Source: Nanobdellota archaeon (GTDB lineage: Archaea > Nanobdellota > Nanobdellia > Pacearchaeales > JAHJTO01). Taken from it: a stretch of 34,844 nucleotides of DNA. Below the pieces are notes generated by a model. That model was not told the origin of the DNA, searched no databases, and was given only the letters and a program-made list of their open reading frames with translations. Within the stretch, counting starts at the first letter, position 1. Each line of letters begins with the position of its first letter. Of the stretch, positions 1 through 34,844 are shown piece by piece. Position numbers and translations under genes: made by a program. The stretch lies in contig JAHJTO010000041.1 in the NCBI GenBank assembly GCA_018829845.1, positions 1-34,844 of the forward strand. Direction: 5' to 3'.

Positions 1-2
1 AA

Positions 3-983
3 TCAAAAAAATCAAATTCAAAGAATGAATATGACATTATAATAGTCGGGGCAGGACCTGCAGGAATCGCAGCAGGAATTTATACTGCAAGACAGAAACT
101 AAAAACATTAATGATAACAAAGGATATTGGGGGTCAACTTTCTTTGACGGCTTCCATTGAAAATTGGCCCGGAATAAAATCAATATCAGGATATGGTCTC
201 CTCAAAACTTTTGAAGATCACCTAAAACAATATGATCTTGCTCTTGAAAACGGGGAGGTTTTAGACATAGGAAAGAATGGAAAGGGATTTGTGGTAAAGA
301 CCCCCGATAAAACATTCTTCTGCAGGGCAGTTATTGTTACTGCTGGAAGAATATCAAGAAAATTGAATGTTCCTGGTGAAAATAAATATCTTGGAAAGGG
401 GGTTTCATCCTGTGGGACCTGCGATGCCCCGCTTTTCAATGGAAAGGAAGTTGCAGTGGCCGGAACAGGAAATACCGCAATGAATGTTGTCCTATTGCTA
501 TCAAGATATGCAAAAAAAATAAATCTCATAAGCAAATATGATAAATTGAAGGGGGACAAAGTTGTAGTCGATAGAATAAATGATTTAAAGAAGAAAGGAA
601 AAATTGAAATATTCTATTCTTCAAAAACTCTTGAAATTATGGGCGATGATGAGAACCCAGGGTTCTGTCATGCCGGAAAGCGAAGCATTTCCCAGCATAA
701 ATTTGTCAATGCAATTAAGATAGAACATAATGGGAAAGAAAAAATCTTGAAGGTCGATGGAATATTTGTGGAAATAGGGATGACTCCTGAAACTGAATTT
801 GCAGATGTTAAAAAGAATGAGAAAGGCGAGATAATAGTCAATAACAATTGTGAAACAGATGTAAAAGGCATCTTTGCGGCAGGAGACTGCACAGATGTTC
901 CGTATAAACAGATAATTATCTCTTCAGGAGAAGGAGCAAAGGCTGCCTTATCCGCATCAAAATATATTGATTCACTGGACTAA
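3..983 (+). CDS. trxB: Thioredoxin-disulfide reductase-like flavoprotein. The 5' end runs off the window; the frame is open back to nt 3.
   Basis: Upstream of the listed Met the same frame reads ..YDIIIVGAGPAGIAAGIY (FAD GxGxxG). Also present: redox-active CGTCD (cf. CATCD), a second dinucleotide fold VAVAGTGNTAMN, and GIFAAGDCTD near the C-terminus. Confidence 0.85.
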   Translation, partial: SKKSNSKNEYDIIIVGAGPAGIAAGIYTARQKLKTLMITKDIGGQLSLTASIENWPGIKSISGYGLLKTFEDHLKQYDLALENGEVLDIGKNGKGFVVKTPDKTFFCRAVIVTAGRISRKLNVPGENKYLGKGVSSCGTCDAPLFNGKEVAVAGTGNTAMNVVLLLSRYAKKINLISKYDKLKGDKVVVDRINDLKKKGKIEIFYSSKTLEIMGDDENPGFCHAGKRSISQHKFVNAIKIEHNGKEKILKVDGIFVEIGMTPETEFADVKKNEKGEIIVNNNCETDVKGIFAAGDCTDVPYKQIIISSGEGAKAALSASKYIDSLD

Positions 984-993
984 TCATACTAAA

Positions 994-1194
994 ATGAGCT
1001 ATACAATAAAACAAGACAGGGAAAAATGCATGGGCTGTGGAGCATGTGTAGTTGCATGCCCTGAGAATTGGGAAATGAAATCTGATGGAAAGGCAAGGCC
1101 CAAAAAGCTTAAGATAGAAAAGAAAGATCTTGAGGGAAACAGAGAAGCCGAGGCAGTATGCCCTGTGCAGATAATCCACATTCTACAAAAATAA
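994..1194 (+). CDS. Small 4Fe-4S ferredoxin
   Basis: CMGCGACVVACP (CxxCxxCxxxCP) plus a distal CP (AVCPVQ). Start taken at the internal Met (MSYTIKQD), 10 nt after the trxB stop, because the listed 967 start overlaps trxB. Confidence 0.7.
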   Translation: MSYTIKQDREKCMGCGACVVACPENWEMKSDGKARPKKLKIEKKDLEGNREAEAVCPVQIIHILQK

Positions 1195-1253
1195 AAATTC
1201 TTCAGATAAATTCTGATAGCAATCTTTAAAAAGGTAAACAGTGTTAACTAATT

Positions 1254-1634
1254 ATGATTGACTGTTTAACCCAAAAAGTAGAACTTAATTATATCATTCC
1301 AGCCATAAGGAAGGAAATGATAAAAATTCTTGAAAGCAAAGAGTTTACCGATGCTGAAATCTCAAGAAGACTGGGGATAACAAAGTCTGCTGTTTCCCAG
1401 TACAAGCACAATAAAAGGGGATCAAAGATAAATTTCTCTGAAAAAATAAATAAGGAAATAAAAAAATCTGCTGGAATGGTTTTGAAAGGAAAAAAAGCAG
1501 ATCCTGAAATAAACAAAATAATCAAAATGCTGAAAGAATCCAGAGGGATATGCACCATATGCAAATGCACTGAAACTGGAAATTTCAGGCACGCCAAAAA
1601 TTCGAAGAATTTTTCAGCGGAGTGTAAAAAATGA
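1254..1634 (+). CDS. HTH transcriptional regulator with a Cys-rich C-terminal tail
   Basis: HTH-like segment TDAEISRRLGITKSAVSQYKHNKRG and C-terminal CTICKC. Sits immediately upstream of nifS/iscS. The last ~25 codons overlap hairpin-repeat sequence. Confidence 0.55.
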   Translation: MIDCLTQKVELNYIIPAIRKEMIKILESKEFTDAEISRRLGITKSAVSQYKHNKRGSKINFSEKINKEIKKSAGMVLKGKKADPEINKIIKMLKESRGICTICKCTETGNFRHAKNSKNFSAECKK

Positions 1635-1657
1635 TGAGAAGCATTTTGTGTTTCGGT

Positions 1658-1689
1658 CATGCCAAAAATCTGGAGGATTTTTCAGCATG
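1658..1689 (+). promoter_or_regulatory. Leader hairpin of the CATGCC/GCATG family: GGAGG in the loop, start codon of the cysteine desulfurase gene in the 3' arm
   Basis: CATGCCAAAAATC-TGGAG-GATTTTTCAGCATG. It forms 7 bp (A/T tract) plus 5 bp (CATGC:GCATG) with a 1x2 internal loop. The final ATG is nt 1687-1689. Confidence 0.6.
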
Positions 1690-2853
1690 AAAATCTACAT
1701 GGATCATTCGGCAACAACTCCTGTGAGAAAAGAAGTTGTGAAAGCGATGGAGCCACTTTTCCTCAGAAAATTCGGCAATGCCTCCTCCATTCATTCGTTT
1801 GGAAAAGAAGCCAGGGAAGAAATGGAAGAATCAAGAAAGAAAATTGCAAGAATAATAAATGCTGAGCCAAATGAAATAATATTCACATCTGGAGGAACCG
1901 AATCTGATAACCTTGCCTTAAAGGGGATAGCCTTTGCGAACAAAGAGAAAGGAAATCATATAATCGCATCAAAGATGGAGCATGATGCCATCTTGAACAC
2001 ATGCAAATATCTTGAAAAACAAGGATTCAAAATCACTTATTTGAATGTAAACTCTGAGGGAATTATCAATCTAAATGAATTAAAAAAATCAATCAATGAT
2101 AAAACTATCCTTGTGAGCATAATGCATGCAAACAATGAAATTGGAACAATCCAGCCAATAGAAGAAATAGGAAAAATTTGTTCTAATAAGGGGATTTATT
2201 TCCATACTGATGTTGTTCAAACATTCTGCAAGGAAAAAATAGACGTAAAAACCATGAATATCTCTTTGCTTTCAGCATCATCCCATAAAATATATGGTCC
2301 AAAGGGTGTTGGATTCATGTATGTTAAAAAAGGAACTAAAATAATTTCCCTTTTGCATGGGGGCGGACATGAATTTGGAATAAGATCTGGAACGGAAAAT
2401 ATTCCGGGAATTGTTGGATTTGCAAAAGCTGCAGAAATTGCAAACAAGGAAATGGCAAAGGAAAATGCTAGATTGAAAAAGTTGAGAGACAAAATAATAA
2501 AAGAACTTTTGAAAATAAAAGATTCCAGATTAAATGGTTCTATGAAAAATAGGCTGTCAAATAATATTAACATGTCCTTCAGAGCAGTTGAAGGAGAATC
2601 ATTGATTCTATCTCTTGATGCCGAAGGCATTGCAGCTTCAACAGGCTCCGCATGTTCTTCAAGATCGCTGGAGCCTTCCCATGTTTTGGTTTCACTTGGA
2701 TTAAAACCAATAGATGCTCACGGATCATTGAGATTGACTCTTGGAAAAGACAATAATGACAAAGATGTAAAAGAAGTTATAAATAAAGTTCCAAAGATAA
2801 TAAAAAGATTGAGAATGTTCAGTCCCAAATTAAATATTGAAGGAATTTGTTAA
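1687..2853 (+). CDS. iscS: Cysteine desulfurase (NifS/IscS class)
   Basis: MKIYMDHSATTP N-terminus, PLP-lysine motif SSHKIYGPKGVG, and active-site loop STGSACSS. Start moved to the Met at 1687 (the conserved N-terminus starts here and a GGAGG lies 10 nt upstream). Confidence 0.9.
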   Translation: MKIYMDHSATTPVRKEVVKAMEPLFLRKFGNASSIHSFGKEAREEMEESRKKIARIINAEPNEIIFTSGGTESDNLALKGIAFANKEKGNHIIASKMEHDAILNTCKYLEKQGFKITYLNVNSEGIINLNELKKSINDKTILVSIMHANNEIGTIQPIEEIGKICSNKGIYFHTDVVQTFCKEKIDVKTMNISLLSASSHKIYGPKGVGFMYVKKGTKIISLLHGGGHEFGIRSGTENIPGIVGFAKAAEIANKEMAKENARLKKLRDKIIKELLKIKDSRLNGSMKNRLSNNINMSFRAVEGESLILSLDAEGIAASTGSACSSRSLEPSHVLVSLGLKPIDAHGSLRLTLGKDNNDKDVKEVINKVPKIIKRLRMFSPKLNIEGIC

Positions 2854-2860
2854 GTATAAT

Positions 2861-3175
2861 ATGGCACAAATCAAAAAAACAAAAATGATTGGGAACATCG
2901 AACGTTCCCATCATGCCGGAAAGTCACACTTTCCAAGCATAATACAGCCAAAAGAAAGCATATCAGGGGATATGACAATTTCAGAAGTTGTCACACATTA
3001 TCCTGAGACAATGCCTGTTTTCATGCAACATGGCATGACCTGCTTTGGATGTCCCATGGCGCTGATGGAAACGGTGGCGCAGGGAGCAGAGGCCCATGGA
3101 ATGGATGCAGAAGATCTTGTTGAGGCATTGAACAAGGCTATAAAAAAGAAAAAGAAAATCAAAGTAATAAAATAA
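2861..3175 (+). CDS. DUF1858 / hybrid-cluster-protein-associated redox-disulfide-type small protein
   Basis: DMTISEVVTHYPETMPVFMQHGMTCFGCPMALMETVAQGAEAHGMDAEDLVEALNKAI is the typical CxxC DUF1858 pattern. The start is uncertain (2861 or a later Met). Confidence 0.7.
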   Translation: MAQIKKTKMIGNIERSHHAGKSHFPSIIQPKESISGDMTISEVVTHYPETMPVFMQHGMTCFGCPMALMETVAQGAEAHGMDAEDLVEALNKAIKKKKKIKVIK

Positions 3176-3176
3176 C

Positions 3177-4802
3177 ATGGCATTAGACTATACCAAAGAA
3201 GTAATGAAGCATTTCACACATCCCAAAAATTTGGGTGAGATGAAAGACGCAGATGGAATAGGGAAAGTTGGGAACATAACCTGCCTCGTTCCAGGACAAA
3301 AGATACATTCAAACCATTCTTTGATAGAGATAGAAAAATTGGATGTGGGGGATTCTGTTTTAAATCATGAAGGAAACCCTGATAAGGTCAGTAGTAATCA
3401 TTCAAGAGAACATAATGGAAAAGTCATAGAACTAAAAAATAGCCTCGGAAAGATAAAATTGACCCCTGAACATTTGATCCTTGCGATTAAAACTCCAAAA
3501 GGCCAAAAGTTCTTAAGGAATAAATGGAGAAGAACCATTGTTCCCTCATGGTATCATGCTGCAGATTTGAATAAAAGAGATATAGTCCTTTATCCAATTG
3601 TTAGAAAGGCCGAAGATATTGAAACAATCGATTTGAATATTCCAAAATTAAAGTGGGATTTTAGAAGTAAATCTATTCCAAAGAAAATACCTATTAACGG
3701 GGATTTTCTCAGATTAGCAGGATATTACTTATCAGAAGGCCATGCTTCATTAAGAATAACAAATGTCTGTTTGAACTTCTCTTTTCATATTGACCAGAAA
3801 GATTATGCGAATGACATTAAGAGCATAGCAAAAGAACTTTTTAACCTAGATGCAGTAATCAGAGAGAATATACCTCATAAGACCTTGGTAGTGTACTTGC
3901 ACAGCGCTCCTTTGACAAGATTCTTTAAGGATTTGTTTGAAAAAGGCGCAGAGAATAAGAGAATCCCCGAGTTTATGATGATTCTTCCTTCAGAAAAGCA
4001 AAAAGAACTTATTAAAGGGCTTTGGAGAGGTGATGGCTATGTGAACTTGAAAAGAGCCGGCCCCCGAGCAGGGTATGTTACGATTTCTTCCACCCTTATA
4101 CAACAGATAAAGACATTGCTGCTAAGGCAATGCATTGTTCCTTCAATGTATGAAGAGGCTGAACAAACAATAAGGGGAGTCAAGCATAGAAGATCATTTA
4201 GAATACATGTGGGCCAAAGAGAATCCTTAGTAAAATTATGTAAAATTCTTAATATAGATTATATCCCAAAATCTTATCCATCAATAGATTCATGGTTCAC
4301 TAATTATAATCTTTATACCCCTATAACCGGAATAAATAAAGTAGATTACATTGGAAAGGTCCATAATTTAGAAGTTGAAAACTCTCACTCTTTCACTTCA
4401 GAGGCATTTACTCTTCACAATTGTGGCGATATCATAATGATTTTCATAAAAATCGGAAAGAGAAAATCAGGCGAAGAATTCATCAAAGATATAAAATTCA
4501 AAACTTTAGGATGCGCTGCAGCAATAGCCACAACAAGCATGATGACTGTTCTTGCGAAGGGAAAAACCCTTTCTGAGGCAATGAAAATAACAAATTCAGA
4601 TGTAATAAAAGGACTTGGGGGACTTCCTAAAATAAAACACCATTGCTCCCTTCTTGCCGAAGAAGGCCTTGGAGAAGCACTCTATCATTATCTTAAAAGC
4701 CACAAAAAACAAATTCCAAAATCTCTTGAAGCCAAACACAAGAGGGCGGTGCTTTCTCAAAAAGCATTCCATGCGAAGCATGATCAAAGTCATAAATCAT
4801 AA
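3177..4802 (+). CDS. iscU: IscU/NifU-N-type Fe-S scaffold protein interrupted by an intein
   Basis: N-extein is ..GIGKVGNIT. C-extein is CGDIIMIFIKI..LGCAAAIATTSMM..HHCSLLAEEGL, which carries the three IscU cysteine motifs. 380 aa of intein lie in between. Confidence 0.85.
   Translation: MALDYTKEVMKHFTHPKNLGEMKDADGIGKVGNITCLVPGQKIHSNHSLIEIEKLDVGDSVLNHEGNPDKVSSNHSREHNGKVIELKNSLGKIKLTPEHLILAIKTPKGQKFLRNKWRRTIVPSWYHAADLNKRDIVLYPIVRKAEDIETIDLNIPKLKWDFRSKSIPKKIPINGDFLRLAGYYLSEGHASLRITNVCLNFSFHIDQKDYANDIKSIAKELFNLDAVIRENIPHKTLVVYLHSAPLTRFFKDLFEKGAENKRIPEFMMILPSEKQKELIKGLWRGDGYVNLKRAGPRAGYVTISSTLIQQIKTLLLRQCIVPSMYEEAEQTIRGVKHRRSFRIHVGQRESLVKLCKILNIDYIPKSYPSIDSWFTNYNLYTPITGINKVDYIGKVHNLEVENSHSFTSEAFTLHNCGDIIMIFIKIGKRKSGEEFIKDIKFKTLGCAAAIATTSMMTVLAKGKTLSEAMKITNSDVIKGLGGLPKIKHHCSLLAEEGLGEALYHYLKSHKKQIPKSLEAKHKRAVLSQKAFHAKHDQSHKS
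3282..4421 (+). mobile_element. Intein with LAGLIDADG homing-endonuclease domain (1140 nt, 380 aa)
   Basis: Starts with Cys (CLVPGQKI) and has block B TxxH (LTPEHLIL). The two LAGLIDADG motifs are LAGYYLSEGHA and LIKGLWRGDGYV. Block F/G is VHNLEVENSHSF..TLHN, followed by a +1 Cys. Confidence 0.85.
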
Positions 4803-4805
4803 TCA

Positions 4806-5534
4806 ATGATTCCTTACAAAACATTTGGAGAATTATTTAGCATAGGTTCTTTCCATGTCCAGGCATGGGGCCTCATGGTTGCCATAGGGTTCCTTATAGG
4901 ATTATTTGTTATAACTCTTGAAGCTAAAAGAAGAAAGCTGAATCTTGATTCAATCTATGCTTTGGTCCTATTCCTTTTTATTGGGGGGGTTCTGGGAGCA
5001 AGAATCGGGTGGATTTTAACTGAGGCCCCATCAAATCTTTCTTTTATGGATTATCTGAACATATGGAATGGTGGAATGGTTTCATTTGGGGGGCTGATTG
5101 GGGGATTGATTTTTATGGCCATTTATGCTTACTACAAAAAATTGAATATGCTAACCTATCTTGATGTCTTTGCAATTGGCATTCCTCTGGGACATGCAAT
5201 AGGAAGAGTTGGATGTTATTTGATAGGAGACCATTTAGGAAAAGAAACCGTGATGCCATGGGCAATACTTATGAATGGTCAACTGACTCATCCAATAATC
5301 CTTTATGAAATAATATTGTTGTTAGGAATATTTGCTTTAATGATTTACATGAAGAATAAAAAACTTCCAAAAGGAAGTTTATTCATGACATACCTTGCGT
5401 CATATTCAGTCGGAAGATTCTTCATAGATTTTTTCAGAGTTGATCCAACATATCTTGGATTGACTATTGCGCAATATGCTTGCATAGCATTTATAATACT
5501 CTCAGGAATACTTTTGTGGAGGAAAAAACAATGA
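4806..5534 (+). CDS. lgt: Prolipoprotein diacylglyceryl transferase
   Basis: Polytopic membrane protein with GGMVSFGGLIGG, the GHAIGRVGCYLIGDHLG signature, and HPIILYEII. Confidence 0.8.
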   Translation: MIPYKTFGELFSIGSFHVQAWGLMVAIGFLIGLFVITLEAKRRKLNLDSIYALVLFLFIGGVLGARIGWILTEAPSNLSFMDYLNIWNGGMVSFGGLIGGLIFMAIYAYYKKLNMLTYLDVFAIGIPLGHAIGRVGCYLIGDHLGKETVMPWAILMNGQLTHPIILYEIILLLGIFALMIYMKNKKLPKGSLFMTYLASYSVGRFFIDFFRVDPTYLGLTIAQYACIAFIILSGILLWRKKQ

Positions 5535-6031
5535 AGAACAAAATAGTCGGGATGATTGTGATCGGACTTGCCCTAGTCATAGCATTTATAACATGGTCAT
5601 TCAATCATGCTCTAACAAATATTGTAGATGCATCTTGTTCCCATGGCCCTGCTTGTCCAATGTACGGGGAAATTTCTTTTCAAACAAATGTGGGAATTGG
5701 CTTGATTGTTCTTATCATAATCATCGGGCTCTATTTGATCTTTTTTGGAGAAGACAGGGTGGAAATCATAAGAAAAATAAGGATCAAGACTGAAAAGAAG
5801 GCAGAGGAAGAGAAAAAAGACTATAGCAAAATCACAAAGACTATGACTGCTGATGAAAAGAAAATTTTCGGTCTTGTTTTAGATGCAAAGGGGGTCATAT
5901 TCCAATCAGAACTCAATGAAAAATCCCAATTCGACAAAGTCAAAGTCACAAGAATTCTAGATAGGCTTGAAGGCCAAGGACTGATTGAGAGAAGAAGAAG
6001 GGGAATGACAAACGTCGTAATATTAAAATGA
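5531..6031 (+). CDS. Membrane-anchored winged-helix (MarR-like) DNA-binding protein
   Basis: Two predicted TM helices flank CSHGPACPMY. The C-terminal wHTH reads FGLVLDAKGVIFQSELNEKSQFDKVKVTRILDRLEGQGLIERRRRG. ATGA start/stop overlap with lgt. Confidence 0.6.
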   Translation: MKNKIVGMIVIGLALVIAFITWSFNHALTNIVDASCSHGPACPMYGEISFQTNVGIGLIVLIIIIGLYLIFFGEDRVEIIRKIRIKTEKKAEEEKKDYSKITKTMTADEKKIFGLVLDAKGVIFQSELNEKSQFDKVKVTRILDRLEGQGLIERRRRGMTNVVILK

Positions 6032-7233
6032 TTAGAATGAAATCCAAATTTGAGCTTCTTGCTCCAGCAGGGGATTTTCCCAGCATGATTGCTGCAATTG
6101 AATCAGGAGCAGATGCAGTTTATTTCGGATTAAAAGAATTTAACATGAGGGATTCTGCCATGAATTTCAGCCTTGGGGATTTGGAAAAGATAAACAAAAT
6201 ATGCAAAAATGTGAGGAAATACCTTACACTCAACACAATAATTTATGATTCTGAATTAAAAAGATTAGAACATGTCATAAAGAAAGTTAAGGGAAAGATT
6301 GATGCAGTAATCTGTTGGGACAACTCTGTCATTGAGTTATGTAAAAAATACAAAATCCCCTTTCATGTTTCAACCCAGGCATCTATCGCAAACTCTCAGT
6401 CAGCAAAATTCTACAAAAAGTTGGGAGCAGAAAGGGTTGTTCTTGCAAGAGAATTAAATCTTGATCAAATAAAAAAGATAAGCAAAATAATTGATGTGGA
6501 ATGTTTTATCCACGGGGCAATGTGTGTTTCAATATCGGGAAGATGCTTTATTTCCCAGCATATGTGCAATAAAAGTGCAAACCGCGGAGAATGTTTGCAA
6601 TTCTGCAGGAGATCCTATATGATAAAAGATGATGAGGGCAATGAATTAAAGCTTGAAAACAGCCGGGTGATGTCTGCAAAAGATCTTTGCACTCTCCCAT
6701 TCATTGAAAAGCTGAAAAAAGCAGGAATAAAATCTTTTAAAATTGAGGGGAGAAACAGGTCTCCTGAATATGTGCAGGCCATTGTTTCAGCATATAGAAA
6801 AGCGCTGGATAAGAAATTGAATAAAAATGAAGTAGAAAAATTGATTGCAGATATTAAAAGAGTGTATAATCGCGGATTCTCCTCAGGATTCTATTTGGGA
6901 CTTCCAACTTCTGATGATTTTTCAAAAAGTGAAGATGGAGAGGCTCTTGAAAGAAAGGCAATACTCGGGGTAATTGAAAAATACTGGCCAAGGGCGGGAG
7001 TGGCTGCATTGAAAATACAAAATGGGAAAATAAAATTGGGAGATGAAATATACATTCGTGGAAGGGGAAGTTTGAAAAGAATAAAAATAGATAGAATGGA
7101 AATAAATCATCTGCCAATCAATAATGCAAAAAAAGGCATGATGGTTGGAATTAAAACTCCTCCATGTCATAAAGGTGATGAAGTTTTCCTAATTGAAAAA
7201 AATGATGGTCGAAAGATGCGACATGGCAAATGA
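6028..7233 (+). CDS. Peptidase U32 family protein
   Basis: ELLAPAGDFPSMIAAIESGADAVYFG N-terminus and the Cys-rich core SGRCFISQHMCNKSANRGECLQFCRR typical of U32. Confidence 0.85.
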   Translation: MIRMKSKFELLAPAGDFPSMIAAIESGADAVYFGLKEFNMRDSAMNFSLGDLEKINKICKNVRKYLTLNTIIYDSELKRLEHVIKKVKGKIDAVICWDNSVIELCKKYKIPFHVSTQASIANSQSAKFYKKLGAERVVLARELNLDQIKKISKIIDVECFIHGAMCVSISGRCFISQHMCNKSANRGECLQFCRRSYMIKDDEGNELKLENSRVMSAKDLCTLPFIEKLKKAGIKSFKIEGRNRSPEYVQAIVSAYRKALDKKLNKNEVEKLIADIKRVYNRGFSSGFYLGLPTSDDFSKSEDGEALERKAILGVIEKYWPRAGVAALKIQNGKIKLGDEIYIRGRGSLKRIKIDRMEINHLPINNAKKGMMVGIKTPPCHKGDEVFLIEKNDGRKMRHGK

Positions 7234-7279
7234 ATTCTAAAAACCAATAATTTATAAAAAAAGAATTCTATGATTATAT

Positions 7280-7690
7280 ATGATAAAAGAGGAAGTGGCG
7301 GGTCTCCACATTAAAGAAAAACATCCCGTCCTTGTGGAAAAAAGAACTCTCGGCCAGAGGGCTGCAGATAGAATCACCGCTTCGGCAGGAAGCTGGACAT
7401 TTATTTTAATATTCTTTGGATTTATCATTATGTGGGTGACAGTAAATACGGCCTGGATTATATTCGGAAAGTCCTGGGATCCATACCCATTTATTTTACT
7501 TAATCTTGCATTATCCTGTTTGGCCTCCATACAGGCACCTATGATTCTAATGTCACAAAACAGAGAAGCACAGAAAGACAGGATCCGTGCCCACTATGAT
7601 TATGCTGTTAACAGAAAGGCTGAAAAAGAAGTTAAGGGCATAATAGAAGAGATTAGGGAAATAAAAAAGCTATTAGGCAGGAAAAGATAA
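7280..7690 (+). CDS. DUF1003 membrane protein
   Basis: LGQRAADRITASAGSWTFI.., DPYPFILLNLALSCLASIQAPMILMSQNR, and a C-terminal coiled segment. Confidence 0.7.
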   Translation: MIKEEVAGLHIKEKHPVLVEKRTLGQRAADRITASAGSWTFILIFFGFIIMWVTVNTAWIIFGKSWDPYPFILLNLALSCLASIQAPMILMSQNREAQKDRIRAHYDYAVNRKAEKEVKGIIEEIREIKKLLGRKR

Positions 7691-7768
7691 CTCCTTCTCT
7701 TAAATGTGGCATGGTGGGAAAATGTTAAAAACCCCGTTTTCCAAGATTATTATAAGAAGGAGGTTGAA

Positions 7769-7948
7769 ATGGCTTTATTTACAAATCTAATTTACATTGT
7801 CGGACTATTGTGCGCCGTTTGGGTGATATATGACGTATTTGCAAAGAACAATAAACTTAAAACAGGAATGAAAGTTTTGTGGACAGTTCTTGCATTGTTC
7901 TTCAGCATAATAACCGCAATAGTCTACTACTTCGTTTACAAGAAGTAA
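7769..7948 (+). CDS. Small two-TM membrane protein (PLD-nuclease N-terminal-like)
   Basis: LLCAVWVIYDVF...LWTVLALFFSIITAIVYYF. Start moved to the internal Met, which is preceded by AAGGAGGT. Confidence 0.55.
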   Translation: MALFTNLIYIVGLLCAVWVIYDVFAKNNKLKTGMKVLWTVLALFFSIITAIVYYFVYKK

Positions 7949-8085
7949 GATTATAACAAAATTTTTTATTTTAATTTTATTATTTTTGACCATATTTCTG
8001 CTTGAAACTAGTTTCATACATCGGCTTAAAAGGGGTATATTCCAATAAAATTTATGCTTTTTGAAGAAAAAGTGTAAAATAAAAA

Positions 8086-9693
8086 ATGAATAAAATTTTG
8101 AAATTCTTCTTGAAAAAAGAAGAGCAGGAGAGAATTGAGGCCGAGGAAATGGCCCACAAGTCTGTAGATGCCTCAGCAAAACATCCCGGAAATGCCTCAA
8201 AATCAAAAAAGGAATTATTGGAAGAACTTAAGGAAAGATTCCTAAATGAAGATATCTCTGCGGAAGAATATAATCTAAAGAGAGAAAAAATTGAGGGAAG
8301 CCATACTATTACGCAGGAACATAAAAAAGAAATAAAATCTCTAAATCTTAAAATCAGGGGCATGCATTGCAATTCATGCGCTTCACTTATAGAAAAAAAT
8401 CTGAAAGATCGGGTTGAAAAGGTCTCAGTAAGTTATTCCGATGAGAATGCGAAGATAGACTTTAGAGATAATAAAATATCCGAGAAAGAGATATTTGATG
8501 AAATAGGCAAACTAGGATATCATGTTAAAATAATTGATGAATCCAAACATGATCATGCTGAAAAGAATGAGGAGTCAAATATTAGGAGTATGTTTTGGAT
8601 AGGGGGAGCAATATTGGGATTAATTGCAATATATTATGCTCTGAGTACGAATTCTTTACTTCCGGAAATTGCGCTTCCACAAATTGGACAGAATGCAAGT
8701 CTTCTATTAATATTTGCAGTTGGTTTGTTAACGGGGTTCCATTGCATCTCAATGTGTGGGGGCTTTGTCGTCTCTTACACTACCAAAAATGCCTTGCGCG
8801 GACATAAAAGTTTAAAACAACATTTAGTTTATGGGGGATCAAAGGTTCTTTCCTATTCTGTAATAGGATTCTTATTCGGATTGATTGGGGGAATATTCTC
8901 TTTCAGCACAAAACTCAGAGGAACAATAGGAATACTTGCAGGGATATTTATGGTATTCTATGCTTTAAGCATGATGGGGATAGGCTTCTTCAGAAAATTC
9001 CAGTTCAATCCAAAATTCTTGACAAACATTGCAACAAAATCTCACTCCGGTCCGTTTAAAGGACCTATGCTCACGGGATTGCTTAATGGTTTGTTTATTG
9101 CATGCGGCCCTCTTCAGGCAATGTATCTTTATGCTGCCGGAACAGGAAGCGCGATGCAGGGAGCACTTGCCCTTGCAGTATTCGGATTAGGAACCTTGCC
9201 AGTAATGTTTGGATTTGGCAGCCTCACAACTTTAATAAGCCATAAAACAACAACTAAGATTTTGAAGATAGCTGCAATAATAGTACTTATACTTGGACTC
9301 ATAACCTTGAATAGGGGACTTGCATTGGCGGGAACATTCAACTTTGATTCAATAAAAGACAGCTTGATTGGCTCGACAGCAGGCATAGCTGCAGGGTCTT
9401 CCACCATAATTAATGGGGTTCAAGAGATAAATATGGATGTTACTTCAAGTGGATGGAGTCCGAATATCTTCACCCTGAAAAAAGGAGTCCCAGTAAAATG
9501 GAATATAAATGTCAAGCAATTGACTGGATGCAACAATGAAATAATTGTCAATGACTATGGGTTAGATGTAAAATTGAAAGAGGGCCTAAATGTTGTTGAA
9601 TTCACTCCAGACAAATCCGGAACAGTAAGATGGAGCTGTTGGGTTGATTGCAGCGGCAGACACTTTGAAGGAAAATTCCAAGGAGGCCATTGA
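8086..9693 (+). CDS. SHOCT-like + HMA metal-binding + polytopic permease (TauE/DsbD_2-like) + cupredoxin-like domain protein. The 3' end reads into the copA remnant.
   Basis: [28 protein letters not shown] (SHOCT-like); [19 protein letters not shown] (HMA CxxC); multiple TM helices with [10 protein letters not shown]. The C-terminal beta domain ends ..GTVRWSCW, and the last ~16 codons are out-of-frame copA sequence. Confidence 0.7.
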
Positions 9694-10216
9694 AAAGCTC
9701 CATGAAATGGGGAAGGAAACCTATATGATTACTGGAGATAATGAAAGAACTGCCAAGGCCATAGCAAAACAGGTGGGAATACATAATATATTAGCCAATG
9801 TTATGCCAGAGGACAAAGAGAAAGAAGTAAGAAAGCTTCAAAGAAAGGGGAAAGTTGTGGCAATGGTTGGAGATGGAATAAACGATGCTCCTGCTCTAGC
9901 TCAATCGGATGTAGGAATAGCGGTTGGAGCTGGAACGGATGTGGCCATAGAGACCGGAGATATTATCCTCATGAAGAATGATTTGAGAGATGTTGTGACT
10001 GCCATAGATCTCTCATCCTATACCCTTAGAAAAATAAAACAGAATCTTTTCTGGGCCTTTTTCTATAATGGTGCAGGAATCCCCATAGCAGCAGGAGTTC
10101 TTTATCCCATAGGCTTCCTATTGAATCCTATCATCGCTGGAACGGCAATGGCATTCTCCTCTGTTTCCGTTGTCTCAAATTCATTGCTTATGAAATTCTA
10201 CAAAAGCAAGATATAA
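9629..10216 (+). pseudogene. copA: C-terminal remnant of a copper/heavy-metal P-type ATPase (CopA-like), lacking the N-terminal two thirds
   Basis: The frame opens right after a stop at 9626-9628: [28 protein letters not shown].., [30 protein letters not shown], and the last two TM helices. There is no DKTGT, no actuator or TM1-6, no ATG start (the ORF track used TTG), and no RBS. Confidence 0.8.
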
Positions 10217-10225
10217 TGAGCATTA

Positions 10226-10804
10226 TCACTTAAGAAGTTTGTATTTCTTTTCTAAAGTGTCAGATCTAAGTGGTGAATCATATGGTCTTTCAAATTGCCC
10301 GACTTTCAAGACCTCCTCATCTTTAGGAGGCATTGGTTCCCCAGTGATTATTGGCTTTACTGGCCTCAGATTCCTCTCAAAATCCCTGTGCCCTTGGAAT
10401 GGATTCCTTTCAATCTTCAGGGTATCTGTGCTGGGTGTGCTTGGAGAATAGCTTTTCTCTTCCTGGGGCTTAGGGGGGGATATGTAGGATGGGATTGCCC
10501 TTTCCCCTCGCTCATTCTTTTCTTTTCTTTCTGCAGATTGGAAATCCCCGGTTTCTGAAGGCTTATTTGCAAAGAAATTCTCAGATTGGGCGTTTTGGGT
10601 GTTTCTTGAAAAATGTGAAACTGTTTCTTGCACATTTTCTTCCAAAGATTCTTCTTTTTTCTCAGTTTCCACTTCTCCCATTTCTTTTTTATCCTCGGAA
10701 TCCTCAATTTTCTCTTCGGTTTTTTTCTCTTCTACCGACGGGGTTTTCTTTTTTTCTTTAAGTGCTTCCCATGCTTGCTTCAAATCATCTTCAATATTCC
10801 CCAT
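10226..10804 (-). CDS. Acidic, Glu/Lys/Pro/Ser-rich, probably disordered protein (hypothetical)
   Basis: Long ORF whose start codon sits in a family leader hairpin containing GGAGG. Low-complexity composition; no recognisable domain. Confidence 0.5.
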   Translation of the reverse strand: MGNIEDDLKQAWEALKEKKKTPSVEEKKTEEKIEDSEDKKEMGEVETEKKEESLEENVQETVSHFSRNTQNAQSENFFANKPSETGDFQSAERKEKNERGERAIPSYISPPKPQEEKSYSPSTPSTDTLKIERNPFQGHRDFERNLRPVKPIITGEPMPPKDEEVLKVGQFERPYDSPLRSDTLEKKYKLLK

Positions 10805-10831
10805 GCTGAGAAACCTCCGGTTTCTGGCATG
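10802..10831 (-). promoter_or_regulatory. Leader hairpin of the CATGCC/GCATG family at the start of the acidic-protein gene
   Basis: Sense strand: CATGCCAGAAACC-GGA-GGTTTCTCAGCATG. GGAGG spans the loop and 3' arm. The final ATG is the start codon (10804-10802). Confidence 0.6.
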
Positions 10832-10833
10832 CT

Positions 10834-10901
10834 TTGAAGCTTCGCTTCAAGCACGCCTGGAATTTCATTCCTTCGTGTGACAAAAATCTTTGATTTATCA
10901 T
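10834..10901 (-). repeat. Additional leader hairpins upstream of the acidic-protein gene
   Basis: TTGAAGC-TTC-GCTTCAA is a perfect 7-bp stem (10834-10850). GGAAT-TTC-ATTCC follows. CAAAAATCTTTGATTTATCAT (10881-10901) is homologous to 23933-23956. Confidence 0.5.
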
Positions 10902-11005
10902 ATTAATGGAATACCATACATAGTATATTAATTTTGCTAAGACTACAATAAAAAATCAATTCAGCAAAAGTTTTATAAATAAAAACATATTATTTTTTTC
11001 AATCA

Positions 11006-11034
11006 GTGCTGAAAAACGTAGTTTTTCAAGCATG
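11006..11034. repeat. Orphan copy of the A/T-tract hairpin family
   Basis: GTGCTGAAAAAC-GTA-GTTTTTCAAGCATG. No GGAG in the loop, and the terminal ATG is followed directly by TAA. Confidence 0.45.
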
Positions 11035-11067
11035 TAAAAAATTTAGAAAAAGAGGTAGAGAAGTAAA

Positions 11068-11286
11068 ATGGAAACAAAAGAGAGGAAGAATGACCCAGCT
11101 GTACAGCAGATCATTGACCGATGCCTCAGCCAGAACTTCAACGTTGGAGCAAAGCCTAAGCAGAGAAGCATAGGCGAGATAACTGACGAGATGTTGAAGA
11201 TGTTTGCTGAGAAGTCGAAGGTTGTAGATTTCGCCAGGGGAGAATCCTGCGAGTTCAAAGGCGATCAGAGATTAATCCAAAACTGA
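11068..11286 (+). CDS. Small hypothetical protein (72 aa) with atypical GC3-rich codon usage
   Basis: AGAGGT lies upstream of the ATG. The third codon position is visibly enriched in G/C (GAC, CAG, ATC, CTC, AAG, GAG). A hairpin plus T-tracts follow the gene. No family recognised. Confidence 0.45.
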   Translation: METKERKNDPAVQQIIDRCLSQNFNVGAKPKQRSIGEITDEMLKMFAEKSKVVDFARGESCEFKGDQRLIQN

Positions 11287-11305
11287 AATCTACAAATGAT
11301 GCACT

Positions 11306-11380
11306 GGAAACCATTGGTTTCCCATCATAACCTGCGTCAAATTTGCCGTCCTGCTTTTTCTAAAATTTTTTTCTTTTTTT
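11306..11380 (+). terminator. Putative terminator: perfect hairpin followed by T-tracts
   Basis: GGAAACC-ATT-GGTTTCC (11306-11322), then CTGCTTTTTC..ATTTTTTTCTTTTTTT (11351-11380). Confidence 0.4.
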
Positions 11381-11438
11381 CACATGATGACGACAGTCTG
11401 TTGCATAATTTTATAAATATCTCTGACTTTGGAGATTT

Positions 11439-12164
11439 ATGAATTACAAAAAGAGGGTGCTTGGGCTAGCATTCTTACTAGTAGGTATTTTTTTCACAGC
11501 AAATTCACAATTGGTTCTCACCGGAGGGATTATTGGAATCGGAGATACCCCTTATTCTGTTAATTTTATTTTAGGAATATGTTTAATCGCCATTTCAATG
11601 ATAATCTTTATTGGGTCCTCATTGGAAGACCGAACCTATGAGAAGGGAAAATCGGAAGATTATTATGATCCGGCCATAAAATCATTCAGAAGATGGCTTC
11701 AAAAAGAAAAGGGTTTCAAAGTAACATATGGGACGGCAAAGAGGGAATATGAAAAGATTGAACAGAAATACTACAAAAACCTGGGGGAGAAGGGTGCGAA
11801 GGAAGGGTATGGGGATAGGCCATTGAAGGGAATTGAAGATCTTTATAAAAAAATTCATGATGGAGATTATAAACCTCCAAGGAGCACCCACACAGAAAAA
11901 TTAAGGAGAAAGTTCTTGGATAACGAGGCTTCAAGAGCCCTCAATGAAAAGAGGATATATACAAAAAGAAAGGATCTGATATGGCTCTCCAATAAGTGCG
12001 GTTATGATTTAATGGAGGGAGCCAAGGAGGGAACCAGAGTTTTAGACCAGAAAGGGGATGTATTAACCGTCATCCCAGAACATCCTGATTGTAACCGCAA
12101 TACTGCAAAAGAGATAATGTTTGCTTTGGCTACTGGTGAAAGTTCATATAGAAAACGTAAATGA
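11439..12164 (+). CDS. Membrane-anchored hypothetical protein with weak HicA/YcfA-like C-terminal resemblance
   Basis: Two N-terminal TM helices. The C-terminus GAKEGTRVLDQKGDVLTVIPEHPDCNRNTAKEIMFALATG loosely follows the HicA pattern (..tiP.H.....gt...Il..). Confidence 0.45.
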   Translation: MNYKKRVLGLAFLLVGIFFTANSQLVLTGGIIGIGDTPYSVNFILGICLIAISMIIFIGSSLEDRTYEKGKSEDYYDPAIKSFRRWLQKEKGFKVTYGTAKREYEKIEQKYYKNLGEKGAKEGYGDRPLKGIEDLYKKIHDGDYKPPRSTHTEKLRRKFLDNEASRALNEKRIYTKRKDLIWLSNKCGYDLMEGAKEGTRVLDQKGDVLTVIPEHPDCNRNTAKEIMFALATGESSYRKRK

Positions 12165-12170
12165 TAAAAT

Positions 12171-12488
12171 TTATTCTAATTTGTCAATTAATCCATACCC
12201 TTTTTTGAACTTGAAAATTGATTGATGGAATCTTCTGTATAATGATGGATAGTCATCTTTTGCAAGTTCTACAATTGAAGTAACATCGGAGTATTCTTCA
12301 GAACCGATTAATTTAGAATCAAGAGAGTTTATGTCAAAATCCTCTTTAGGATCATTCTTCTTTAGTCCTTCAAAAACAAGCTTTTTTTGATATCTGACTA
12401 TCCTATTCCTCAGAGTATTCATTTCAGAGATCTTTCTCAAGAGTGTAACTTCTTCAAATGTTTTGTAATTGTGGCTTTCCATAGTCAA
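12171..12488 (-). CDS. Hypothetical protein (105 aa)
   Basis: ORF only. Lies downstream of, and on the same strand as, the 498-aa ORFan. Confidence 0.45.
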   Translation of the reverse strand: MTMESHNYKTFEEVTLLRKISEMNTLRNRIVRYQKKLVFEGLKKNDPKEDFDINSLDSKLIGSEEYSDVTSIVELAKDDYPSLYRRFHQSIFKFKKGYGLIDKLE

Positions 12489-12577
12489 AGTAATATGGTT
12501 ATCTAGGGATAATTAAACTATATAAAGATTGTCTTTTTGTTATTCTATAGTGACAATAATTTATGGTATTTTCAGAA

Positions 12578-14074
12578 TCATTTAACATTGGAGGCTTTTA
12601 CTTCTGCAATTCTTGCCCTTATCCTTTTCACAAAATCAGGATCATCAAAAGGGCTTGGGAAGCTTGAAAGGCCCTGAGTTTTTTTGAATGTATCAAATAA
12701 TGTGAAGCAGGATTTTGCGCTTTCATTCTCAACAAGCTGCCTTACAACATCTTCTTCATAATTATCCTCTGAAATCCCTTCTTCTTTAAGTTTGAGTTTT
12801 TTCTCTGATTTTTCCTTCTTTTCCTTGGCAGATTTTTCTTTCTCCTCTTTTTCTTTTTCTAGCCTTGACTGGCCCACTATCGACTTTTTAATATCTGTCC
12901 ATAATTCCTTGAGAAAATACTCTTCCTCTTCTTTCTTCTCTTCCTTTGGTTCTAGGAAATAATCTATGTCCTTCTGTATCTGTTCAAGGCTTTTGTCTGT
13001 AAGATGTCCGGCAACATTCAAGGTGCTTTCAATGGCGCCGTCTTCCCTTATCTTTTCTAGAAGAAGCAGTTCATCTTCATTGAGAACGTAGGCCTTGAAT
13101 CCGATTTCAATTCTTCCTGCATGCGGATGTTGGGCAGTAGGATATGTTCTAAACTTGAAATCAACCGTGAGGACCTCATAAAAATCCCTAATATCATCAA
13201 GTTTTTTAATGAACCCTTGAGGCAGATCTCCGGCAAATACTGCTCCCTTGGTGTCTGCCTTCTTCTTTGCAAAAAGATTAAGTTCTAAGATCATGGAAGT
13301 GAATATTGATACTATTGATGCTTCTTTGGAACCCTTCATCCTAAGCTGTTCTGCTGCCTGAAGATACGGTTTTACCCAGCTTGAATATAATTTTACAGTG
13401 TCTATCTGGCTTCTCAGCTGGCTTTTTTCAATTTCATATCGCTTTCTCAATTCGATCTCGCTGAATTCTATCCAAGTGAAAAATTCTCCAAGCCTTGAAA
13501 TCAATGTTCTTCTTACGATTTCAGTAAGATCCATTTTCTCTGCTTCTTCTACAGATTCTGCGGCAAAAAATGCGGGCCTTAAAGTTGTGAATCCATAATT
13601 TTGAGCCATGTAATTTATGCTTCCCGACTGCCTTTGCATATCTACCGACATAAGCCAAAGTTCTTTCAGAGCCAACATTCCTTCCTTTTTAGTTTTAGGA
13701 TCTTTCAGTTTGTCATAAACTTTTAATCTTATGTCAAAATTTCTCAGATCATAGATAATATTTATCAGGCTTTTTATGACATTGTTCACAGTTCCTAAAA
13801 TTTTCATTCCCTCTTCCTGCATCTTCTGGGCAGTCATGCTGAGGTTCCCGAAATATGAAGATCCCGGGGATGTAACAAATGTGTCTGCTATTTTTTCAAC
13901 GTTTTCCGGTCCAGAATAGTATCCATTCATGAAATCGATTATCCAATAATAAAAATTCTCAAGAGTGTTCATGTTTGTATCAAAATAAATCTTGTTTTCC
14001 CATATTGGGCCTTTCTTCCCTCCCTCGCTATATCTAGGATTTATCTTAGGAATTAAATCATCTATTTCTCCCAT
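12578..14074 (-). CDS. Hypothetical protein (498 aa) with a Lys/Glu-rich segment near the C-terminus
   Basis: Long uninterrupted ORF. GAGGGAG lies 8-9 nt upstream of the ATG. No domain recognised. Confidence 0.6.
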   Translation of the reverse strand: MGEIDDLIPKINPRYSEGGKKGPIWENKIYFDTNMNTLENFYYWIIDFMNGYYSGPENVEKIADTFVTSPGSSYFGNLSMTAQKMQEEGMKILGTVNNVIKSLINIIYDLRNFDIRLKVYDKLKDPKTKKEGMLALKELWLMSVDMQRQSGSINYMAQNYGFTTLRPAFFAAESVEEAEKMDLTEIVRRTLISRLGEFFTWIEFSEIELRKRYEIEKSQLRSQIDTVKLYSSWVKPYLQAAEQLRMKGSKEASIVSIFTSMILELNLFAKKKADTKGAVFAGDLPQGFIKKLDDIRDFYEVLTVDFKFRTYPTAQHPHAGRIEIGFKAYVLNEDELLLLEKIREDGAIESTLNVAGHLTDKSLEQIQKDIDYFLEPKEEKKEEEEYFLKELWTDIKKSIVGQSRLEKEKEEKEKSAKEKKEKSEKKLKLKEEGISEDNYEEDVVRQLVENESAKSCFTLFDTFKKTQGLSSFPSPFDDPDFVKRIRARIAEVKASNVK

Positions 14075-14090
14075 ATTTTTTCTCCCTCTT

Positions 14091-14208
14091 GCTTAGAAAT
14101 GCTTGAAAATGTTTTCATTTTCGGCATGCCCAGAAGCACTGAGAAATTGTTTCACAATTTCTGGTGTGCCCAAAACATTCTTGGTTTTGAAGCACTTTGC
14201 TTCTAAGC
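14091..14208. repeat. Cluster of nested and overlapping family hairpins closed by an 8-bp outer helix. Candidate structured RNA or compound palindromic element.
   Basis: Outer helix: GCTTAGAA (14091-98) with TTCTAAGC (14201-08). Inner hairpins are at 14099-14128 (ATGCTTGAAAATG/CATTTTCGGCAT), 14136-14169 (GCACTGAGAAATTG/CAATTTCTGGTGTGC), 14166-14195 (GTGCCCAAAAC/GGTTTTGAAGCAC) and 14189-14203 (GAAGCA-CTT-TGCTTC). Confidence 0.5.
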
Positions 14209-14321
14209 ATCTTCGATTTCTTAGCGTTTTTTACAATTTATAGAGGGAAAAGACATATAAAAAGGTTATCTATTATGTTGACGTTGCAAAGGTTTTTTAA
14301 TAAAATTATCTTCAGAGTATA

Positions 14322-14846
14322 ATGAAAAGAGCACTAATTATCATAGCAGAAAGGGATTTTCAAGATATGGAGTATTCTAACACTCGAAAAGCCCTTGAGT
14401 CTTCCGGAATATCTGTTGCCGTCGCCTCTAAAACAAGGGGGATGAAAAGAGGGGTTTTGGGAAATGAGGTGGAAGCCGAATTATCATTTAAGGACATAAA
14501 AATCAAAGATTTTGACGCGGTTGCATTCATAGGCGGAGAGGGAGCACAGGAGTATATCGAAGATGATGGGGCCCTGGGGATTGTAAAATCATTTTTTGAG
14601 GGGGGGAAGATAACTGCCGCCATTTGCATTGCTCCGCTCATACTCGCTTCTTCAGGAATACTCAATGGTAAAAAGATAACTGCCTGGGACAATGGAAGGA
14701 GAATCCAAATAAGAAAACTAGAAAGATCAGGAGCAATCTTCGTTGGCGGAAATGTTGTTGTTGATAGGAACATAATCACGGCAGATGGGCCGGGAGCAGC
14801 GTCAGAATTCGGAAAGGAAATAGCCAAGGGATTGAATAAAAAATGA
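14322..14846 (+). CDS. DJ-1/PfpI family protein
   Basis: FDAVAFIGGEGA, the nucleophile-elbow cysteine in ITAAICIAPLILA, and VVVDRNIITADGPGAA. Confidence 0.85.
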   Translation: MKRALIIIAERDFQDMEYSNTRKALESSGISVAVASKTRGMKRGVLGNEVEAELSFKDIKIKDFDAVAFIGGEGAQEYIEDDGALGIVKSFFEGGKITAAICIAPLILASSGILNGKKITAWDNGRRIQIRKLERSGAIFVGGNVVVDRNIITADGPGAASEFGKEIAKGLNKK

Positions 14847-15283
14847 AAAGAGAAAGTGCAGTGCATCTTCTGTTGTTTCTAGGAATAGTAATTTTGGATC
14901 TTGCAACAAAATATACCCTTAGCGAGGGGTGCCTTTGGAAATTCTGTGTGAGCAGGGCGTTCAATACAGGGGCATCTTTTGGAATATTTGATGGAATGAC
15001 CTCATTGTTTATCGTTGTTGCTGCAATGGTTTTGGTGGTTATGGCTTATCTTTACGAGAAATCAAATGCAAGAATAAAGCTGGCATTTGTGTTCATAGGG
15101 GCTGGAACCATTGGAAACCTCATAAATCGTGTTTTCTTAGGAGGAGTCATCGATCTATTCAGGATATTTAACTCATCATCATTCAACCTTGCAGATTTAA
15201 GCAACCTAATTGGTGGAATAATCCTTCTTTTTATTGTGTTTTTCGATGGTAAACAAGAGCAGAAGAAAACTTTTAAAGCCTGA
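14843..15283 (+). CDS. lspA: Lipoprotein signal peptidase (signal peptidase II)
   Basis: FNTGASFG, GAGTIGNLINRVFLGGVIDLF and FNLADLSN; both aspartates of the VxDF / NxAD pair are present. ATGA overlap with the DJ-1 gene. Confidence 0.8.
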   Translation: MKRESAVHLLLFLGIVILDLATKYTLSEGCLWKFCVSRAFNTGASFGIFDGMTSLFIVVAAMVLVVMAYLYEKSNARIKLAFVFIGAGTIGNLINRVFLGGVIDLFRIFNSSSFNLADLSNLIGGIILLFIVFFDGKQEQKKTFKA

Positions 15284-15345
15284 ATTCTATGGATTTGATA
15301 TAGGGGTGTAACATTATTCTATGTTAAGAAATAAAATATTTCTAA

Positions 15346-15387
15346 CATGCCGAAAAAACGGCAGAGGAGGGGGTTTTTTCTAGCATG
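15346..15387 (+). promoter_or_regulatory. Leader hairpin of the CATGCC/GCATG family at the gltX start
   Basis: CATGCC-GAAAAAAC-GGCAGAGGAGGGG-GTTTTTTC-TA-GCATG forms 8 bp plus 5 bp. GAGGAGG is in the 13-nt loop. The final ATG is nt 15385-15387. Confidence 0.6.
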
Positions 15388-17382
15388 AAAAAGAAGATTG
15401 AAATAGAAGAGGCTAAGGAAGAGGATCTCGCCATGAATACCCACATTCCTTTCGAAATCCCTGCCGAACCTGGGAAAGAAAAAGTCAAGAAAACCAGGAA
15501 GAAATCAGCAAGCATTAAAAAACCACGTAAGAAAACTCTAAAGAAGCCTGCAAAGAAAAAGCCAAAATCAGCGGTAAAGGAAAGGCAGGAGACAATAATA
15601 GAAGCAGTCGCTATCAAAAAGGTCAAGGAAATTGCCACAAAGCCATTAAAAATTGAGAAAAAACCTGAAGTTAAGAAGGATATGGCAGTAGAAAAGGAAA
15701 CGCAAAGAAATGCCACCTTTGAAGAAAAGATGTTCGCCTATGCTCTTGAAAATGCTGTTGAACACGAAGGAAAATGCATGCCCAATGCTATTCTTGGAAA
15801 ATTGTTCCAAGAAGGATTGAAGAAAGAGAAGATAAAAGATGTTATGCCCAAAATCCAAAATGCGGTTTCTAAAGTAAATTCTATGAATTTTAATGATCAA
15901 AAAATTGAATTTGAAAAACAGAAAGATATTGTTAAAGTTTTCAAACATGAAACAAGGCAAGAACTGCCGGAACTTCCAAATGCTGTTCAAGGAAAGGTTG
16001 TTGTAAGGTCGGCACCATTCCCTTCGGGAGCATTGCATATAGGAAATGCCATCCCAATCATAATAAATGAAGAATATGCCAAGAGATACAATGGAAAGCA
16101 CATTCTTGTCATAGATGATACAATAGGCAGTGAGGAAAAACAGATAGTTCCAGCAGCATATAAAATGATAGAGGACAGCATGAAGTGGCTTGGAGTCAAA
16201 TATGATCCAACAGTCATATACAAATCCGACAGATTGAATATTTATTACAAATATGCTGAGATGCTCATTAACAAAGAAGCAGCATATGTATGTTTCTGCA
16301 ATGTTGAAAAATTGAGAGACAATAGAGAAAAGGGATTGGCATGTACATGCAGGAGTAAAGATTATCCGACAAACATAAAGGATTGGAAATGGATGTTTTC
16401 AGCCGAGGCTAAACAGGGAATGGCAATACTGAGATTGAAGACAGATATGAAGCATCCAAATCCGGCATTTAGGGATAGAGTATTATTCAGAATTTCTGAC
16501 AGAGAACACCCCCGAATAAAGGGGTTGAAGGTGTGGCCTATGCTTGAATTTTCATGGGCTGTTGATGATCACTTGCTTGGAATAACCCATATAATCCGGG
16601 GAAACCAACTAAGGATGGAGACTGAGATGGAAGAGTTCATATGGAAAATACTTGATTGGCCGCCCCTAACAACAGTCTACACCCCAAGAATATCCTTTGA
16701 AGGAGTTTCATTCAGCAAGAGCAAATCCCAGGATGAAATAAGAAACGGACTGTATCTTGACTGGAGCGATCCAAGAACATGGAGCCTTCAAAGTTTTGAT
16801 AAAAGAGGAATACTTCCACAGGCAATAAGGAATCTTATAGTGCAATTTGGAATGTCTGAGAAAGAGCATTTGTCAATCCCTCTTGACATGCTTTATGCCG
16901 AAAATAGAAAGCTCATTGAAAATTCAAACAGGTATTTCTTTGTTTCAAAGCCAAAGAAGATAAGTGTCATATGGGCTCCAAAGAAAAAGGTTTTCTTGCC
17001 GCTTCATGCCCAACATCCAGAAAAAGGAAAAAGAGAAATAAATGCCGGCACTAGCTTTTACATATCTGAAGAAGACCATAGGAAAATTGTTGAAGGTAAA
17101 ACCTACAGACTCATGAATCTTTTCAATTTCGAAAAGAAGAAAGGAAAATTTGTTTTTGTTTCAGAAGAGCACAATAATCAACTTTGTGCTCCAATGTTCC
17201 ATTGGCTTCCTGCCTCAAAGGAAACGCAGAAGGGAAAGGTCTTCATGCCGGATGGAACATGGAATGAAGGATATGTTGAAGCCGGAGCTTCAAAACTTCC
17301 CGAGGGATCAATTGTACAATTTGAAAGATTCGGATTCTGCAAGAAACAAAAGGGAAATGAATTCTGGTTTGCGCACAAATAG
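15385..17382 (+). CDS. gltX: Glutamyl-tRNA synthetase, archaeal/eukaryal type, with a ~100-aa Lys-rich N-terminal extension
   Basis: Collinear with archaeal GluRS: FAYALENAVEHEGK.., VVRSAPFPSGALHIGNAIPIIINEEYAKRYNG (a HIGH-class motif, here HIGN), WPMLEFSWAVDDHLLGITHIIRG, and C-terminal FERFGFC..FWFAHK. Confidence 0.9.
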   Translation: MKKKIEIEEAKEEDLAMNTHIPFEIPAEPGKEKVKKTRKKSASIKKPRKKTLKKPAKKKPKSAVKERQETIIEAVAIKKVKEIATKPLKIEKKPEVKKDMAVEKETQRNATFEEKMFAYALENAVEHEGKCMPNAILGKLFQEGLKKEKIKDVMPKIQNAVSKVNSMNFNDQKIEFEKQKDIVKVFKHETRQELPELPNAVQGKVVVRSAPFPSGALHIGNAIPIIINEEYAKRYNGKHILVIDDTIGSEEKQIVPAAYKMIEDSMKWLGVKYDPTVIYKSDRLNIYYKYAEMLINKEAAYVCFCNVEKLRDNREKGLACTCRSKDYPTNIKDWKWMFSAEAKQGMAILRLKTDMKHPNPAFRDRVLFRISDREHPRIKGLKVWPMLEFSWAVDDHLLGITHIIRGNQLRMETEMEEFIWKILDWPPLTTVYTPRISFEGVSFSKSKSQDEIRNGLYLDWSDPRTWSLQSFDKRGILPQAIRNLIVQFGMSEKEHLSIPLDMLYAENRKLIENSNRYFFVSKPKKISVIWAPKKKVFLPLHAQHPEKGKREINAGTSFYISEEDHRKIVEGKTYRLMNLFNFEKKKGKFVFVSEEHNNQLCAPMFHWLPASKETQKGKVFMPDGTWNEGYVEAGASKLPEGSIVQFERFGFCKKQKGNEFWFAHK

Positions 17383-17402
17383 AAAATAAGAAATTTTCTG
17401 CT

Positions 17403-17431
17403 ATGCCAAAAATCCTGGAGATTTTTCAGCA
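17403..17431 (+). repeat. Orphan or decayed copy of the leader hairpin, downstream of gltX
   Basis: ATGCCAAAAATC-CTGGAG-ATTTTTCAGCA is nearly identical to the nifS copy, but the 3' end reads GCAC, not GCATG. Only a 7-codon ORF follows. Confidence 0.5.
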
Positions 17432-17488
17432 CAAATGAAAATGCTTCATAACAGTTAGTTTTATAAGTCTATTTTAAATAATAAAGAT

Positions 17489-17923
17489 ATGGGAAAGATA
17501 TTGAACGTCAAATATCAATTCGACGATGGGCTCGTGAGTAAAGTTTTTGATGGCATGAATGATTTTGATAAAATACATGCTGCGGCAATGTGTATGAAGG
17601 ACTATTCTATAAAAGCGATGGCGCATGCTGCAGGAGTCAGCGAATACAGCATATCTAATAAAAGGAAGAGATTATTCCTTAAGATGGTGCATGAGATAAA
17701 GGAGCATTACAAAAGCGGAGTAAGAGTTCCAGAGGATAGGATAATGGCATTGTTCAACAGATGCTACGTTGAAGGAAAAATATCTCCTTCAAATTCTTCT
17801 GAAGAAATAAAAGATGCTTATGGCAAATCCTACAAACCATGGAAAGCCAATACTAATATGTCAATGGTGGGTGGGGAAAGAAAATGCAACTCAAATCTTC
17901 TTGACCATGTATGGCTCAACTAA
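17489..17923 (+). CDS. Hypothetical protein with a possible HTH
   Basis: SIKAMAHAAGVSEYSISNKRKR is HTH-like. The 3' end overlaps the convergent elp3 by 33 nt. Confidence 0.4.
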   Translation: MGKILNVKYQFDDGLVSKVFDGMNDFDKIHAAAMCMKDYSIKAMAHAAGVSEYSISNKRKRLFLKMVHEIKEHYKSGVRVPEDRIMALFNRCYVEGKISPSNSSEEIKDAYGKSYKPWKANTNMSMVGGERKCNSNLLDHVWLN

Positions 17924-19279
17924 TTTATAACCTAGTTTAGAAGAATAATATTCTCTAACCCCGATTCCAGAAATAACTTTTATTTCAGAGCATTTTTCTT
18001 TCTTTGCTATTTTCTCAGCTTCTTTCATAAGTTTTTTCCCAAGACCAATATGTTGAGAATGTTTTTCCTTTCCTTTCTCGCTCAACTTCAGCTCTTTCCC
18101 GTAGACATGGAGCTCTCTTACAAACATGAATTTGCTTTTTCCGCTACCAACAATCCTCAGCCTGCATAATCCAAACAAAACATCATTCTTATTTACGAAT
18201 TCTAAAAATATCTCTTTGCTTCCGGATGCCTTGTAGTCTATTCTTTTAAGTTTAATGCGGTTATCAATATCCTTCCTAGAATCTCTTCTGACAAATCCGA
18301 TCTCTCGGCACCTTATGCAATTACATTTCTTTTTTCTTCTTTCCAATTCTTCCAAGAGCACTTTTCTTAAATCAATCCTCTTTGTTCCGGCAACAAGAAA
18401 TGCTGGGGGGATTTCCCTCATTATCCTCATTATCCTGCAATATTTTGGAACCATAAGCTTCAGATTCAGAAGAAGTTGTATCAATTCCTCCTCTTTGTAA
18501 GGCTCATAGCCTCCCCGATAATATATTTTCTCAAGCTTCGCTCCCTTCAAAACCTGGGTGGGATAGATCTTTATTTGATCGGGACGGAAGTCCTCATCTG
18601 AGAAAACTTTTTGAAAAAGTTTTAGATCTTTCTTCAATGAGGATCCTGGCAGACCGGGCATGAGATGAAAGCCTACCTTAAAGCCATTATTTTTCAGTTT
18701 TTTTGTTGCGTCAACTACATCTTGAACACTATGTCTTCTTTTTATGAGGCCATAGATTTTATCATCAAGAACTTGAACTCCGAGTTCTACCCTTGTGGCT
18801 CCAAATTCCAAAATTCTTTTTATCTCCTCATCACCGCATACGTCTGGGCGGGTTTCAATGCATAGGGCAACGCATCGGTTCTTTGCTTTCTCATTTATCT
18901 TTTTGGCATGAGCCAAATCTTTTGACTTTTTGCCATTCAAAGCATCATAGCAATCTTTGACAAATTTATATTGAAAATCCACTGGATAATCCAGAAATGT
19001 TCCGCCCATAATTATCAATTCCACTTTGTCTGTGGGATGACCCATGATTTTGAATGCATTAATCCTCGCTTTTACTTGTTCAAATGCATCATAATTTAAC
19101 TTAGAAGCTCGGAGAACTGCAGGACTTTCAGGAGTGTATGATTGTGGGGCATTCAAAGAAGGACAATACAAACATGCTCCCTTTCTGCATGCCCTTGGGG
19201 GAAGCATGACTGCTATTGGACTGACTCCTGAAATCGTTCTTGTTGGTTTCCTAATAACCATGATAATTGAATAAAACAC
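17891..19279 (-). CDS. elp3: Elp3-type radical SAM / GNAT acetyltransferase (tRNA wobble-uridine modification)
   Basis: KPTRTISGVSPIAVM, a Cx4Cx2C cluster motif (CRKGACLYC), VELIIMGGTF, RVELGVQ, and a C-terminal GNAT (HSQHIGLGKKLMKEAEKIA). The true start may be the Met at 19261. Confidence 0.85.
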   Translation of the reverse strand: MFYSIIMVIRKPTRTISGVSPIAVMLPPRACRKGACLYCPSLNAPQSYTPESPAVLRASKLNYDAFEQVKARINAFKIMGHPTDKVELIIMGGTFLDYPVDFQYKFVKDCYDALNGKKSKDLAHAKKINEKAKNRCVALCIETRPDVCGDEEIKRILEFGATRVELGVQVLDDKIYGLIKRRHSVQDVVDATKKLKNNGFKVGFHLMPGLPGSSLKKDLKLFQKVFSDEDFRPDQIKIYPTQVLKGAKLEKIYYRGGYEPYKEEELIQLLLNLKLMVPKYCRIMRIMREIPPAFLVAGTKRIDLRKVLLEELERRKKKCNCIRCREIGFVRRDSRKDIDNRIKLKRIDYKASGSKEIFLEFVNKNDVLFGLCRLRIVGSGKSKFMFVRELHVYGKELKLSEKGKEKHSQHIGLGKKLMKEAEKIAKKEKCSEIKVISGIGVREYYSSKLGYKLVEPYMVKKI

Positions 19280-19313
19280 ATATTTAAAAATCCCCCTAAT
19301 ATTCGAATTTCTA

Positions 19314-20012
19314 ATGAAACCTGAAAATAACTATGATGATTTGAATTTTCCAGCATACAGGAAGGAAATCATTTCTCTTTACAAAAATAAAATGTCTCCT
19401 GAAAGGATAGCGAAGCTTGCAGGAGCCAGAAGAGGTGATATTGAAAGAATTCTTAATGAAAAGGGTGTTGAGAGAAGAACCCTCCAGGAATCAATGTTCA
19501 AAGGAACAAAGATTCCTACGAAGAAAGAACTTTATGATGAGTATATCATTCGAAATAATTCTACCTGTAAAATTGGAGAAAAATATGGCACTTCTGAAAA
19601 TACTGTATGCCGATGGCTTAGAAAATATGACATCGCTATTAGGAAACATGGAAGAAATGCACTGGGACTTCCAAAACTTCCAACAAAGAAAGAGTTGGAA
19701 TATAAATTAAGTGTTGAGCATATCACCAAGAGAGAGATATCAAAGGAATATCGCATGGGGCCTGCAAGACTGAATGCATTGATTGAACAATATGGGATAA
19801 AAATTGGGAATGTTCCAAAAATTATTGAAGAAAAAATCACTATCAAAAAAGAAAATCCCGTAAAATTTCAAAAAGAAAAAATTGTGAAAACAAGAAGATC
19901 TCTAATTACTGAAAAACCTCCGAAAATAATTAAGAGAAAAACTGTTCTTGATGCCTATCTTGAAAAGGAGAAGGATCTTTCAATAGAACATGAATCAGGA
20001 TTTGAGGATTAA
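19314..20012 (+). CDS. Hypothetical DNA-binding protein with three tandem HTH-like modules
   Basis: The modules are MSPERIAKLAGARRGDIERILNEKGVERR, TCKIGEKYGTSENTVCRWLRKYDIAIRKHG and TKREISKEYRMGPARLNALIEQYGIKIG. The second and third are preceded by PTKKEL. Confidence 0.5.
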   Translation: MKPENNYDDLNFPAYRKEIISLYKNKMSPERIAKLAGARRGDIERILNEKGVERRTLQESMFKGTKIPTKKELYDEYIIRNNSTCKIGEKYGTSENTVCRWLRKYDIAIRKHGRNALGLPKLPTKKELEYKLSVEHITKREISKEYRMGPARLNALIEQYGIKIGNVPKIIEEKITIKKENPVKFQKEKIVKTRRSLITEKPPKIIKRKTVLDAYLEKEKDLSIEHESGFED

Positions 20013-20048
20013 CTCTTAAAGTAATATTTTGCCTCTTTCTTTGCAAAA

Positions 20049-20396
20049 TCAATATACTTTTTTGCCTTTGATATTGAAAATTCCATTCCCATTATGCATG
20101 AAAGGTTTTTTCTTGATTCTTAAAACCAATTCAATATCCTCATTTTTTATTTTGAATCCATTTTTCAATTCAATCAACTCATTGTTAACATAGCCAAATG
20201 GCGAGGGGTTGAGATAATTTATAAAAAGATTTTTTGATTTCAGACTGTCCTCTGATAGGATTGATAAGGGGTGGGTTCTTGTTGTGGCTTTATTTTTGCT
20301 TAAATCTGAAAGCATTGAATGAGAGAAATAAACCTCCTTCGCAGGAATCTTCTCAACAAGAGGTATTCCTGTCTTTTTTGGATCTGCCTTGAACAA
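20049..20396 (-). CDS. Hypothetical protein (115 aa)
   Basis: ORF only. Confidence 0.4.
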   Translation of the reverse strand: MFKADPKKTGIPLVEKIPAKEVYFSHSMLSDLSKNKATTRTHPLSILSEDSLKSKNLFINYLNPSPFGYVNNELIELKNGFKIKNEDIELVLRIKKKPFMHNGNGIFNIKGKKVY

Positions 20397-20523
20397 ACTT
20401 TTGTATGATAAATAAGGGAGAGAAATGCTTAAATAATTAACTCATGGAACATGGGAAAACAAAAGAATGATTAATTTAAGAGATAATGGGTAGATATTTA
20501 GAGGTATAGAAGATCAATGAGAA

Positions 20524-20868
20524 TCAGTAGACATATTTTTTCTTGTTTTCATCGGAAATTTGGCCTAGATCAAAGTTCACAAGCTCTTCCAAGTCTTTCT
20601 TTTTGACAGATCCAAACATAAGTATGAATCTATTCAGGCTTATTGGCCGGTTGAATCTTATCCAAGGAAGTCCTCCGCCACAGCAAGCTCCGCAGGCATG
20701 AGGATTATAGTCTATTTTTCCGCTTTCCACCAGTTTCTTGAAGCTTTTTCCCTCATAGCCTTTTATTCTGCCGTAGAAGCTTTCTAGGGGTTCATCAACA
20801 TCAAACTCAATGCTGCTTATGTAGGTCTTTCCTTCTTCGTCCTGAACTGTTTCGATATTATTGAACAT
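20524..20868 (-). CDS. Hypothetical protein (114 aa)
   Basis: ORF overlapping the upstream gene end by 11 nt. Contains HACGACCGGG. Confidence 0.45.
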   Translation of the reverse strand: MFNNIETVQDEEGKTYISSIEFDVDEPLESFYGRIKGYEGKSFKKLVESGKIDYNPHACGACCGGGLPWIRFNRPISLNRFILMFGSVKKKDLEELVNFDLGQISDENKKKYVY

Positions 20869-21346
20869 TTTTTCCCCTATTCATGCCGGCCTTTATCCCC
20901 ATGATTTGTATTCTTGCAACATCATATTTCCTTGCAATATCTTCAGTGGTTTTGCCTTTGGAGAGATCATTTCTAATTTTTTCTTTCTCTTTATCACTAA
21001 GTTCTCGCTTGTTATTGTAGGTCCCCATAGTGATGTGGGCCTTTATGGCTGAGATCTCCTGCAGCTTTGCCTTTGGAATAAGCTTTTTGATTGCCTTTGG
21101 AAGATATCCTTGCTTAAGCAAATGAAAAATATCTTCATGAGTATAACCATTGTGCTTATGTGCGTAGTCTTTTCCATTTCCCGCCTTTGGAACATATGGC
21201 TGTGGATTTGGATCCACCCCTATGAGCTTTTCAAGTTTATTCAACTTCCCTTCAATGCTCTCTTCCATAGCCCGATTGGAACTTACATAGCTGTTAAATT
21301 CTGATCTAAGGCTTTTGACATATTGGTATAATTTTTTATAGTTCAT
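20858..21346 (-). CDS. Hypothetical protein with two related HTH-like segments
   Basis: KLQEISAIKAHITMG and RIQIMGIKAGMNRG are internal repeats; also KGKTTEDIARKYDV. 4-nt overlap with the upstream 851-aa gene. Confidence 0.5.
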   Translation of the reverse strand: MNYKKLYQYVKSLRSEFNSYVSSNRAMEESIEGKLNKLEKLIGVDPNPQPYVPKAGNGKDYAHKHNGYTHEDIFHLLKQGYLPKAIKKLIPKAKLQEISAIKAHITMGTYNNKRELSDKEKEKIRNDLSKGKTTEDIARKYDVARIQIMGIKAGMNRGKNVQ

Positions 21347-23898
21347 TCTTTCCTCCCAAGCTTAAAGCTCATGAGTCTCATGGGCGTTTCTCTGCTAACA
21401 TATGGCTTGTTCAATTTTGTTTGTATTGAATATTTGTTTTCATCGGCAAGATTGCTTACTATCTTTGTTAATATCTCTCCTTGATCTTCTGTACCGTACT
21501 GTTCTAGGAATCCATTGGAATTTTCTTCCGCAAGAGACATTCCGCCATTTCTAACAATTCCCTGGGCTCTTGGAGATTCATCAAGAGTAACAAAAAGAAC
21601 TGCATCATTTGCAATCTGGTTGTTTTTGAATAATGATCTTACAGTTTCTAAATTGTTTTTGCTGAGATAGCCATTGTAATCAAGATTTATGAAATCAAAT
21701 TTAAGATTTTTGTAGGCAGTACAATTGAGCGCATTATCGATTTGTCCGGAATAAAGATTAAGCCCGTTGAAAATTTCTCCGCCCTTTATTTTCTGATTTG
21801 AGGTGATAATACTTTTCATGGCATTATATGCTCTTGAATCTTTTTCAGCTATTAGGCTCTTCTTTGGATCTATCTTGAGTAATTGGGATAGGAAAATGTA
21901 GCTTCCAAAATGTGGTCCCTCTAGACCCAGATAATTCAATTTTTCTGGCCGTGGCAGACTATCTATTGCTTCTCCAAGCATCTTTTCCCTCATTTCATCC
22001 TTTGGATAATCTTTGAAGTCATTCATTTTCTTGTTTTTTATGCTTTCAACAGTATTGTAGCTTCTCTTTATTTCTGAAGAAGTGATTATTCCGAGCTCCT
22101 TCAAATCCCTTCCCACTGTGTAGATTTCCATTTTCAATCTCTTTGCTATGTCCACTCCGCTAAGTCCTCCAAATGCAAGCTCCTCTTCCAAGCTCCTTCT
22201 TACTTCTTTTCCTTTCTGGCTTCTCATCATGCTTTTGAAGAATCCATTGAAGGTCTTCCAGTAGTTCTTCCATGAATCCCCTATGTTCTTGCTACTCCAT
22301 GATCTTGCTGTTGGAACAGTTCCATGCTTATGGTAATGTGCCTTGAGATACTCAACACCCAAAGAGACAATCTCCTTTTTGGACAGATTACTAAATAAGT
22401 TGTTCTCCTGAAGATTCTCAGCGTCAGATCTGGAAAAAGTTATTCCCCTTAATTTGGCTAAGTAGTCTAGACCCTCCTGGGGAAGATAGACGCGTTTTCT
22501 TTTTCCCATTGGCTCTGTAATTATCATGTCCCCCAAAGACTGATCTACATTCTTGGAGTGGATGAATGTACACAGAGCCACCTTGTCCATTCCAAGAAGG
22601 GCTCCTGCTTCCTTCATAGTATATCTCTTTCTCTTGACTTCTTCAGAGGGTTTGTCTTCAGGAGTTGTATTTTGATCATTTGATTTCTGTTTTATGGTCT
22701 TTACACAACCCTTAAGATAATTGACTGCTTCTTCAGATATGAGCGGGGCCCCATCTTTCCATATCAGGAGTTTCTTAAAATTTTCATCATTGGATTCATG
22801 GACCCTTCTCCATATAGTAGAATAGTGTGTACCCAAAAGTTTTGCAGTTTCTTTGACACTGTACTCTTTCTTCCCAATTGGCTCTTTCTTTACAATTGGC
22901 CCCGACTCAATCTTCTCTTGAGATGTAATTAAAGGAGAATCATATGATTCCTGTGGAATATTGACAGATTGCAAAACTTCCTCAGGAGTTTCAGCATTCA
23001 TTTCAGCATAGGCAAGATATATTCTTGGTTCGAGATGAATATCCGATTTTCTAATTGATTCTTCAAGGTTGCTCTTTAACCTTGCAACGGTTTCCCCATT
23101 GAATGTGGCTTTTATGGAATATTTCATAAGAGCATTTTCCAATTGAGTTGCCTCAAAACCCTCCAGAGATTGATTTAAGATTTTTTGCATGGATCCATTT
23201 TCCATAGAGCAAGAATTTAGTGGGAAGATAACATCGATTTTATTTTCTGAGCCGTTGGAAACTTCATTTATTAAAATTGGGAATGATAAAGGATATTTTG
23301 TCCTATCTGAAAATCCTTTTGATTTTTGATAAGCTTCTGCTATCTCTGTCCTGAGCTTGATTTCTGTTTCTTTTATTGATTCGTCCAGTGCAGCATTTCT
23401 CTTTCTTTCTTTTCTTATTGCTTTTGATTTATATCCTTCTAGAATTTCCTTCTTTTTTTCAACTTTCTCCCAATTAACAGTATCGCCTTCATTGATGGAG
23501 GCATAGTCTTTAAACCATTTGTCAAAACATGAAGAAAGTGCAAATGACTTGGCCTCAAATGCTCCATTTACTGCCTTAAGATAGGTCTTAGAAGTCTCAT
23601 TCTTGTCTTTTGATAACATCAATTCTGCATCCATGGTAGTGACTATTCCAGTCAATCTTCCCTCAAGCCCGGATATGCATTCCTTGTCATGTTTGGAAAG
23701 AAGTTTCTCCTTCACAGAATCAAGTTCTGAGTTTATTTTTTCCATGTAGGCCTTTTTGGAATTTTCAACAAGTTCTCCAAGAGCTTTTACGTCCCCCTCA
23801 TATTTTTTATCAAGGGTTGCCTTTTCTTTCTCAAACTCTTCAATCTGCTTCTTGCTCTCTTCCCATACCTGCCTTGTTTTTGTTTCTAGTTCTTCCAT
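21343..23898 (-). CDS. Large multi-domain protein: N-terminal coiled-coil, at least three HTH modules, and a C-terminal Rossmann methyltransferase-like region
   Basis: HTH modules: YSVKETAKLLGTHYSTIWRRVHES, YTMKEAGALLGMDKVALCTFIHS and SGVDIAKRLKMEIYTVGRDLKELGI. The C-terminus has YLGLEGPHFG, LIAEKD, FDFINLDYNGY and AVLFVTLDE spaced like MTase motifs I, II, IV and V. Start set at the second Met (23898), which sits in a leader hairpin with AGGAG. Confidence 0.6.
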   Translation of the reverse strand: MEELETKTRQVWEESKKQIEEFEKEKATLDKKYEGDVKALGELVENSKKAYMEKINSELDSVKEKLLSKHDKECISGLEGRLTGIVTTMDAELMLSKDKNETSKTYLKAVNGAFEAKSFALSSCFDKWFKDYASINEGDTVNWEKVEKKKEILEGYKSKAIRKERKRNAALDESIKETEIKLRTEIAEAYQKSKGFSDRTKYPLSFPILINEVSNGSENKIDVIFPLNSCSMENGSMQKILNQSLEGFEATQLENALMKYSIKATFNGETVARLKSNLEESIRKSDIHLEPRIYLAYAEMNAETPEEVLQSVNIPQESYDSPLITSQEKIESGPIVKKEPIGKKEYSVKETAKLLGTHYSTIWRRVHESNDENFKKLLIWKDGAPLISEEAVNYLKGCVKTIKQKSNDQNTTPEDKPSEEVKRKRYTMKEAGALLGMDKVALCTFIHSKNVDQSLGDMIITEPMGKRKRVYLPQEGLDYLAKLRGITFSRSDAENLQENNLFSNLSKKEIVSLGVEYLKAHYHKHGTVPTARSWSSKNIGDSWKNYWKTFNGFFKSMMRSQKGKEVRRSLEEELAFGGLSGVDIAKRLKMEIYTVGRDLKELGIITSSEIKRSYNTVESIKNKKMNDFKDYPKDEMREKMLGEAIDSLPRPEKLNYLGLEGPHFGSYIFLSQLLKIDPKKSLIAEKDSRAYNAMKSIITSNQKIKGGEIFNGLNLYSGQIDNALNCTAYKNLKFDFINLDYNGYLSKNNLETVRSLFKNNQIANDAVLFVTLDESPRAQGIVRNGGMSLAEENSNGFLEQYGTEDQGEILTKIVSNLADENKYSIQTKLNKPYVSRETPMRLMSFKLGRKE

Positions 23899-23958
23899 GC
23901 TTAGAAATTCTCCTGCCAGAATTTCTGGCATGCAAAAAATCTTTGATTTTTTATCATG
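23896..23958 (-). promoter_or_regulatory. Two tandem family hairpins forming the leader of the 851-aa gene
   Basis: Sense strand: CATGAT-AAAAAATC-AAA-GATTTTTT-GCATG, overlapping CATGCC-AGAAATTC-TGGCAGGA-GAATTTCT-AA-GCATG. The final ATG is 23898-23896. Confidence 0.6.
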
Positions 23959-23987
23959 TTGCTTTTCCTATAGTATTGTATGCCTTC

Positions 23988-24031
23988 GGTGATTATATTC
24001 CCTTTTCATAAGATGTATATACATGCCTATG
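23988..24031 (-). promoter_or_regulatory. Shared island promoter module (copy upstream of the 851-aa gene operon)
   Basis: 35 of 44 positions are identical (hand alignment) to 26644-26687. Sense strand: CATAGGCATGTATATACATCTTATGAAAAGGGAATATAATCACC, with two TATA-like boxes. Confidence 0.55.
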
Positions 24032-24049
24032 TCGGCCTCAGATGCCTGT

Positions 24050-24409
24050 CTATTTTTTCTCCTCCTTGGGCTCAAATGTCACCCTTGCGGATTTTGTATG
24101 AATGCCATTGCAATAGGGGTTCATGGAAACTTCCCCGAATCTGCCAAGAAGATCATTGGACATGTTCAGCAGTTGTATTGTTGTTCCATCGAATGAACCA
24201 TCCACCATTTCAGCAAAAGGATCATTGACTTTTAATTCAAGTGTGGACTCTGCCTTTTTCTTTCCAAATTCCGAACCCTCTATTAATCTGACAACGGTCA
24301 TGCACAGCTCCCCATATTCAGGATTCTTATATTTCCCAGAACTATACATTTCTTTGGCAGTCTTAACCAGGTCCTTCAGTTCGTTTAGGTATTTTTTATC
24401 GTTTGTCAT
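24050..24409 (-). CDS. Hypothetical protein (119 aa)
   Basis: ORF with 4-nt overlap to the upstream gene. Confidence 0.5.
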   Translation of the reverse strand: MTNDKKYLNELKDLVKTAKEMYSSGKYKNPEYGELCMTVVRLIEGSEFGKKKAESTLELKVNDPFAEMVDGSFDGTTIQLLNMSNDLLGRFGEVSMNPYCNGIHTKSARVTFEPKEEKK

Positions 24410-25191
24410 TTTTTCTCCTTCGCCTTGTTCAAAACATTTGATAATTTGCAGTATTCACTGTGGAAATTATCAAGCTCTTCCGAAGTCAGTTTGACTTCAT
24501 CTTTTTCATTAAGACGGCTTACTGTTTTATTCATCTTTTCCAGTATTGACAGAGCCTCAGCTTCGTCTTTCTTATCTGAAAATAATTCTTTAACCAATCC
24601 TTGCGCTTTTTCCACAAGGTTTTCGTATTTGGGCAACTGGCTCAGATAGTCAGAAAACTTCTTTTTGTCTTTCTGCATTACCAGATTCAATCCCTGGGTG
24701 TCTATATCTACGGGCAGGTAGAGCATCATGATTTCATTGGCTGTTTGAGAAGGATTCAAAACTTGGAATCCTTTTTTTGCCCAATATTCTCTTTGTTTAG
24801 GTTTATGAAAATTAGATTCGACATTCACATTTACCTTCTCGACATTCTGTCCATACTTTTTTGCAAGATAGTTTACCAGGGTGTTGGCAAAATTCTCTGC
24901 TATTTCCTTAGGGACTGGACCGAAGTCTCTGGAGTCTTTGTTGACTGTCAGGATATTGTCTTCCAAAATGAAGTAGCCCCCTCCAACCACTCTGCTCCTT
25001 GGAACCCTATTGGCATCTGCGATTTTCTTGTGGAATTCGTAGATATTCTTGTTCGCACAGTAAAATTCAAGCTGATTCGGCTTTTCAGTGGTGCAGACTA
25101 TGAATTTACTTTGTAATGTGGGCTCTCCAGTCATGTTTACGAGTATTCCTTCAAGATTATTGGTCTGTTTTTTGTTTTGTTCTATTTTCAT
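24406..25191 (-). CDS. Hypothetical protein (about 262 aa)
   Basis: Start moved to the Met (MKIEQNKKQ) just after the lipoprotein stop and preceded by GGGGG. No domain recognised. Confidence 0.5.
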   Translation of the reverse strand: MKIEQNKKQTNNLEGILVNMTGEPTLQSKFIVCTTEKPNQLEFYCANKNIYEFHKKIADANRVPRSRVVGGGYFILEDNILTVNKDSRDFGPVPKEIAENFANTLVNYLAKKYGQNVEKVNVNVESNFHKPKQREYWAKKGFQVLNPSQTANEIMMLYLPVDIDTQGLNLVMQKDKKKFSDYLSQLPKYENLVEKAQGLVKELFSDKKDEAEALSILEKMNKTVSRLNEKDEVKLTSEELDNFHSEYCKLSNVLNKAKEKK

Positions 25192-25192
25192 T

Positions 25193-25453
25193 TTATTTTC
25201 CCCCGTCGTATGGCTGCTCTTTTGTAAGGCCGCTATTCTCAGAATCAGTTCCTTCATTGAAGGAGTTTTGAAATGCCCTCAATTCTGGATCCTCCTGTAT
25301 TAATGTTGAAATTTCTGAGTCTGCTGGAGCATAGGCTATTTGCTTCTGCTGTGTCTTTTGTGTCTTCTGTTGAATTCCAGCACACCCCCCTAGAAAAATG
25401 GCTGCAGCTAGTGCAAGGCCATAAATTTTATTTGCTTTAGTTTTGTTTTTCAT
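25193..25453 (-). CDS. Small predicted lipoprotein
   Basis: MKNKTKANKIYGLALAAAIFLGGCAG is a signal peptide followed by the lipobox L-G-G-C. Confidence 0.6.
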   Translation of the reverse strand: MKNKTKANKIYGLALAAAIFLGGCAGIQQKTQKTQQKQIAYAPADSEISTLIQEDPELRAFQNSFNEGTDSENSGLTKEQPYDGGK

Positions 25454-26121
25454 TTTTCAACCTCCAAAGCTTCCTCTAGATAGGGAGTTACGAGAATTGG
25501 CTGCTCAAGCTTTTTGTTCAATTTTCCAAGAGATCTTAGAATCATTGATCCGTCTCTTGACATTATGGCTTCCAAAAAAGAATCATTTTGAAGCAAGGCC
25601 TTTACAGTTTTCGGATTTTTAGGAATGTCTAGAGAATATCCTGAATCTTGGGGAGAACTTCCAGTATATTTACTATTTCCTCCGTAGAATATGCTGTATC
25701 TCGCAACTAGAAGGCCAGATCCCTTTAATTCTTGAACATTATGTTCAGAAGGTTCATTGCATCCCGAAATATCAAGATCTGCGAATACCTTGCAGGGAAG
25801 AACGGTCTTCTCAAGAGTACTAAGCATTACCACATTTCCTTTCTTGGTATTTACTCTGTCTTGACCATGGAGGTTTTTAGGATCAAATCCATATTTCTTC
25901 TGCTGAATTTTAGCTGCTTCAAGAGGTTTCATTCCCTTGGGCATTTCTTCAGGAAATAGAGTATAGGCTTCCTCAAGGGTCTTCAGAGTATCTGTAAGAT
26001 AGGGCGTCGATATTGAGACAACGTATATCTTTTTTTCAGAAAATTTATTGGATATTTTAAAAAAGTTATTCCTATATTTCTTGAATTCATTCAACCCTTC
26101 ACATTCTTTACAGTCTTTCAT
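25450..26121 (-). CDS. Hypothetical protein (223 aa)
   Basis: ORF with 4-nt overlaps on both sides. Confidence 0.5.
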   Translation of the reverse strand: MKDCKECEGLNEFKKYRNNFFKISNKFSEKKIYVVSISTPYLTDTLKTLEEAYTLFPEEMPKGMKPLEAAKIQQKKYGFDPKNLHGQDRVNTKKGNVVMLSTLEKTVLPCKVFADLDISGCNEPSEHNVQELKGSGLLVARYSIFYGGNSKYTGSSPQDSGYSLDIPKNPKTVKALLQNDSFLEAIMSRDGSMILRSLGKLNKKLEQPILVTPYLEEALEVEK

Positions 26122-26615
26122 TTTTTGCTCTCCTTCTTGATGTCCTTTAGGATTTTCTCAAGAGTGTAATTTCCGCCGCATTCGCAGCTCATTATCTCAG
26201 CATTTTTGTTTCCAATCTCGCGGATCAATGCCTTCTTTTCGTAGGAATTGCATTTACACATGACATAGGTTATCTTTTCTGCGGGAATATCCTTTGTCAT
26301 TTCTATGGCCCCTTCAGCTCCATGGGCTCCTACGTATAGGTAGACATGATTAAGCTGCGGCAGAATTGGCTTTATTCCTTCCAAAAGATAGCTTAGCGTG
26401 CTTTTTCTGATTCTCTCTGCCATTGCAGAATTTTCGCTACCTGCCACGGCTCTTTCAGATCGATGGCCATTCTGCATAAGGAGCACTTTCTTTCCAGGAT
26501 AGTTCGTCCATCCGTTCTCATACTGCTGCGGATTACCTATGCAGTTGTATGTAATTATGGCTATCTGCTCCACTGCACGGTCTATTGACTTTTTGATTTG
26601 TTTTTTGTTTGTCAT
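26118..26615 (-). CDS. Hypothetical protein (165 aa)
   Basis: ORF with CAGGAG upstream; first gene after the promoter module. Contains CKC..CEC cysteines. Confidence 0.5.
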   Translation of the reverse strand: MTNKKQIKKSIDRAVEQIAIITYNCIGNPQQYENGWTNYPGKKVLLMQNGHRSERAVAGSENSAMAERIRKSTLSYLLEGIKPILPQLNHVYLYVGAHGAEGAIEMTKDIPAEKITYVMCKCNSYEKKALIREIGNKNAEIMSCECGGNYTLEKILKDIKKESKK

Positions 26616-26643
26616 TTTATTCTCCTGTAATATACATGTGTCT

Positions 26644-26687
26644 GGAAATTATATTCCCTCTTCATAGGGAATATATACTTCCCTATG
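26644..26687 (-). promoter_or_regulatory. Shared island promoter module (copy upstream of the 26615 operon), containing a 9-bp perfect inverted repeat around a TATA box
   Basis: CATAGGGAA-TATATAC-TTCCCTATG (26663-26687) plus GGGAATATAATTTCC on the sense strand. Homologous to 23988-24031 and 31849-31870. Confidence 0.55.
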
Positions 26688-27141
26688 CTGCCCCTCCTGA
26701 GTATGCAATGAATTGCAGAGCATGCTTTATCGGGCGATAGTCTTTTCTCAAAAGCCCGTACAGCTTTTCCTTTATTTCATCCAAAAGGGCAGGCTTGCTT
26801 TGATAATCAGCATTGAATACCTGCTCTCTTTCTTTTTTTACAACCCTTCCAGTTTTATCTCTCTGAGTTATACCGTAGTCACTGTGCCAAACCTGTCCAC
26901 TGTCATCAACAATGAAGTGAACCATGTTATTCCAAGGAAGATGATTCTTTCTTTCCACTATCACCTGGCAGGTTTTTGGGATTTTGTAGGCCGGATTTCC
27001 CCCGCATACTTTGTATGACACTACGATCTTGTCGTTTGGAGCCCCATCTATGCAAGCCTCCTTCAAGGTTGTCCAATGGGAATTTCCCAGATTGAACAAT
27101 TCCTTTATGGTTATTTTTTCGAGGTTTATTTTGTGTCCCAT
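26683..27141 (-). CDS. Hypothetical protein (152 aa)
   Basis: ORF only. Confidence 0.5.
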   Translation of the reverse strand: MGHKINLEKITIKELFNLGNSHWTTLKEACIDGAPNDKIVVSYKVCGGNPAYKIPKTCQVIVERKNHLPWNNMVHFIVDDSGQVWHSDYGITQRDKTGRVVKKEREQVFNADYQSKPALLDEIKEKLYGLLRKDYRPIKHALQFIAYSGGAA

Positions 27142-27214
27142 TTTGTTTTCCTTTAATCACTTTGAAGTGATGCCATAATACTGTATAGAATAGAAATATA
27201 TAAGGATTATTCAT

Positions 27215-27267
27215 AAGATATATATACACGTATAAGTATATAAGAAAGAAAGATTTATATATATCTT
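27215..27267. promoter_or_regulatory. 12-bp perfect inverted repeat in the divergent intergenic region. Candidate operator and/or paired TATA boxes.
   Basis: AAGATATATATA (27215-27226) and TATATATATCTT (27256-27267). A further TTATATAA lies about 25-30 nt upstream of the 27305 ATG. Confidence 0.4.
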
Positions 27268-27304
27268 AGAGCATTATATAAGTAATAAGCTACAATAGGA
27301 TAAA

Positions 27305-28246
27305 ATGAAACGGAAGATAATCAAGCTAGGAACGGCCACGCTCGTAGCGAGCCTTCCCGCGAAGTGGATAAGGGAGTTCGGATTGAAGCAGGGAGACTAT
27401 CTCGAAGTCAATGAGAAGAAGGGAGATCTTGTTCTGAGCACTGAGAAAGAAATGGCAAAGGACGAGACGACTATAGATATAACCAAGTTCAACACCAAAC
27501 TTGCCCTATACAGACTGGCAGGAGCATATGTAGCTGGCTACAATAAAATAGAGATATTACATGAGCAACATATCAAAGAGTACACTACTGGAAAAAATAG
27601 AAAGACTTCTGAGTTCATACAAAGCATGATTGGGAAATTCATAGGAATTGAGATAATAGAACAGTCTGAAAAAAAGACTGTGCTGAAAGATCTGAGTGGA
27701 GTCTCTGAGACTGATGCAGACAATATCCTAAGGAGAGCATTTCTGCTGACAAAATGGCTGGCTCCAGAATGCCTCGAGGCCATAAAGAAAAGAAACAAGG
27801 AGGATTTGGGGGAGATAGAAAATAAGGCTAGGAATGTTTACAAATTTCTTTATTTTTACAGAAGACTTCTTAATAAGAAAGGATACAAAGATTTCAGCAA
27901 AACGCCGATAATGTATCACAATACTTATTTAATAGGAGATATTGCAAGAATACTCCATTCATTGGCACATGAAACTGCAGAATTCAAGAAAGAATATTCA
28001 AAGTCTGCGCTGGATATATTCGCAAAGGTTGTTGTTTTGATAGATAAATTGGATAATCTATTTTTCGACTTTAGCAATGAAAAGGTGTTGCATATAATGA
28101 ATGAAAGAGAAGCAATAATCAAAAAAATAAAAGAGGATAGAAATAAATTCTCAAAGGAAGATGGATATCTTTATGCCAATATGGATTTCGTTGTAAAATC
28201 AGTATCGCATCTTGAAGAGGGAAGATTCCAGCTGGAGACTAATTAA
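27305..28246 (+). CDS. AbrB/SpoVT-domain plus PhoU-like regulator
   Basis: MKRKIIKLGTATLVASLPAKWIREFGLKQGDYLEVNEKKGDLVL is an AbrB swapped-hairpin domain. It is followed by a helical PhoU-like region, an architecture common in archaea. Confidence 0.75.
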   Translation: MKRKIIKLGTATLVASLPAKWIREFGLKQGDYLEVNEKKGDLVLSTEKEMAKDETTIDITKFNTKLALYRLAGAYVAGYNKIEILHEQHIKEYTTGKNRKTSEFIQSMIGKFIGIEIIEQSEKKTVLKDLSGVSETDADNILRRAFLLTKWLAPECLEAIKKRNKEDLGEIENKARNVYKFLYFYRRLLNKKGYKDFSKTPIMYHNTYLIGDIARILHSLAHETAEFKKEYSKSALDIFAKVVVLIDKLDNLFFDFSNEKVLHIMNEREAIIKKIKEDRNKFSKEDGYLYANMDFVVKSVSHLEEGRFQLETN

Positions 28247-28252
28247 TTTTAA

Positions 28253-29107
28253 CTATTTCTTTTCGAGAATTTGAGACAACCGGGTGAATTTCTTTATTTT
28301 TACGGCATAGTTCAACTTTTCAGAATCACTGGGTTCATAATTAAAGGCGATGACTTTTATTCCCAGATTATGGGCTCCATCATCTTCATCAACATCATGT
28401 CCTAGGAAAACGACATCTTCTTTTTTGAGATTATATTTCTTCAGAGCATGTTCGTAGAATCTGGGATCTGGCTTGCAGTATCCAAGATCCTTTGAGGTTA
28501 TAACATCCTTGATTCCAGTCTTGATGCCCATGCTTTCCATCCATTGCCTTGCATCTTCCCCAGTCCGATGGCCATCTGACAAAACTATGATATCTATCCC
28601 TTTTTTATGAAGCTCCTCCAGGGTTTCCAAAACTCCTTCAAAGGGAACATTTCTTATTTTCTTTTTTCTTTCCCCAAGCCAGCCCATATAACCTGGATAA
28701 TATGACGGAATCTTCAATTCCTTGAAAGTATCCTCGTAACTCATTTCCCTGGTGTATCCGGGTTTAACCATGGCCAGGTCTCTCTTGGCTGAATAAACTG
28801 CCCTGAAATGCTCAGGAGTTATAGAATACTTGAATGAATCATTGGAGAGATCATTCTCTGCACTGCTCTTGTATTCAAGCTTGCCTTTTGAAGGATAATC
28901 TAGCTTTCCGAGAGTTTTTTGTCTGTCTTCCGTGTCTAATATTGAATTTATGTCCTTTTTTCTCGCCATAAGTCCCTTTTCTTCAAGATATGATCTGAAT
29001 GCCCCCCTGAGATCTGAATCATCAAAGAGGATGTTGCCTGCGTCTGTGAGTATTGCCTTCACATATATCTTTGGCTGCTTATCGTGTTTATTATTCTGTT
29101 TCTCCAT
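28253..29107 (-). CDS. HAD-superfamily hydrolase-like protein
   Basis: KAILTDAGNILFDD (motif I-like), IIVLSDGHR, and FLGHDVDEDDGAHNLGIKVIAF (motif IV-like). Start set at the Met (MEKQNN) adjacent to the upstream stop. Confidence 0.6.
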   Translation of the reverse strand: MEKQNNKHDKQPKIYVKAILTDAGNILFDDSDLRGAFRSYLEEKGLMARKKDINSILDTEDRQKTLGKLDYPSKGKLEYKSSAENDLSNDSFKYSITPEHFRAVYSAKRDLAMVKPGYTREMSYEDTFKELKIPSYYPGYMGWLGERKKKIRNVPFEGVLETLEELHKKGIDIIVLSDGHRTGEDARQWMESMGIKTGIKDVITSKDLGYCKPDPRFYEHALKKYNLKKEDVVFLGHDVDEDDGAHNLGIKVIAFNYEPSDSEKLNYAVKIKKFTRLSQILEKK

Positions 29108-29108
29108 A

Positions 29109-29804
29109 TTATATCGTGTATTTCTCTCCGTTTTCATAGCTGAGTTCGAGCTTGATTTCTGGGATCATCGCCATCTCATCCCGATTTATGAGTTTGGTTA
29201 TCGCCTTTCCGGAGGGGATCGCGACTATGTTCACTAATTCTCTCTCTTCCCTTGGAGTCTTGTTCTTCTCTCCGAGCAGATTTTTTGTAAAATCGTTCAG
29301 CTGTCCATCAGGAAATCCCTGAGAAAGGCATGCGGTTGATGGCATGAGCACAGACCTGTTTGTCAAAAGAATGCATACCGTTTCAAGATCATGCAAGGAC
29401 ATCTTCGCAATATTCGGCTTATATGGTAGATTTAATTTTAAGGTATACAGGTTTATCAAAGAATCGTAAGCATTTCTAATCTGTGGCACTCCGTGATCTA
29501 ATTCCTTTTCGGCAATGCCCATTTTTTCAGCCTTCTCGAAATATTCTCTCAGATAGCCTTTTTCAAGCACTCCTCTGAACAAGGTTTCCTGATTTATCAT
29601 GTCCTCGATTCTCTCTTTTTGCAGTTTTTCCCTCAATCCTTCCATGAAACTTGCATTTAGGGATTCTCTTGCAACTTCCAACTCCTTGTAATCTGCCAAT
29701 CCAGATTCTTGCTCGGGAGAGATCCTTCCCCCTCTAAGAGACTCTGCTCCTTGGAATGCCGAATCTTCACTGTCCTCTGGGTTTTGATTTTCCATTTTTG
29801 ACAT
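29109..29804 (-). CDS. Hypothetical protein sharing an N-terminal motif with the upstream gene
   Basis: GAESLRGGRISPEQESGLADYKELEVARESL aligns with GAETLREKRIAAEKDSGLLDRRALDLAEDAL of ORF 29767-30678 (14 of 31 identical by hand). Confidence 0.5.
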   Translation of the reverse strand: MSKMENQNPEDSEDSAFQGAESLRGGRISPEQESGLADYKELEVARESLNASFMEGLREKLQKERIEDMINQETLFRGVLEKGYLREYFEKAEKMGIAEKELDHGVPQIRNAYDSLINLYTLKLNLPYKPNIAKMSLHDLETVCILLTNRSVLMPSTACLSQGFPDGQLNDFTKNLLGEKNKTPREERELVNIVAIPSGKAITKLINRDEMAMIPEIKLELSYENGEKYTI

Positions 29805-30678
29805 TTATTTTGGATGAGTATTGCACGCACGGAGGAAGTGATATGTCTACATATTCTTTCCCAAATTTAGTTTCGGCAGGATTTTTACCTTCAGGATTTG
29901 TCACGTAAATATTTCCAGAGTCAGCAACTGATTTCAGCTCTGTCAGGAATTCAGTAGTAGTCTTATAGATGTCCGAATAAAACGCTTTTATCGCTTTTTC
30001 ATGTCCCTTCAAAGGAAAACAGACCTTTGATGTCAGACCATTCACTCCGTCTTTCAATGCAAAAAGGTCATGATATTCTATAGATTTATTTTTTGCAGTG
30101 GTAAGAACCTTGTCGCTTAGGTTTGTGACTTTTGTGGAAATAATCTTCCCAGTAGAATCAGACAGAATTCTCACCAGGTAAGGCACTCTTGAAAAGCCCA
30201 TCATGCCTGTTGACTCATAATTCAATTTCAAATCGAAATCTATCTTTTGTGTTTTGACATCCAAGGATTTGCCATTTTCCAATAAAGCACCATCAACTTT
30301 GATGGAATAATCCTTCACTGGGGAGTGCTTTGAGTCGATAGAATCCTTAAGATCTCCCTCCAACTGAGTGTAATTTGCAAGATCACGGTTGCTTAAAGAG
30401 TTGTATTTCTTTATGACATTATTTCTTTGGAATATTGCTGTCAGGCACATTGCGAACATTCCAGCCGCAAGTCCCCTATTTACCCATTTCAGAATATTGT
30501 ATTTCTTGCTTATCTTGGCTTTTTCTTCCTGTTCTACTCTAAGAGCATCCTCTGCAAGGTCTAATGCTCTACGATCAAGAAGCCCAGAGTCCTTCTCAGC
30601 AGCAATTCTCTTCTCCCTCAAAGTCTCCGCTCCATCCATCGCGATTCTTTCAATCTCTGCTATGTCCCCGTTTTCCAT
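29767..30678 (-). CDS. Single-pass membrane protein: shared N-terminal motif, one TM helix, ~200-aa outside domain
   Basis: TM segment GLAAGMFAMCLTAIF. The N-terminal motif is paralogous to ORF 29109-29804. Confidence 0.5.
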   Translation of the reverse strand: MENGDIAEIERIAMDGAETLREKRIAAEKDSGLLDRRALDLAEDALRVEQEEKAKISKKYNILKWVNRGLAAGMFAMCLTAIFQRNNVIKKYNSLSNRDLANYTQLEGDLKDSIDSKHSPVKDYSIKVDGALLENGKSLDVKTQKIDFDLKLNYESTGMMGFSRVPYLVRILSDSTGKIISTKVTNLSDKVLTTAKNKSIEYHDLFALKDGVNGLTSKVCFPLKGHEKAIKAFYSDIYKTTTEFLTELKSVADSGNIYVTNPEGKNPAETKFGKEYVDISLPPCVQYSSKINVKNGKSKPRGQ

Positions 30679-30679
30679 T

Positions 30680-31837
30680 TTATTGTTTATAGGCCTCCTT
30701 GCAAGTCTTCAGGCCGAGAGAGGCAAATGCCTTCATGTTTTTCTGTCCATTGAGTATTGTATTTTGTGCCAGTTTAACATCAATTCCTGGCCTTCCTTTG
30801 CTGAGAATCCCTTGGTTAATCTCGACGTGCCTTCTCTCAATATCTGCATAGATCCCATACTGATGGGCTTTTGCCAAGGTGTAAATATGCTTGAATTCTT
30901 CCAGGGAACCTACAGGCATTTTATTCGCAGCCAGAGCATTGTAGAAGTTTTTCACAAGCTCTCCTTCTTTGTCTGCATTCTTTGGGTTGTCAAATCTCAA
31001 CCCCATGGCGATTCGGGTTATGTCTGTCTGGGGGGCTCCGAGCATTGCCCATTCCCAGTCTATGAGAGATACAATATCTTGTCCTTTCAAATGCATGTTT
31101 CCGAGGTGAAGGTCATTGTGTATCAGACCTTTGCCATAGTTATTCAATGATTTAGTATACTGAGTAAGGGATTCTACAACCCCTTGAACATAATCTTTTT
31201 CTGCCAATTCTGGGATCTTCCATTTAGAATGATCGCTAGCATAATTGTTTGTAGAGAGCAGCTTTATTTCGTCAGGACTTAGGCTGATGGAATGTATGTC
31301 AGATACAGTTTTTGTTATTTTATCCAAAATAAGCTTCATCTCAGCAGGATTGTTGGAGATCTTCTGAATATGATTTTCTACGGAGATCTCAGAGGGACTG
31401 AAAAGCTCATAGGCAATAACACGGCCGTTATTGAATATGCATTTAGGGGTGGCAGGATAACTCAGGCTTCCTCTAACTATCTCAGGCACATAGAGCTCCA
31501 CAGCGTGCTTGCTATCATCAAGGCTTCTTCTCTTTACAAAGCAGATTAGCGGAACGCTAGGCAATGATTCGAATGTCATTTTTGCAAATTTACATCTAGG
31601 GTGGTTCTTTGATATGTTTTCTCCATTTTCTTTGTCTTCTTCAACCTTATAATGGCCATTTCTTATGTCCTCCTTGAGGGGTCCGACTTGATCGTCAGAG
31701 ATTACCTTTTCCCGAAGCAGCCTTGAGATATCCATAGCTATTAAGGCAGCCTTGAAACCTGGGAAATCGGGACCAATGAATTCCTCGAGTGGAATGTCTA
31801 TGCCATATTCTCTTAATGTATTGTTTTTATTAACCAT
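30680..31837 (-). CDS. Aminoglycoside/choline-kinase-like phosphotransferase (APH family fold)
   Basis: Catalytic loop GLIHNDLHLGNMHL (HxDxxxxN) followed by SLIDWEWA (the D-W-E metal-binding motif typical of this family). Confidence 0.7.
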   Translation of the reverse strand: MVNKNNTLREYGIDIPLEEFIGPDFPGFKAALIAMDISRLLREKVISDDQVGPLKEDIRNGHYKVEEDKENGENISKNHPRCKFAKMTFESLPSVPLICFVKRRSLDDSKHAVELYVPEIVRGSLSYPATPKCIFNNGRVIAYELFSPSEISVENHIQKISNNPAEMKLILDKITKTVSDIHSISLSPDEIKLLSTNNYASDHSKWKIPELAEKDYVQGVVESLTQYTKSLNNYGKGLIHNDLHLGNMHLKGQDIVSLIDWEWAMLGAPQTDITRIAMGLRFDNPKNADKEGELVKNFYNALAANKMPVGSLEEFKHIYTLAKAHQYGIYADIERRHVEINQGILSKGRPGIDVKLAQNTILNGQKNMKAFASLGLKTCKEAYKQ

Positions 31838-31848
31838 TTTTCACTTGT

Positions 31849-31870
31849 TTCATAGGGAAGTATATACTCC
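31849..31870 (-). promoter_or_regulatory. Shared island promoter core (copy upstream of the kinase operon)
   Basis: Sense strand GGAGTATATACTTCCCTATGAA. TATATA is followed by 23 nt and then the ATG at 31837, compatible with a very short or absent leader. Confidence 0.5.
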
Positions 31871-32018
31871 TGACTGGAGCATAAACTAACCTGACATTCA
31901 TAGTATTTTCACACTTAAATACCTTTCGATTTGTAACTACTTTAGAGTAATATAATAGAATAAATCAAGAGAATAGGATATTTTGGCCAATAATGTTTAT
32001 ATATGATAATGAAGGGAA

Positions 32019-33056
32019 ATGGAAATGGCAAGACATTCCCCTGGATACTGGGCTGGAGAAAACATAGAGAAGGAATACTATAAAAAGAAAGAGGAAAAGG
32101 GAAGAATCCCCCGGGTAAGAGAATGGCTCATGGGAGTTCGTGCAATAAATAATGGAAAATATCTTGATGGAATAAATAATTACAAAGCATTTCTTAAACA
32201 TCTGAATGAAAGGACAGACTATCTTTGCATTGATCCGATATTCCCAAAAGAAGCATTCGAAGCGGCATATTGTGAATGTAAGGAGGAATTGGGCTGGGTG
32301 AAACCTTTGAGAAAAGAATTTGAGTACAGATATCCTGAAGTTATGAAAGAGATAAGGAGGGGAGGGTTTCTAAAGGAAGTGAGAAGTTACAAACAATTTA
32401 TCGAGCATATGGGTGAATCTGCAAATCATGCGCCAAATTATTGGACGGGCCATCCCCAAAGAATAAGAGAATCTTACTATGCGGATAAAAAAAAGTATGG
32501 ATTTGTTACACAAAAAGGGTTTGCAAAAAGGCATCCAGGAGAATGGGATGCAATATTTAGCAGGAGATATAATAAAAATATTCACAACTGGAACCAATTC
32601 AAGCATTCTTTGGGAGAAAGAGTTTGGAAAAGAGCACCAAATGGATCAATTACACTTGAGAGATGCACAAAAAAATATTATGAATGTAAAAAGAAGATCA
32701 AAAAGAAAGAGGGAAGAGCACCATTTTACAAAGAATTTGAAGGGATGTGTGGGGGATCAGCCAAATGGATAGAAAAAAATATTGGATGGAATAATTTTCT
32801 GAGATCACAGGGAGAAAAAATAAATAAGGAATGCAATAGGGATGATGAAAAACTAAAAAAAGGAAAAGATGTATGGACAAAAGAAGATTTCATAGACGCA
32901 TACACTTTTCTGGAGAGGGAAAGGGGGAGAAGACCCTCAAGGAATTATTTTATTAATTTTTATGGTCCAGAATCACTTAAACAGATTAAAAAGGGAAAAA
33001 TTGAGGGAATAAAAAACTGGAATGATCTGGAAAGAATTGTTAATGGAATGAATTAA
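32019..33056 (+). CDS. Protein built from about five tandem ~60-aa repeats resembling homing-endonuclease-associated repeats
   Basis: The repeat ends recur: ..NNYKAFLKHLNE, ..SYKQFIEHMGE, ..NWNQFKHSLGE, ..GWNNFLRSQGE, ..NWNDLERIVNG. Each is preceded by W/Y..E....Y....K...GR.P. Confidence 0.6.
   Translation: MEMARHSPGYWAGENIEKEYYKKKEEKGRIPRVREWLMGVRAINNGKYLDGINNYKAFLKHLNERTDYLCIDPIFPKEAFEAAYCECKEELGWVKPLRKEFEYRYPEVMKEIRRGGFLKEVRSYKQFIEHMGESANHAPNYWTGHPQRIRESYYADKKKYGFVTQKGFAKRHPGEWDAIFSRRYNKNIHNWNQFKHSLGERVWKRAPNGSITLERCTKKYYECKKKIKKKEGRAPFYKEFEGMCGGSAKWIEKNIGWNNFLRSQGEKINKECNRDDEKLKKGKDVWTKEDFIDAYTFLERERGRRPSRNYFINFYGPESLKQIKKGKIEGIKNWNDLERIVNGMN
32853..32926 (+). repeat. 74-nt tract identical to 34234-34307
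   Basis: CTAAAAAAAGGAAAAGATGTATGGACAAAAGAAGATTTCATAGACGCATACACTTTTCTGGAGAGGGAAAGGGG is present in both paralogs, while flanking sequence is clearly diverged. Confidence 0.85.
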
Positions 33057-33069
33057 ATGGAAATTTAGC

Positions 33070-34440
33070 ATGGTAGATCTTGAAAAGCATATTGATGAAA
33101 TAGTAAGATTGTATGTAGTTAAAAAGAAGGGGTGCGCACTTATAGGAAAAGGGTATGGGGCGAAGAGGTATGCTATAGGGAAGATTCTTAGAAATAGGGG
33201 AATTGAATTGAAAAAGAGGGGAAAGTATTCTGAAATGAATCGCTTAACTGACTGGAAAAAAGAGTATGAACTGCATCCTGAATGGAAGGGGAAGAATTCA
33301 TCGCAGATAGCATATGAGACTGAATCAGGACTACTTAATTTTTATAGGGCATTTAGAAAATGGGTTCAAAAAAACATTAAAGATGAAAATCTGAGGAAAA
33401 GATCTTCTTGTGAGGTTTTAGGATTGAGGGAGAATTTGACTCAGGAAAGAATTGACCAGCGTTTTTTTGATCTTTATAAGAGTCTTGACAGGATTCCAAC
33501 AGTAAGGGAAGTGGGGGCTGCCTGTGGGGGTGTGATGACGGCAATATTCAGGGGAGAATATTTCAAGAGCATAACAACCTATCTAGGCTATCTCAGGCAC
33601 CATGGACTTTATGATCCATCTGAGGAAAAGGATCTTACCCGGGAGGAAATGAAGGCTGAATTTTATAAATGCAAGAAAAAACTGGGGAGGGATCCCCTCA
33701 GAAAGGAGATATTCCACAGCTGTCCTGGATTTGAAAGGGCGCTTAAGAATGAAAGATATTCTAGAGGAGTAAATAACTATCGGAAGTTTATGATAAGTAT
33801 TGGTGAAAAAGCAAATCATGTTGAGAGGAACTACTGGAAGGGACATCCTAGGAGAATAATCAGGGCATACTGGACAGAGAAAAAATTGAATAAGAATTTG
33901 AAGAGAAAAGATTTCGCAGCCAGATGTTCCGGAGCATGGGATGTCATACAAAACGGAGAATTCAAAAAAGGAATTACAACATGGAATGGATTCAAAAGAT
34001 ATCTTGGGGAGGAGATAAAATATCCCCATGATCGAACATGGTCTCCTGAAAAGGTACTGAAGGCATACTATGATCAGAAGAAAGAGTTAGGAAGAAATCC
34101 AACCTGTAAAGAATTTATAGCCAGAAACGGAGGAGCAATAAACACTATAAGGAGAAGAACCTATGATCCCTCTATCTCAACATATAATGGATTCCTAATC
34201 TCCCTTGGGGAAAAGGTGATGCGAAAGATATCTCTAAAAAAAGGAAAAGATGTATGGACAAAAGAAGATTTCATAGACGCATACACTTTTCTGGAGAGGG
34301 AAAGGGGAAGAAAACCTCCAAGAGATATGTTCATGAATTATTATGGTCAAGAACCTTTCAAGCAGATGAAAAAAAGAAAAATTGATGGAGTAAGAAACTG
34401 GGGTGATCTGGAAAGAATTGTTAATAGCACTCAAAGATAA
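33070..34440 (+). CDS. Paralog of the preceding gene: N-terminal HTH-like module plus about six of the same ~60-aa repeats
   Basis: Repeat ends: TTYLGYLRHHGL, NNYRKFMISIGE, TTWNGFKRYLGE, STYNGFLISLGE, RNWGDLERIVNS. The N-terminus GCALIGKGYGAKRYAIGKILRNRGIELKKRG resembles the modules of ORF 19314-20012. Confidence 0.6.
   Translation: MVDLEKHIDEIVRLYVVKKKGCALIGKGYGAKRYAIGKILRNRGIELKKRGKYSEMNRLTDWKKEYELHPEWKGKNSSQIAYETESGLLNFYRAFRKWVQKNIKDENLRKRSSCEVLGLRENLTQERIDQRFFDLYKSLDRIPTVREVGAACGGVMTAIFRGEYFKSITTYLGYLRHHGLYDPSEEKDLTREEMKAEFYKCKKKLGRDPLRKEIFHSCPGFERALKNERYSRGVNNYRKFMISIGEKANHVERNYWKGHPRRIIRAYWTEKKLNKNLKRKDFAARCSGAWDVIQNGEFKKGITTWNGFKRYLGEEIKYPHDRTWSPEKVLKAYYDQKKELGRNPTCKEFIARNGGAINTIRRRTYDPSISTYNGFLISLGEKVMRKISLKKGKDVWTKEDFIDAYTFLERERGRKPPRDMFMNYYGQEPFKQMKKRKIDGVRNWGDLERIVNSTQR
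34234..34307 (+). repeat. 74-nt tract identical to 32853-32926
   Basis: See the partner copy. A second identical 22-mer, TGATCTGGAAAGAATTGTTAAT, occurs at 33023-33044 and 34404-34425. Confidence 0.85.
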
Positions 34441-34844
34441 AAATCTTTGAAATTCCCTATTATATCAAGAAGATGGGATTTGGCTAAAATATTAAATTCT
34501 CCGATCCTTGAACTGTATTGGGATCCTTTTGGATAGATGAGAATTATTCCATCCCCCAATTTTTTTGGTGATGCTCTCATGAGCTCAACTTCTTTTGCCC
34601 TCAGAGCCACAAAATTTCCCCTGTAATTTTTAGGATCAAAGAATGACATCAAAATTTCTGGTTGGAGATTGAAATATTCCTTGACAATCTTCTCTTTCAG
34701 ATTAAATTGTTCATAGCCCAGACCAAGCCTTGGACCATGCTGAAGAACCTTTGAGAATTTTTCTATATGAAATCCTTTTTCAAAATCAAGCGTCGCATCC
34801 TCTCCCAGCTCGGTCAGATCTTCCAATCTGAATTTGATGGCGTC
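34431..34844 (-). CDS. Hypothetical protein; the 5' end possibly runs off the window
   Basis: The ORF stays open to the window edge upstream of the listed Met (..DAIKFRLEDLTELGED). No domain recognised. Confidence 0.4.
   Translation of the reverse strand, partial: DAIKFRLEDLTELGEDATLDFEKGFHIEKFSKVLQHGPRLGLGYEQFNLKEKIVKEYFNLQPEILMSFFDPKNYRGNFVALRAKEVELMRASPKKLGDGIILIYPKGSQYSSRIGEFNILAKSHLLDIIGNFKDFYL

Follow-up and report, generated by a model that had tools for sequence, protein, structure and literature searches.

The intein of mycobacterial (Mtu) SufB, like the one described here in IscU, interrupts a scaffold component of Fe-S cluster biogenesis, and it is reportedly, going by the title of a 2015 paper by Topilina et al., an oxidative and nitrosative stress sensor. 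The two inteins are both class-1 and similar in size (359 versus 380 aa), but the +1 residue of the IscU intein, unlike that of SufB, is itself a cluster-ligand Cys. The hosts also differ, SufB belonging to the SUF system of Actinobacteria, whereas the IscU/NifU_N host is found in DPANN and other archaea and on a contig labeled CPR. Splicing has been demonstrated experimentally for the SufB intein, whereas the IscU intein is known from sequence and a structure model. Within its 359 aa, the SufB intein carries Cys1, Cys+1, a penultimate His, a terminal Asn, the block B His, and an intact endonuclease domain (PMC8891592).

In the Pyrococcus abyssi MoaA intein, the precursor is redox-trapped by a disulfide between an N-extein Cys and Cys1 (PMC10663303). 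This intein resembles that of IscU in starting with Cys1 and in residing in an Fe-S-related host, and MoaA is oxygen-sensitive. In overall fold, the IscU intein has much in common with the VMA inteins (TliVMA, 7qsu and 7qss; PhoVMA, 7qst; PI-SceI, 1vde), PI-PkoII, and PI-PfuI, the hosts of which are V-ATPase, DNA polymerase, and RNR, not IscU. At 380 aa, it is shorter than PI-SceI (chains of at least 454 aa) and PI-PkoII (537 aa) and comparable in length to the chains of PhoVMA and truncated TliVMA (361 and 366 residues).

No publication on an intein in IscU or NifU came up in a literature search that covered inteins of IscU/NifU, Fe-S scaffolds, DPANN, and CPR. As far as we found, IscU, interrupted at its first cluster-ligand Cys, is thus an unreported host and site for the intein catalog, and it would be the second Fe-S biogenesis scaffold to need splicing, after mycobacterial SufB. 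The main text of an intein survey from 2015/2016 makes no mention of NifU, IscU, or ferredoxin oxidoreductase (PMC4760082).

An intein in front of the CGD motif of IscU

The window, by which we mean the whole 34.8-kb stretch of DNA that was analyzed, contains on its forward strand an ORF (3177-4802) whose translation is a 541-aa precursor made up of an IscU/NifU_N scaffold and an intein. The N-extein (3177-3281, 35 aa) ends in GKVGNIT, within GIGKVGNIT, and once spliced covers positions 2 to about 33 of the NifU_N profile. The C-extein (4422-4802, 126 aa plus the stop codon) begins at the +1 Cys with CGDIIMIF and holds the LGC and HHC motifs.

In the precursor, Pfam NifU_N matches two separate stretches (E = 8.7e-34). 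Splicing in silico yields a 161-aa product with a single contiguous match (residues 5-130 against profile positions 2-125, E = 3.6e-39), which also aligns unbroken over the junction to the solved archaeal IscU structures 7c8m, 4eb5, and 2z7e. In the alignment to 7c8m (E = 1e-38), GKVGNPVCGDLMEIF of the product lies against GKVGNITCGDIIMIF of the structure, and the predicted spliced junction peptide reads VGNITCGDIIMIFIK. Scores of 152 bits against TIGR03419 (NifU_clost) and 111 bits against TIGR01999 (IscU) are both below the equivalog cut-offs. The initial annotation had placed a full-length LAGLIDADG intein in IscU at 3282-4421 and had named the Cys of the CGD motif as the +1 nucleophile; its coordinates and all of its quoted motifs are borne out, as is the fold (below), and the translation together with the contiguous alignment to solved structures places the +1 Cys as it had proposed. 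Neither of two outcomes that it had named as refuting, a broken IscU alignment across the junction or a lack of matches to intein splicing blocks, was observed.

Ligand-type motifs are found in the spliced product at C36-G-D38, LGC66, and H109-C110. We take C36, D38, C66, H109, and C110 to hold the cluster-ligand roles of IscU, and the +1 Cys, as the first cluster-ligand Cys in the CGD motif, is presumably the counterpart of E. coli IscU Cys37. We reasonably infer that IscU would be incapable of scaffold function until splicing has taken place, and the same holds wherever an intein sits at a residue used for catalysis or as a ligand.

Intein anatomy and predicted fold

By profile and structure model, the 380-aa class-1 intein (3282-4421, forward strand; CLVPGQ to TLHN) consists of a Hint domain into which a double-motif LAGLIDADG endonuclease is inserted. 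All four splicing blocks are recognized on this strand. Block A (CLVPGQKIHSNHS, 3282-3320) starts with the nucleophile Cys1 (3282-3284), and block B (LGKIKLTPEHLILA, 3444-3485) carries the TxxH motif as T61-P-E-H64 (LTPEH). Block F (GKVHNLEVENSHSF, 4353-4394) contains Glu364 (176 of 179 copies of this intein) and His369 (163/179). It is recognizable as VHNLEVENSHSF, and TIGR01443 (intein_Cterm) scores 18.2 bits, above the cut-off of 15.6. Block G (EAFTLHN, 4401-4421) ends with the penultimate His379 and the terminal Asn380 (4416-4421), directly followed by the +1 Cys (4422-4424). The class-1 residues C1, T61, H64, H379, N380, and +1 C are each conserved in all 179 copies.

Between blocks B and F, the first LAGLIDADG motif (LRLAGYYLSEG, 3708-3740, forward) provides the putative catalytic Glu152, present in 177 of 179 copies, with G147 in 179 and G153 in 177. 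The second (LIKGLWRGDGY, 4008-4040, forward) provides the putative catalytic Asp251 (175/179), flanked by W248 (179/179), G250 (178/179), and G252 (179/179). Pfam LAGLIDADG_3 matches with E values of 5.7e-12 and 2.3e-12, and the matches to Intein_splicing (25.8 bits) and Hint_2 (19.2 bits) are both below the gathering cut-offs.

The Hint fold is recognizable in the predicted structure rather than through Pfam. An AlphaFold (AF2) model of the intein has a pLDDT of 90.9 and a pTM of 0.90, and a Foldseek search with this model returned as best match the TliVMA intein 7qsu (E = 3.7e-23, TM 0.72/0.75), followed by PI-SceI, PI-PkoII, and PI-PfuI. Over these endonuclease (HEN)-containing inteins, E values range from 3.7e-23 to 4e-16 and TM scores from 0.57 to 0.75, at a sequence identity of 13-18%; the best PDB match by sequence is PI-PkoII (E = 1.5e-4). 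The central region matches I-DmoI (TMt about 0.7), I-SceI, and I-Tsp061I, as well as DNA-bound PI-SceI.

We consider it very likely that this element is a genuine class-1 intein able to splice, probably with an active LAGLIDADG homing endonuclease, and that it is a selfish mobile element residing in iscU of an archaeon that probably belongs to DPANN. Judging from the conserved residues, Cys1 of the translated 541-aa precursor would undergo an N-S acyl shift aided by Thr61 and His64 of block B, and the thioester would then be attacked by the +1 Cys. Cyclization of Asn380, aided by His379 and His369, and an S-N shift would follow, leaving a normal peptide bond. The predicted products are a 161-aa IscU in which GNIT-CGD is restored and a free 380-aa endonuclease.

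Among the points against this reading are the Pfam splicing-domain scores below the gathering cut-offs and block F, where the usual Asp, which has a splicing-assisting role in inteins (PMC10663303), is replaced by Asn (Asn362) in 177 of 179 copies. The Asn could be the mark of a dead insertion or pseudogene, in which splicing has been lost and iscU inactivated in the genome, and stops or frameshifts do occur inside the intein in a few related loci (L033, L046, L048, and L052). The block F Asn is, however, conserved across the family and hence is no lesion of the window copy, which is one uninterrupted ORF with all junction residues intact. Purifying selection is evident on both exteins and intein across the 179 copies, and neither the 34.8-kb window nor the flanks (±4 kb) of 76 related loci contain a second, intein-free iscU paralog. 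A dead insertion therefore appears highly improbable.

Occurrence and conservation

The same-site intein is present in 120 of the 120 homologs listed, which represent clusters at 90% identity drawn from assemblies of NCBI, JGI, ENA, and Logan. About 67 GTDB species genomes carry it as well, among them the complete genome CP058998. These independent assemblies effectively refute an assembly chimera or misjoined contig that mimics an insertion, an explanation for which we found no supporting point and which we regard as next to impossible: architecture and site are identical throughout, the reading frame is continuous, and the intein matches its flanking genes in GC (0.350) and GC3 (0.308). A compositionally foreign intein is rejected on the same values.

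Carriers of the IscU intein include DPANN, Thermoplasmata, Methanomethylicota, and Asgard archaea, together with at least one contig that is labeled CPR and has bacterial-type neighbors. Because the neighbors at that locus (L077) encode ClpB and a CHASE2-cyclase, some of the bacterial labels probably reflect true occurrence in bacteria, and the notion that all bacterial labels are erroneous is rejected on the basis of this one locus. Together with the near-constant length, the retained endonuclease, and the empty alleles in close relatives, this distribution over several archaeal phyla and, apparently, CPR bacteria makes the intein well suited to studies of how homing elements spread, also across domains, in ultra-small organisms that are uncultivated.

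Intein length is nearly constant (378-382 aa in 175 of 179 copies), and conservation across the 179 copies is 0.706 in the endonuclease region versus 0.704 in the extein core. The flanks of the insertion point are similarly constrained, with G-4 in 178 and N-3 in 176 of the 179 copies, and C, G, and D at +1, +2, and +3 in every one. No mini-intein or degenerate form was found at the IscU site among the sequences listed, which does not establish the absence of such forms because the searches favored full-length copies. A genome scan with a single intein protein as the query gave no confirmed relative; relatives were recovered with a 22-sequence alignment as the query.

Empty alleles and predicted homing

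Relatives of this iscU gene include both occupied and empty alleles, the search for which the initial annotation had recommended. None of the four closest exteins (80-82% identity) is interrupted by an intein, and the nearest occupied extein is 77.5% identical. At the syntenic locus L074, exactly the 1140 nt that correspond to 3282-4421 of the window are missing, and the DNA of this empty site reads GGGAAGGTTGGAAACATGACC directly followed by TGTGGAGACATAATGTGGTTC.

The conserved endonuclease, the constant length, and the coexisting empty alleles fit an active homing element. After its release, the endonuclease would recognize the uninterrupted iscU site, with a predicted consensus of approximately GGnaAaGTnGGnAAtccngtn to the left and TGcGGnGAtnTnATGtgg to the right of the insertion point, deduced from 65 sites that were reconstructed and a single one that is actually empty. 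Intein-less alleles would be cut, and repair would copy the intein into them.

Host genes group the occupied locus L076 with the empty locus L074, apart from the window. Between the window and L076, identity at third codon positions is 0.666 in the intein versus 0.523 in the flanking genes (Fisher p = 6e-7), and at 4-fold sites 0.577 versus 0.465 (p = 0.05), an argument from synonymous sites that is weak because divergence is near saturation and because the flanking gene U32, with a 4-fold identity of 0.598, reaches as high as the intein. Intein presence changes about 32 times by parsimony on an extein tree that is short and noisy and draws on two differently sampled sets. The correlation between intein and extein identity is only loose (Mantel r = 0.32). 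If the L074 lineage had lost its intein, the pattern would be accounted for just as well as by horizontal gain.

A related intein in a second host

Related inteins occur in other host proteins. Among the loci fetched, the closest relative in another host is the intein in the beta subunit of 2-oxoacid:ferredoxin oxidoreductase from CPR bacteria (L071, Collierbacteria, and L072), which is 37-38% identical to the IscU intein over the intein; in a representative library, P0256 and P0273 are 40% and 36% identical over the full length. Our literature search found no paper on this oxidoreductase beta intein of CPR bacteria.

The oxidoreductase beta and IscU inteins are of equal length class, and both have Cys1 and HN junctions. 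The oxidoreductase host differs, consisting of TPP_enzyme_C and PFO_beta_C, and its N-extein flank also differs from that of IscU, whereas positions +1 to +3 are identical (TWCPG/CGDFG against GNxx/CGD). This identical context in both hosts suggests that the intein may have moved ectopically between sites sharing TGyGGnGAy.

Gene neighborhood and conditional splicing

Upstream of iscU, in the same orientation and cluster, lies a gene for an IscS/NifS-like cysteine desulfurase (1648-2853, forward; Pfam Aminotran_5, E = 3.7e-89), the sulfur donor partner of IscU, and this pairing recurs in the intein-bearing loci L076, L077, and L078. Between the two genes, a small DUF1858 protein is encoded (2972-3175, forward; Pfam DUF1858, E = 3.4e-21), with its stop 2 nt upstream of the iscU start. 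The mechanical ORF start of this gene is a TTG at 2837, and the ATG at 2972 precedes the domain; the gene is kept in the syntenic loci L074 and L076. The cluster is intact in the order IscS-DUF1858-IscU-Lgt, and the extein stays well conserved. Redox genes are found around the cluster: in the window these are DUF1858 and a gene resembling that of thioredoxin reductase, and in L076 they encode glutaredoxin and ferredoxin. Scans of the window for tRNA and Rfam families gave no matches.

An explanation that is compatible with mobility, and that we judge unlikely, is that the intein has been domesticated as a conditional-splicing switch and is retained to gate IscU maturation. Redox state, metal, or persulfide on Cys1/Cys+1 would control splicing, and in minimal IscS-IscU systems cluster assembly would start only under permissive (reducing) conditions. 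A switch of this kind would be consistent with the Cys at both splice junctions, of which the one at +1 is also a cluster ligand, with a third Cys at position 377, four residues before the junction, in 116 of 179 copies, and with the thioredoxin-reductase-like, DUF1858, glutaredoxin, and ferredoxin genes that surround the cluster. Over its full length, the intein is as conserved as its host, the sequences listed include no degenerate or mini forms, and such strong, uniform conservation is also expected from a domesticated function. One precedent would be the Mtu SufB intein, with its reported sensitivity to oxidative stress. Another is the redox trap of P. abyssi MoaA (PMC10663303).

The closest relatives, however, have the same locus without the intein, which is hence dispensable, and these empty alleles argue against an indispensable role. 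Across 179 sequences, Cys is not one of the four commonest residues at any of the N-extein positions -8 to -1 of IscU, unlike in MoaA, so a C(-3)-C1 trap of the MoaA type is absent. In the window copy, position 377 is occupied by Thr instead of Cys. Ongoing homing, moreover, explains the conserved catalytic residues of the endonuclease more simply. Redox-coupled regulation, which the initial annotation had brought up, finds no specific support.

It seems quite unlikely that the intein acts as a post-translational gate, and not only as a passenger, with Cys1, Cys+1, and in most copies Cys377 sensing oxidation, metal, or persulfide. If it did, maturation of the scaffold would be held back until clusters can be assembled safely, in organisms that may have no Fe-S machinery beyond the IscS-IscU pair (CPR bacteria, DPANN, and some methanogen-related archaea), and this would explain both the full-length retention and the host-level conservation across two domains. 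Because IscU, like SufB, would have to be spliced before it can work, this very simple IscS-IscU system lends itself to testing directly whether splicing depends on redox state or metal.

Database annotation

The initial annotation had supposed that IscU is not a catalogued intein host. The literature agrees with this in that no paper was found, but the allele itself is abundant in public data, being present in hundreds of sequences, and none of the record names examined mentions an intein. In annotating CPR and DPANN genomes, iscU should be spliced in silico before the completeness of Fe-S pathways is scored. One IscU-intein protein, KKT26549.1, is mis-named as a 2-oxoacid:ferredoxin oxidoreductase beta subunit.

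The IscU precursor carries an intein directly before a ligand cysteine

The iscU open reading frame (ORF; 3177-4802, + strand) encodes a 541-aa precursor in which an N-extein of 35 aa (MALDY..GKVGNIT) and a C-extein of 126 aa, beginning CGDIIMIF, flank a segment of 380 aa (3282-4421, + strand) that by translation runs from CLVPGQ to TLHN. The initial annotation had read this segment as an intein, and its coordinates and all the motifs it quoted proved correct on translation. On the precursor, the Pfam NifU_N match is broken into two stretches (E 8.7e-34); joining the exteins in silico yields a 161-aa protein with one contiguous match over residues 5-130 (E 3.6e-39), so that the host sequence is continuous with the IscU family over the junction, as had been proposed. 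Solved IscU structures from archaea and bacteria also align to the spliced protein with no gap at the junction, for example 7c8m (E 1e-38), where GKVGNPVCGDLMEIF is aligned to GKVGNITCGDIIMIF. Hence, the residue 3' of the intein (+1) is the Cys of the CGD motif, which we take to be the first of the three cluster-ligand cysteines of IscU (E. coli Cys37), and the structure alignment bears out the claimed insertion right before it.

Sequence and predicted fold identify the insert as a class-1 intein that contains a LAGLIDADG homing endonuclease of the double-motif type. Pfam finds two LAGLIDADG_3 repeats within it (E 5.7e-12), NCBIfam intein_Cterm matches the precursor over its cut-off, and Intein_splicing and Hint_2 match under their Pfam thresholds; partial NCBIfam matches fall to the intein parts of exception models, including Tes, Pol II, RNR, RecA, and GyrA. 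Cys1, Thr61 and His64 (the TxxH of block B), His379-Asn380, and the Cys-Gly-Asp starting at +1 are invariant both among 42 aligned precursors and in a set of 179 inteins, in agreement with the splicing blocks first recognized in the segment. The acidic LAGLIDADG residues are likewise retained (E152 in 177/179, D251 in 175/179). Within block F (4353-4394), intein residue 362 is Asn in 177 of the 179 IscU inteins; the usual residue there is Asp, which assists splicing in inteins. A confident AlphaFold2 model of the intein built from 22 sequences (pLDDT 90.9, pTM 0.90) best matches TliVMA (7qsu; E 3.7e-23, TM 0.72/0.75), followed by PI-SceI, PhoVMA, PI-PkoII, and PI-PfuI, all full-length endonuclease-containing inteins, and its central part matches free-standing LAGLIDADG enzymes such as I-DmoI.

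Distribution and annotation of the IscU intein

The precursor retrieves at least 461 proteins at E <= 1e-3, and among the matches listed, 120 of 120 share its architecture and site (..GNxx/C...HN/CGD, slashes marking the junctions). When each GTDB species was represented by one genome, a scan yielded 73 loci, and some 67 of these are iscU with the intein at this same site. Occupied loci are labeled Nanoarchaeota, Pacearchaeota, Woesearchaeota, Iainarchaeota/Diapherotrites, Micrarchaeota (including the complete genome CP058998), and Aenigmatarchaeota on the DPANN side, and elsewhere in the archaea as Methanomassiliicoccales and other Thermoplasmata, Methanomethylicota, and two Asgard MAGs. Several occupied MAGs are labeled Patescibacteria or Parcubacteria; this bacterial label looks real for at least one contig, that of KKT26549.1, because ClpB and a CHASE2-cyclase adjoin IscS-IscU there. 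The intein measures 378-382 aa in 175/179 copies, with a mean pairwise identity of 55%, and its endonuclease region is as conserved as the extein core (0.706 versus 0.704). Some occupied loci in GTDB genomes (L033, L046, L048, L052, L041, and L067) have in-frame stops or frameshifts within or 3' of the intein, which may reflect either decay of the copy or an error of assembly.

The intein is an ordinary kind of element, and its host and insertion site appear undescribed so far. Topical literature searches yielded no paper that describes an intein in IscU or NifU, the main text of a 2015/2016 intein survey (PMC4760082) makes no mention of one, and no intein-containing exception model for IscU is among the NCBIfam hits. 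The suspicion that IscU is uncatalogued as an intein host thus holds for the literature searched; the proteins themselves are plentiful in public records, without an intein label, under the names "hypothetical," "iron-sulfur cluster assembly scaffold protein," or, wrongly, "2-oxoglutarate ferredoxin oxidoreductase subunit beta." The last is the NCBI name of KKT26549.1 (P0090, L077:3340-4866), an intein-bearing IscU of a Parcubacteria MAG, and was probably transferred via the intein. In a Portnoybacteria MAG, the gene call P0243 (128 aa) begins within the intein.

Gene neighborhood and empty alleles

In the window, iscU lies in a tight same-strand cluster, in the order thioredoxin-reductase-like gene, cysteine desulfurase (Aminotran_5; 1648-2853, +), a small DUF1858 protein (2837-3175, +), iscU, Lgt, DUF7343/MarR-like regulator, and U32 peptidase. 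The Lgt immediately 3' of iscU is of bacterial type. An archaeal host is indicated by the DUF7343 regulator together with two genes farther along the window, for a class Ic GluRS and an Elp3-like radical-SAM/GNAT protein; close IscU homologs carry Pacearchaeota names only, that is, DPANN. Intein GC (0.350) and GC3 (0.308) equal those of neighboring genes, so the intein is no recent import from a donor of different composition. Farther away are a class Ic GluRS of 665 aa (15385-17382), an Elp3-like protein (Radical_SAM, Radical_SAM_C, and GNAT; 17891-19279, −), and ORFs of 498 aa (12578-14074, −) and 862 aa (21343-23931, −) without a Pfam match at E 1e-3. Two adjacent ORFs of 345 and 456 aa (32019-33056 and 33070-34440, both +) match Pfam HNH_repeat ("homing endonuclease associated repeat"), one weakly (E 5.9e-4) and the other over the cut-off (E 3.5e-9).

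Relatives carry both alleles. The four IscU proteins most similar to the spliced extein (80-82% identity) are all intein-free, and for the nearest occupied one, P0002, identity is 77.5% over the extein but 84% over the intein. The contig of the empty P0123 (L074), the occupied relative L076, and the window share the gene order DUF1858 .. IscU - LGT - DUF7343/MarR - U32 .. HMA/DsbD; the L076 cluster also contains a glutaredoxin, a thioredoxin-reductase-like gene, and a ferredoxin. At the syntenic L074 site the DNA runs uninterrupted from GTTGGAAACATGACC into TGTGGAGAC, so that precisely 1140 nt are absent.

Host genes group the occupied L076 with the empty L074, away from the window (U32, 87% versus 78-79% amino acid identity; extein, 89% versus 78-80%). 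Between the window and L076, the intein is more similar than five flanking genes at third codon positions (0.666 versus 0.523, p 6e-7) and marginally so at 4-fold sites (0.577 versus 0.465, p 0.05), where U32 alone reaches 0.598. When 119 occupied and 120 empty alleles are placed on a rough extein tree, intein presence changes about 32 times, versus about 80 with shuffled labels, and the correlation between intein and extein identities is no more than loose (r 0.32). These data fit vertical descent mixed with repeated gain and/or loss, single cases fitting either, a pattern normal for a homing element with a working endonuclease, whose DNA cleavage we infer.

Proposed splicing and homing mechanism

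The anatomy and fold of the intein, the restoration of its host, and its presence/absence polymorphism are established here; splicing most likely follows the standard four-step class-1 route, judging by the conserved residues, and is followed by homing. Cys1 would undergo an N-S shift, with trans-thioesterification onto Cys+1, cyclization of Asn380, and an S-N shift to follow, and the released endonuclease would then home. Since the first ligand Cys is unavailable in the native IscU fold before splicing, scaffold maturation depends on it, a consequence common to all inteins inserted at functional residues.

That the intein is in addition a conditional, redox-sensitive splicing switch, for which the Pab MoaA intein (PMC10663303) and the Mtu SufB intein (PMC8891592 and a title cited in PMC4760082) offer precedents, is improbable. 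Although its two nucleophiles are both Cys, 116/179 copies have a third one four residues 5' of the junction (Thr in the window copy), and the intein is unusually uniform, it lacks the N-extein cysteine that the Pab MoaA trap uses, the nearest relatives have the same locus without an intein, and homing is the simpler explanation of the conserved endonuclease.

Related inteins in other hosts

Searched against 1.84 billion cluster representatives, the intein finds 160 relatives at E <= 1e-30, a number that rises to 2236 at E <= 1e-10. Sampled non-IscU hosts comprise the 2-oxoacid:ferredoxin oxidoreductase beta subunit, a thioredoxin-reductase-like flavoprotein, UDP-glucose dehydrogenase, GcpE/IspG, a methyltransferase, and a Laminin_G_3 protein. 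In P0266, a thioredoxin-reductase-like Pyr_redox_2 protein, the related intein sits at about residue 135. The oxidoreductase beta inteins (37-38% identity) occur at L071:3941-5833, labeled Collierbacteria (CPR), and L072:3-1625, labeled "uncultured Pseudomonadales," probably a mislabeling; P0256 and P0273 from the representative library have the same architecture. The CPR oxidoreductase site, TWCPG/CGDFG, has +1 to +3 CGD in common with the IscU intein, which suggests that an intein once moved ectopically between similar targets. The iscU target consensus reconstructed from 65 sites reads GGnaAaGTnGGnAAtccngtn before and TGcGGnGAtnTnATGtggnTt after the insertion point.

Follow-up and report, generated by a model that had tools for sequence, protein, structure and literature searches.

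Four unrelated genes in a 34,844-nt contig from a Nanobdellota archaeon (the whole stretch is referred to here as the window) begin with the same hairpin, in which a Shine–Dalgarno (SD) sequence lies in the loop, with the start codon held in the 3′ arm. The initial annotation read this arrangement as a leader that gates translation, possibly an RNA thermometer. We asked what these hairpins are and how they came to stand at the starts of such different genes.

Hairpins at four gene starts

All four instances read as annotated, at 1658–1689 (+ strand), 10831–10802 (– strand), 15346–15387 (+) and 23932–23896 (–), and their common layout was confirmed: CATGC is followed by a single C, an A/T-rich inner stem with a GGAG(G) loop, a 2-nt bulge and GCATG, which contains the start ATG. 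Reading of the sequences gave an inner stem of 7–9 bp with a purine-rich 5′ arm. Domain scans of the ORFs likewise agreed that the carrier genes are unrelated, since they encode an Aminotran_5/NifS protein, a 192-aa acidic protein, GluRS and an 851-aa protein. The gltX product is a class-I Glu/Gln-type tRNA synthetase, and the 851-aa protein gave weak HTH matches only in Pfam/NCBIfam scans. The pattern CATGCC-N10-36-GCATG occurs five times in the window versus 0.29 expected occurrences, and none of 100 shuffled sequences reached this count. Four of the five matches terminate in a start codon and carry GGAG(G) in the loop. The fifth, at 19188–19208, is unrelated. All four hairpins folded as drawn, with predicted energies of –9.0 to –14.6 kcal/mol and z-scores of –2.2 to –4.5.

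The differing but mutually complementary arms had been taken as a sign of covariation. The complementarity itself stood; the pattern, however, turned out to be that of a palindromic repeat family and not specific to one RNA strand. Across 13 copies, the choice of which was partly made on complementarity, 90.3% of the cells were paired (78.5% after shuffling). In the same partly pre-chosen set, 25 cells were changed on both sides, a number reached in 0 of 500 shuffles, compared to a shuffled value of 8.6. An unbiased count was obtained from exact matches to CATGCCRRAAA in the window, seven of eight of which form the hairpin. We also looked for RNA-level selection in the form of a G:U/A:C asymmetry and found none: G:U and A:C mismatches numbered 9 and 6 in SD-bearing units and 18 and 15 in the others, similar frequencies that do not point to selection acting on a single RNA strand. 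As with REP-type repeats, the palindromy seems to belong to the DNA element itself, or else to reflect recent copying.

A palindromic unit and its doublet

Three features had been missed in the initial annotation. The identical unit is present away from gene starts, a second hairpin abuts every copy, and the four annotated hairpins are the SD-bearing subset only. The unit consists of CATGC, 1 nt, a purine-rich arm of 5–9 bp, a loop, the complementary arm, 2 nt and GCAT, amounting to 28–42 nt in total. A covariance-model scan, as had been proposed, was carried out with a model built from the 13 copies (R1, alignment A2). R1 returned about 20 matches at E < 0.01 in 44.4 kb of the source contig (window and L006) but a single match at E < 0.1 over the loci of relatives (L003–L005 and L042–L050). 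The model superseded a sequence-blind scan of the architecture (any 5-bp clamp, 1/2-nt bulges, G:U allowed), which was uninformative, with hundreds of matches in the window and relatives alike.

The abutting second hairpin is an R1 unit on the opposite strand that overlaps the first by the 4 nt CATG. This arrangement is near-universal and was located at nine places at least. As the partners lie on opposite strands and share CATG, the basic element is a head-to-head doublet of roughly 50–65 nt. A same-orientation tandem (10855–10802) and three-unit arrays (14098–14196 and L006 12209–12317) also occur. Within the contig, units were found in ORFs with the frame preserved, behind a stop codon, and with inverted or tandem partners, forming 14 element clusters, half of which lie at a start codon or within 25 nt of one. 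SD-bearing modules begin 6 of about 52 genes in the window contig. A leader specific to gene starts, as first envisaged, is not compatible with units that also lie in frame inside ORFs, past a stop codon or in reverse orientation.

Copies at other sites, which came to light when every gene start and intergenic region was read, illustrate this range. A head-to-head pair at 645–699 (672–645 on the – strand, 669–699 on the + strand) lies in a thioredoxin-reductase-like (TrxR-like) ORF, where the in-frame insertion at ~648–698 (51 nt, 17 residues, DENPGFCHAGKRSISQH) equals exactly one doublet and is missing in all eight aligned homologues of 48–81% identity. At the 3′ end of an ArsR-like ORF, the pair at 1564–1621 (1564–1593 on the – strand; 1590–1621 on the + strand, reading CACGCC AAAAATTC gaa GAATTTTT CA GCG) has lengthened the product to 126 aa, compared to 113 aa in L004. 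A third pair, at 2884–2944 (2915–2884, –; 2912–2941, +), is situated at the 5′ end of a DUF1858 gene (ORF 2861–3175) and corresponds to a net in-frame insertion of 54 nt, the window reading MAQIKKTK-MIGNIERSHHAGKSHFPSII-QPKE and L004 MAQTKKTK-TA-QPGE. Just past the gltX stop, a pair at 17374–17433 (17405–17374, –; 17402–17433, +) includes a + strand unit that by eye is ~85% identical to the nifS SD hairpin and has a CTGGAG loop, with no gene start attached. The three-unit array at 14098–14196 (14128–14098, –; 14168–14135, –; 14165–14196, +) lies in the leader of a 498-aa gene, has no unit at the start codon and no SD in any loop, and falls in a region of which ~140 nt are missing from the orthologous leader in L045. 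A single + strand unit without SD at 11005–11034 (AGTGC T GAAAAAC gta GTTTTTC AA GCATG-TAA), 34 nt upstream of a 72-aa ORF, has a degenerate counterpart in L045. In-frame copies inside ORFs were observed in the thioredoxin reductase, DUF1858 and Amidase_2 genes and in a Dph2-like array; none of them carries an SD. We also considered that one module (c15) might split a Dph2 gene into two ORFs, but the downstream 170-aa ORF gave no Dph2 signal.

Identical copies in an independent Logan assembly rule out an assembly artefact. The nearest named homologues of the GluRS belong to Candidatus Pacearchaeota, followed by Woesearchaeota and Nanoarchaeota, in agreement with an archaeal contig; a contig search with GluRS retrieved a single relative of 61% identity, in which the element is absent. 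At gathering thresholds, no Rfam family matched the window. Pfam/NCBIfam scans of about 20 ORFs in 44 kb revealed neither a transposase, RAYT-like or other mobilising gene nor an integrase near the units, and scans of unannotated ORFs for a mobilising enzyme gave weak HTH matches only. No parent insertion sequence, as would be expected for a MITE, was seen. Since the element ends can be fixed only to within 1–3 nt, neither a target-site duplication nor terminal inverted repeats can be clearly made out: ATG (or AT) flanks the insertions on both sides, and the units' own (C)ATG ends make a duplication indistinguishable from the element.

Insertion behind the original start codon

To place the four start modules, we compared each with orthologues from relatives. 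The gltX module (15321–15387, +) begins with a relic ATG (15321–15323), continues with a left hairpin (AGAAATA/TATTTCT, 15320–15349), which is a reverse-orientation unit matched by R1, and ends with the right SD hairpin (15346–15387, +) with GGAGG at 15366–15370 and the new start ATG at 15385–15387. MAFFT alignment placed the 64 inserted nt exactly after the relic ATG. They are missing from L045, L047 and L048, the GluRS of which are 82%, 82% and 75% identical to that of the window, and in L045, L048 and L047 the conserved upstream sequence leads directly into ATGAAAAAG.

The nifS module (1631–1689, +) starts with a relic ATGA (1631–1634) that overlaps the stop of the ArsR-like ORF, followed by a degenerate left hairpin (~1638–1654, +) and the SD hairpin (1658–1689, +) with the new start ATG at 1687–1689. 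In L004, the nifS ATG overlaps the ArsR-like stop without any spacer (AAATGAGAACC), whereas in the window the relic ATGA is followed by a doublet of 53–56 nt and then by the new ATGA (1687–1690). The relic ATG opens a 19-codon upstream ORF (uORF), the TGA of which overlaps the new ATG.

On the – strand, the module of the acidic-protein gene (10901–10802) comprises a relic ATG (10901–10899), small hairpins, a tandem unit matched by R1 (10855–10828, –) and the SD hairpin (10831–10802, –), which provides the new start ATG (10804–10802). Its orthologue in L045 shows 43% identity, and the start ATG of that gene aligns with the relic ATG of the window (MAFFT), which has 97 extra nt. In the module of the 851-aa gene (23958–23896, –), the relic ATG (23957–23955) is accompanied by a left hairpin (AAAAATC/GATTTTT, 23929–23958; a reverse-orientation unit on the + strand matched by R1) and the SD hairpin (23932–23896, –) with the new start ATG at 23898–23896. 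The L049 orthologue P0242 (57% identity) starts with ATGGTAGAAGTAGAAACAAAAACA, without the module or any R1 match, and the window reads ATG, then 59 nt, then GAAGAACTAGAAACAAAAACA; the two ATGs were placed by manual reading, as the MAFFT alignment is shifted at that point.

In all four start modules, 53–97 nt thus directly follow the ancestral ATG, which is preserved at the left edge. Flanking gene order is unchanged in relatives that lack the units. For instance, L004 carries TrxR, ferredoxin, ArsR-like, nifS, DUF1858, NifU, Lgt, MarR and U32 genes in a tightly packed series without units. Comparison with relatives showed the polarity to be that of an insertion at eight places, namely in the TrxR and DUF1858 genes, at the ArsR-like/nifS junction, at the gltX, acidic-protein and 851-aa genes, in the 498-aa leader and in the ArsR-like ORF.

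SD-bearing modules in metagenomes

We searched JGI metagenomes with the pattern CATGCCRRAAA-N2-9-GGAG-N1-6-TTTYYNAGCATG, which by our own estimate holds ~48 bits, with one expected chance match or fewer. The search yielded 35 loci from many sample series, with a GC content of 0.29–0.44 and non-redundant save for two pairs. The set was selected for GGAG and ATG from the outset; in 35 of 35 loci, an ORF (45–646 aa or running off the contig) begins at the terminal ATG. Although full complementarity was not demanded by the pattern, an inner stem of 7–9 bp is present in 32 of the 35. Pfam confirmed the products L13, S27e, L11, S3Ae, AspRS, SRP54, the N-terminal half of RpoB, RFC and the exosome component Rrp4.

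When R1 was run on the same loci, it revealed 39 further units (E < 0.01) outside the pattern selection. Five of the six with a GGAG loop terminate in an ATG that opens an ORF of 145–462 aa; in the sixth, the final triplet is ATA, with 134 open codons behind it. By contrast, 0 of the 33 units lacking GGAG terminate in an ORF-opening ATG. The association between GGAG loop and gene start in these 39 non-selected units has a hypergeometric p of ~1e-5 (calculated by hand). The SD loop thus goes with gene starts. Furthermore, the terminal G of GCATG is retained in 37 of 41 SD units versus 12 of 46 others, indicating that it is conserved only where it forms part of a start codon. Near-identical modules across genomes of differing GC could alternatively reflect strong functional constraint.

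The left ATG and the upstream reading frame

About 37 of 45 SD modules have an ATG at the left boundary of the left hairpin, 19–32 nt upstream of CATGCC. A long upstream ORF terminates in the TGA of a left ATGA in 11 modules, and TAA-N-ATG is found in several more. Ten of 35 modules have a TATA octamer (e.g., TTTATAAA) centred 23–26 nt upstream of the left ATG; at other positions, TATA octamers occurred as scattered single matches only. The gltX and acidic-protein genes are of this TATA type. Both the stop overlap and the TATA box are marks of a start codon in compact archaeal genomes. The left ATG aligns with the orthologue start in the gltX and acidic-protein genes by MAFFT and in the 851-aa gene by manual reading. 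By these marks and alignments, it looks like the old start codon. Leaderless archaeal promoters have their TATA box ~25 nt upstream of the start ATG. From this geometry we infer a transcript start at the left ATG, which would place both hairpins on the mRNA; both hairpin arms are probably transcribed.

The uORF that begins at the left ATG comprises 15–20 codons. Its frame differs from that of the gene in 35 of 36 modules: modulo 3, the spacing of the two ATGs is 2 in 20, 1 in 15 and 0 in one. These statistics refer to the 36 modules with a left ATG, the metagenomic members of which had been selected for GGAG and ATG. In no module of the 36 does the left-ATG frame meet a stop ahead of the element end, an absence that is partly automatic from the composition of A-runs and T-runs. 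The uORF stop falls within –6 to +1 of the main ATG in 31 of 36 modules, compared to a permutation mean of 21.0, and 0 of 20,000 permutations reached 31. The stops are TAG (–4), TAA (–5) or TGA (+1, as an ATGA overlap).

A proposed portable translation start

Taken together, we consider it quite likely that the hairpins are the right halves of miniature palindromic insertion elements, the SD form of which lands after the original ATG and supplies a new start. The best reading is a REPIN-like element in a Pacearchaeota-like (DPANN) archaeon, with the SD form acting as a putative portable translation start. The family would have proliferated in one such Pacearchaeota-like lineage and in related metagenomic genomes, and would include a start-codon subfamily with GGAG(G) in the right loop and a GCATG end, the last three bases of which then serve as the start of the gene. 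The 5′ end of the mRNA may stay at the old, often leaderless, start, or the gene may sit on an operon transcript. Ribosomes that initiate at the old AUG would read the 15–20 codon out-of-frame uORF through both hairpins, melting them, and would terminate at TAG, TAA or the ATGA overlap no more than 6 nt from the new AUG. The gene could then be translated via re-initiation and/or by direct SD-led initiation from the loop. Out-of-frame insertions would survive only with an SD, an ATG and a well-placed stop, and in-frame ones as peptide insertions. The hairpin that pairs the AUG would stem from the palindromic build; it may tie translation of the gene to that of the uORF, but on this reading it is not a purpose-built thermosensor. 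What we infer here is that transcripts begin at the left ATG, that the uORF is translated, that ribosomes re-initiate and that the element moves as a transposon.

Random insertion followed by survivorship is not obviously an explanation for the bias towards start codons. It is conceivable, though we hold it only tentatively, that start codons are the target of a mobile element or domesticated cassette, which would be translation-neutral by combining the old AUG, a stop-free uORF, an SD and a fresh ATG. If such targeting is true, leaderless or stop/start-coupled genes would have been turned into SD-led genes across a DPANN lineage, and the element would actively drive a change in the mode of translation initiation in addition to inserting peptides in frame.

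Gating and other proposed roles

In its predicted fold, the right hairpin leaves the SD accessible in its loop and pairs the AUG. If the left partner is there too, the central GCAUGC can instead pair with sequence on its left, which releases the AUG; the minimum-free-energy fold of the acidic-protein leader is of this kind. On these models a gating of translation, notably by uORF ribosomes that open the hairpin, is plausible.

Dedicated translational control, as in the initial annotation, goes further: the A:U helix and the CAUGC:GCAUG clamp would lock the AUG until temperature or an RNA-binding protein opens it, and the carrier genes would form a regulon. The stable hairpins pairing the AUG (–9 to –14.6 kcal/mol) are compatible with such a role, as are compensated clamp variants that keep the ATG (CGTAC/GTATG at gyrA in L006; CATAC/GTATG and CATGT/ACATG elsewhere) and the presence of three CATG boxes, which permit different foldings, with the AUG either freed or locked. 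However, the hairpin is missing from sister-lineage orthologues of each of the four genes, which argues against a dedicated regulon; the unit is also met inside ORFs, past a stop codon and in reverse orientation, the carrier genes are functionally miscellaneous, the SD is exposed in the loop, and G:U mismatches are about as frequent as A:C mismatches. We regard this explanation as unlikely. What survives of the original interpretation is a structured element with the SD in its loop and the start codon in its 3′ arm, whereas the conserved regulatory leader or thermometer does not.

A role at the DNA level appears somewhat more improbable still. Here the doublet would be a portable archaeal promoter and/or an oligo-T terminator serving as an insulator, with SD and ATG being secondary. 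Archaeal RNA polymerase terminates at oligo-T, and the arm pair indeed presents an A-run followed by a T5–T7 run on both strands, with the A/T-rich left hairpin ~25–30 nt upstream of CATGCC. Yet the canonical TATA boxes lie upstream of the left ATG and thus outside the element, and the loop varies from 3 to 13 nt, hence the spacing from arm to ATG is unlike that of a promoter. In addition, in-frame copies would terminate their own genes, and a T-run directly 5′ of the start codon would attenuate the gene downstream.

Recombination sites, in which single-stranded hairpins with extrahelical bases resembling integron attC sites (core boxes R′′/R′ = RYYYAAC/GTTRRRY) would serve a site-specific recombinase at cassette boundaries, are very improbable: conserved outer boxes, an inner stem conserved in structure but not in sequence, asymmetric unpaired bases, a variable loop and the location at gene boundaries fit such sites, but gene order is the same in relatives without units, units occur inside ORFs, no integrase was found nearby in the scanned ORFs, and the CATGC/GCATG boxes do not match GTTRRRY.

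Several known motifs were also considered and rejected. Inspection revealed no tandem G·A pairs beside the bulge, as a K-turn would have. The internal loop of 1 × 2 nt differs from the two 3-nt bulges and 4-bp helix of an archaeal bulge-helix-bulge intron, and as to splicing of that type, ORF-internal copies are stop-free and leave the frame open (51 nt, and 54 nt net, where measured), as if translated. We also discarded the idea that the right-arm A-tract is the TATA box of a leaderless start, since it lies 23–33 nt from the ATG, a distance that varies with loop length.

If the hairpins are halves of miniature insertion elements, as we propose, they offer a concrete, datable route from leaderless archaeal genes to genes with SD-led, structured 5′ UTRs. 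The modules front essential genes encoding ribosomal proteins, RNA polymerase and tRNA synthetases. Moreover, the in-frame insertions and the apparent uORF relay bear on how compact genomes tolerate selfish DNA. For annotation, the modules give rise to predictable ambiguities between start codon and uORF, and the covariance model could be used to flag them.

Comparison with known systems

According to two accounts, REP sequences are short (20–40 nt), imperfect palindromes of high copy number that are predicted to fold in single-stranded DNA or mRNA, are found in clusters and have the inverted doublet, the REPIN, as their replicative unit (PMC3116915, PMC3733652). The archaeal family shares with them the many copies of a short palindrome, the inverted doublets, the tandem clusters and the lineage-specific distribution. 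It differs in its host, as REPIN families are bacterial and are mobilised by RAYT transposases, and no RAYT (Y1 HUH transposase) was found in the roughly 20 ORFs scanned over 44 kb. The units are bounded by CATGC/GCAT and not by a GTAG/CGTC tag, they are not confined to extragenic space but include in-frame ORF copies and overlaps with start codons, and many copies lie exactly on start codons, supplying SD and ATG. This placement with an SD and ATG of its own is a property undescribed for REP or MITE families. No account of such elements in DPANN archaea turned up in our literature search, and as we know of no earlier REPIN-like repeat family in these archaea, this would be the first.

Known thermometers and coupling hairpins (fourU and ROSE; coupling of the phage MS2 type) place a weak helix in the translation-initiation region. 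The hairpins described here have a similarly weak helix at the initiation region, and upstream translation could open it; unlike in thermometers, the SD is unpaired in the loop, and the structure is not kept at orthologues and belongs to a repeat family.

In-frame insertion has a parallel in the Rickettsia palindromic elements (RPEs), which, after work by Ogata et al. in 2000, are said to lie in frame within protein-coding genes and to be translated as an extra peptide. RPEs are bacterial and measure ~100–150 bp; the in-frame palindromic insertions found here are 51–60 nt. To our knowledge, RPEs do not rebuild translation starts.

In size and build, the doublets recall mitochondrial hairpin elements such as the Allomyces double-hairpin elements, yeast GC clusters and sponge RHE, which consist of one or two hairpins in ~50–60 nt, are dispersed between genes, and now and then within coding sequence, in compact genomes, and count as selfish DNA (PMC2800124, PMC4478555). 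Those elements differ in being organellar, in having no association with SD or start codon and in their unrelated sequences. Finally, a study on E. coli describes mRNAs with 5′-terminal upstream AUGs and an SD-led start downstream (PMC4965119). The same combination of a 5′ AUG and an SD-led start on one mRNA would be present in the archaeal modules, with the difference that the E. coli arrangement is not made by the insertion of a repeat.

Relatedness of individual copies

Individual copies of the 28-42-nt hairpin unit were compared with one another. The unit at window 17402-17433 was estimated by eye to be roughly 85% identical to the SD hairpin of nifS, the CTGGAG loop included. This copy lies directly after the gltX stop codon, where there is no gene start and a mere 7-codon ORF follows. 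Since the CTGGAG loop thus occurs without a gene start, GGAG belongs to the sequence of this subfamily itself. A second close kinship was found for the nifS doublet, i.e., two units arranged head-to-head around a common central CATG (window 1628-1694, 67 nt with the left hairpin), which shared 80.6% identity with a module at positions 6067-6133 of the metagenome locus L010. The L010 contig is unrelated to the window and has no further sequence in common with it. In the relative L045, which was otherwise free of the element, a degenerate hairpin (ATGCAGAAAGCCTCCGGGTTTTTTGCAT) was present at ~2860-2890, the position of copy c10 (window 11005-11034). The two hairpins may represent an older copy common to both lineages. 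A fifth CATGCC…GCATG match, located at window 19188-19208 inside the radical-SAM gene of the other strand, is devoid of the A/T inner stem and does not belong to the family.

Arrays, doublets and reading frames

Both three-unit arrays were preceded by GCTAAGAAATCGAAGATGCT(T/C)AGAAG (window 14196-14240; 12290-12330 of L006, the same contig past the right end of the window). This common sequence suggests a longer composite repeat of ~130 nt. On L006, several copies were found in the context of reading frames. A three-unit hairpin array opens a Dph2-like ORF of 136 aa (L006 11922-12332) in frame, contributing ~40 aa, and this ORF terminates at the ATGA that belongs to the following SD module. The profile match of the ORF was limited to positions 1-56 of the 302-position Diphthamide_syn model, and no Dph2 signal was detected in the 170-aa ORF that follows (L006 11362-11874). 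The Dph2-like gene may be truncated or split. In SD module c15 (L006 11871-11904), the clamp is changed to GCAAATG. It is the sole SD module in which the left ATG, the probable relic of an old start, shares the reading frame of the annotated start; the two ATGs are 51 nt apart without an intervening stop, and either of them could be the real start. A head-to-head doublet, the stronger unit of which is on the opposite strand, was also located at L006 20268-20325 within an Amidase_2 gene (20118-20960). The Amidase_2 ORF stays open across this doublet (…YAEKSGISGMTEMQSISN…).

Gene products and gene content

The GluRS encoded by gltX in the window comprises 665 aa and carries a Lys-rich N-terminal extension of ~115 aa (first ~115 codons, window 15385-15730). 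This extension is common only to the closest relatives P0121-P0123 (602-692 aa); GluRS of other Pacearchaeota and Woesearchaeota measure ~550-580 aa, and their alignment begins at residue 116. Genes for bacterial-type lipoprotein maturation, namely Lgt (PF01790, window 4806-5534) and signal peptidase II/LspA (PF01252, window 14843-15283), stand beside archaeal (DPANN) markers on a contig that is otherwise archaeal by its markers. Both GyrB and GyrA contained inteins on the contig of the window (L006 13373-19675), as did NifU (Intein_splicing and LAGLIDADG) of the syntenic relative L004 (13958-15589). The 541-aa ORF at window 3177-4802 is likely the NifU orthologue.

Follow-up and report, generated by a model that had tools for sequence, protein, structure and literature searches.

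The region between positions 31837 and 20049 of the window, the whole stretch of 34,844 nucleotides analyzed here, probably harbors a lineage-specific, co-regulated signalling and regulatory gene cluster, the units of which share a composite TATA/operator module. This module is repeated within the window, is specific for the cluster and is conserved at orthologous positions in related genomes, where the synteny of the genes is maintained as well.

The cluster contains fourteen open reading frames (ORFs) on the minus strand, running from 31837 to 20049, and a single gene on the plus strand (27305-28246). This is the layout given in the earlier note, which had described fourteen minus-strand genes broken by one divergent AbrB-PhoU gene. 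Coupling of genes by ATGA-type overlaps, reported there as well, is exact (4 nt) at four junctions (26118/26121, 25450/25453, 24406/24409 and 21343/21346), other junctions being 1-nt gaps or overlaps of 11-38 nt. Pfam recognition within the region is limited to an APH domain (4e-10), a HAD domain (7e-18) and an AbrB/MazE domain (4e-6). The region is flanked by housekeeping genes, with Elp3 and GluRS at one end and genes for diphthamide synthesis and gyrase at the opposite end. HNH-repeat proteins adjoin the region. Since the flanks are of this kind, the GC content of the region matches that of the flanks, and relatives of the genes exist (for the 223-aa protein, about 200 representative clusters), the term "ORFan island" is not appropriate.

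The module has the core GTATATAY-N2-3-CYTATGAA and occurs four times in the window, always on the gene strand and at the head of an operon. A search for GTATATA-N2-6-CYTATGAA yielded matches on the minus strand at 31849-31867, 27210-27227, 26661-26678 and 24005-24022 and none in 100 shuffled sequences. The homologous modules previously seen at three operon heads are thus confirmed, and the match at 27210-27227 adds a fourth. An independent repeat finder placed 23992-24031, 26648-26687 (83% identity) and 27197-27236 (68%) in one family. All four copies are located on the minus strand. Copy A (31849-31870, GGAGTATATACTTCCCTATGAA) has its TATA-like core approximately 27 nt (25-30 nt) before the ATG of the kinase gene, a geometry predicted to be that of a leaderless promoter. 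Copy B (27195-27236, GTGTATATATATCTTATGAA plus CCTTATATATT), the one absent from the first description, is located in the divergent intergenic region. Copy C (26648-26687) consists of a perfect 9+7+9 inverted repeat (CATAGGGAA-GTATATA-TTCCCTATG) followed by GGGAATATAAT, and its left arm contains the stop codon of the 152-aa gene. Copy D spans 23992-24031 (CATAGGCATGTATATACATCTTATGAAAAGGGAATATAAT). In the longer copies, the core is preceded by a mirror half-site (CATAGG) and followed by a GGAATATAAT box. The GGGAATATAAT box is exact only at 26648-26658 and 23992-24002, and the left half-site is missing in copies A and B, thus the full dyad is not universal.

The bases upstream of GTATATA vary between the copies (AGGGAA, AGGCAT, CAGGA and TACGT). 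Between the module and the start codon lie from 30 to about 125 nt. GTATATAY itself is found 25-30 nt before the ATG in copy A and in an A-type copy of the related genome L081, and 50-125 nt before it elsewhere. Since the spacing varies and a second TATA-like box occurs downstream in copies B, C and D, the role of GTATATAY could be that of an upstream operator and not of a TATA box. Generic genes of the window carry TTTATA or TTTAAA boxes about 25-32 nt before the ATG without CYTATGAA, and the module is absent from the housekeeping promoters of the window and from 10 kb of additional flank (approximately 51 kb of the genome covered). The module is therefore cluster-specific and not the generic TATA sequence.

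Relatives were searched for with six island proteins concatenated into a single phmmer query, and the matches were allotted via the query coordinates. The module was found in five related metagenomic genomes (L003, L077, L078, L080 and L081; proteins 48-85% identical), in each case at a corresponding place between genes; these genomes are kin and not independent samples. In L003 it is located upstream of the 855-aa orthologue of the 851-aa protein (proteins 57-85% identical) and in L080 directly upstream of a homologue of the 162-aa protein; both sequences are almost identical to copy D. L077 contains 21 nt identical to copy B in the AbrB-PhoU divergent region, and L078 has a C-type copy together with a degenerate equivalent of copy B. 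L081 carries four copies (A, B, C and D types), which were detected with E values of 5e-6 to 4e-4 by a sequence model not trained on L081; its A-type copy lies before an APH-like gene. The dyad arms are perfect in copy C and at position 9303 of L081 and imperfect in most copies, and at one arm position the G-C of copy C is replaced by A-T in L081 and L078. In 1.06 Mb of other loci no non-training match was found below an E value of 0.05. A metagenome scan with a strict C/D-type pattern returned only two contigs; the contig of the window itself was not returned, so the scan says little about the genome-wide copy number. Taken together, the cluster specificity of the module and its conservation at orthologous operon heads in five loci provide good support for a co-regulated set of units, in agreement with the regulon first proposed from the shared module.

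The conserved sequence could also be a strong core promoter typical for this lineage (TATA box, proximal element and initiator), which was copied together with cassettes and is served by the basal machinery only. The leaderless distance of the TATA-like core in the A-type copies would fit this reading, as would the orientation of the copies, always towards the downstream gene, and the observation that the genes behind equivalent copies differ between genomes (851-aa, 162-aa or AAA/ThiF). However, housekeeping promoters on the same contigs lack CYTATGAA, and the complementarity of the arms is kept via paired changes. Basal archaeal factors require neither eight conserved bases between TATA box and start nor an upstream mirror half-site. 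A generic promoter is thus unlikely and was rejected on this evidence.

Alternatively, the C- and D-type copies might act as RNA, with a hairpin after the upstream stop codon functioning as a processing, stability or attenuation element, perhaps together with a leader peptide starting at the ATG of CYTATGAA. Hairpin z-scores are -5.3 for copy C and -3.1 to -3.8 for copy D and L003, one stem position alternates between G-C, A-T and G-U, and the upstream stop codon is found inside the left arm in L080 as it is in copy C. In addition, the ATG of CYTATGAA opens short ORFs beginning with MK(R/Q/S)EYN, which in copy C and L080 comprise 17 codons and overlap the following gene by ATGA. Against this, copies A, B and that of L077 do not fold better than shuffled sequences (z-scores of -0.3 to +0.7) and still keep the core, and the hairpin is not followed by a U-tract. 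The short ORFs have neither a Shine-Dalgarno sequence nor a TATA box at leaderless distance, and comparison of copy D with L003 showed that conservation of the non-coding left part exceeds that of the peptide. Furthermore, no Rfam family matches in the window. An RNA element is therefore quite improbable, and a DNA element shared by the units of the cluster is the preferred reading.

The plus-strand gene (27305-28246) encodes an AbrB-PhoU transcription factor of 313 aa and is convergent with the kinase-HAD operon and divergent from the operon of the 152-aa gene. Its N-terminus matches AbrB/MazE (PF04014, 3.9e-6, 27.1 bits with a cut-off of 24.7). PhoU was not detected directly in the window protein, which can be aligned end-to-end with P0221 (E 2e-34); there, PF01895 scores 29.1 bits (cut-off 23.5) at the residues matching the window protein. 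Some of the 58 homologues carry PF01895 and some are named "phosphate uptake regulator", so that the initial assignment as AbrB-PhoU is correct. A PDB profile search with this protein gave no credible match.

The first gene of the kinase-HAD operon (30680-31837, minus strand) encodes a kinase of the APH/choline-kinase fold with 385 aa (Pfam APH 4.2e-10). The motifs HxDxxxxN and IDW are intact (HNDLHLGN and IDWEW), confirming the kinase-like nature suggested at first sight, and the kinases of L077, L078 and L075 keep the equivalent loop and (I/V)DW. Orthologues of the kinase are present in L077, L078 and L081. A 303-aa protein (29767-30678, minus strand) and a 231-aa protein (29109-29804, minus strand), both without a family, are encoded by adjacent genes. 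The former has a moderately hydrophobic segment at approximately residues 68-84 and a 34%-identical relative (P0017), and the latter shares 43% identity with the 303-aa protein over the first 50 or so residues, showing that the two N-termini are paralogous. The fourth protein (28253-29137, minus strand) is a HAD-fold hydrolase of 294 aa (284 aa if an alternative start is used; Pfam HAD_2 7e-18). Motif I is DAGN in the window protein, and the orthologues of L077 and L078 have DGGG or DGGN in its place; in all three the nucleophile is kept but Asp+2 of DxDx(T/V) is replaced by Gly, which makes phosphatase activity uncertain. The proposed HAD phosphatase-like protein therefore has the fold but not the complete motif I.

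The kinase or kinase-HAD genes, the AbrB-PhoU gene and the divergent operon occur together in L071, L073, L077, L078 and L081, and L075 has a variant with an APH-like kinase inside the divergent operon. The gene order is thus conserved in five further genomes, with a variant in a sixth, and in all six the AbrB-PhoU gene is syntenically locked to the cluster. The wiring of kinase, HAD-like protein and regulator is the same in the window, L077, L078 and L081.

A second palindrome, termed motif 2 (YACT-N4-AGTR, in the window ATCACT-N4-AGTGAT), is found in both promoters flanking the AbrB-PhoU gene. On the minus strand at 27157-27169 (CACTTCAAAGTGA) it precedes the ATG of the 152-aa gene by 16-28 nt. 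The upstream promoter box of the kinase operon (31913-31949, minus strand) contains the palindrome TACTCTAAAGTA (31938-31949) followed by the BRE/TATA-like sequence AGTAGTTACAAATCGAAAGGTATTTAAGT. Alignment with L077, L078 and L075 showed that this box is conserved, and its BRE/TATA-like element (31913-31941) is clearer than the upstream bases of the module copies. In 193 kb, nine of the twelve occurrences of motif 2 are located in promoters adjoining AbrB-PhoU or kinase genes (background 0.021 per kb), and across all loci motif 2 tracks AbrB-PhoU more faithfully than the module does. The module is missing at L071, L073 and L075, the loci with more distant AbrB-PhoU proteins, which weakens the link between module and AbrB-PhoU. 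Thus, the AbrB-PhoU protein, originally taken as the obvious candidate factor for the module, is better matched by a different palindrome, and motif 2 is more likely than the module to be the predicted AbrB-PhoU site.

The divergent operon starts with the gene for the 152-aa protein (26683-27141, minus strand). Members of a 165-aa family (26118-26615, minus strand; conserved TYN, YVG, CxC and CxCGG motifs) and a 223-aa family (25450-26121, minus strand; nearly invariant ARYSIFYG...YTG..P...GYSLDIPK) follow. In P0139 a C-terminus like that of the 152-aa protein is joined to the 165-aa family in a single protein. In L073 and L077 the 165-aa family is fused behind a domain that is absent from the window protein and that is receiver-like only, since Pfam Response_reg scores (24.9 bits in L073, 17.5 bits in L077) are below the cut-off of 30.2. 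PDB profile searches with the 165-aa and 223-aa families gave no credible match, and the confident predicted fold of the 223-aa protein has no match in PDB or BFVD at E <= 0.001. Further downstream, an 86-aa ORF (25193-25453), a 261-aa protein (24406-25191) and a 119-aa family protein (24050-24409) are encoded, all on the minus strand. The longest ORF for the second of these has 283 aa and is called 261 aa by other annotators; relatives are present in L005 (two copies) and L078. The 119-aa protein has about six representative relatives, and short relatives are found in L071 and L003. The 86-aa protein has one weakly hydrophobic N-terminal segment, and only in this protein does a segment pass the Kyte-Doolittle analysis (19-residue window, cut-off 1.6). 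As lipoprotein evidence was likewise sought in the island proteins and not found, the suggested envelope or host-interaction function finds no support.

The next ORF comprises 862 codons and most likely starts at Met12 (23898), where both homologues and the NCBI call begin, resulting in a protein of 851 aa (21343-23898, minus strand). This multidomain protein combines a coiled coil and weak HTH signals with a Rossmann-like domain at the C-terminus; the latter contains the sequence NLDYNG, which resembles the DLDPFG of Trm1. It has no Pfam, NCBIfam or PDB sequence match, and a PDB profile search gave nothing. The protein search identified two homologues, and a GTDB genome scan for relatives identified none. 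The AlphaFold model, based on three sequences, has a pLDDT of 46, and the best matches of its C-terminal fold are Trm1, TYW2 and Trm5b at E values of 0.025-0.4. Because these fold matches are sub-significant and the model is of low confidence, the label "methyltransferase-like" is no more than tentative for the large protein. Coupled to this gene is that of a 162-aa protein (20858-21346, minus strand) with a C-terminal HTH (PHROG HTH 1.3e-4) and homologues in L003 (80%), L005 and L080, an alternative candidate for binding the module. No relatives were found for a 114-aa ORF (20524-20868, minus strand). The last ORF (20049-20396, minus strand) is a fragment of a CrtC/AttH-type lipocalin gene matching residues 37-151 of an L005 protein, which has at least 255 aa (it ends at the contig end; PF07143 5e-27). 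The fragment is probably a pseudogene remnant outside the operon.

It is very doubtful that the inverted repeats are core sites of a site-specific recombinase (dif/attC-like) marking exchangeable cassettes. The 9-7-9 architecture of copy C resembles such a site, and the cargo behind equivalent copies varies by genome. However, no integrase, transposase or Xer gene is present in the window or in any related locus, the earlier note having likewise seen no integrase or transposase signature in the island genes. Most copies have imperfect arms, the conservation is asymmetric in that it extends on the gene side, and with four sites in direct orientation inside 8 kb the region would not be stable under recombinase action. 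A mobile island, provirus or defence island carrying the repeats as its own promoters is just as improbable: many genes lack a Pfam family, HNH-repeat proteins adjoin, and the Elp3 neighborhoods of 64 other genomes contain no relatives of the island genes, the cluster being missing beside Elp3 in more distant DPANN genomes, but PHROGs and PADLOC profiles gave nothing meaningful with the island proteins, hallmark genes (integrase, transposase, capsid or known defence genes), tRNAs in the window, flanking direct repeats around the region and a deviant composition are all lacking, related genomes keep the cluster in synteny with housekeeping genes, and the 223-aa fold has no viral match. Both readings were rejected on these grounds; the region is chromosomal DNA of a small uncultured Woesearchaeota/Nanoarchaeota-like DPANN archaeon and not a mobile or defence island.

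For the co-regulated cluster we infer how the module works as a promoter, how it is repressed and which protein may bind it, as follows. GTATATAY would recruit TBP/TFB, its distance from the ATG being that of a normal leaderless promoter in copy A and the L081 equivalent. The flanking conserved bases would be bound by a cluster-encoded, probably dimeric DNA-binding protein, candidates being AbrB-PhoU, the 162-aa HTH protein and the 851-aa HTH protein. Binding at the flanks would gate the access of TBP/TFB or RNA polymerase and thereby switch all units in concert. As to the input, the presence of the kinase, the HAD-like protein and the receiver-like fusions points to a link with phosphorylation. 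More speculatively, module and YACT-N4-AGTR could represent the first operator set and regulon described for archaeal AbrB-PhoU factors, which are widespread but uncharacterized. The DPANN factor would then be placed at the output of the kinase/HAD-like phospho-signalling pair and would switch on a variable cargo including the 223-aa family of about 200 clusters with its new fold and the 165-aa family as a new Cys-rich output domain of receiver-like proteins.

To our knowledge, gene regulation in DPANN archaea is essentially unstudied. The locus provides three concrete handles: the two conserved cis-elements, the wiring of kinase, HAD-like protein and regulator, and at least two uncharacterized protein families, one with a confident fold and no structural relative in the libraries searched. 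Cluster and module point to an undescribed co-regulated system. They also illustrate that what looks like an ORFan island in a small archaeal genome can turn out to be a system that is conserved and inherited vertically.

In Thermococcales, the glycolytic motif TATCAC-N5-GTGATA is bound by the TrmB-family regulators Tgr/TrmBL1 and is a palindromic operator beside BRE/TATA. Like these regulons, the cluster has a short dyad-symmetric motif at the promoters of several operons, the regulatory effect of which would depend on where it is placed with respect to the TATA box, and motif 2 looks similar in sequence to the Thermococcales motif. In contrast, the candidate regulator is AbrB-PhoU or an HTH protein instead of TrmB, the main module itself contains the TATA-like box and spans 19-40 nt, its operator role being a prediction from sequence, and the target genes belong to uncharacterized families and not to sugar metabolism. 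Promoters of the T7 phage class are conserved repeats of about 23 bp, and here, too, long, near-identical promoters head several same-strand units. Unlike T7, the cluster has no dedicated RNA polymerase or sigma-like gene, and its context is chromosomal, conserved in synteny and without viral protein families.

The two-domain AbrB and PhoU architecture of the window protein is shared with SpoVT/AbrB-PhoU proteins of Euryarchaeota, such as TK2245 of Thermococcus kodakarensis (PMC7325993) and the PhoU family of Pyrococcus furiosus (PMC6316755), which are annotated as chromosome-associated or predicted transcription factors (PMC7325993, PMC6316755). In the literature we found no operator, regulon or target set described for this architecture. 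In contrast to the euryarchaeal proteins, those of the DPANN archaea are syntenically tied to a kinase/HAD operon, an association for which no report was found in the literature. Like the archaeal genomic "dark matter" islands (Makarova et al., 2019; PMC6393860), the cluster is a contiguous block of unannotated DPANN genes that can partly be interpreted from context. Unlike those islands (PMC6393860), it has a regulator, a kinase operon and a cis-element that are conserved across genomes, which argues for a defined system rather than an assortment of genes.

A search with the pattern GTATATA-N2-6-CYTATGAA gave four matches in the window, all on the minus strand and inside the island (20049-31870), and none in 100 shuffles. 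The three operon heads to which the earlier note had assigned a promoter module all match (copy A, 31849-31870; copy C, 26648-26687; copy D, 23992-24031), but its count was low: a fourth match at 27210-27227, in copy B (27195-27236), was missed. It is located where the AbrB gene and the gene for the 152-aa protein diverge. Independent repeat finding puts 23992-24031, 26648-26687 (83%) and 27197-27236 (68%) in one group. Common to all copies is GTATATAY-N2-3-CYTATGAA, always directed at the downstream gene; C- and D-type copies carry an extra mirror half-site and a downstream GGAATATAA box, and copy C is a perfect 9-7-9 inverted repeat. For generic genes of the window, TTTATA/TTTAAA boxes precede the ATG by about 25-32 nt, as in archaeal leaderless transcripts. 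Copy A and the A-type copy of the related metagenomic locus L081 lie 25-30 nt before the kinase ATG, the normal TATA position, and the remaining copies precede their genes by 50-125 nt, with Shine-Dalgarno-like sequences after them.

The data show that the module recurs, that it is specific and has a fixed orientation, and that it is conserved at orthologous operon heads within a syntenic cluster. In the related locus L003, CATAGGCATGTATATACATCTTATGAA is found unchanged before the 855-aa orthologue, whose protein identity is only 57%; in L077, GTATATATATCTTATGAATAA is kept in the AbrB-PhoU divergent region, and L078 has one C-type copy. A pattern scan of metagenomes returned L080, with a D-type copy directly before a homologue of the 162-aa HTH protein. 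An nhmmer model made from these copies, with L081 left out of the training set, detected four more copies in L081 (E 5e-6 to 4e-4): one precedes the APH-like gene, one lies in the divergent region, one follows the divergent operon's first gene and one precedes an AAA/ThiF sub-operon. Applied to 1.06 Mb of other loci, the same model gave no non-training match with E below 0.05. The L081 copy at 9303 reads TTCATAAG-gca-GTATATAC-aa-CTTATGAA, and one arm position varies: copy C has G-C there, L081 and L078 have A-T, and D-type copies have G-T. Two similar short segments of L081 (3420-3660 and 7830-7996), upstream of genes in an operon of AAA and ThiF/E1-like genes, both contain gatgtggct ... tttatgtaaaat ... 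aagggaaaatg and may be paralogous small ORFs or leaders.

The ORF map of the island agrees with the earlier gene count, with fourteen ORFs on the minus strand between 31837 and 20049 and a single one on the plus strand (27305-28246). The frequent 4-nt overlaps described before hold for four junctions, which are exactly 4 nt; the remaining junctions are 1-nt gaps or longer overlaps. The genes for the 303-aa and 231-aa proteins (29767-30678 and 29109-29804) overlap by 38 nt, and about 46 residues at the N-termini of the two proteins are paralogous (43% identity). The truncated last ORF (20049-20396, minus strand) is a CrtC/AttH lipocalin gene fragment with a sequence match to the related locus L005, in which a longer copy of this gene type (9256-10020) runs off the contig end.

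In the window, a kinase-303-231-HAD operon is followed by the convergent AbrB-PhoU gene and a divergent operon, and this wiring recurs in related loci. L077 has APH-232-HAD on the kinase side, an AbrB-PhoU 57% identical and a divergent operon for 122, 277 and 263 aa, the 277-aa protein combining a receiver-like and a 165-family domain. The corresponding parts are APH-204-HAD-261, 56% and 87, 67, 137, 299 in L078, and Pkinase, APH-like, 378, 222 and HAD, 48% and an operon including a 223-family gene in L081. L071 and L073 carry a Pkinase, AbrB-PhoU and operons with 223- and 165-family genes. No kinase is convergent with AbrB-PhoU in L075, where the APH-like kinase lies inside the divergent operon, together with a 223-family gene. 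In L074 (8001-9397) a 223-family gene adjoins a TrmB-family regulator, not AbrB-PhoU.

A second palindrome, YACT-N4-AGTR, tracks AbrB-PhoU more faithfully than the module does. The AbrB-PhoU loci, 193 kb in total, contain 12 occurrences, 10 of them intergenic; low-GC control loci (750 kb) give a background of 0.021 per kb. Nine occurrences fall within promoters of either the kinase operon or the divergent operon, including loci in which AbrB-PhoU is only 24-31% identical (L071, L073 and L075); those in the window are at 31938-31949 and 27158-27169. We take the window form (ATCACT-N4-AGTGAT) to resemble the TrmB-type TGM palindrome.

Only the AbrB domain of the window regulator is visible to Pfam and NCBIfam. 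Its proposed identity as an AbrB-PhoU protein was confirmed by an end-to-end alignment (E 2e-34) with the relative P0221, in which the PhoU domain passes the gathering threshold. Of the 58 full-length homologues of the regulator, several bear the name "phosphate uptake regulator", and PF01895 occurs in five. The architecture represents a known yet uncharacterised class of archaeal transcription factors (PMC7325993, PMC6316755).

Pfam assignments among the island proteins are limited to the APH-type kinase (4.2e-10), the HAD hydrolase (7e-18) and the AbrB/MazE domain (3.9e-6). The catalytic motifs of the kinase are intact. In each of the three orthologues checked, HAD motif I carries Gly at the Asp+2 position, and phosphatase chemistry is therefore uncertain. 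All island proteins are singletons at 90% identity; they are not ORFans as previously described, since relatives turned up in a full phmmer search of 1.84 billion representative proteins. The 223-aa protein has about 200 of them with E < 1e-10, and the motif ARYSIFYG...YTG..P...GYSLDIPK is nearly invariant in an alignment of 26 sequences. Its predicted model is confident (pLDDT 90, pTM 0.85), with no fold match at E <= 0.001 in PDB and BFVD (TM-scores <= 0.33). About 20 relatives of the 165-aa protein were found, with conserved TYN, YVG, CxC and CxCGG motifs; in L073 and L077 this domain is placed after a receiver-like domain scoring below the Pfam threshold. A single 227-aa relative, P0139, aligns both to the C-terminal part of the 152-aa protein and to the full length of the 165-aa protein, which suggests a joint role for the two neighbouring genes. 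The 119-aa protein has a few relatives, and the 851-aa protein has two homologues. The description of the latter as methyltransferase-like is still only a hint, since its model is poor (pLDDT 46) and its best fold matches, the methyltransferases Trm1, TYW2 and Trm5b, have non-significant E-values. A cell-envelope or host-interaction role found no support, with a single weak hydrophobic segment above the Kyte-Doolittle cut-off. PHROGs and PADLOC scans of the island proteins gave nothing meaningful.

The contig is also available as a 51.5-kb ENA assembly. Elp3 and GluRS flank one side, diphthamide-synthesis genes and gyrB/gyrA the other; the GC content of the island is the same as that of its flanks, and tRNA and Rfam searches of the window found none. 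Taken together, this identifies the region as chromosomal. The closest Elp3 sequences (55-63% identical) come from Nanoarchaeota, Woesearchaeota and Pacearchaeota MAGs. About 200 N-terminal residues of the archaeal-type GluRS/GlnRS (15385-17382) form an extension outside every Pfam family. NifU (3177-4802) contains a LAGLIDADG intein, and inteins are also present in gyrB and gyrA just past the window (L006 13373-19675); the gyrases of the relative L071 are intein-free. Lgt (prolipoprotein diacylglyceryl transferase; 4806-5534) and signal peptidase II (14843-15283) represent the bacterial lipoprotein pathway, here on a DPANN archaeal contig. The HNH_repeat proteins at 32019-33056 and 33070-34440 are tandem paralogues (40% identical), and their genes have a common 192-nt 3' segment with 86% DNA identity (32853-33044 and 34234-34425). 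A relative is present in the same neighbourhood of L071, where a unit of about 55-60 nt (ggatatttcttgattaaacttcttgctaaacagtgaattaagaaaagaagttt) is repeated head to tail several times in the intergenic region by gyrA (13190-13540).

GTATATAY would be the TATA box of the module, and the conserved bases flanking it the site of a dimeric DNA-binding protein encoded in the cluster. This candidate protein would gate initiation, so that the units switch together. In a rough apportioning, AbrB-PhoU is a tentative choice for the binder, the 162-aa or 851-aa HTH proteins are doubtful ones, and a module working without any dedicated factor is more improbable still. The kinases, the HAD-like protein and the receiver-like fusions suggest a phosphorylation-linked input.

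It is possible that C- and D-type copies act at the RNA level, as a hairpin or a leader peptide: their hairpins reach z from -3 to -5, and short ORFs start with MK(R/Q/S)EYN, but copies A and B fold no better than shuffled sequence. The ATG inside CYTATGAA (31853, 27214, 26665 and 24009 in the window; also in L003, L077, L078 and L080) opens these similar-start ORFs, namely MKREYNFQTHVYYRRIK in copy C, MKREYNHRRHTIL in copy D, MKQEYNSKLRSIIN in L003 and MKSEYNFHSPYNLGEIK in L080. In copy C and L080 the ORF spans 17 codons, with a stop that overlaps the ATG of the next gene (ATGA). The short ORFs may encode a leader peptide, or the conserved DNA may have produced them incidentally. Reading the copies as recombinase sites, or the region as a mobile island, is disfavoured by the conserved chromosomal synteny and by the lack of any recombinase or viral gene.

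A literature search returned no description of the module, of its link to AbrB-PhoU and kinase clusters or of the families. As a shared-operator regulon, the arrangement would belong to a known kind of system; new are the module, its link to DPANN AbrB-PhoU and kinase clusters, and the protein families involved.

Follow-up and report, generated by a model that had tools for sequence, protein, structure and literature searches.

What joins a kinase, two proteins of different build that begin with the same short segment, and a phosphatase-like protein in one archaeal operon? The question is raised by four genes in a 34,844-nucleotide contig of a Nanobdellota archaeon (JAHJTO010000041.1); this whole stretch is here called the window. 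The initial annotation had proposed a phospho-switch: the shared peptide is modified by the kinase and restored by the HAD enzyme, linking an extracellular domain to a cytoplasmic effector. Of this proposal the link between segment and kinase holds up, in three loci; the Ser/Thr that was singled out does not, and the HAD eraser is doubtful. Our best, though tentative, explanation is that a DPANN-like archaeon from groundwater carries a protein module which is restricted to its lineage and centred on the kinase.

Operon organization

The four genes are tightly packed between positions 28253 and 31837, all on the minus strand:

31837..30680, minus strand: APH-fold kinase, 385 aa
30678..29767, minus strand: P2, 303 aa; N-terminal motif, hydrophobic helix and a C-terminal domain of ~220 aa
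29795..29109, minus strand: P3, 228 aa; N-terminal motif and a soluble, mostly helical domain
29107..28253, minus strand: HAD-IA-like protein, 284 aa; C1 cap insertion of ~130 aa
31861..31866, minus strand: TATATA element, possible archaeal TATA box, read from the sequence ~26 nt upstream of the kinase ATG

Kinase and P2 are separated by 1 nt, P2 and P3 overlap by 29 nt, and P3 and the HAD gene are again 1 nt apart. The open reading frame coordinates bear out the operon and the spacing as first described. The P3 ATG at 29795 yields MENQ, which aligns with MENG of P2; an upstream ATG at 29804 is a possible alternative start. The start of the HAD gene is the same in public gene calls for the source contig, and the protein is probably co-expressed with the others. 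If the TATATA element is a TATA box, its distance from the kinase ATG would imply a leaderless or near-leaderless transcript; a sigma-70 promoter scan is not applicable to an archaeon. A Pfam search of the flanking genes showed no transporter or other pathway gene near the operon. PADLOC anti-phage defence profiles had zero matches among the four proteins, and the PHROGs phage families gave only a generic HAD match and a weak kinase match.

The shared N-terminal motif

P2 and P3 begin with the same element:

30541..30678, minus strand: motif in P2, residues 1-46; codon of the invariant Ser31 at 30586-30588
29658..29795, minus strand: motif in P3, residues 1-46; codon of the invariant Ser31 at 29703-29705

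The two segments are identical at 20 of 46 positions (BLASTP with composition adjustment, E=3e-8). The shared 31-residue pattern reported earlier is real; we count 15 identities in it instead of 14. A degenerate DNA pattern of the motif matches twice in the window against 0.00 expected (100 shuffles). True copies score 74-86 bits with a motif HMM. Everything else in the window and contig remains at or below 5 bits, and metagenome decoys selected by pattern reach 20 bits at most.

Across six copies the consensus is M-E-x7-E-x2-A-x2-G-A-E-x-[LI]-R-x2-R-x3-E-x-[DE]-S-G-L, with ten invariant positions (M1, G16, A17, E18, R21, R24, E28, S31, G32 and L33). At each of the nine from G16 to L33 the codon varies among the copies, with 2-4 synonymous codons in use; Ser31, for example, appears as TCT, AGC, TCG and TCA. 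It is thus the protein sequence that is under selection. The Ser/Thr after G-A-E to which attention had been drawn varies between the six copies (T, S, A, N, S, S); the invariant residue is Ser31 in E-x-[DE]-S-G-L. The positions that are invariant in the first four copies cluster on one helix face (resultant 0.49, p ~0.012). Its residues (E, A, A, R, R, E, S) give it a polar, charged character. A low-confidence AF2 model of P3 (pLDDT 57) places a helix at residues 6-22, a break at ~23-32 and, beginning at residue 33, a long helix. Going by this model, Ser31-Gly32 could equally be structural, as a helix cap at the predicted break.

Occurrence in other loci

How widespread is the motif? An exhaustive hmmsearch (HMMER) of 1.84 billion (1.84e9) representative proteins returned only P2, P3 and two further proteins, P0005 and P0006. 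Outside the window the motif occurs in two other loci only, L003/L007 and L006. Both have the same gene order, an orthologous kinase followed by a motif protein with a TM helix and then a soluble motif protein, with overlapping stop and start codons (11 and 17 nt in L003, 4 and 4 nt in L006). The six copies in three loci include none without a kinase. The initial annotation had considered that the motif might be found beside a kinase nowhere else; in both other loci the kinase lies directly upstream. The link between motif and kinase is no chance feature of the window. All three loci are orthologs of one another, and L007 even shares the upstream HNH_repeat gene; the association is therefore one evolutionary event, not an independent recurrence. 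Adjacency of the HAD gene is seen in the window alone, as the contigs of the other loci end before that position.

Within a locus the two motif copies share 18, 22 and 27 of ~40 residues, between orthologs 15-19. For the pair in L006, DNA identity across the motif-coding segment is 89%; all other pairs are at ~55%. This shows that the two L006 copies have been homogenised by gene conversion.

P2 and P3 beyond the motif

The initial annotation had assigned a TM helix to P2. The candidate is the following segment:

30427..30486, minus strand: P2 residues 65-84, WVNRGLAAGMFAMCLTAIFQ, probable single-pass TM or membrane-associated helix (KD19 = 1.32)

P2, P0005 and P0006, the three P2-type proteins, all have a hydrophobic segment with basic flanks at this position, which speaks for the assignment. 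Against it, the P2 helix is short and of marginal hydrophobicity (a crude Hessa-scale sum amounts to ~+4 kcal/mol). K and R are more frequent on the N-terminal side of the segment in P0005 and P0006. The membrane topology of P2 is, in this sense, presumptive.

The C-terminal domain of P2 comprises ~220 aa with two conserved cysteines, C220 and C284; searches of Pfam, NCBIfam, PDB, PHROG and PADLOC matched nothing in the protein. The ortholog P0005 is 34% identical. P0006 retains motif and TM helix, yet bears a C-terminal domain with no relation to the one in P2. In one locus, then, a P2-type protein has exchanged its ectodomain but not its motif and TM helix. The homology of P3 to the third gene of L006 covers residues 1-73.

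The APH-fold kinase

The kinase matches Pfam APH (PF01636) over residues 163-286 with 40.2 bits (gathering cutoff 23.2, E=4.2e-10). Both signatures noted at the outset are present, the catalytic loop HxDxxxxN as H240-N-D242-L-H-L-G-N247, and D260-W-E262; they are invariant in three kinase orthologs and in a distant Nanoarchaeota kinase. The candidate catalytic residues K102, E114, H240, D242, N247 and D260 are invariant in the three orthologs; the kinases of the other loci are 56% and 52% identical. With its catalytic motifs intact and invariant the kinase looks active. K102 (in CFVKR) and E114 (in VEL) are candidates for the N-lobe Lys/Glu; the N-lobe lies outside the Pfam match. In a PDB search APH(2'') aligns from residue 102 (E=0.03). 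The AF2 model (pLDDT 39) is too poor for judging the N-lobe or the substrate groove.

Is it a small-molecule kinase, as had been considered from the beginning? None of the NCBIfam equivalogs for such enzymes (ThiK, MTR kinase, APH(9), APH(2''), ThrB_alt, GntI) reaches its cutoff; each match is more than 10-fold below. The best is thiamine kinase with 24.9 bits against 299; MTR kinase has 17.9 against 275, and the remaining small-molecule kinase models stay at or below 22.5 against 255-680. The lanthipeptide kinase models are also below cutoff (LanKC 17.0 bits against 575, LxmK 14.7 against 315). By these profile scores the kinase belongs to no known small-molecule kinase equivalog. Its best PDB match is the kinase core of PneKC (8w7a; E=1e-6 with a three-sequence profile), a likeness confined to ~65 residues of the catalytic core; ACAD11 and APHs reach E=0.01 or weaker in the same comparison.

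The HAD protein

The last protein is a HAD protein by Pfam (HAD_2 65.8 bits, cutoff 23.8, E=7e-18; Hydrolase 54.3 bits, cutoff 26.4, E=3e-14); the HAD_2 alignment starts at residue 127 of a 294-aa open reading frame, i.e., at 117 in the 284-aa numbering. Matches to NCBIfam TIGR02253 (CTE7) and YjjG/TIGR02254 are below cutoff. Among solved structures, the Pyrococcus HAD scaffold PH0459/3u26 is the closest. Motifs II (VLSDG), III (CKPDP) and IV (GHDVDEDD, the usual G-D reading G-H-D) are readable and align with chains derived from 3u26/PH0459. Motif I is degenerate, and in this respect the HAD-like motifs of the initial annotation need qualification:

29030..29044, minus strand: HAD motif I, D22-A-G-N-I in place of D-x-D-x-T, read from the translation

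Its context is K-A-I-L-T-D22-A-G24-N-I26-L-F-D-D. The register is presumably set by the flanking pattern KAhhxD....LhD[DS], typical of HAD-IA; we take it from this pattern, not from a structure. The nucleophile Asp is kept, the +2 Asp is replaced by Gly and the +4 Thr by Ile. In the HAD mechanism it is the +2 Asp that donates a proton to an alcohol leaving group, Ser for example. Further, motif I (residue 22) and motif II (~residue 176) are separated by an insertion of ~130 residues, a C1 cap typical of small-molecule HADs. Known HAD protein phosphatases of the FCP/SCP, Eya and MDP-1 type are mostly capless (C0) or have a minimal cap, admitting macromolecular substrates. A large C1 cap sets the present protein apart from these types. 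The proposal that it erases phosphate from a protein is weakened by these features and appears doubtful.

Interpretation

Which arrangement accounts for these observations? Our tentative preference is for a docking module, similar to a leader, by which two client proteins are linked to the kinase and probably serve as its substrates. This module would be the N-terminal ~45 residues common to P2 and P3, a helical recognition element that is exchangeable between proteins and plays a part like that of a leader peptide. Both the membrane-anchored protein, whose outer domain varies, and the soluble one could use it to engage one partner, most likely the APH-fold kinase, which is translated just before them. 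We infer that the motif binds this kinase and that the kinase then probably phosphorylates its clients; the best candidate site would be the invariant Ser31. This reading is favoured by the rarity of the motif in a constant kinase context and the translational coupling in all three loci, and by selection at the protein level, one-sided helix conservation, interchangeable copies and the modularity of the ectodomain. The intact kinase motifs and the peptide-kinase domain of PneKC as best solved relative would fit, as would, by analogy, CaoK, a leader-recognising APH-like Ser/Thr kinase. On the other side, the PneKC likeness covers only ~65 residues, and three orthologous loci count as one event. 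The polar, charged helix face could equally mediate pairing of P2 with P3, and the location of Ser31-Gly32 at a predicted helix break may speak against a phosphorylation site. The small-molecule-type cap and degenerate motif I of the HAD protein also count against this reading.

The pairing of P2 with P3 leads to the next, possible though rather unlikely, explanation. The N-terminal helices would pair homotypically and hold soluble P3 at the membrane beside P2, and kinase and HAD protein would have a small molecule as substrate instead of the motif (salvage or activation followed by phosphate removal). E, R and small residues on the conserved face suit a self-complementary helix-helix contact, and a homotypic module tolerates gene conversion between its copies. 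The nearest families of the C1-capped HAD-IA protein are small-molecule enzymes (YjjG nucleotidase, CTE7, PH0459). It shares with these hydrolases (3u26, 1x42) the Rossmann-like core, motifs II-IV and the position of the C1 cap, yet differs in scores below the family cutoffs, an unusually long cap and its motif I, which is poor for a small-molecule phosphatase too. Pairs of APH-fold kinase and HAD phosphatase are known from small-molecule pathways, e.g., MtnK/MtnX of methionine salvage, and here as well both are encoded in one gene cluster. Unlike in such pathways, the MTR kinase model fails by far, other pathway genes or a transporter are absent nearby, and the two motif proteins have no counterpart. 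The weak NCBIfam matches do include thiamine kinase, GntI and MTR kinase; none comes near its cutoff. The constant translational coupling of the kinase to two motif genes is left unexplained.

The complete phospho-switch of the initial annotation, in which a phosphate written on the shared peptide by the kinase is removed again by the HAD protein, and a signal passes from the P2 ectodomain to P3 as effector, is improbable. It profits from all evidence on the kinase/motif link, from the invariant Ser31 in an acidic context, from a HAD gene that begins 1 nt past the P3 stop with nucleophile Asp and motifs II-IV in place, and from a variable ectodomain that resembles sensor-domain swapping. In the stressosome and partner switching, RsbR paralogs, RsbT kinase and RsbX phosphatase combine one module with variable domains, and Ser/Thr phosphorylation sets the state. 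The logic is alike, with paralogs bearing one module on variable domains and a co-encoded kinase and phosphatase-like gene. This is an analogy only: the kinase is APH instead of GHKL, the phosphatase-like protein HAD instead of PP2C, the module a 45-aa helical tag instead of STAS, and there is no sequence relation. Pfam and NCBIfam detect no GHKL kinase, STAS or PP2C domain in the four proteins. The lack of +2 Asp and +4 Thr, the large cap, a HAD linkage seen in the window only and the variable residue after G-A-E all count against the switch.

Could the system be a RiPP-like, leader-guided maturation, with the N-terminal segment as a true leader and the kinase phosphorylating Ser/Thr in a core, followed, as in lanthipeptides of classes III-V, by elimination of the phosphate or by other chemistry? 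CaoK, a stand-alone APH-like kinase, phosphorylates Ser/Thr in a substrate that it recognises by the N-terminal leader (PMC9486802). As in the class V systems CaoK/LxmK (PMC9486802), a stand-alone APH-family kinase lies beside genes for leader-bearing proteins, on which it is here proposed to act. PneKC, a class III lanthipeptide synthetase, is an 866-aa lyase-kinase-cyclase fusion (PMC11330476), and its kinase domain (8w7a/8w7l) has the catalytic core h-H-x-D-L-H-L-x-N ... I-D-W-E-x-A in common with ours. A LanKC kinase domain as best PDB relative, the weak matches to LanKC and LxmK, a leader-like segment common to both supposed substrates and the CaoK precedent speak in favour. Nevertheless, this is very improbable, as three of the four defining features already fail. 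Lyase and cyclase are missing: Pfam and NCBIfam detect neither OspF/HopA1 nor LanC in kinase, P2, P3, HAD protein or flanking genes, and none of the other PneKC domains is present. The supposed precursors are folded proteins of 228-303 aa, one membrane-anchored, from an archaeon, in contrast to peptides of <110 aa. They have no Cys/Ser/Thr-rich core and come with neither protease nor exporter. The LanKC and LxmK scores are far below cutoff.

Finally, a chance or compositional likeness of the two N-termini, conceivable in a short segment rich in E, R and A, is ruled out by BLASTP, the shuffles (2 matches against 0), four further copies with codon turnover, and the gap in HMM scores.

Taken to its end, the preferred reading of a docking module on kinase clients would describe a minimal transmembrane signalling device of DPANN archaea, so far undescribed. 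The kinase would read a helical N-terminal leader of 45 residues on a membrane-anchored receptor with exchangeable ectodomain and on a soluble effector and phosphorylate the invariant Ser31; the non-canonical HAD protein, devoid of the general-acid Asp, would serve as modulator or phosphate acceptor. This extension is speculative, and we consider it unlikely as a whole. If true, it would mean leader-guided phosphorylation of whole proteins, not of RiPP peptides.

The operon and its relatives

The analysis establishes a conserved, translationally coupled unit which consists of one active-looking APH-fold kinase and two proteins with a common N-terminal helical tag of about 45 residues (P2 and P3). 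In the window a HAD-fold gene follows.

Genes of the operon
31837..30680, minus strand: APH-fold kinase, 385 aa
30678..29767, minus strand: P2, 303 aa
29795..29109, minus strand: P3, 228 aa
29107..28253, minus strand: HAD-fold protein, 284 aa

Counted from these starts, the genes are separated by 1 nt, overlap by 29 nt and are again separated by 1 nt, in line with the initial annotation. The P3 start at 29795 yields 'MENQ...', in one-to-one alignment with the 'MENG...' of P2. Gene calls made independently for the public contig agree on the HAD start. A TATATA element precedes the kinase ATG by ~26 nt; going by sequence, it would fit a leaderless operon transcript in an archaeon. The source contig, 51.5 kb long, derives from a groundwater metagenome; GC content is ~37%. 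A DPANN-type archaeon is the probable source. In reads of three groundwater runs the identical strain alone was present, with low coverage, and informative variants were absent.

The operon with its tag-sharing pair, initially described from the window, was confirmed, and two further loci extend the observation. In L003, a Logan contig of 2.3 kb, the P2-type protein P0005 comes after a 57%-identical kinase; the next ORF begins MESKNNDSLEDLASNGAENIREDRCNFEVESGLIEYQATE, then the contig ends. In its sister contig L007 the divergent upstream HNH_repeat gene is syntenic too. In L006, a JGI contig of 1.9 kb, the P2-type protein P0006 comes after a 52%-identical kinase fragment and is followed by a third gene beginning MSEENPDNLEGITPYGAESIRDMRISAERESGLIAHKASELENAVL. 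The order is the same in 3/3 loci: kinase, tagged protein with a hydrophobic helix, tagged soluble protein. Neighbouring genes of both foreign loci overlap at their stop and start codons, by 4-17 nt. All three loci are orthologs of one another; therefore the association of kinase and tag is a single conserved arrangement, not an independent recurrence.

The system is very rare and unannotated. P2 and P3 have no match in Pfam, NCBIfam, PHROG, PADLOC or PDB, and neither a defence family (PADLOC) nor a phage family (PHROGs) was recognised. With P2 and P3 as queries, a word index of 5.8 billion clusters returned the two proteins themselves and nothing else. An exhaustive HMMER search over 1.84 billion representatives, using a profile built from the whole of P2 and the N-terminus of P3, yielded four proteins: P2, P3, P0005 (1e-42) and P0006 (2.9e-5). 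Across about 15 billion predicted proteins the system occurs at three loci, all in uncultivated organisms. A six-copy tag HMM, with which true copies score 74-86 bits, detected no further copy in about 45 kb of this genome. A degenerate DNA pattern of the tag had no match in IMG/VR viral contigs; its five matches in JGI metagenomes are due to chance, being located in high-GC internal ORFs which score 12-20 bits with the HMM.

Genomic surroundings

Other features of the window
3177-4802, plus strand: NifU/IscU-like Fe-S scaffold, split by an intein that includes a homing endonuclease of LAGLIDADG type (Pfam: NifU_N 9e-34, LAGLIDADG_3 6e-12, Intein_splicing)
8086-10216, plus strand: 535-aa HMA + DsbD_2 membrane protein, its 3' end overlapping a 190-aa ORF
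15385-17382, plus strand: class Ic Glu/Gln-tRNA synthetase with a ~200-aa Lys-rich N-terminal extension
20000-27200, minus strand: about ten co-oriented ORFans, including an 862-aa protein with weak HTH-like matches
27305-28246, plus strand: 313-aa protein, N-terminal AbrB/SpoVT (MazE-like) DNA-binding domain and about 260 aa without assignment
32019-33056 and 33070-34440, plus strand: tandem paralogs with 'homing endonuclease associated repeat' (PF18780) units

The gene of the AbrB/SpoVT protein, which may be a local regulator, is convergent with the HAD gene with 6 nt between the stop codons. The PF18780 paralogs have near-identical C-termini (KKGKDVWTKEDFIDAYTFLERERGR...); in the related contig an ortholog with these repeats (L007:1-741, minus strand) takes the equivalent place, divergent from the kinase gene and upstream of it. 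The ORFan run has no significant Pfam, PHROG or PADLOC match; it consists of 'dark' genes specific to the lineage or is what remains of a mobile element. The 190-aa ORF corresponds to no more than the last third of a P-type (copper-type) ATPase, perhaps as a remnant after truncation or splitting, or else through an unusual fusion or a frameshift. In the tRNA synthetase the Pfam catalytic-domain match starts at residue 204, leaving the extension uncovered. An Elp3-like radical-SAM protein is also encoded in the window, and a diphthamide-synthase gene on the same contig. Outside the window this contig carries inteins in both GyrA and GyrB (L001:1-4237), i.e., with NifU three inteins in about 50 kb of archaeal genome.

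The N-terminal tag

The N-termini of P2 and P3 share 20/46 identical residues (BLASTP E=3e-8); beyond this the two proteins have nothing in common. Chance similarity is excluded. Ten positions are invariant over six copies: M1, G16, A17, E18, R21, R24, E28, S31, G32 and L33. The Ser/Thr at position 19, stressed in the initial annotation, is not among them and varies (T, S, A, N, S, S). Between G16 and L33 nine residues are invariant, and each is encoded by 2-4 different codons, e.g., Ser31 by TCT, AGC, TCG and TCA, and Arg21 by AGG, AGA, CGA and CGG. Therefore, conservation operates at the protein level, and conservation of DNA or RNA as such was rejected.

Positions invariant in the first four copies gather on one side of an α-helix (resultant 0.49; matched by 1.2% of random position sets). 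An AlphaFold2 model of P3 of low confidence (pLDDT 57), used as a hint for secondary structure only, has a helix at 6-22, a break at ~23-32 and a long helix from 33. Foldseek with this model against the PDB gave no match with E below 3.8, and a PDB profile search with the tag none below E=0.9. A 'Dpy-30 motif' match of P3 (E=0.46) and a wHTH-like 'SGLV-RR' match were dismissed as noise.

Tags within a locus are at least as similar to each other as orthologous tags are. In L006 the tag-coding 5' ends of the two genes (975-1115 vs 1673-1819) share 89% DNA identity including a 34-nt identical run; every other pair is at about 55%. Such similarity points to recent gene conversion within the paralog pair and shows that either copy can functionally stand in for the other. 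P0006 shares tag and hydrophobic helix with P2, yet carries an unrelated C-terminal domain; hence the module is portable.

In P2 the hydrophobic segment spans residues 65-84, a short stretch of only moderate hydrophobicity. It is found at the same place in 3/3 P2-type proteins, with Lys/Arg richer on its N-terminal side, and each C-terminal domain contains exactly two Cys. The likeliest predicted topology is single-pass, N-in/C-out.

The kinase

The kinase passes the Pfam APH threshold (40.2 bits vs cutoff 23.2) and possesses H240-x-D242-x4-N247 and D260-W-E; its ATP-binding pair may be K102 and E114. Two orthologs (56% and 52% identical) preserve every one of these residues. The kinase lies outside every curated small-molecule kinase family; thiamine kinase, the NCBIfam model with the highest score, reaches 24.9 bits vs a cutoff of 299. 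Only one match among solved structures is clear by sequence: PneKC, a class III lanthipeptide synthetase, in its kinase core (E=3e-5 for the sequence alone, 1e-6 with a three-ortholog profile; next matches 0.01 or weaker). This match spans only ~65 residues and is a hint, not a classification. The PneKC structure is PDB 8w7a (PMC11330476). An AlphaFold2 model of the kinase from a two-sequence alignment was unusable (pLDDT 39).

Word-indexed searching with the kinase returned one ortholog cluster; the nearest species-level genome match is a Nanoarchaeota MAG. Beyond a Zixiibacteria match, a genome-contig scan yielded nothing but a distant APH kinase from a Nanoarchaeota MAG (L004), whose surroundings are unrelated and free of tag genes. 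A metagenome scan gave no match, and tblastn of plasmids and phages a single 24%-identical 'phosphotransferase'. Viral contigs had no match to kinase or HAD protein.

Possible functions of the tag

The most economical explanation is that both proteins use the tag for recognition by, or docking on, a common partner, for which the kinase is the obvious candidate. Ser31 would then be the best candidate acceptor; alternatively, it may cap a helix. We advance docking with the kinase as partner tentatively. The closest precedent is CaoK, a stand-alone APH-like kinase which binds its substrate at the N-terminal leader and phosphorylates Ser/Thr (PMC9486802). The main rival, which we consider rather unlikely, is that the tags pair together and tether P3 to P2, and that kinase and HAD protein act on a small molecule.

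The initial annotation envisaged a complete switch: the kinase writes and the HAD protein erases a phosphate on the shared peptide, linking an extracellular domain and a cytoplasmic effector. This interpretation is supported in part: the link between kinase and tag stands, in three loci; the Ser/Thr at position 19 does not. As a whole, the switch appears improbable. The HAD protein clearly has the HAD fold (HAD_2 7e-18, Pfam), and its closest relatives are HAD-IA small-molecule hydrolases and the Pyrococcus PH0459 scaffold. Motifs II-IV are present, but motif I (K-A-I-L-T-D-A-G-N-I-L-F-D-D) is degenerate: the nucleophile Asp is retained, the +2 Asp, the general acid/base, is Gly, and the +4 Thr is Ile. 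In HAD enzymes the +2 Asp protonates alcohol leaving groups, and HAD protein phosphatases are typically capless. Here ~130 residues between motifs I and II form a large cap. Both properties disfavour a phospho-Ser eraser. Further, linkage of the HAD gene is seen in the window only; the contigs of L003 and L006 end before the region where it would follow. A lanthipeptide-like maturation system fails in 3/4 defining features.

Significance

Should the kinase dock on and phosphorylate the tag, leader-peptide-guided APH-fold kinases, hitherto known from bacterial lanthipeptide biosynthesis, would extend to whole proteins and to archaea. A short, interchangeable tag and a dedicated kinase make a readily testable recognition pair. 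The rarity of the system limits its general importance unless the mechanism proves new. DPANN archaea live attached to hosts and, as far as we are aware, have very few recognisable signal-transduction genes; if true, docking of the kinase on the tag would provide a first handle on their signalling.
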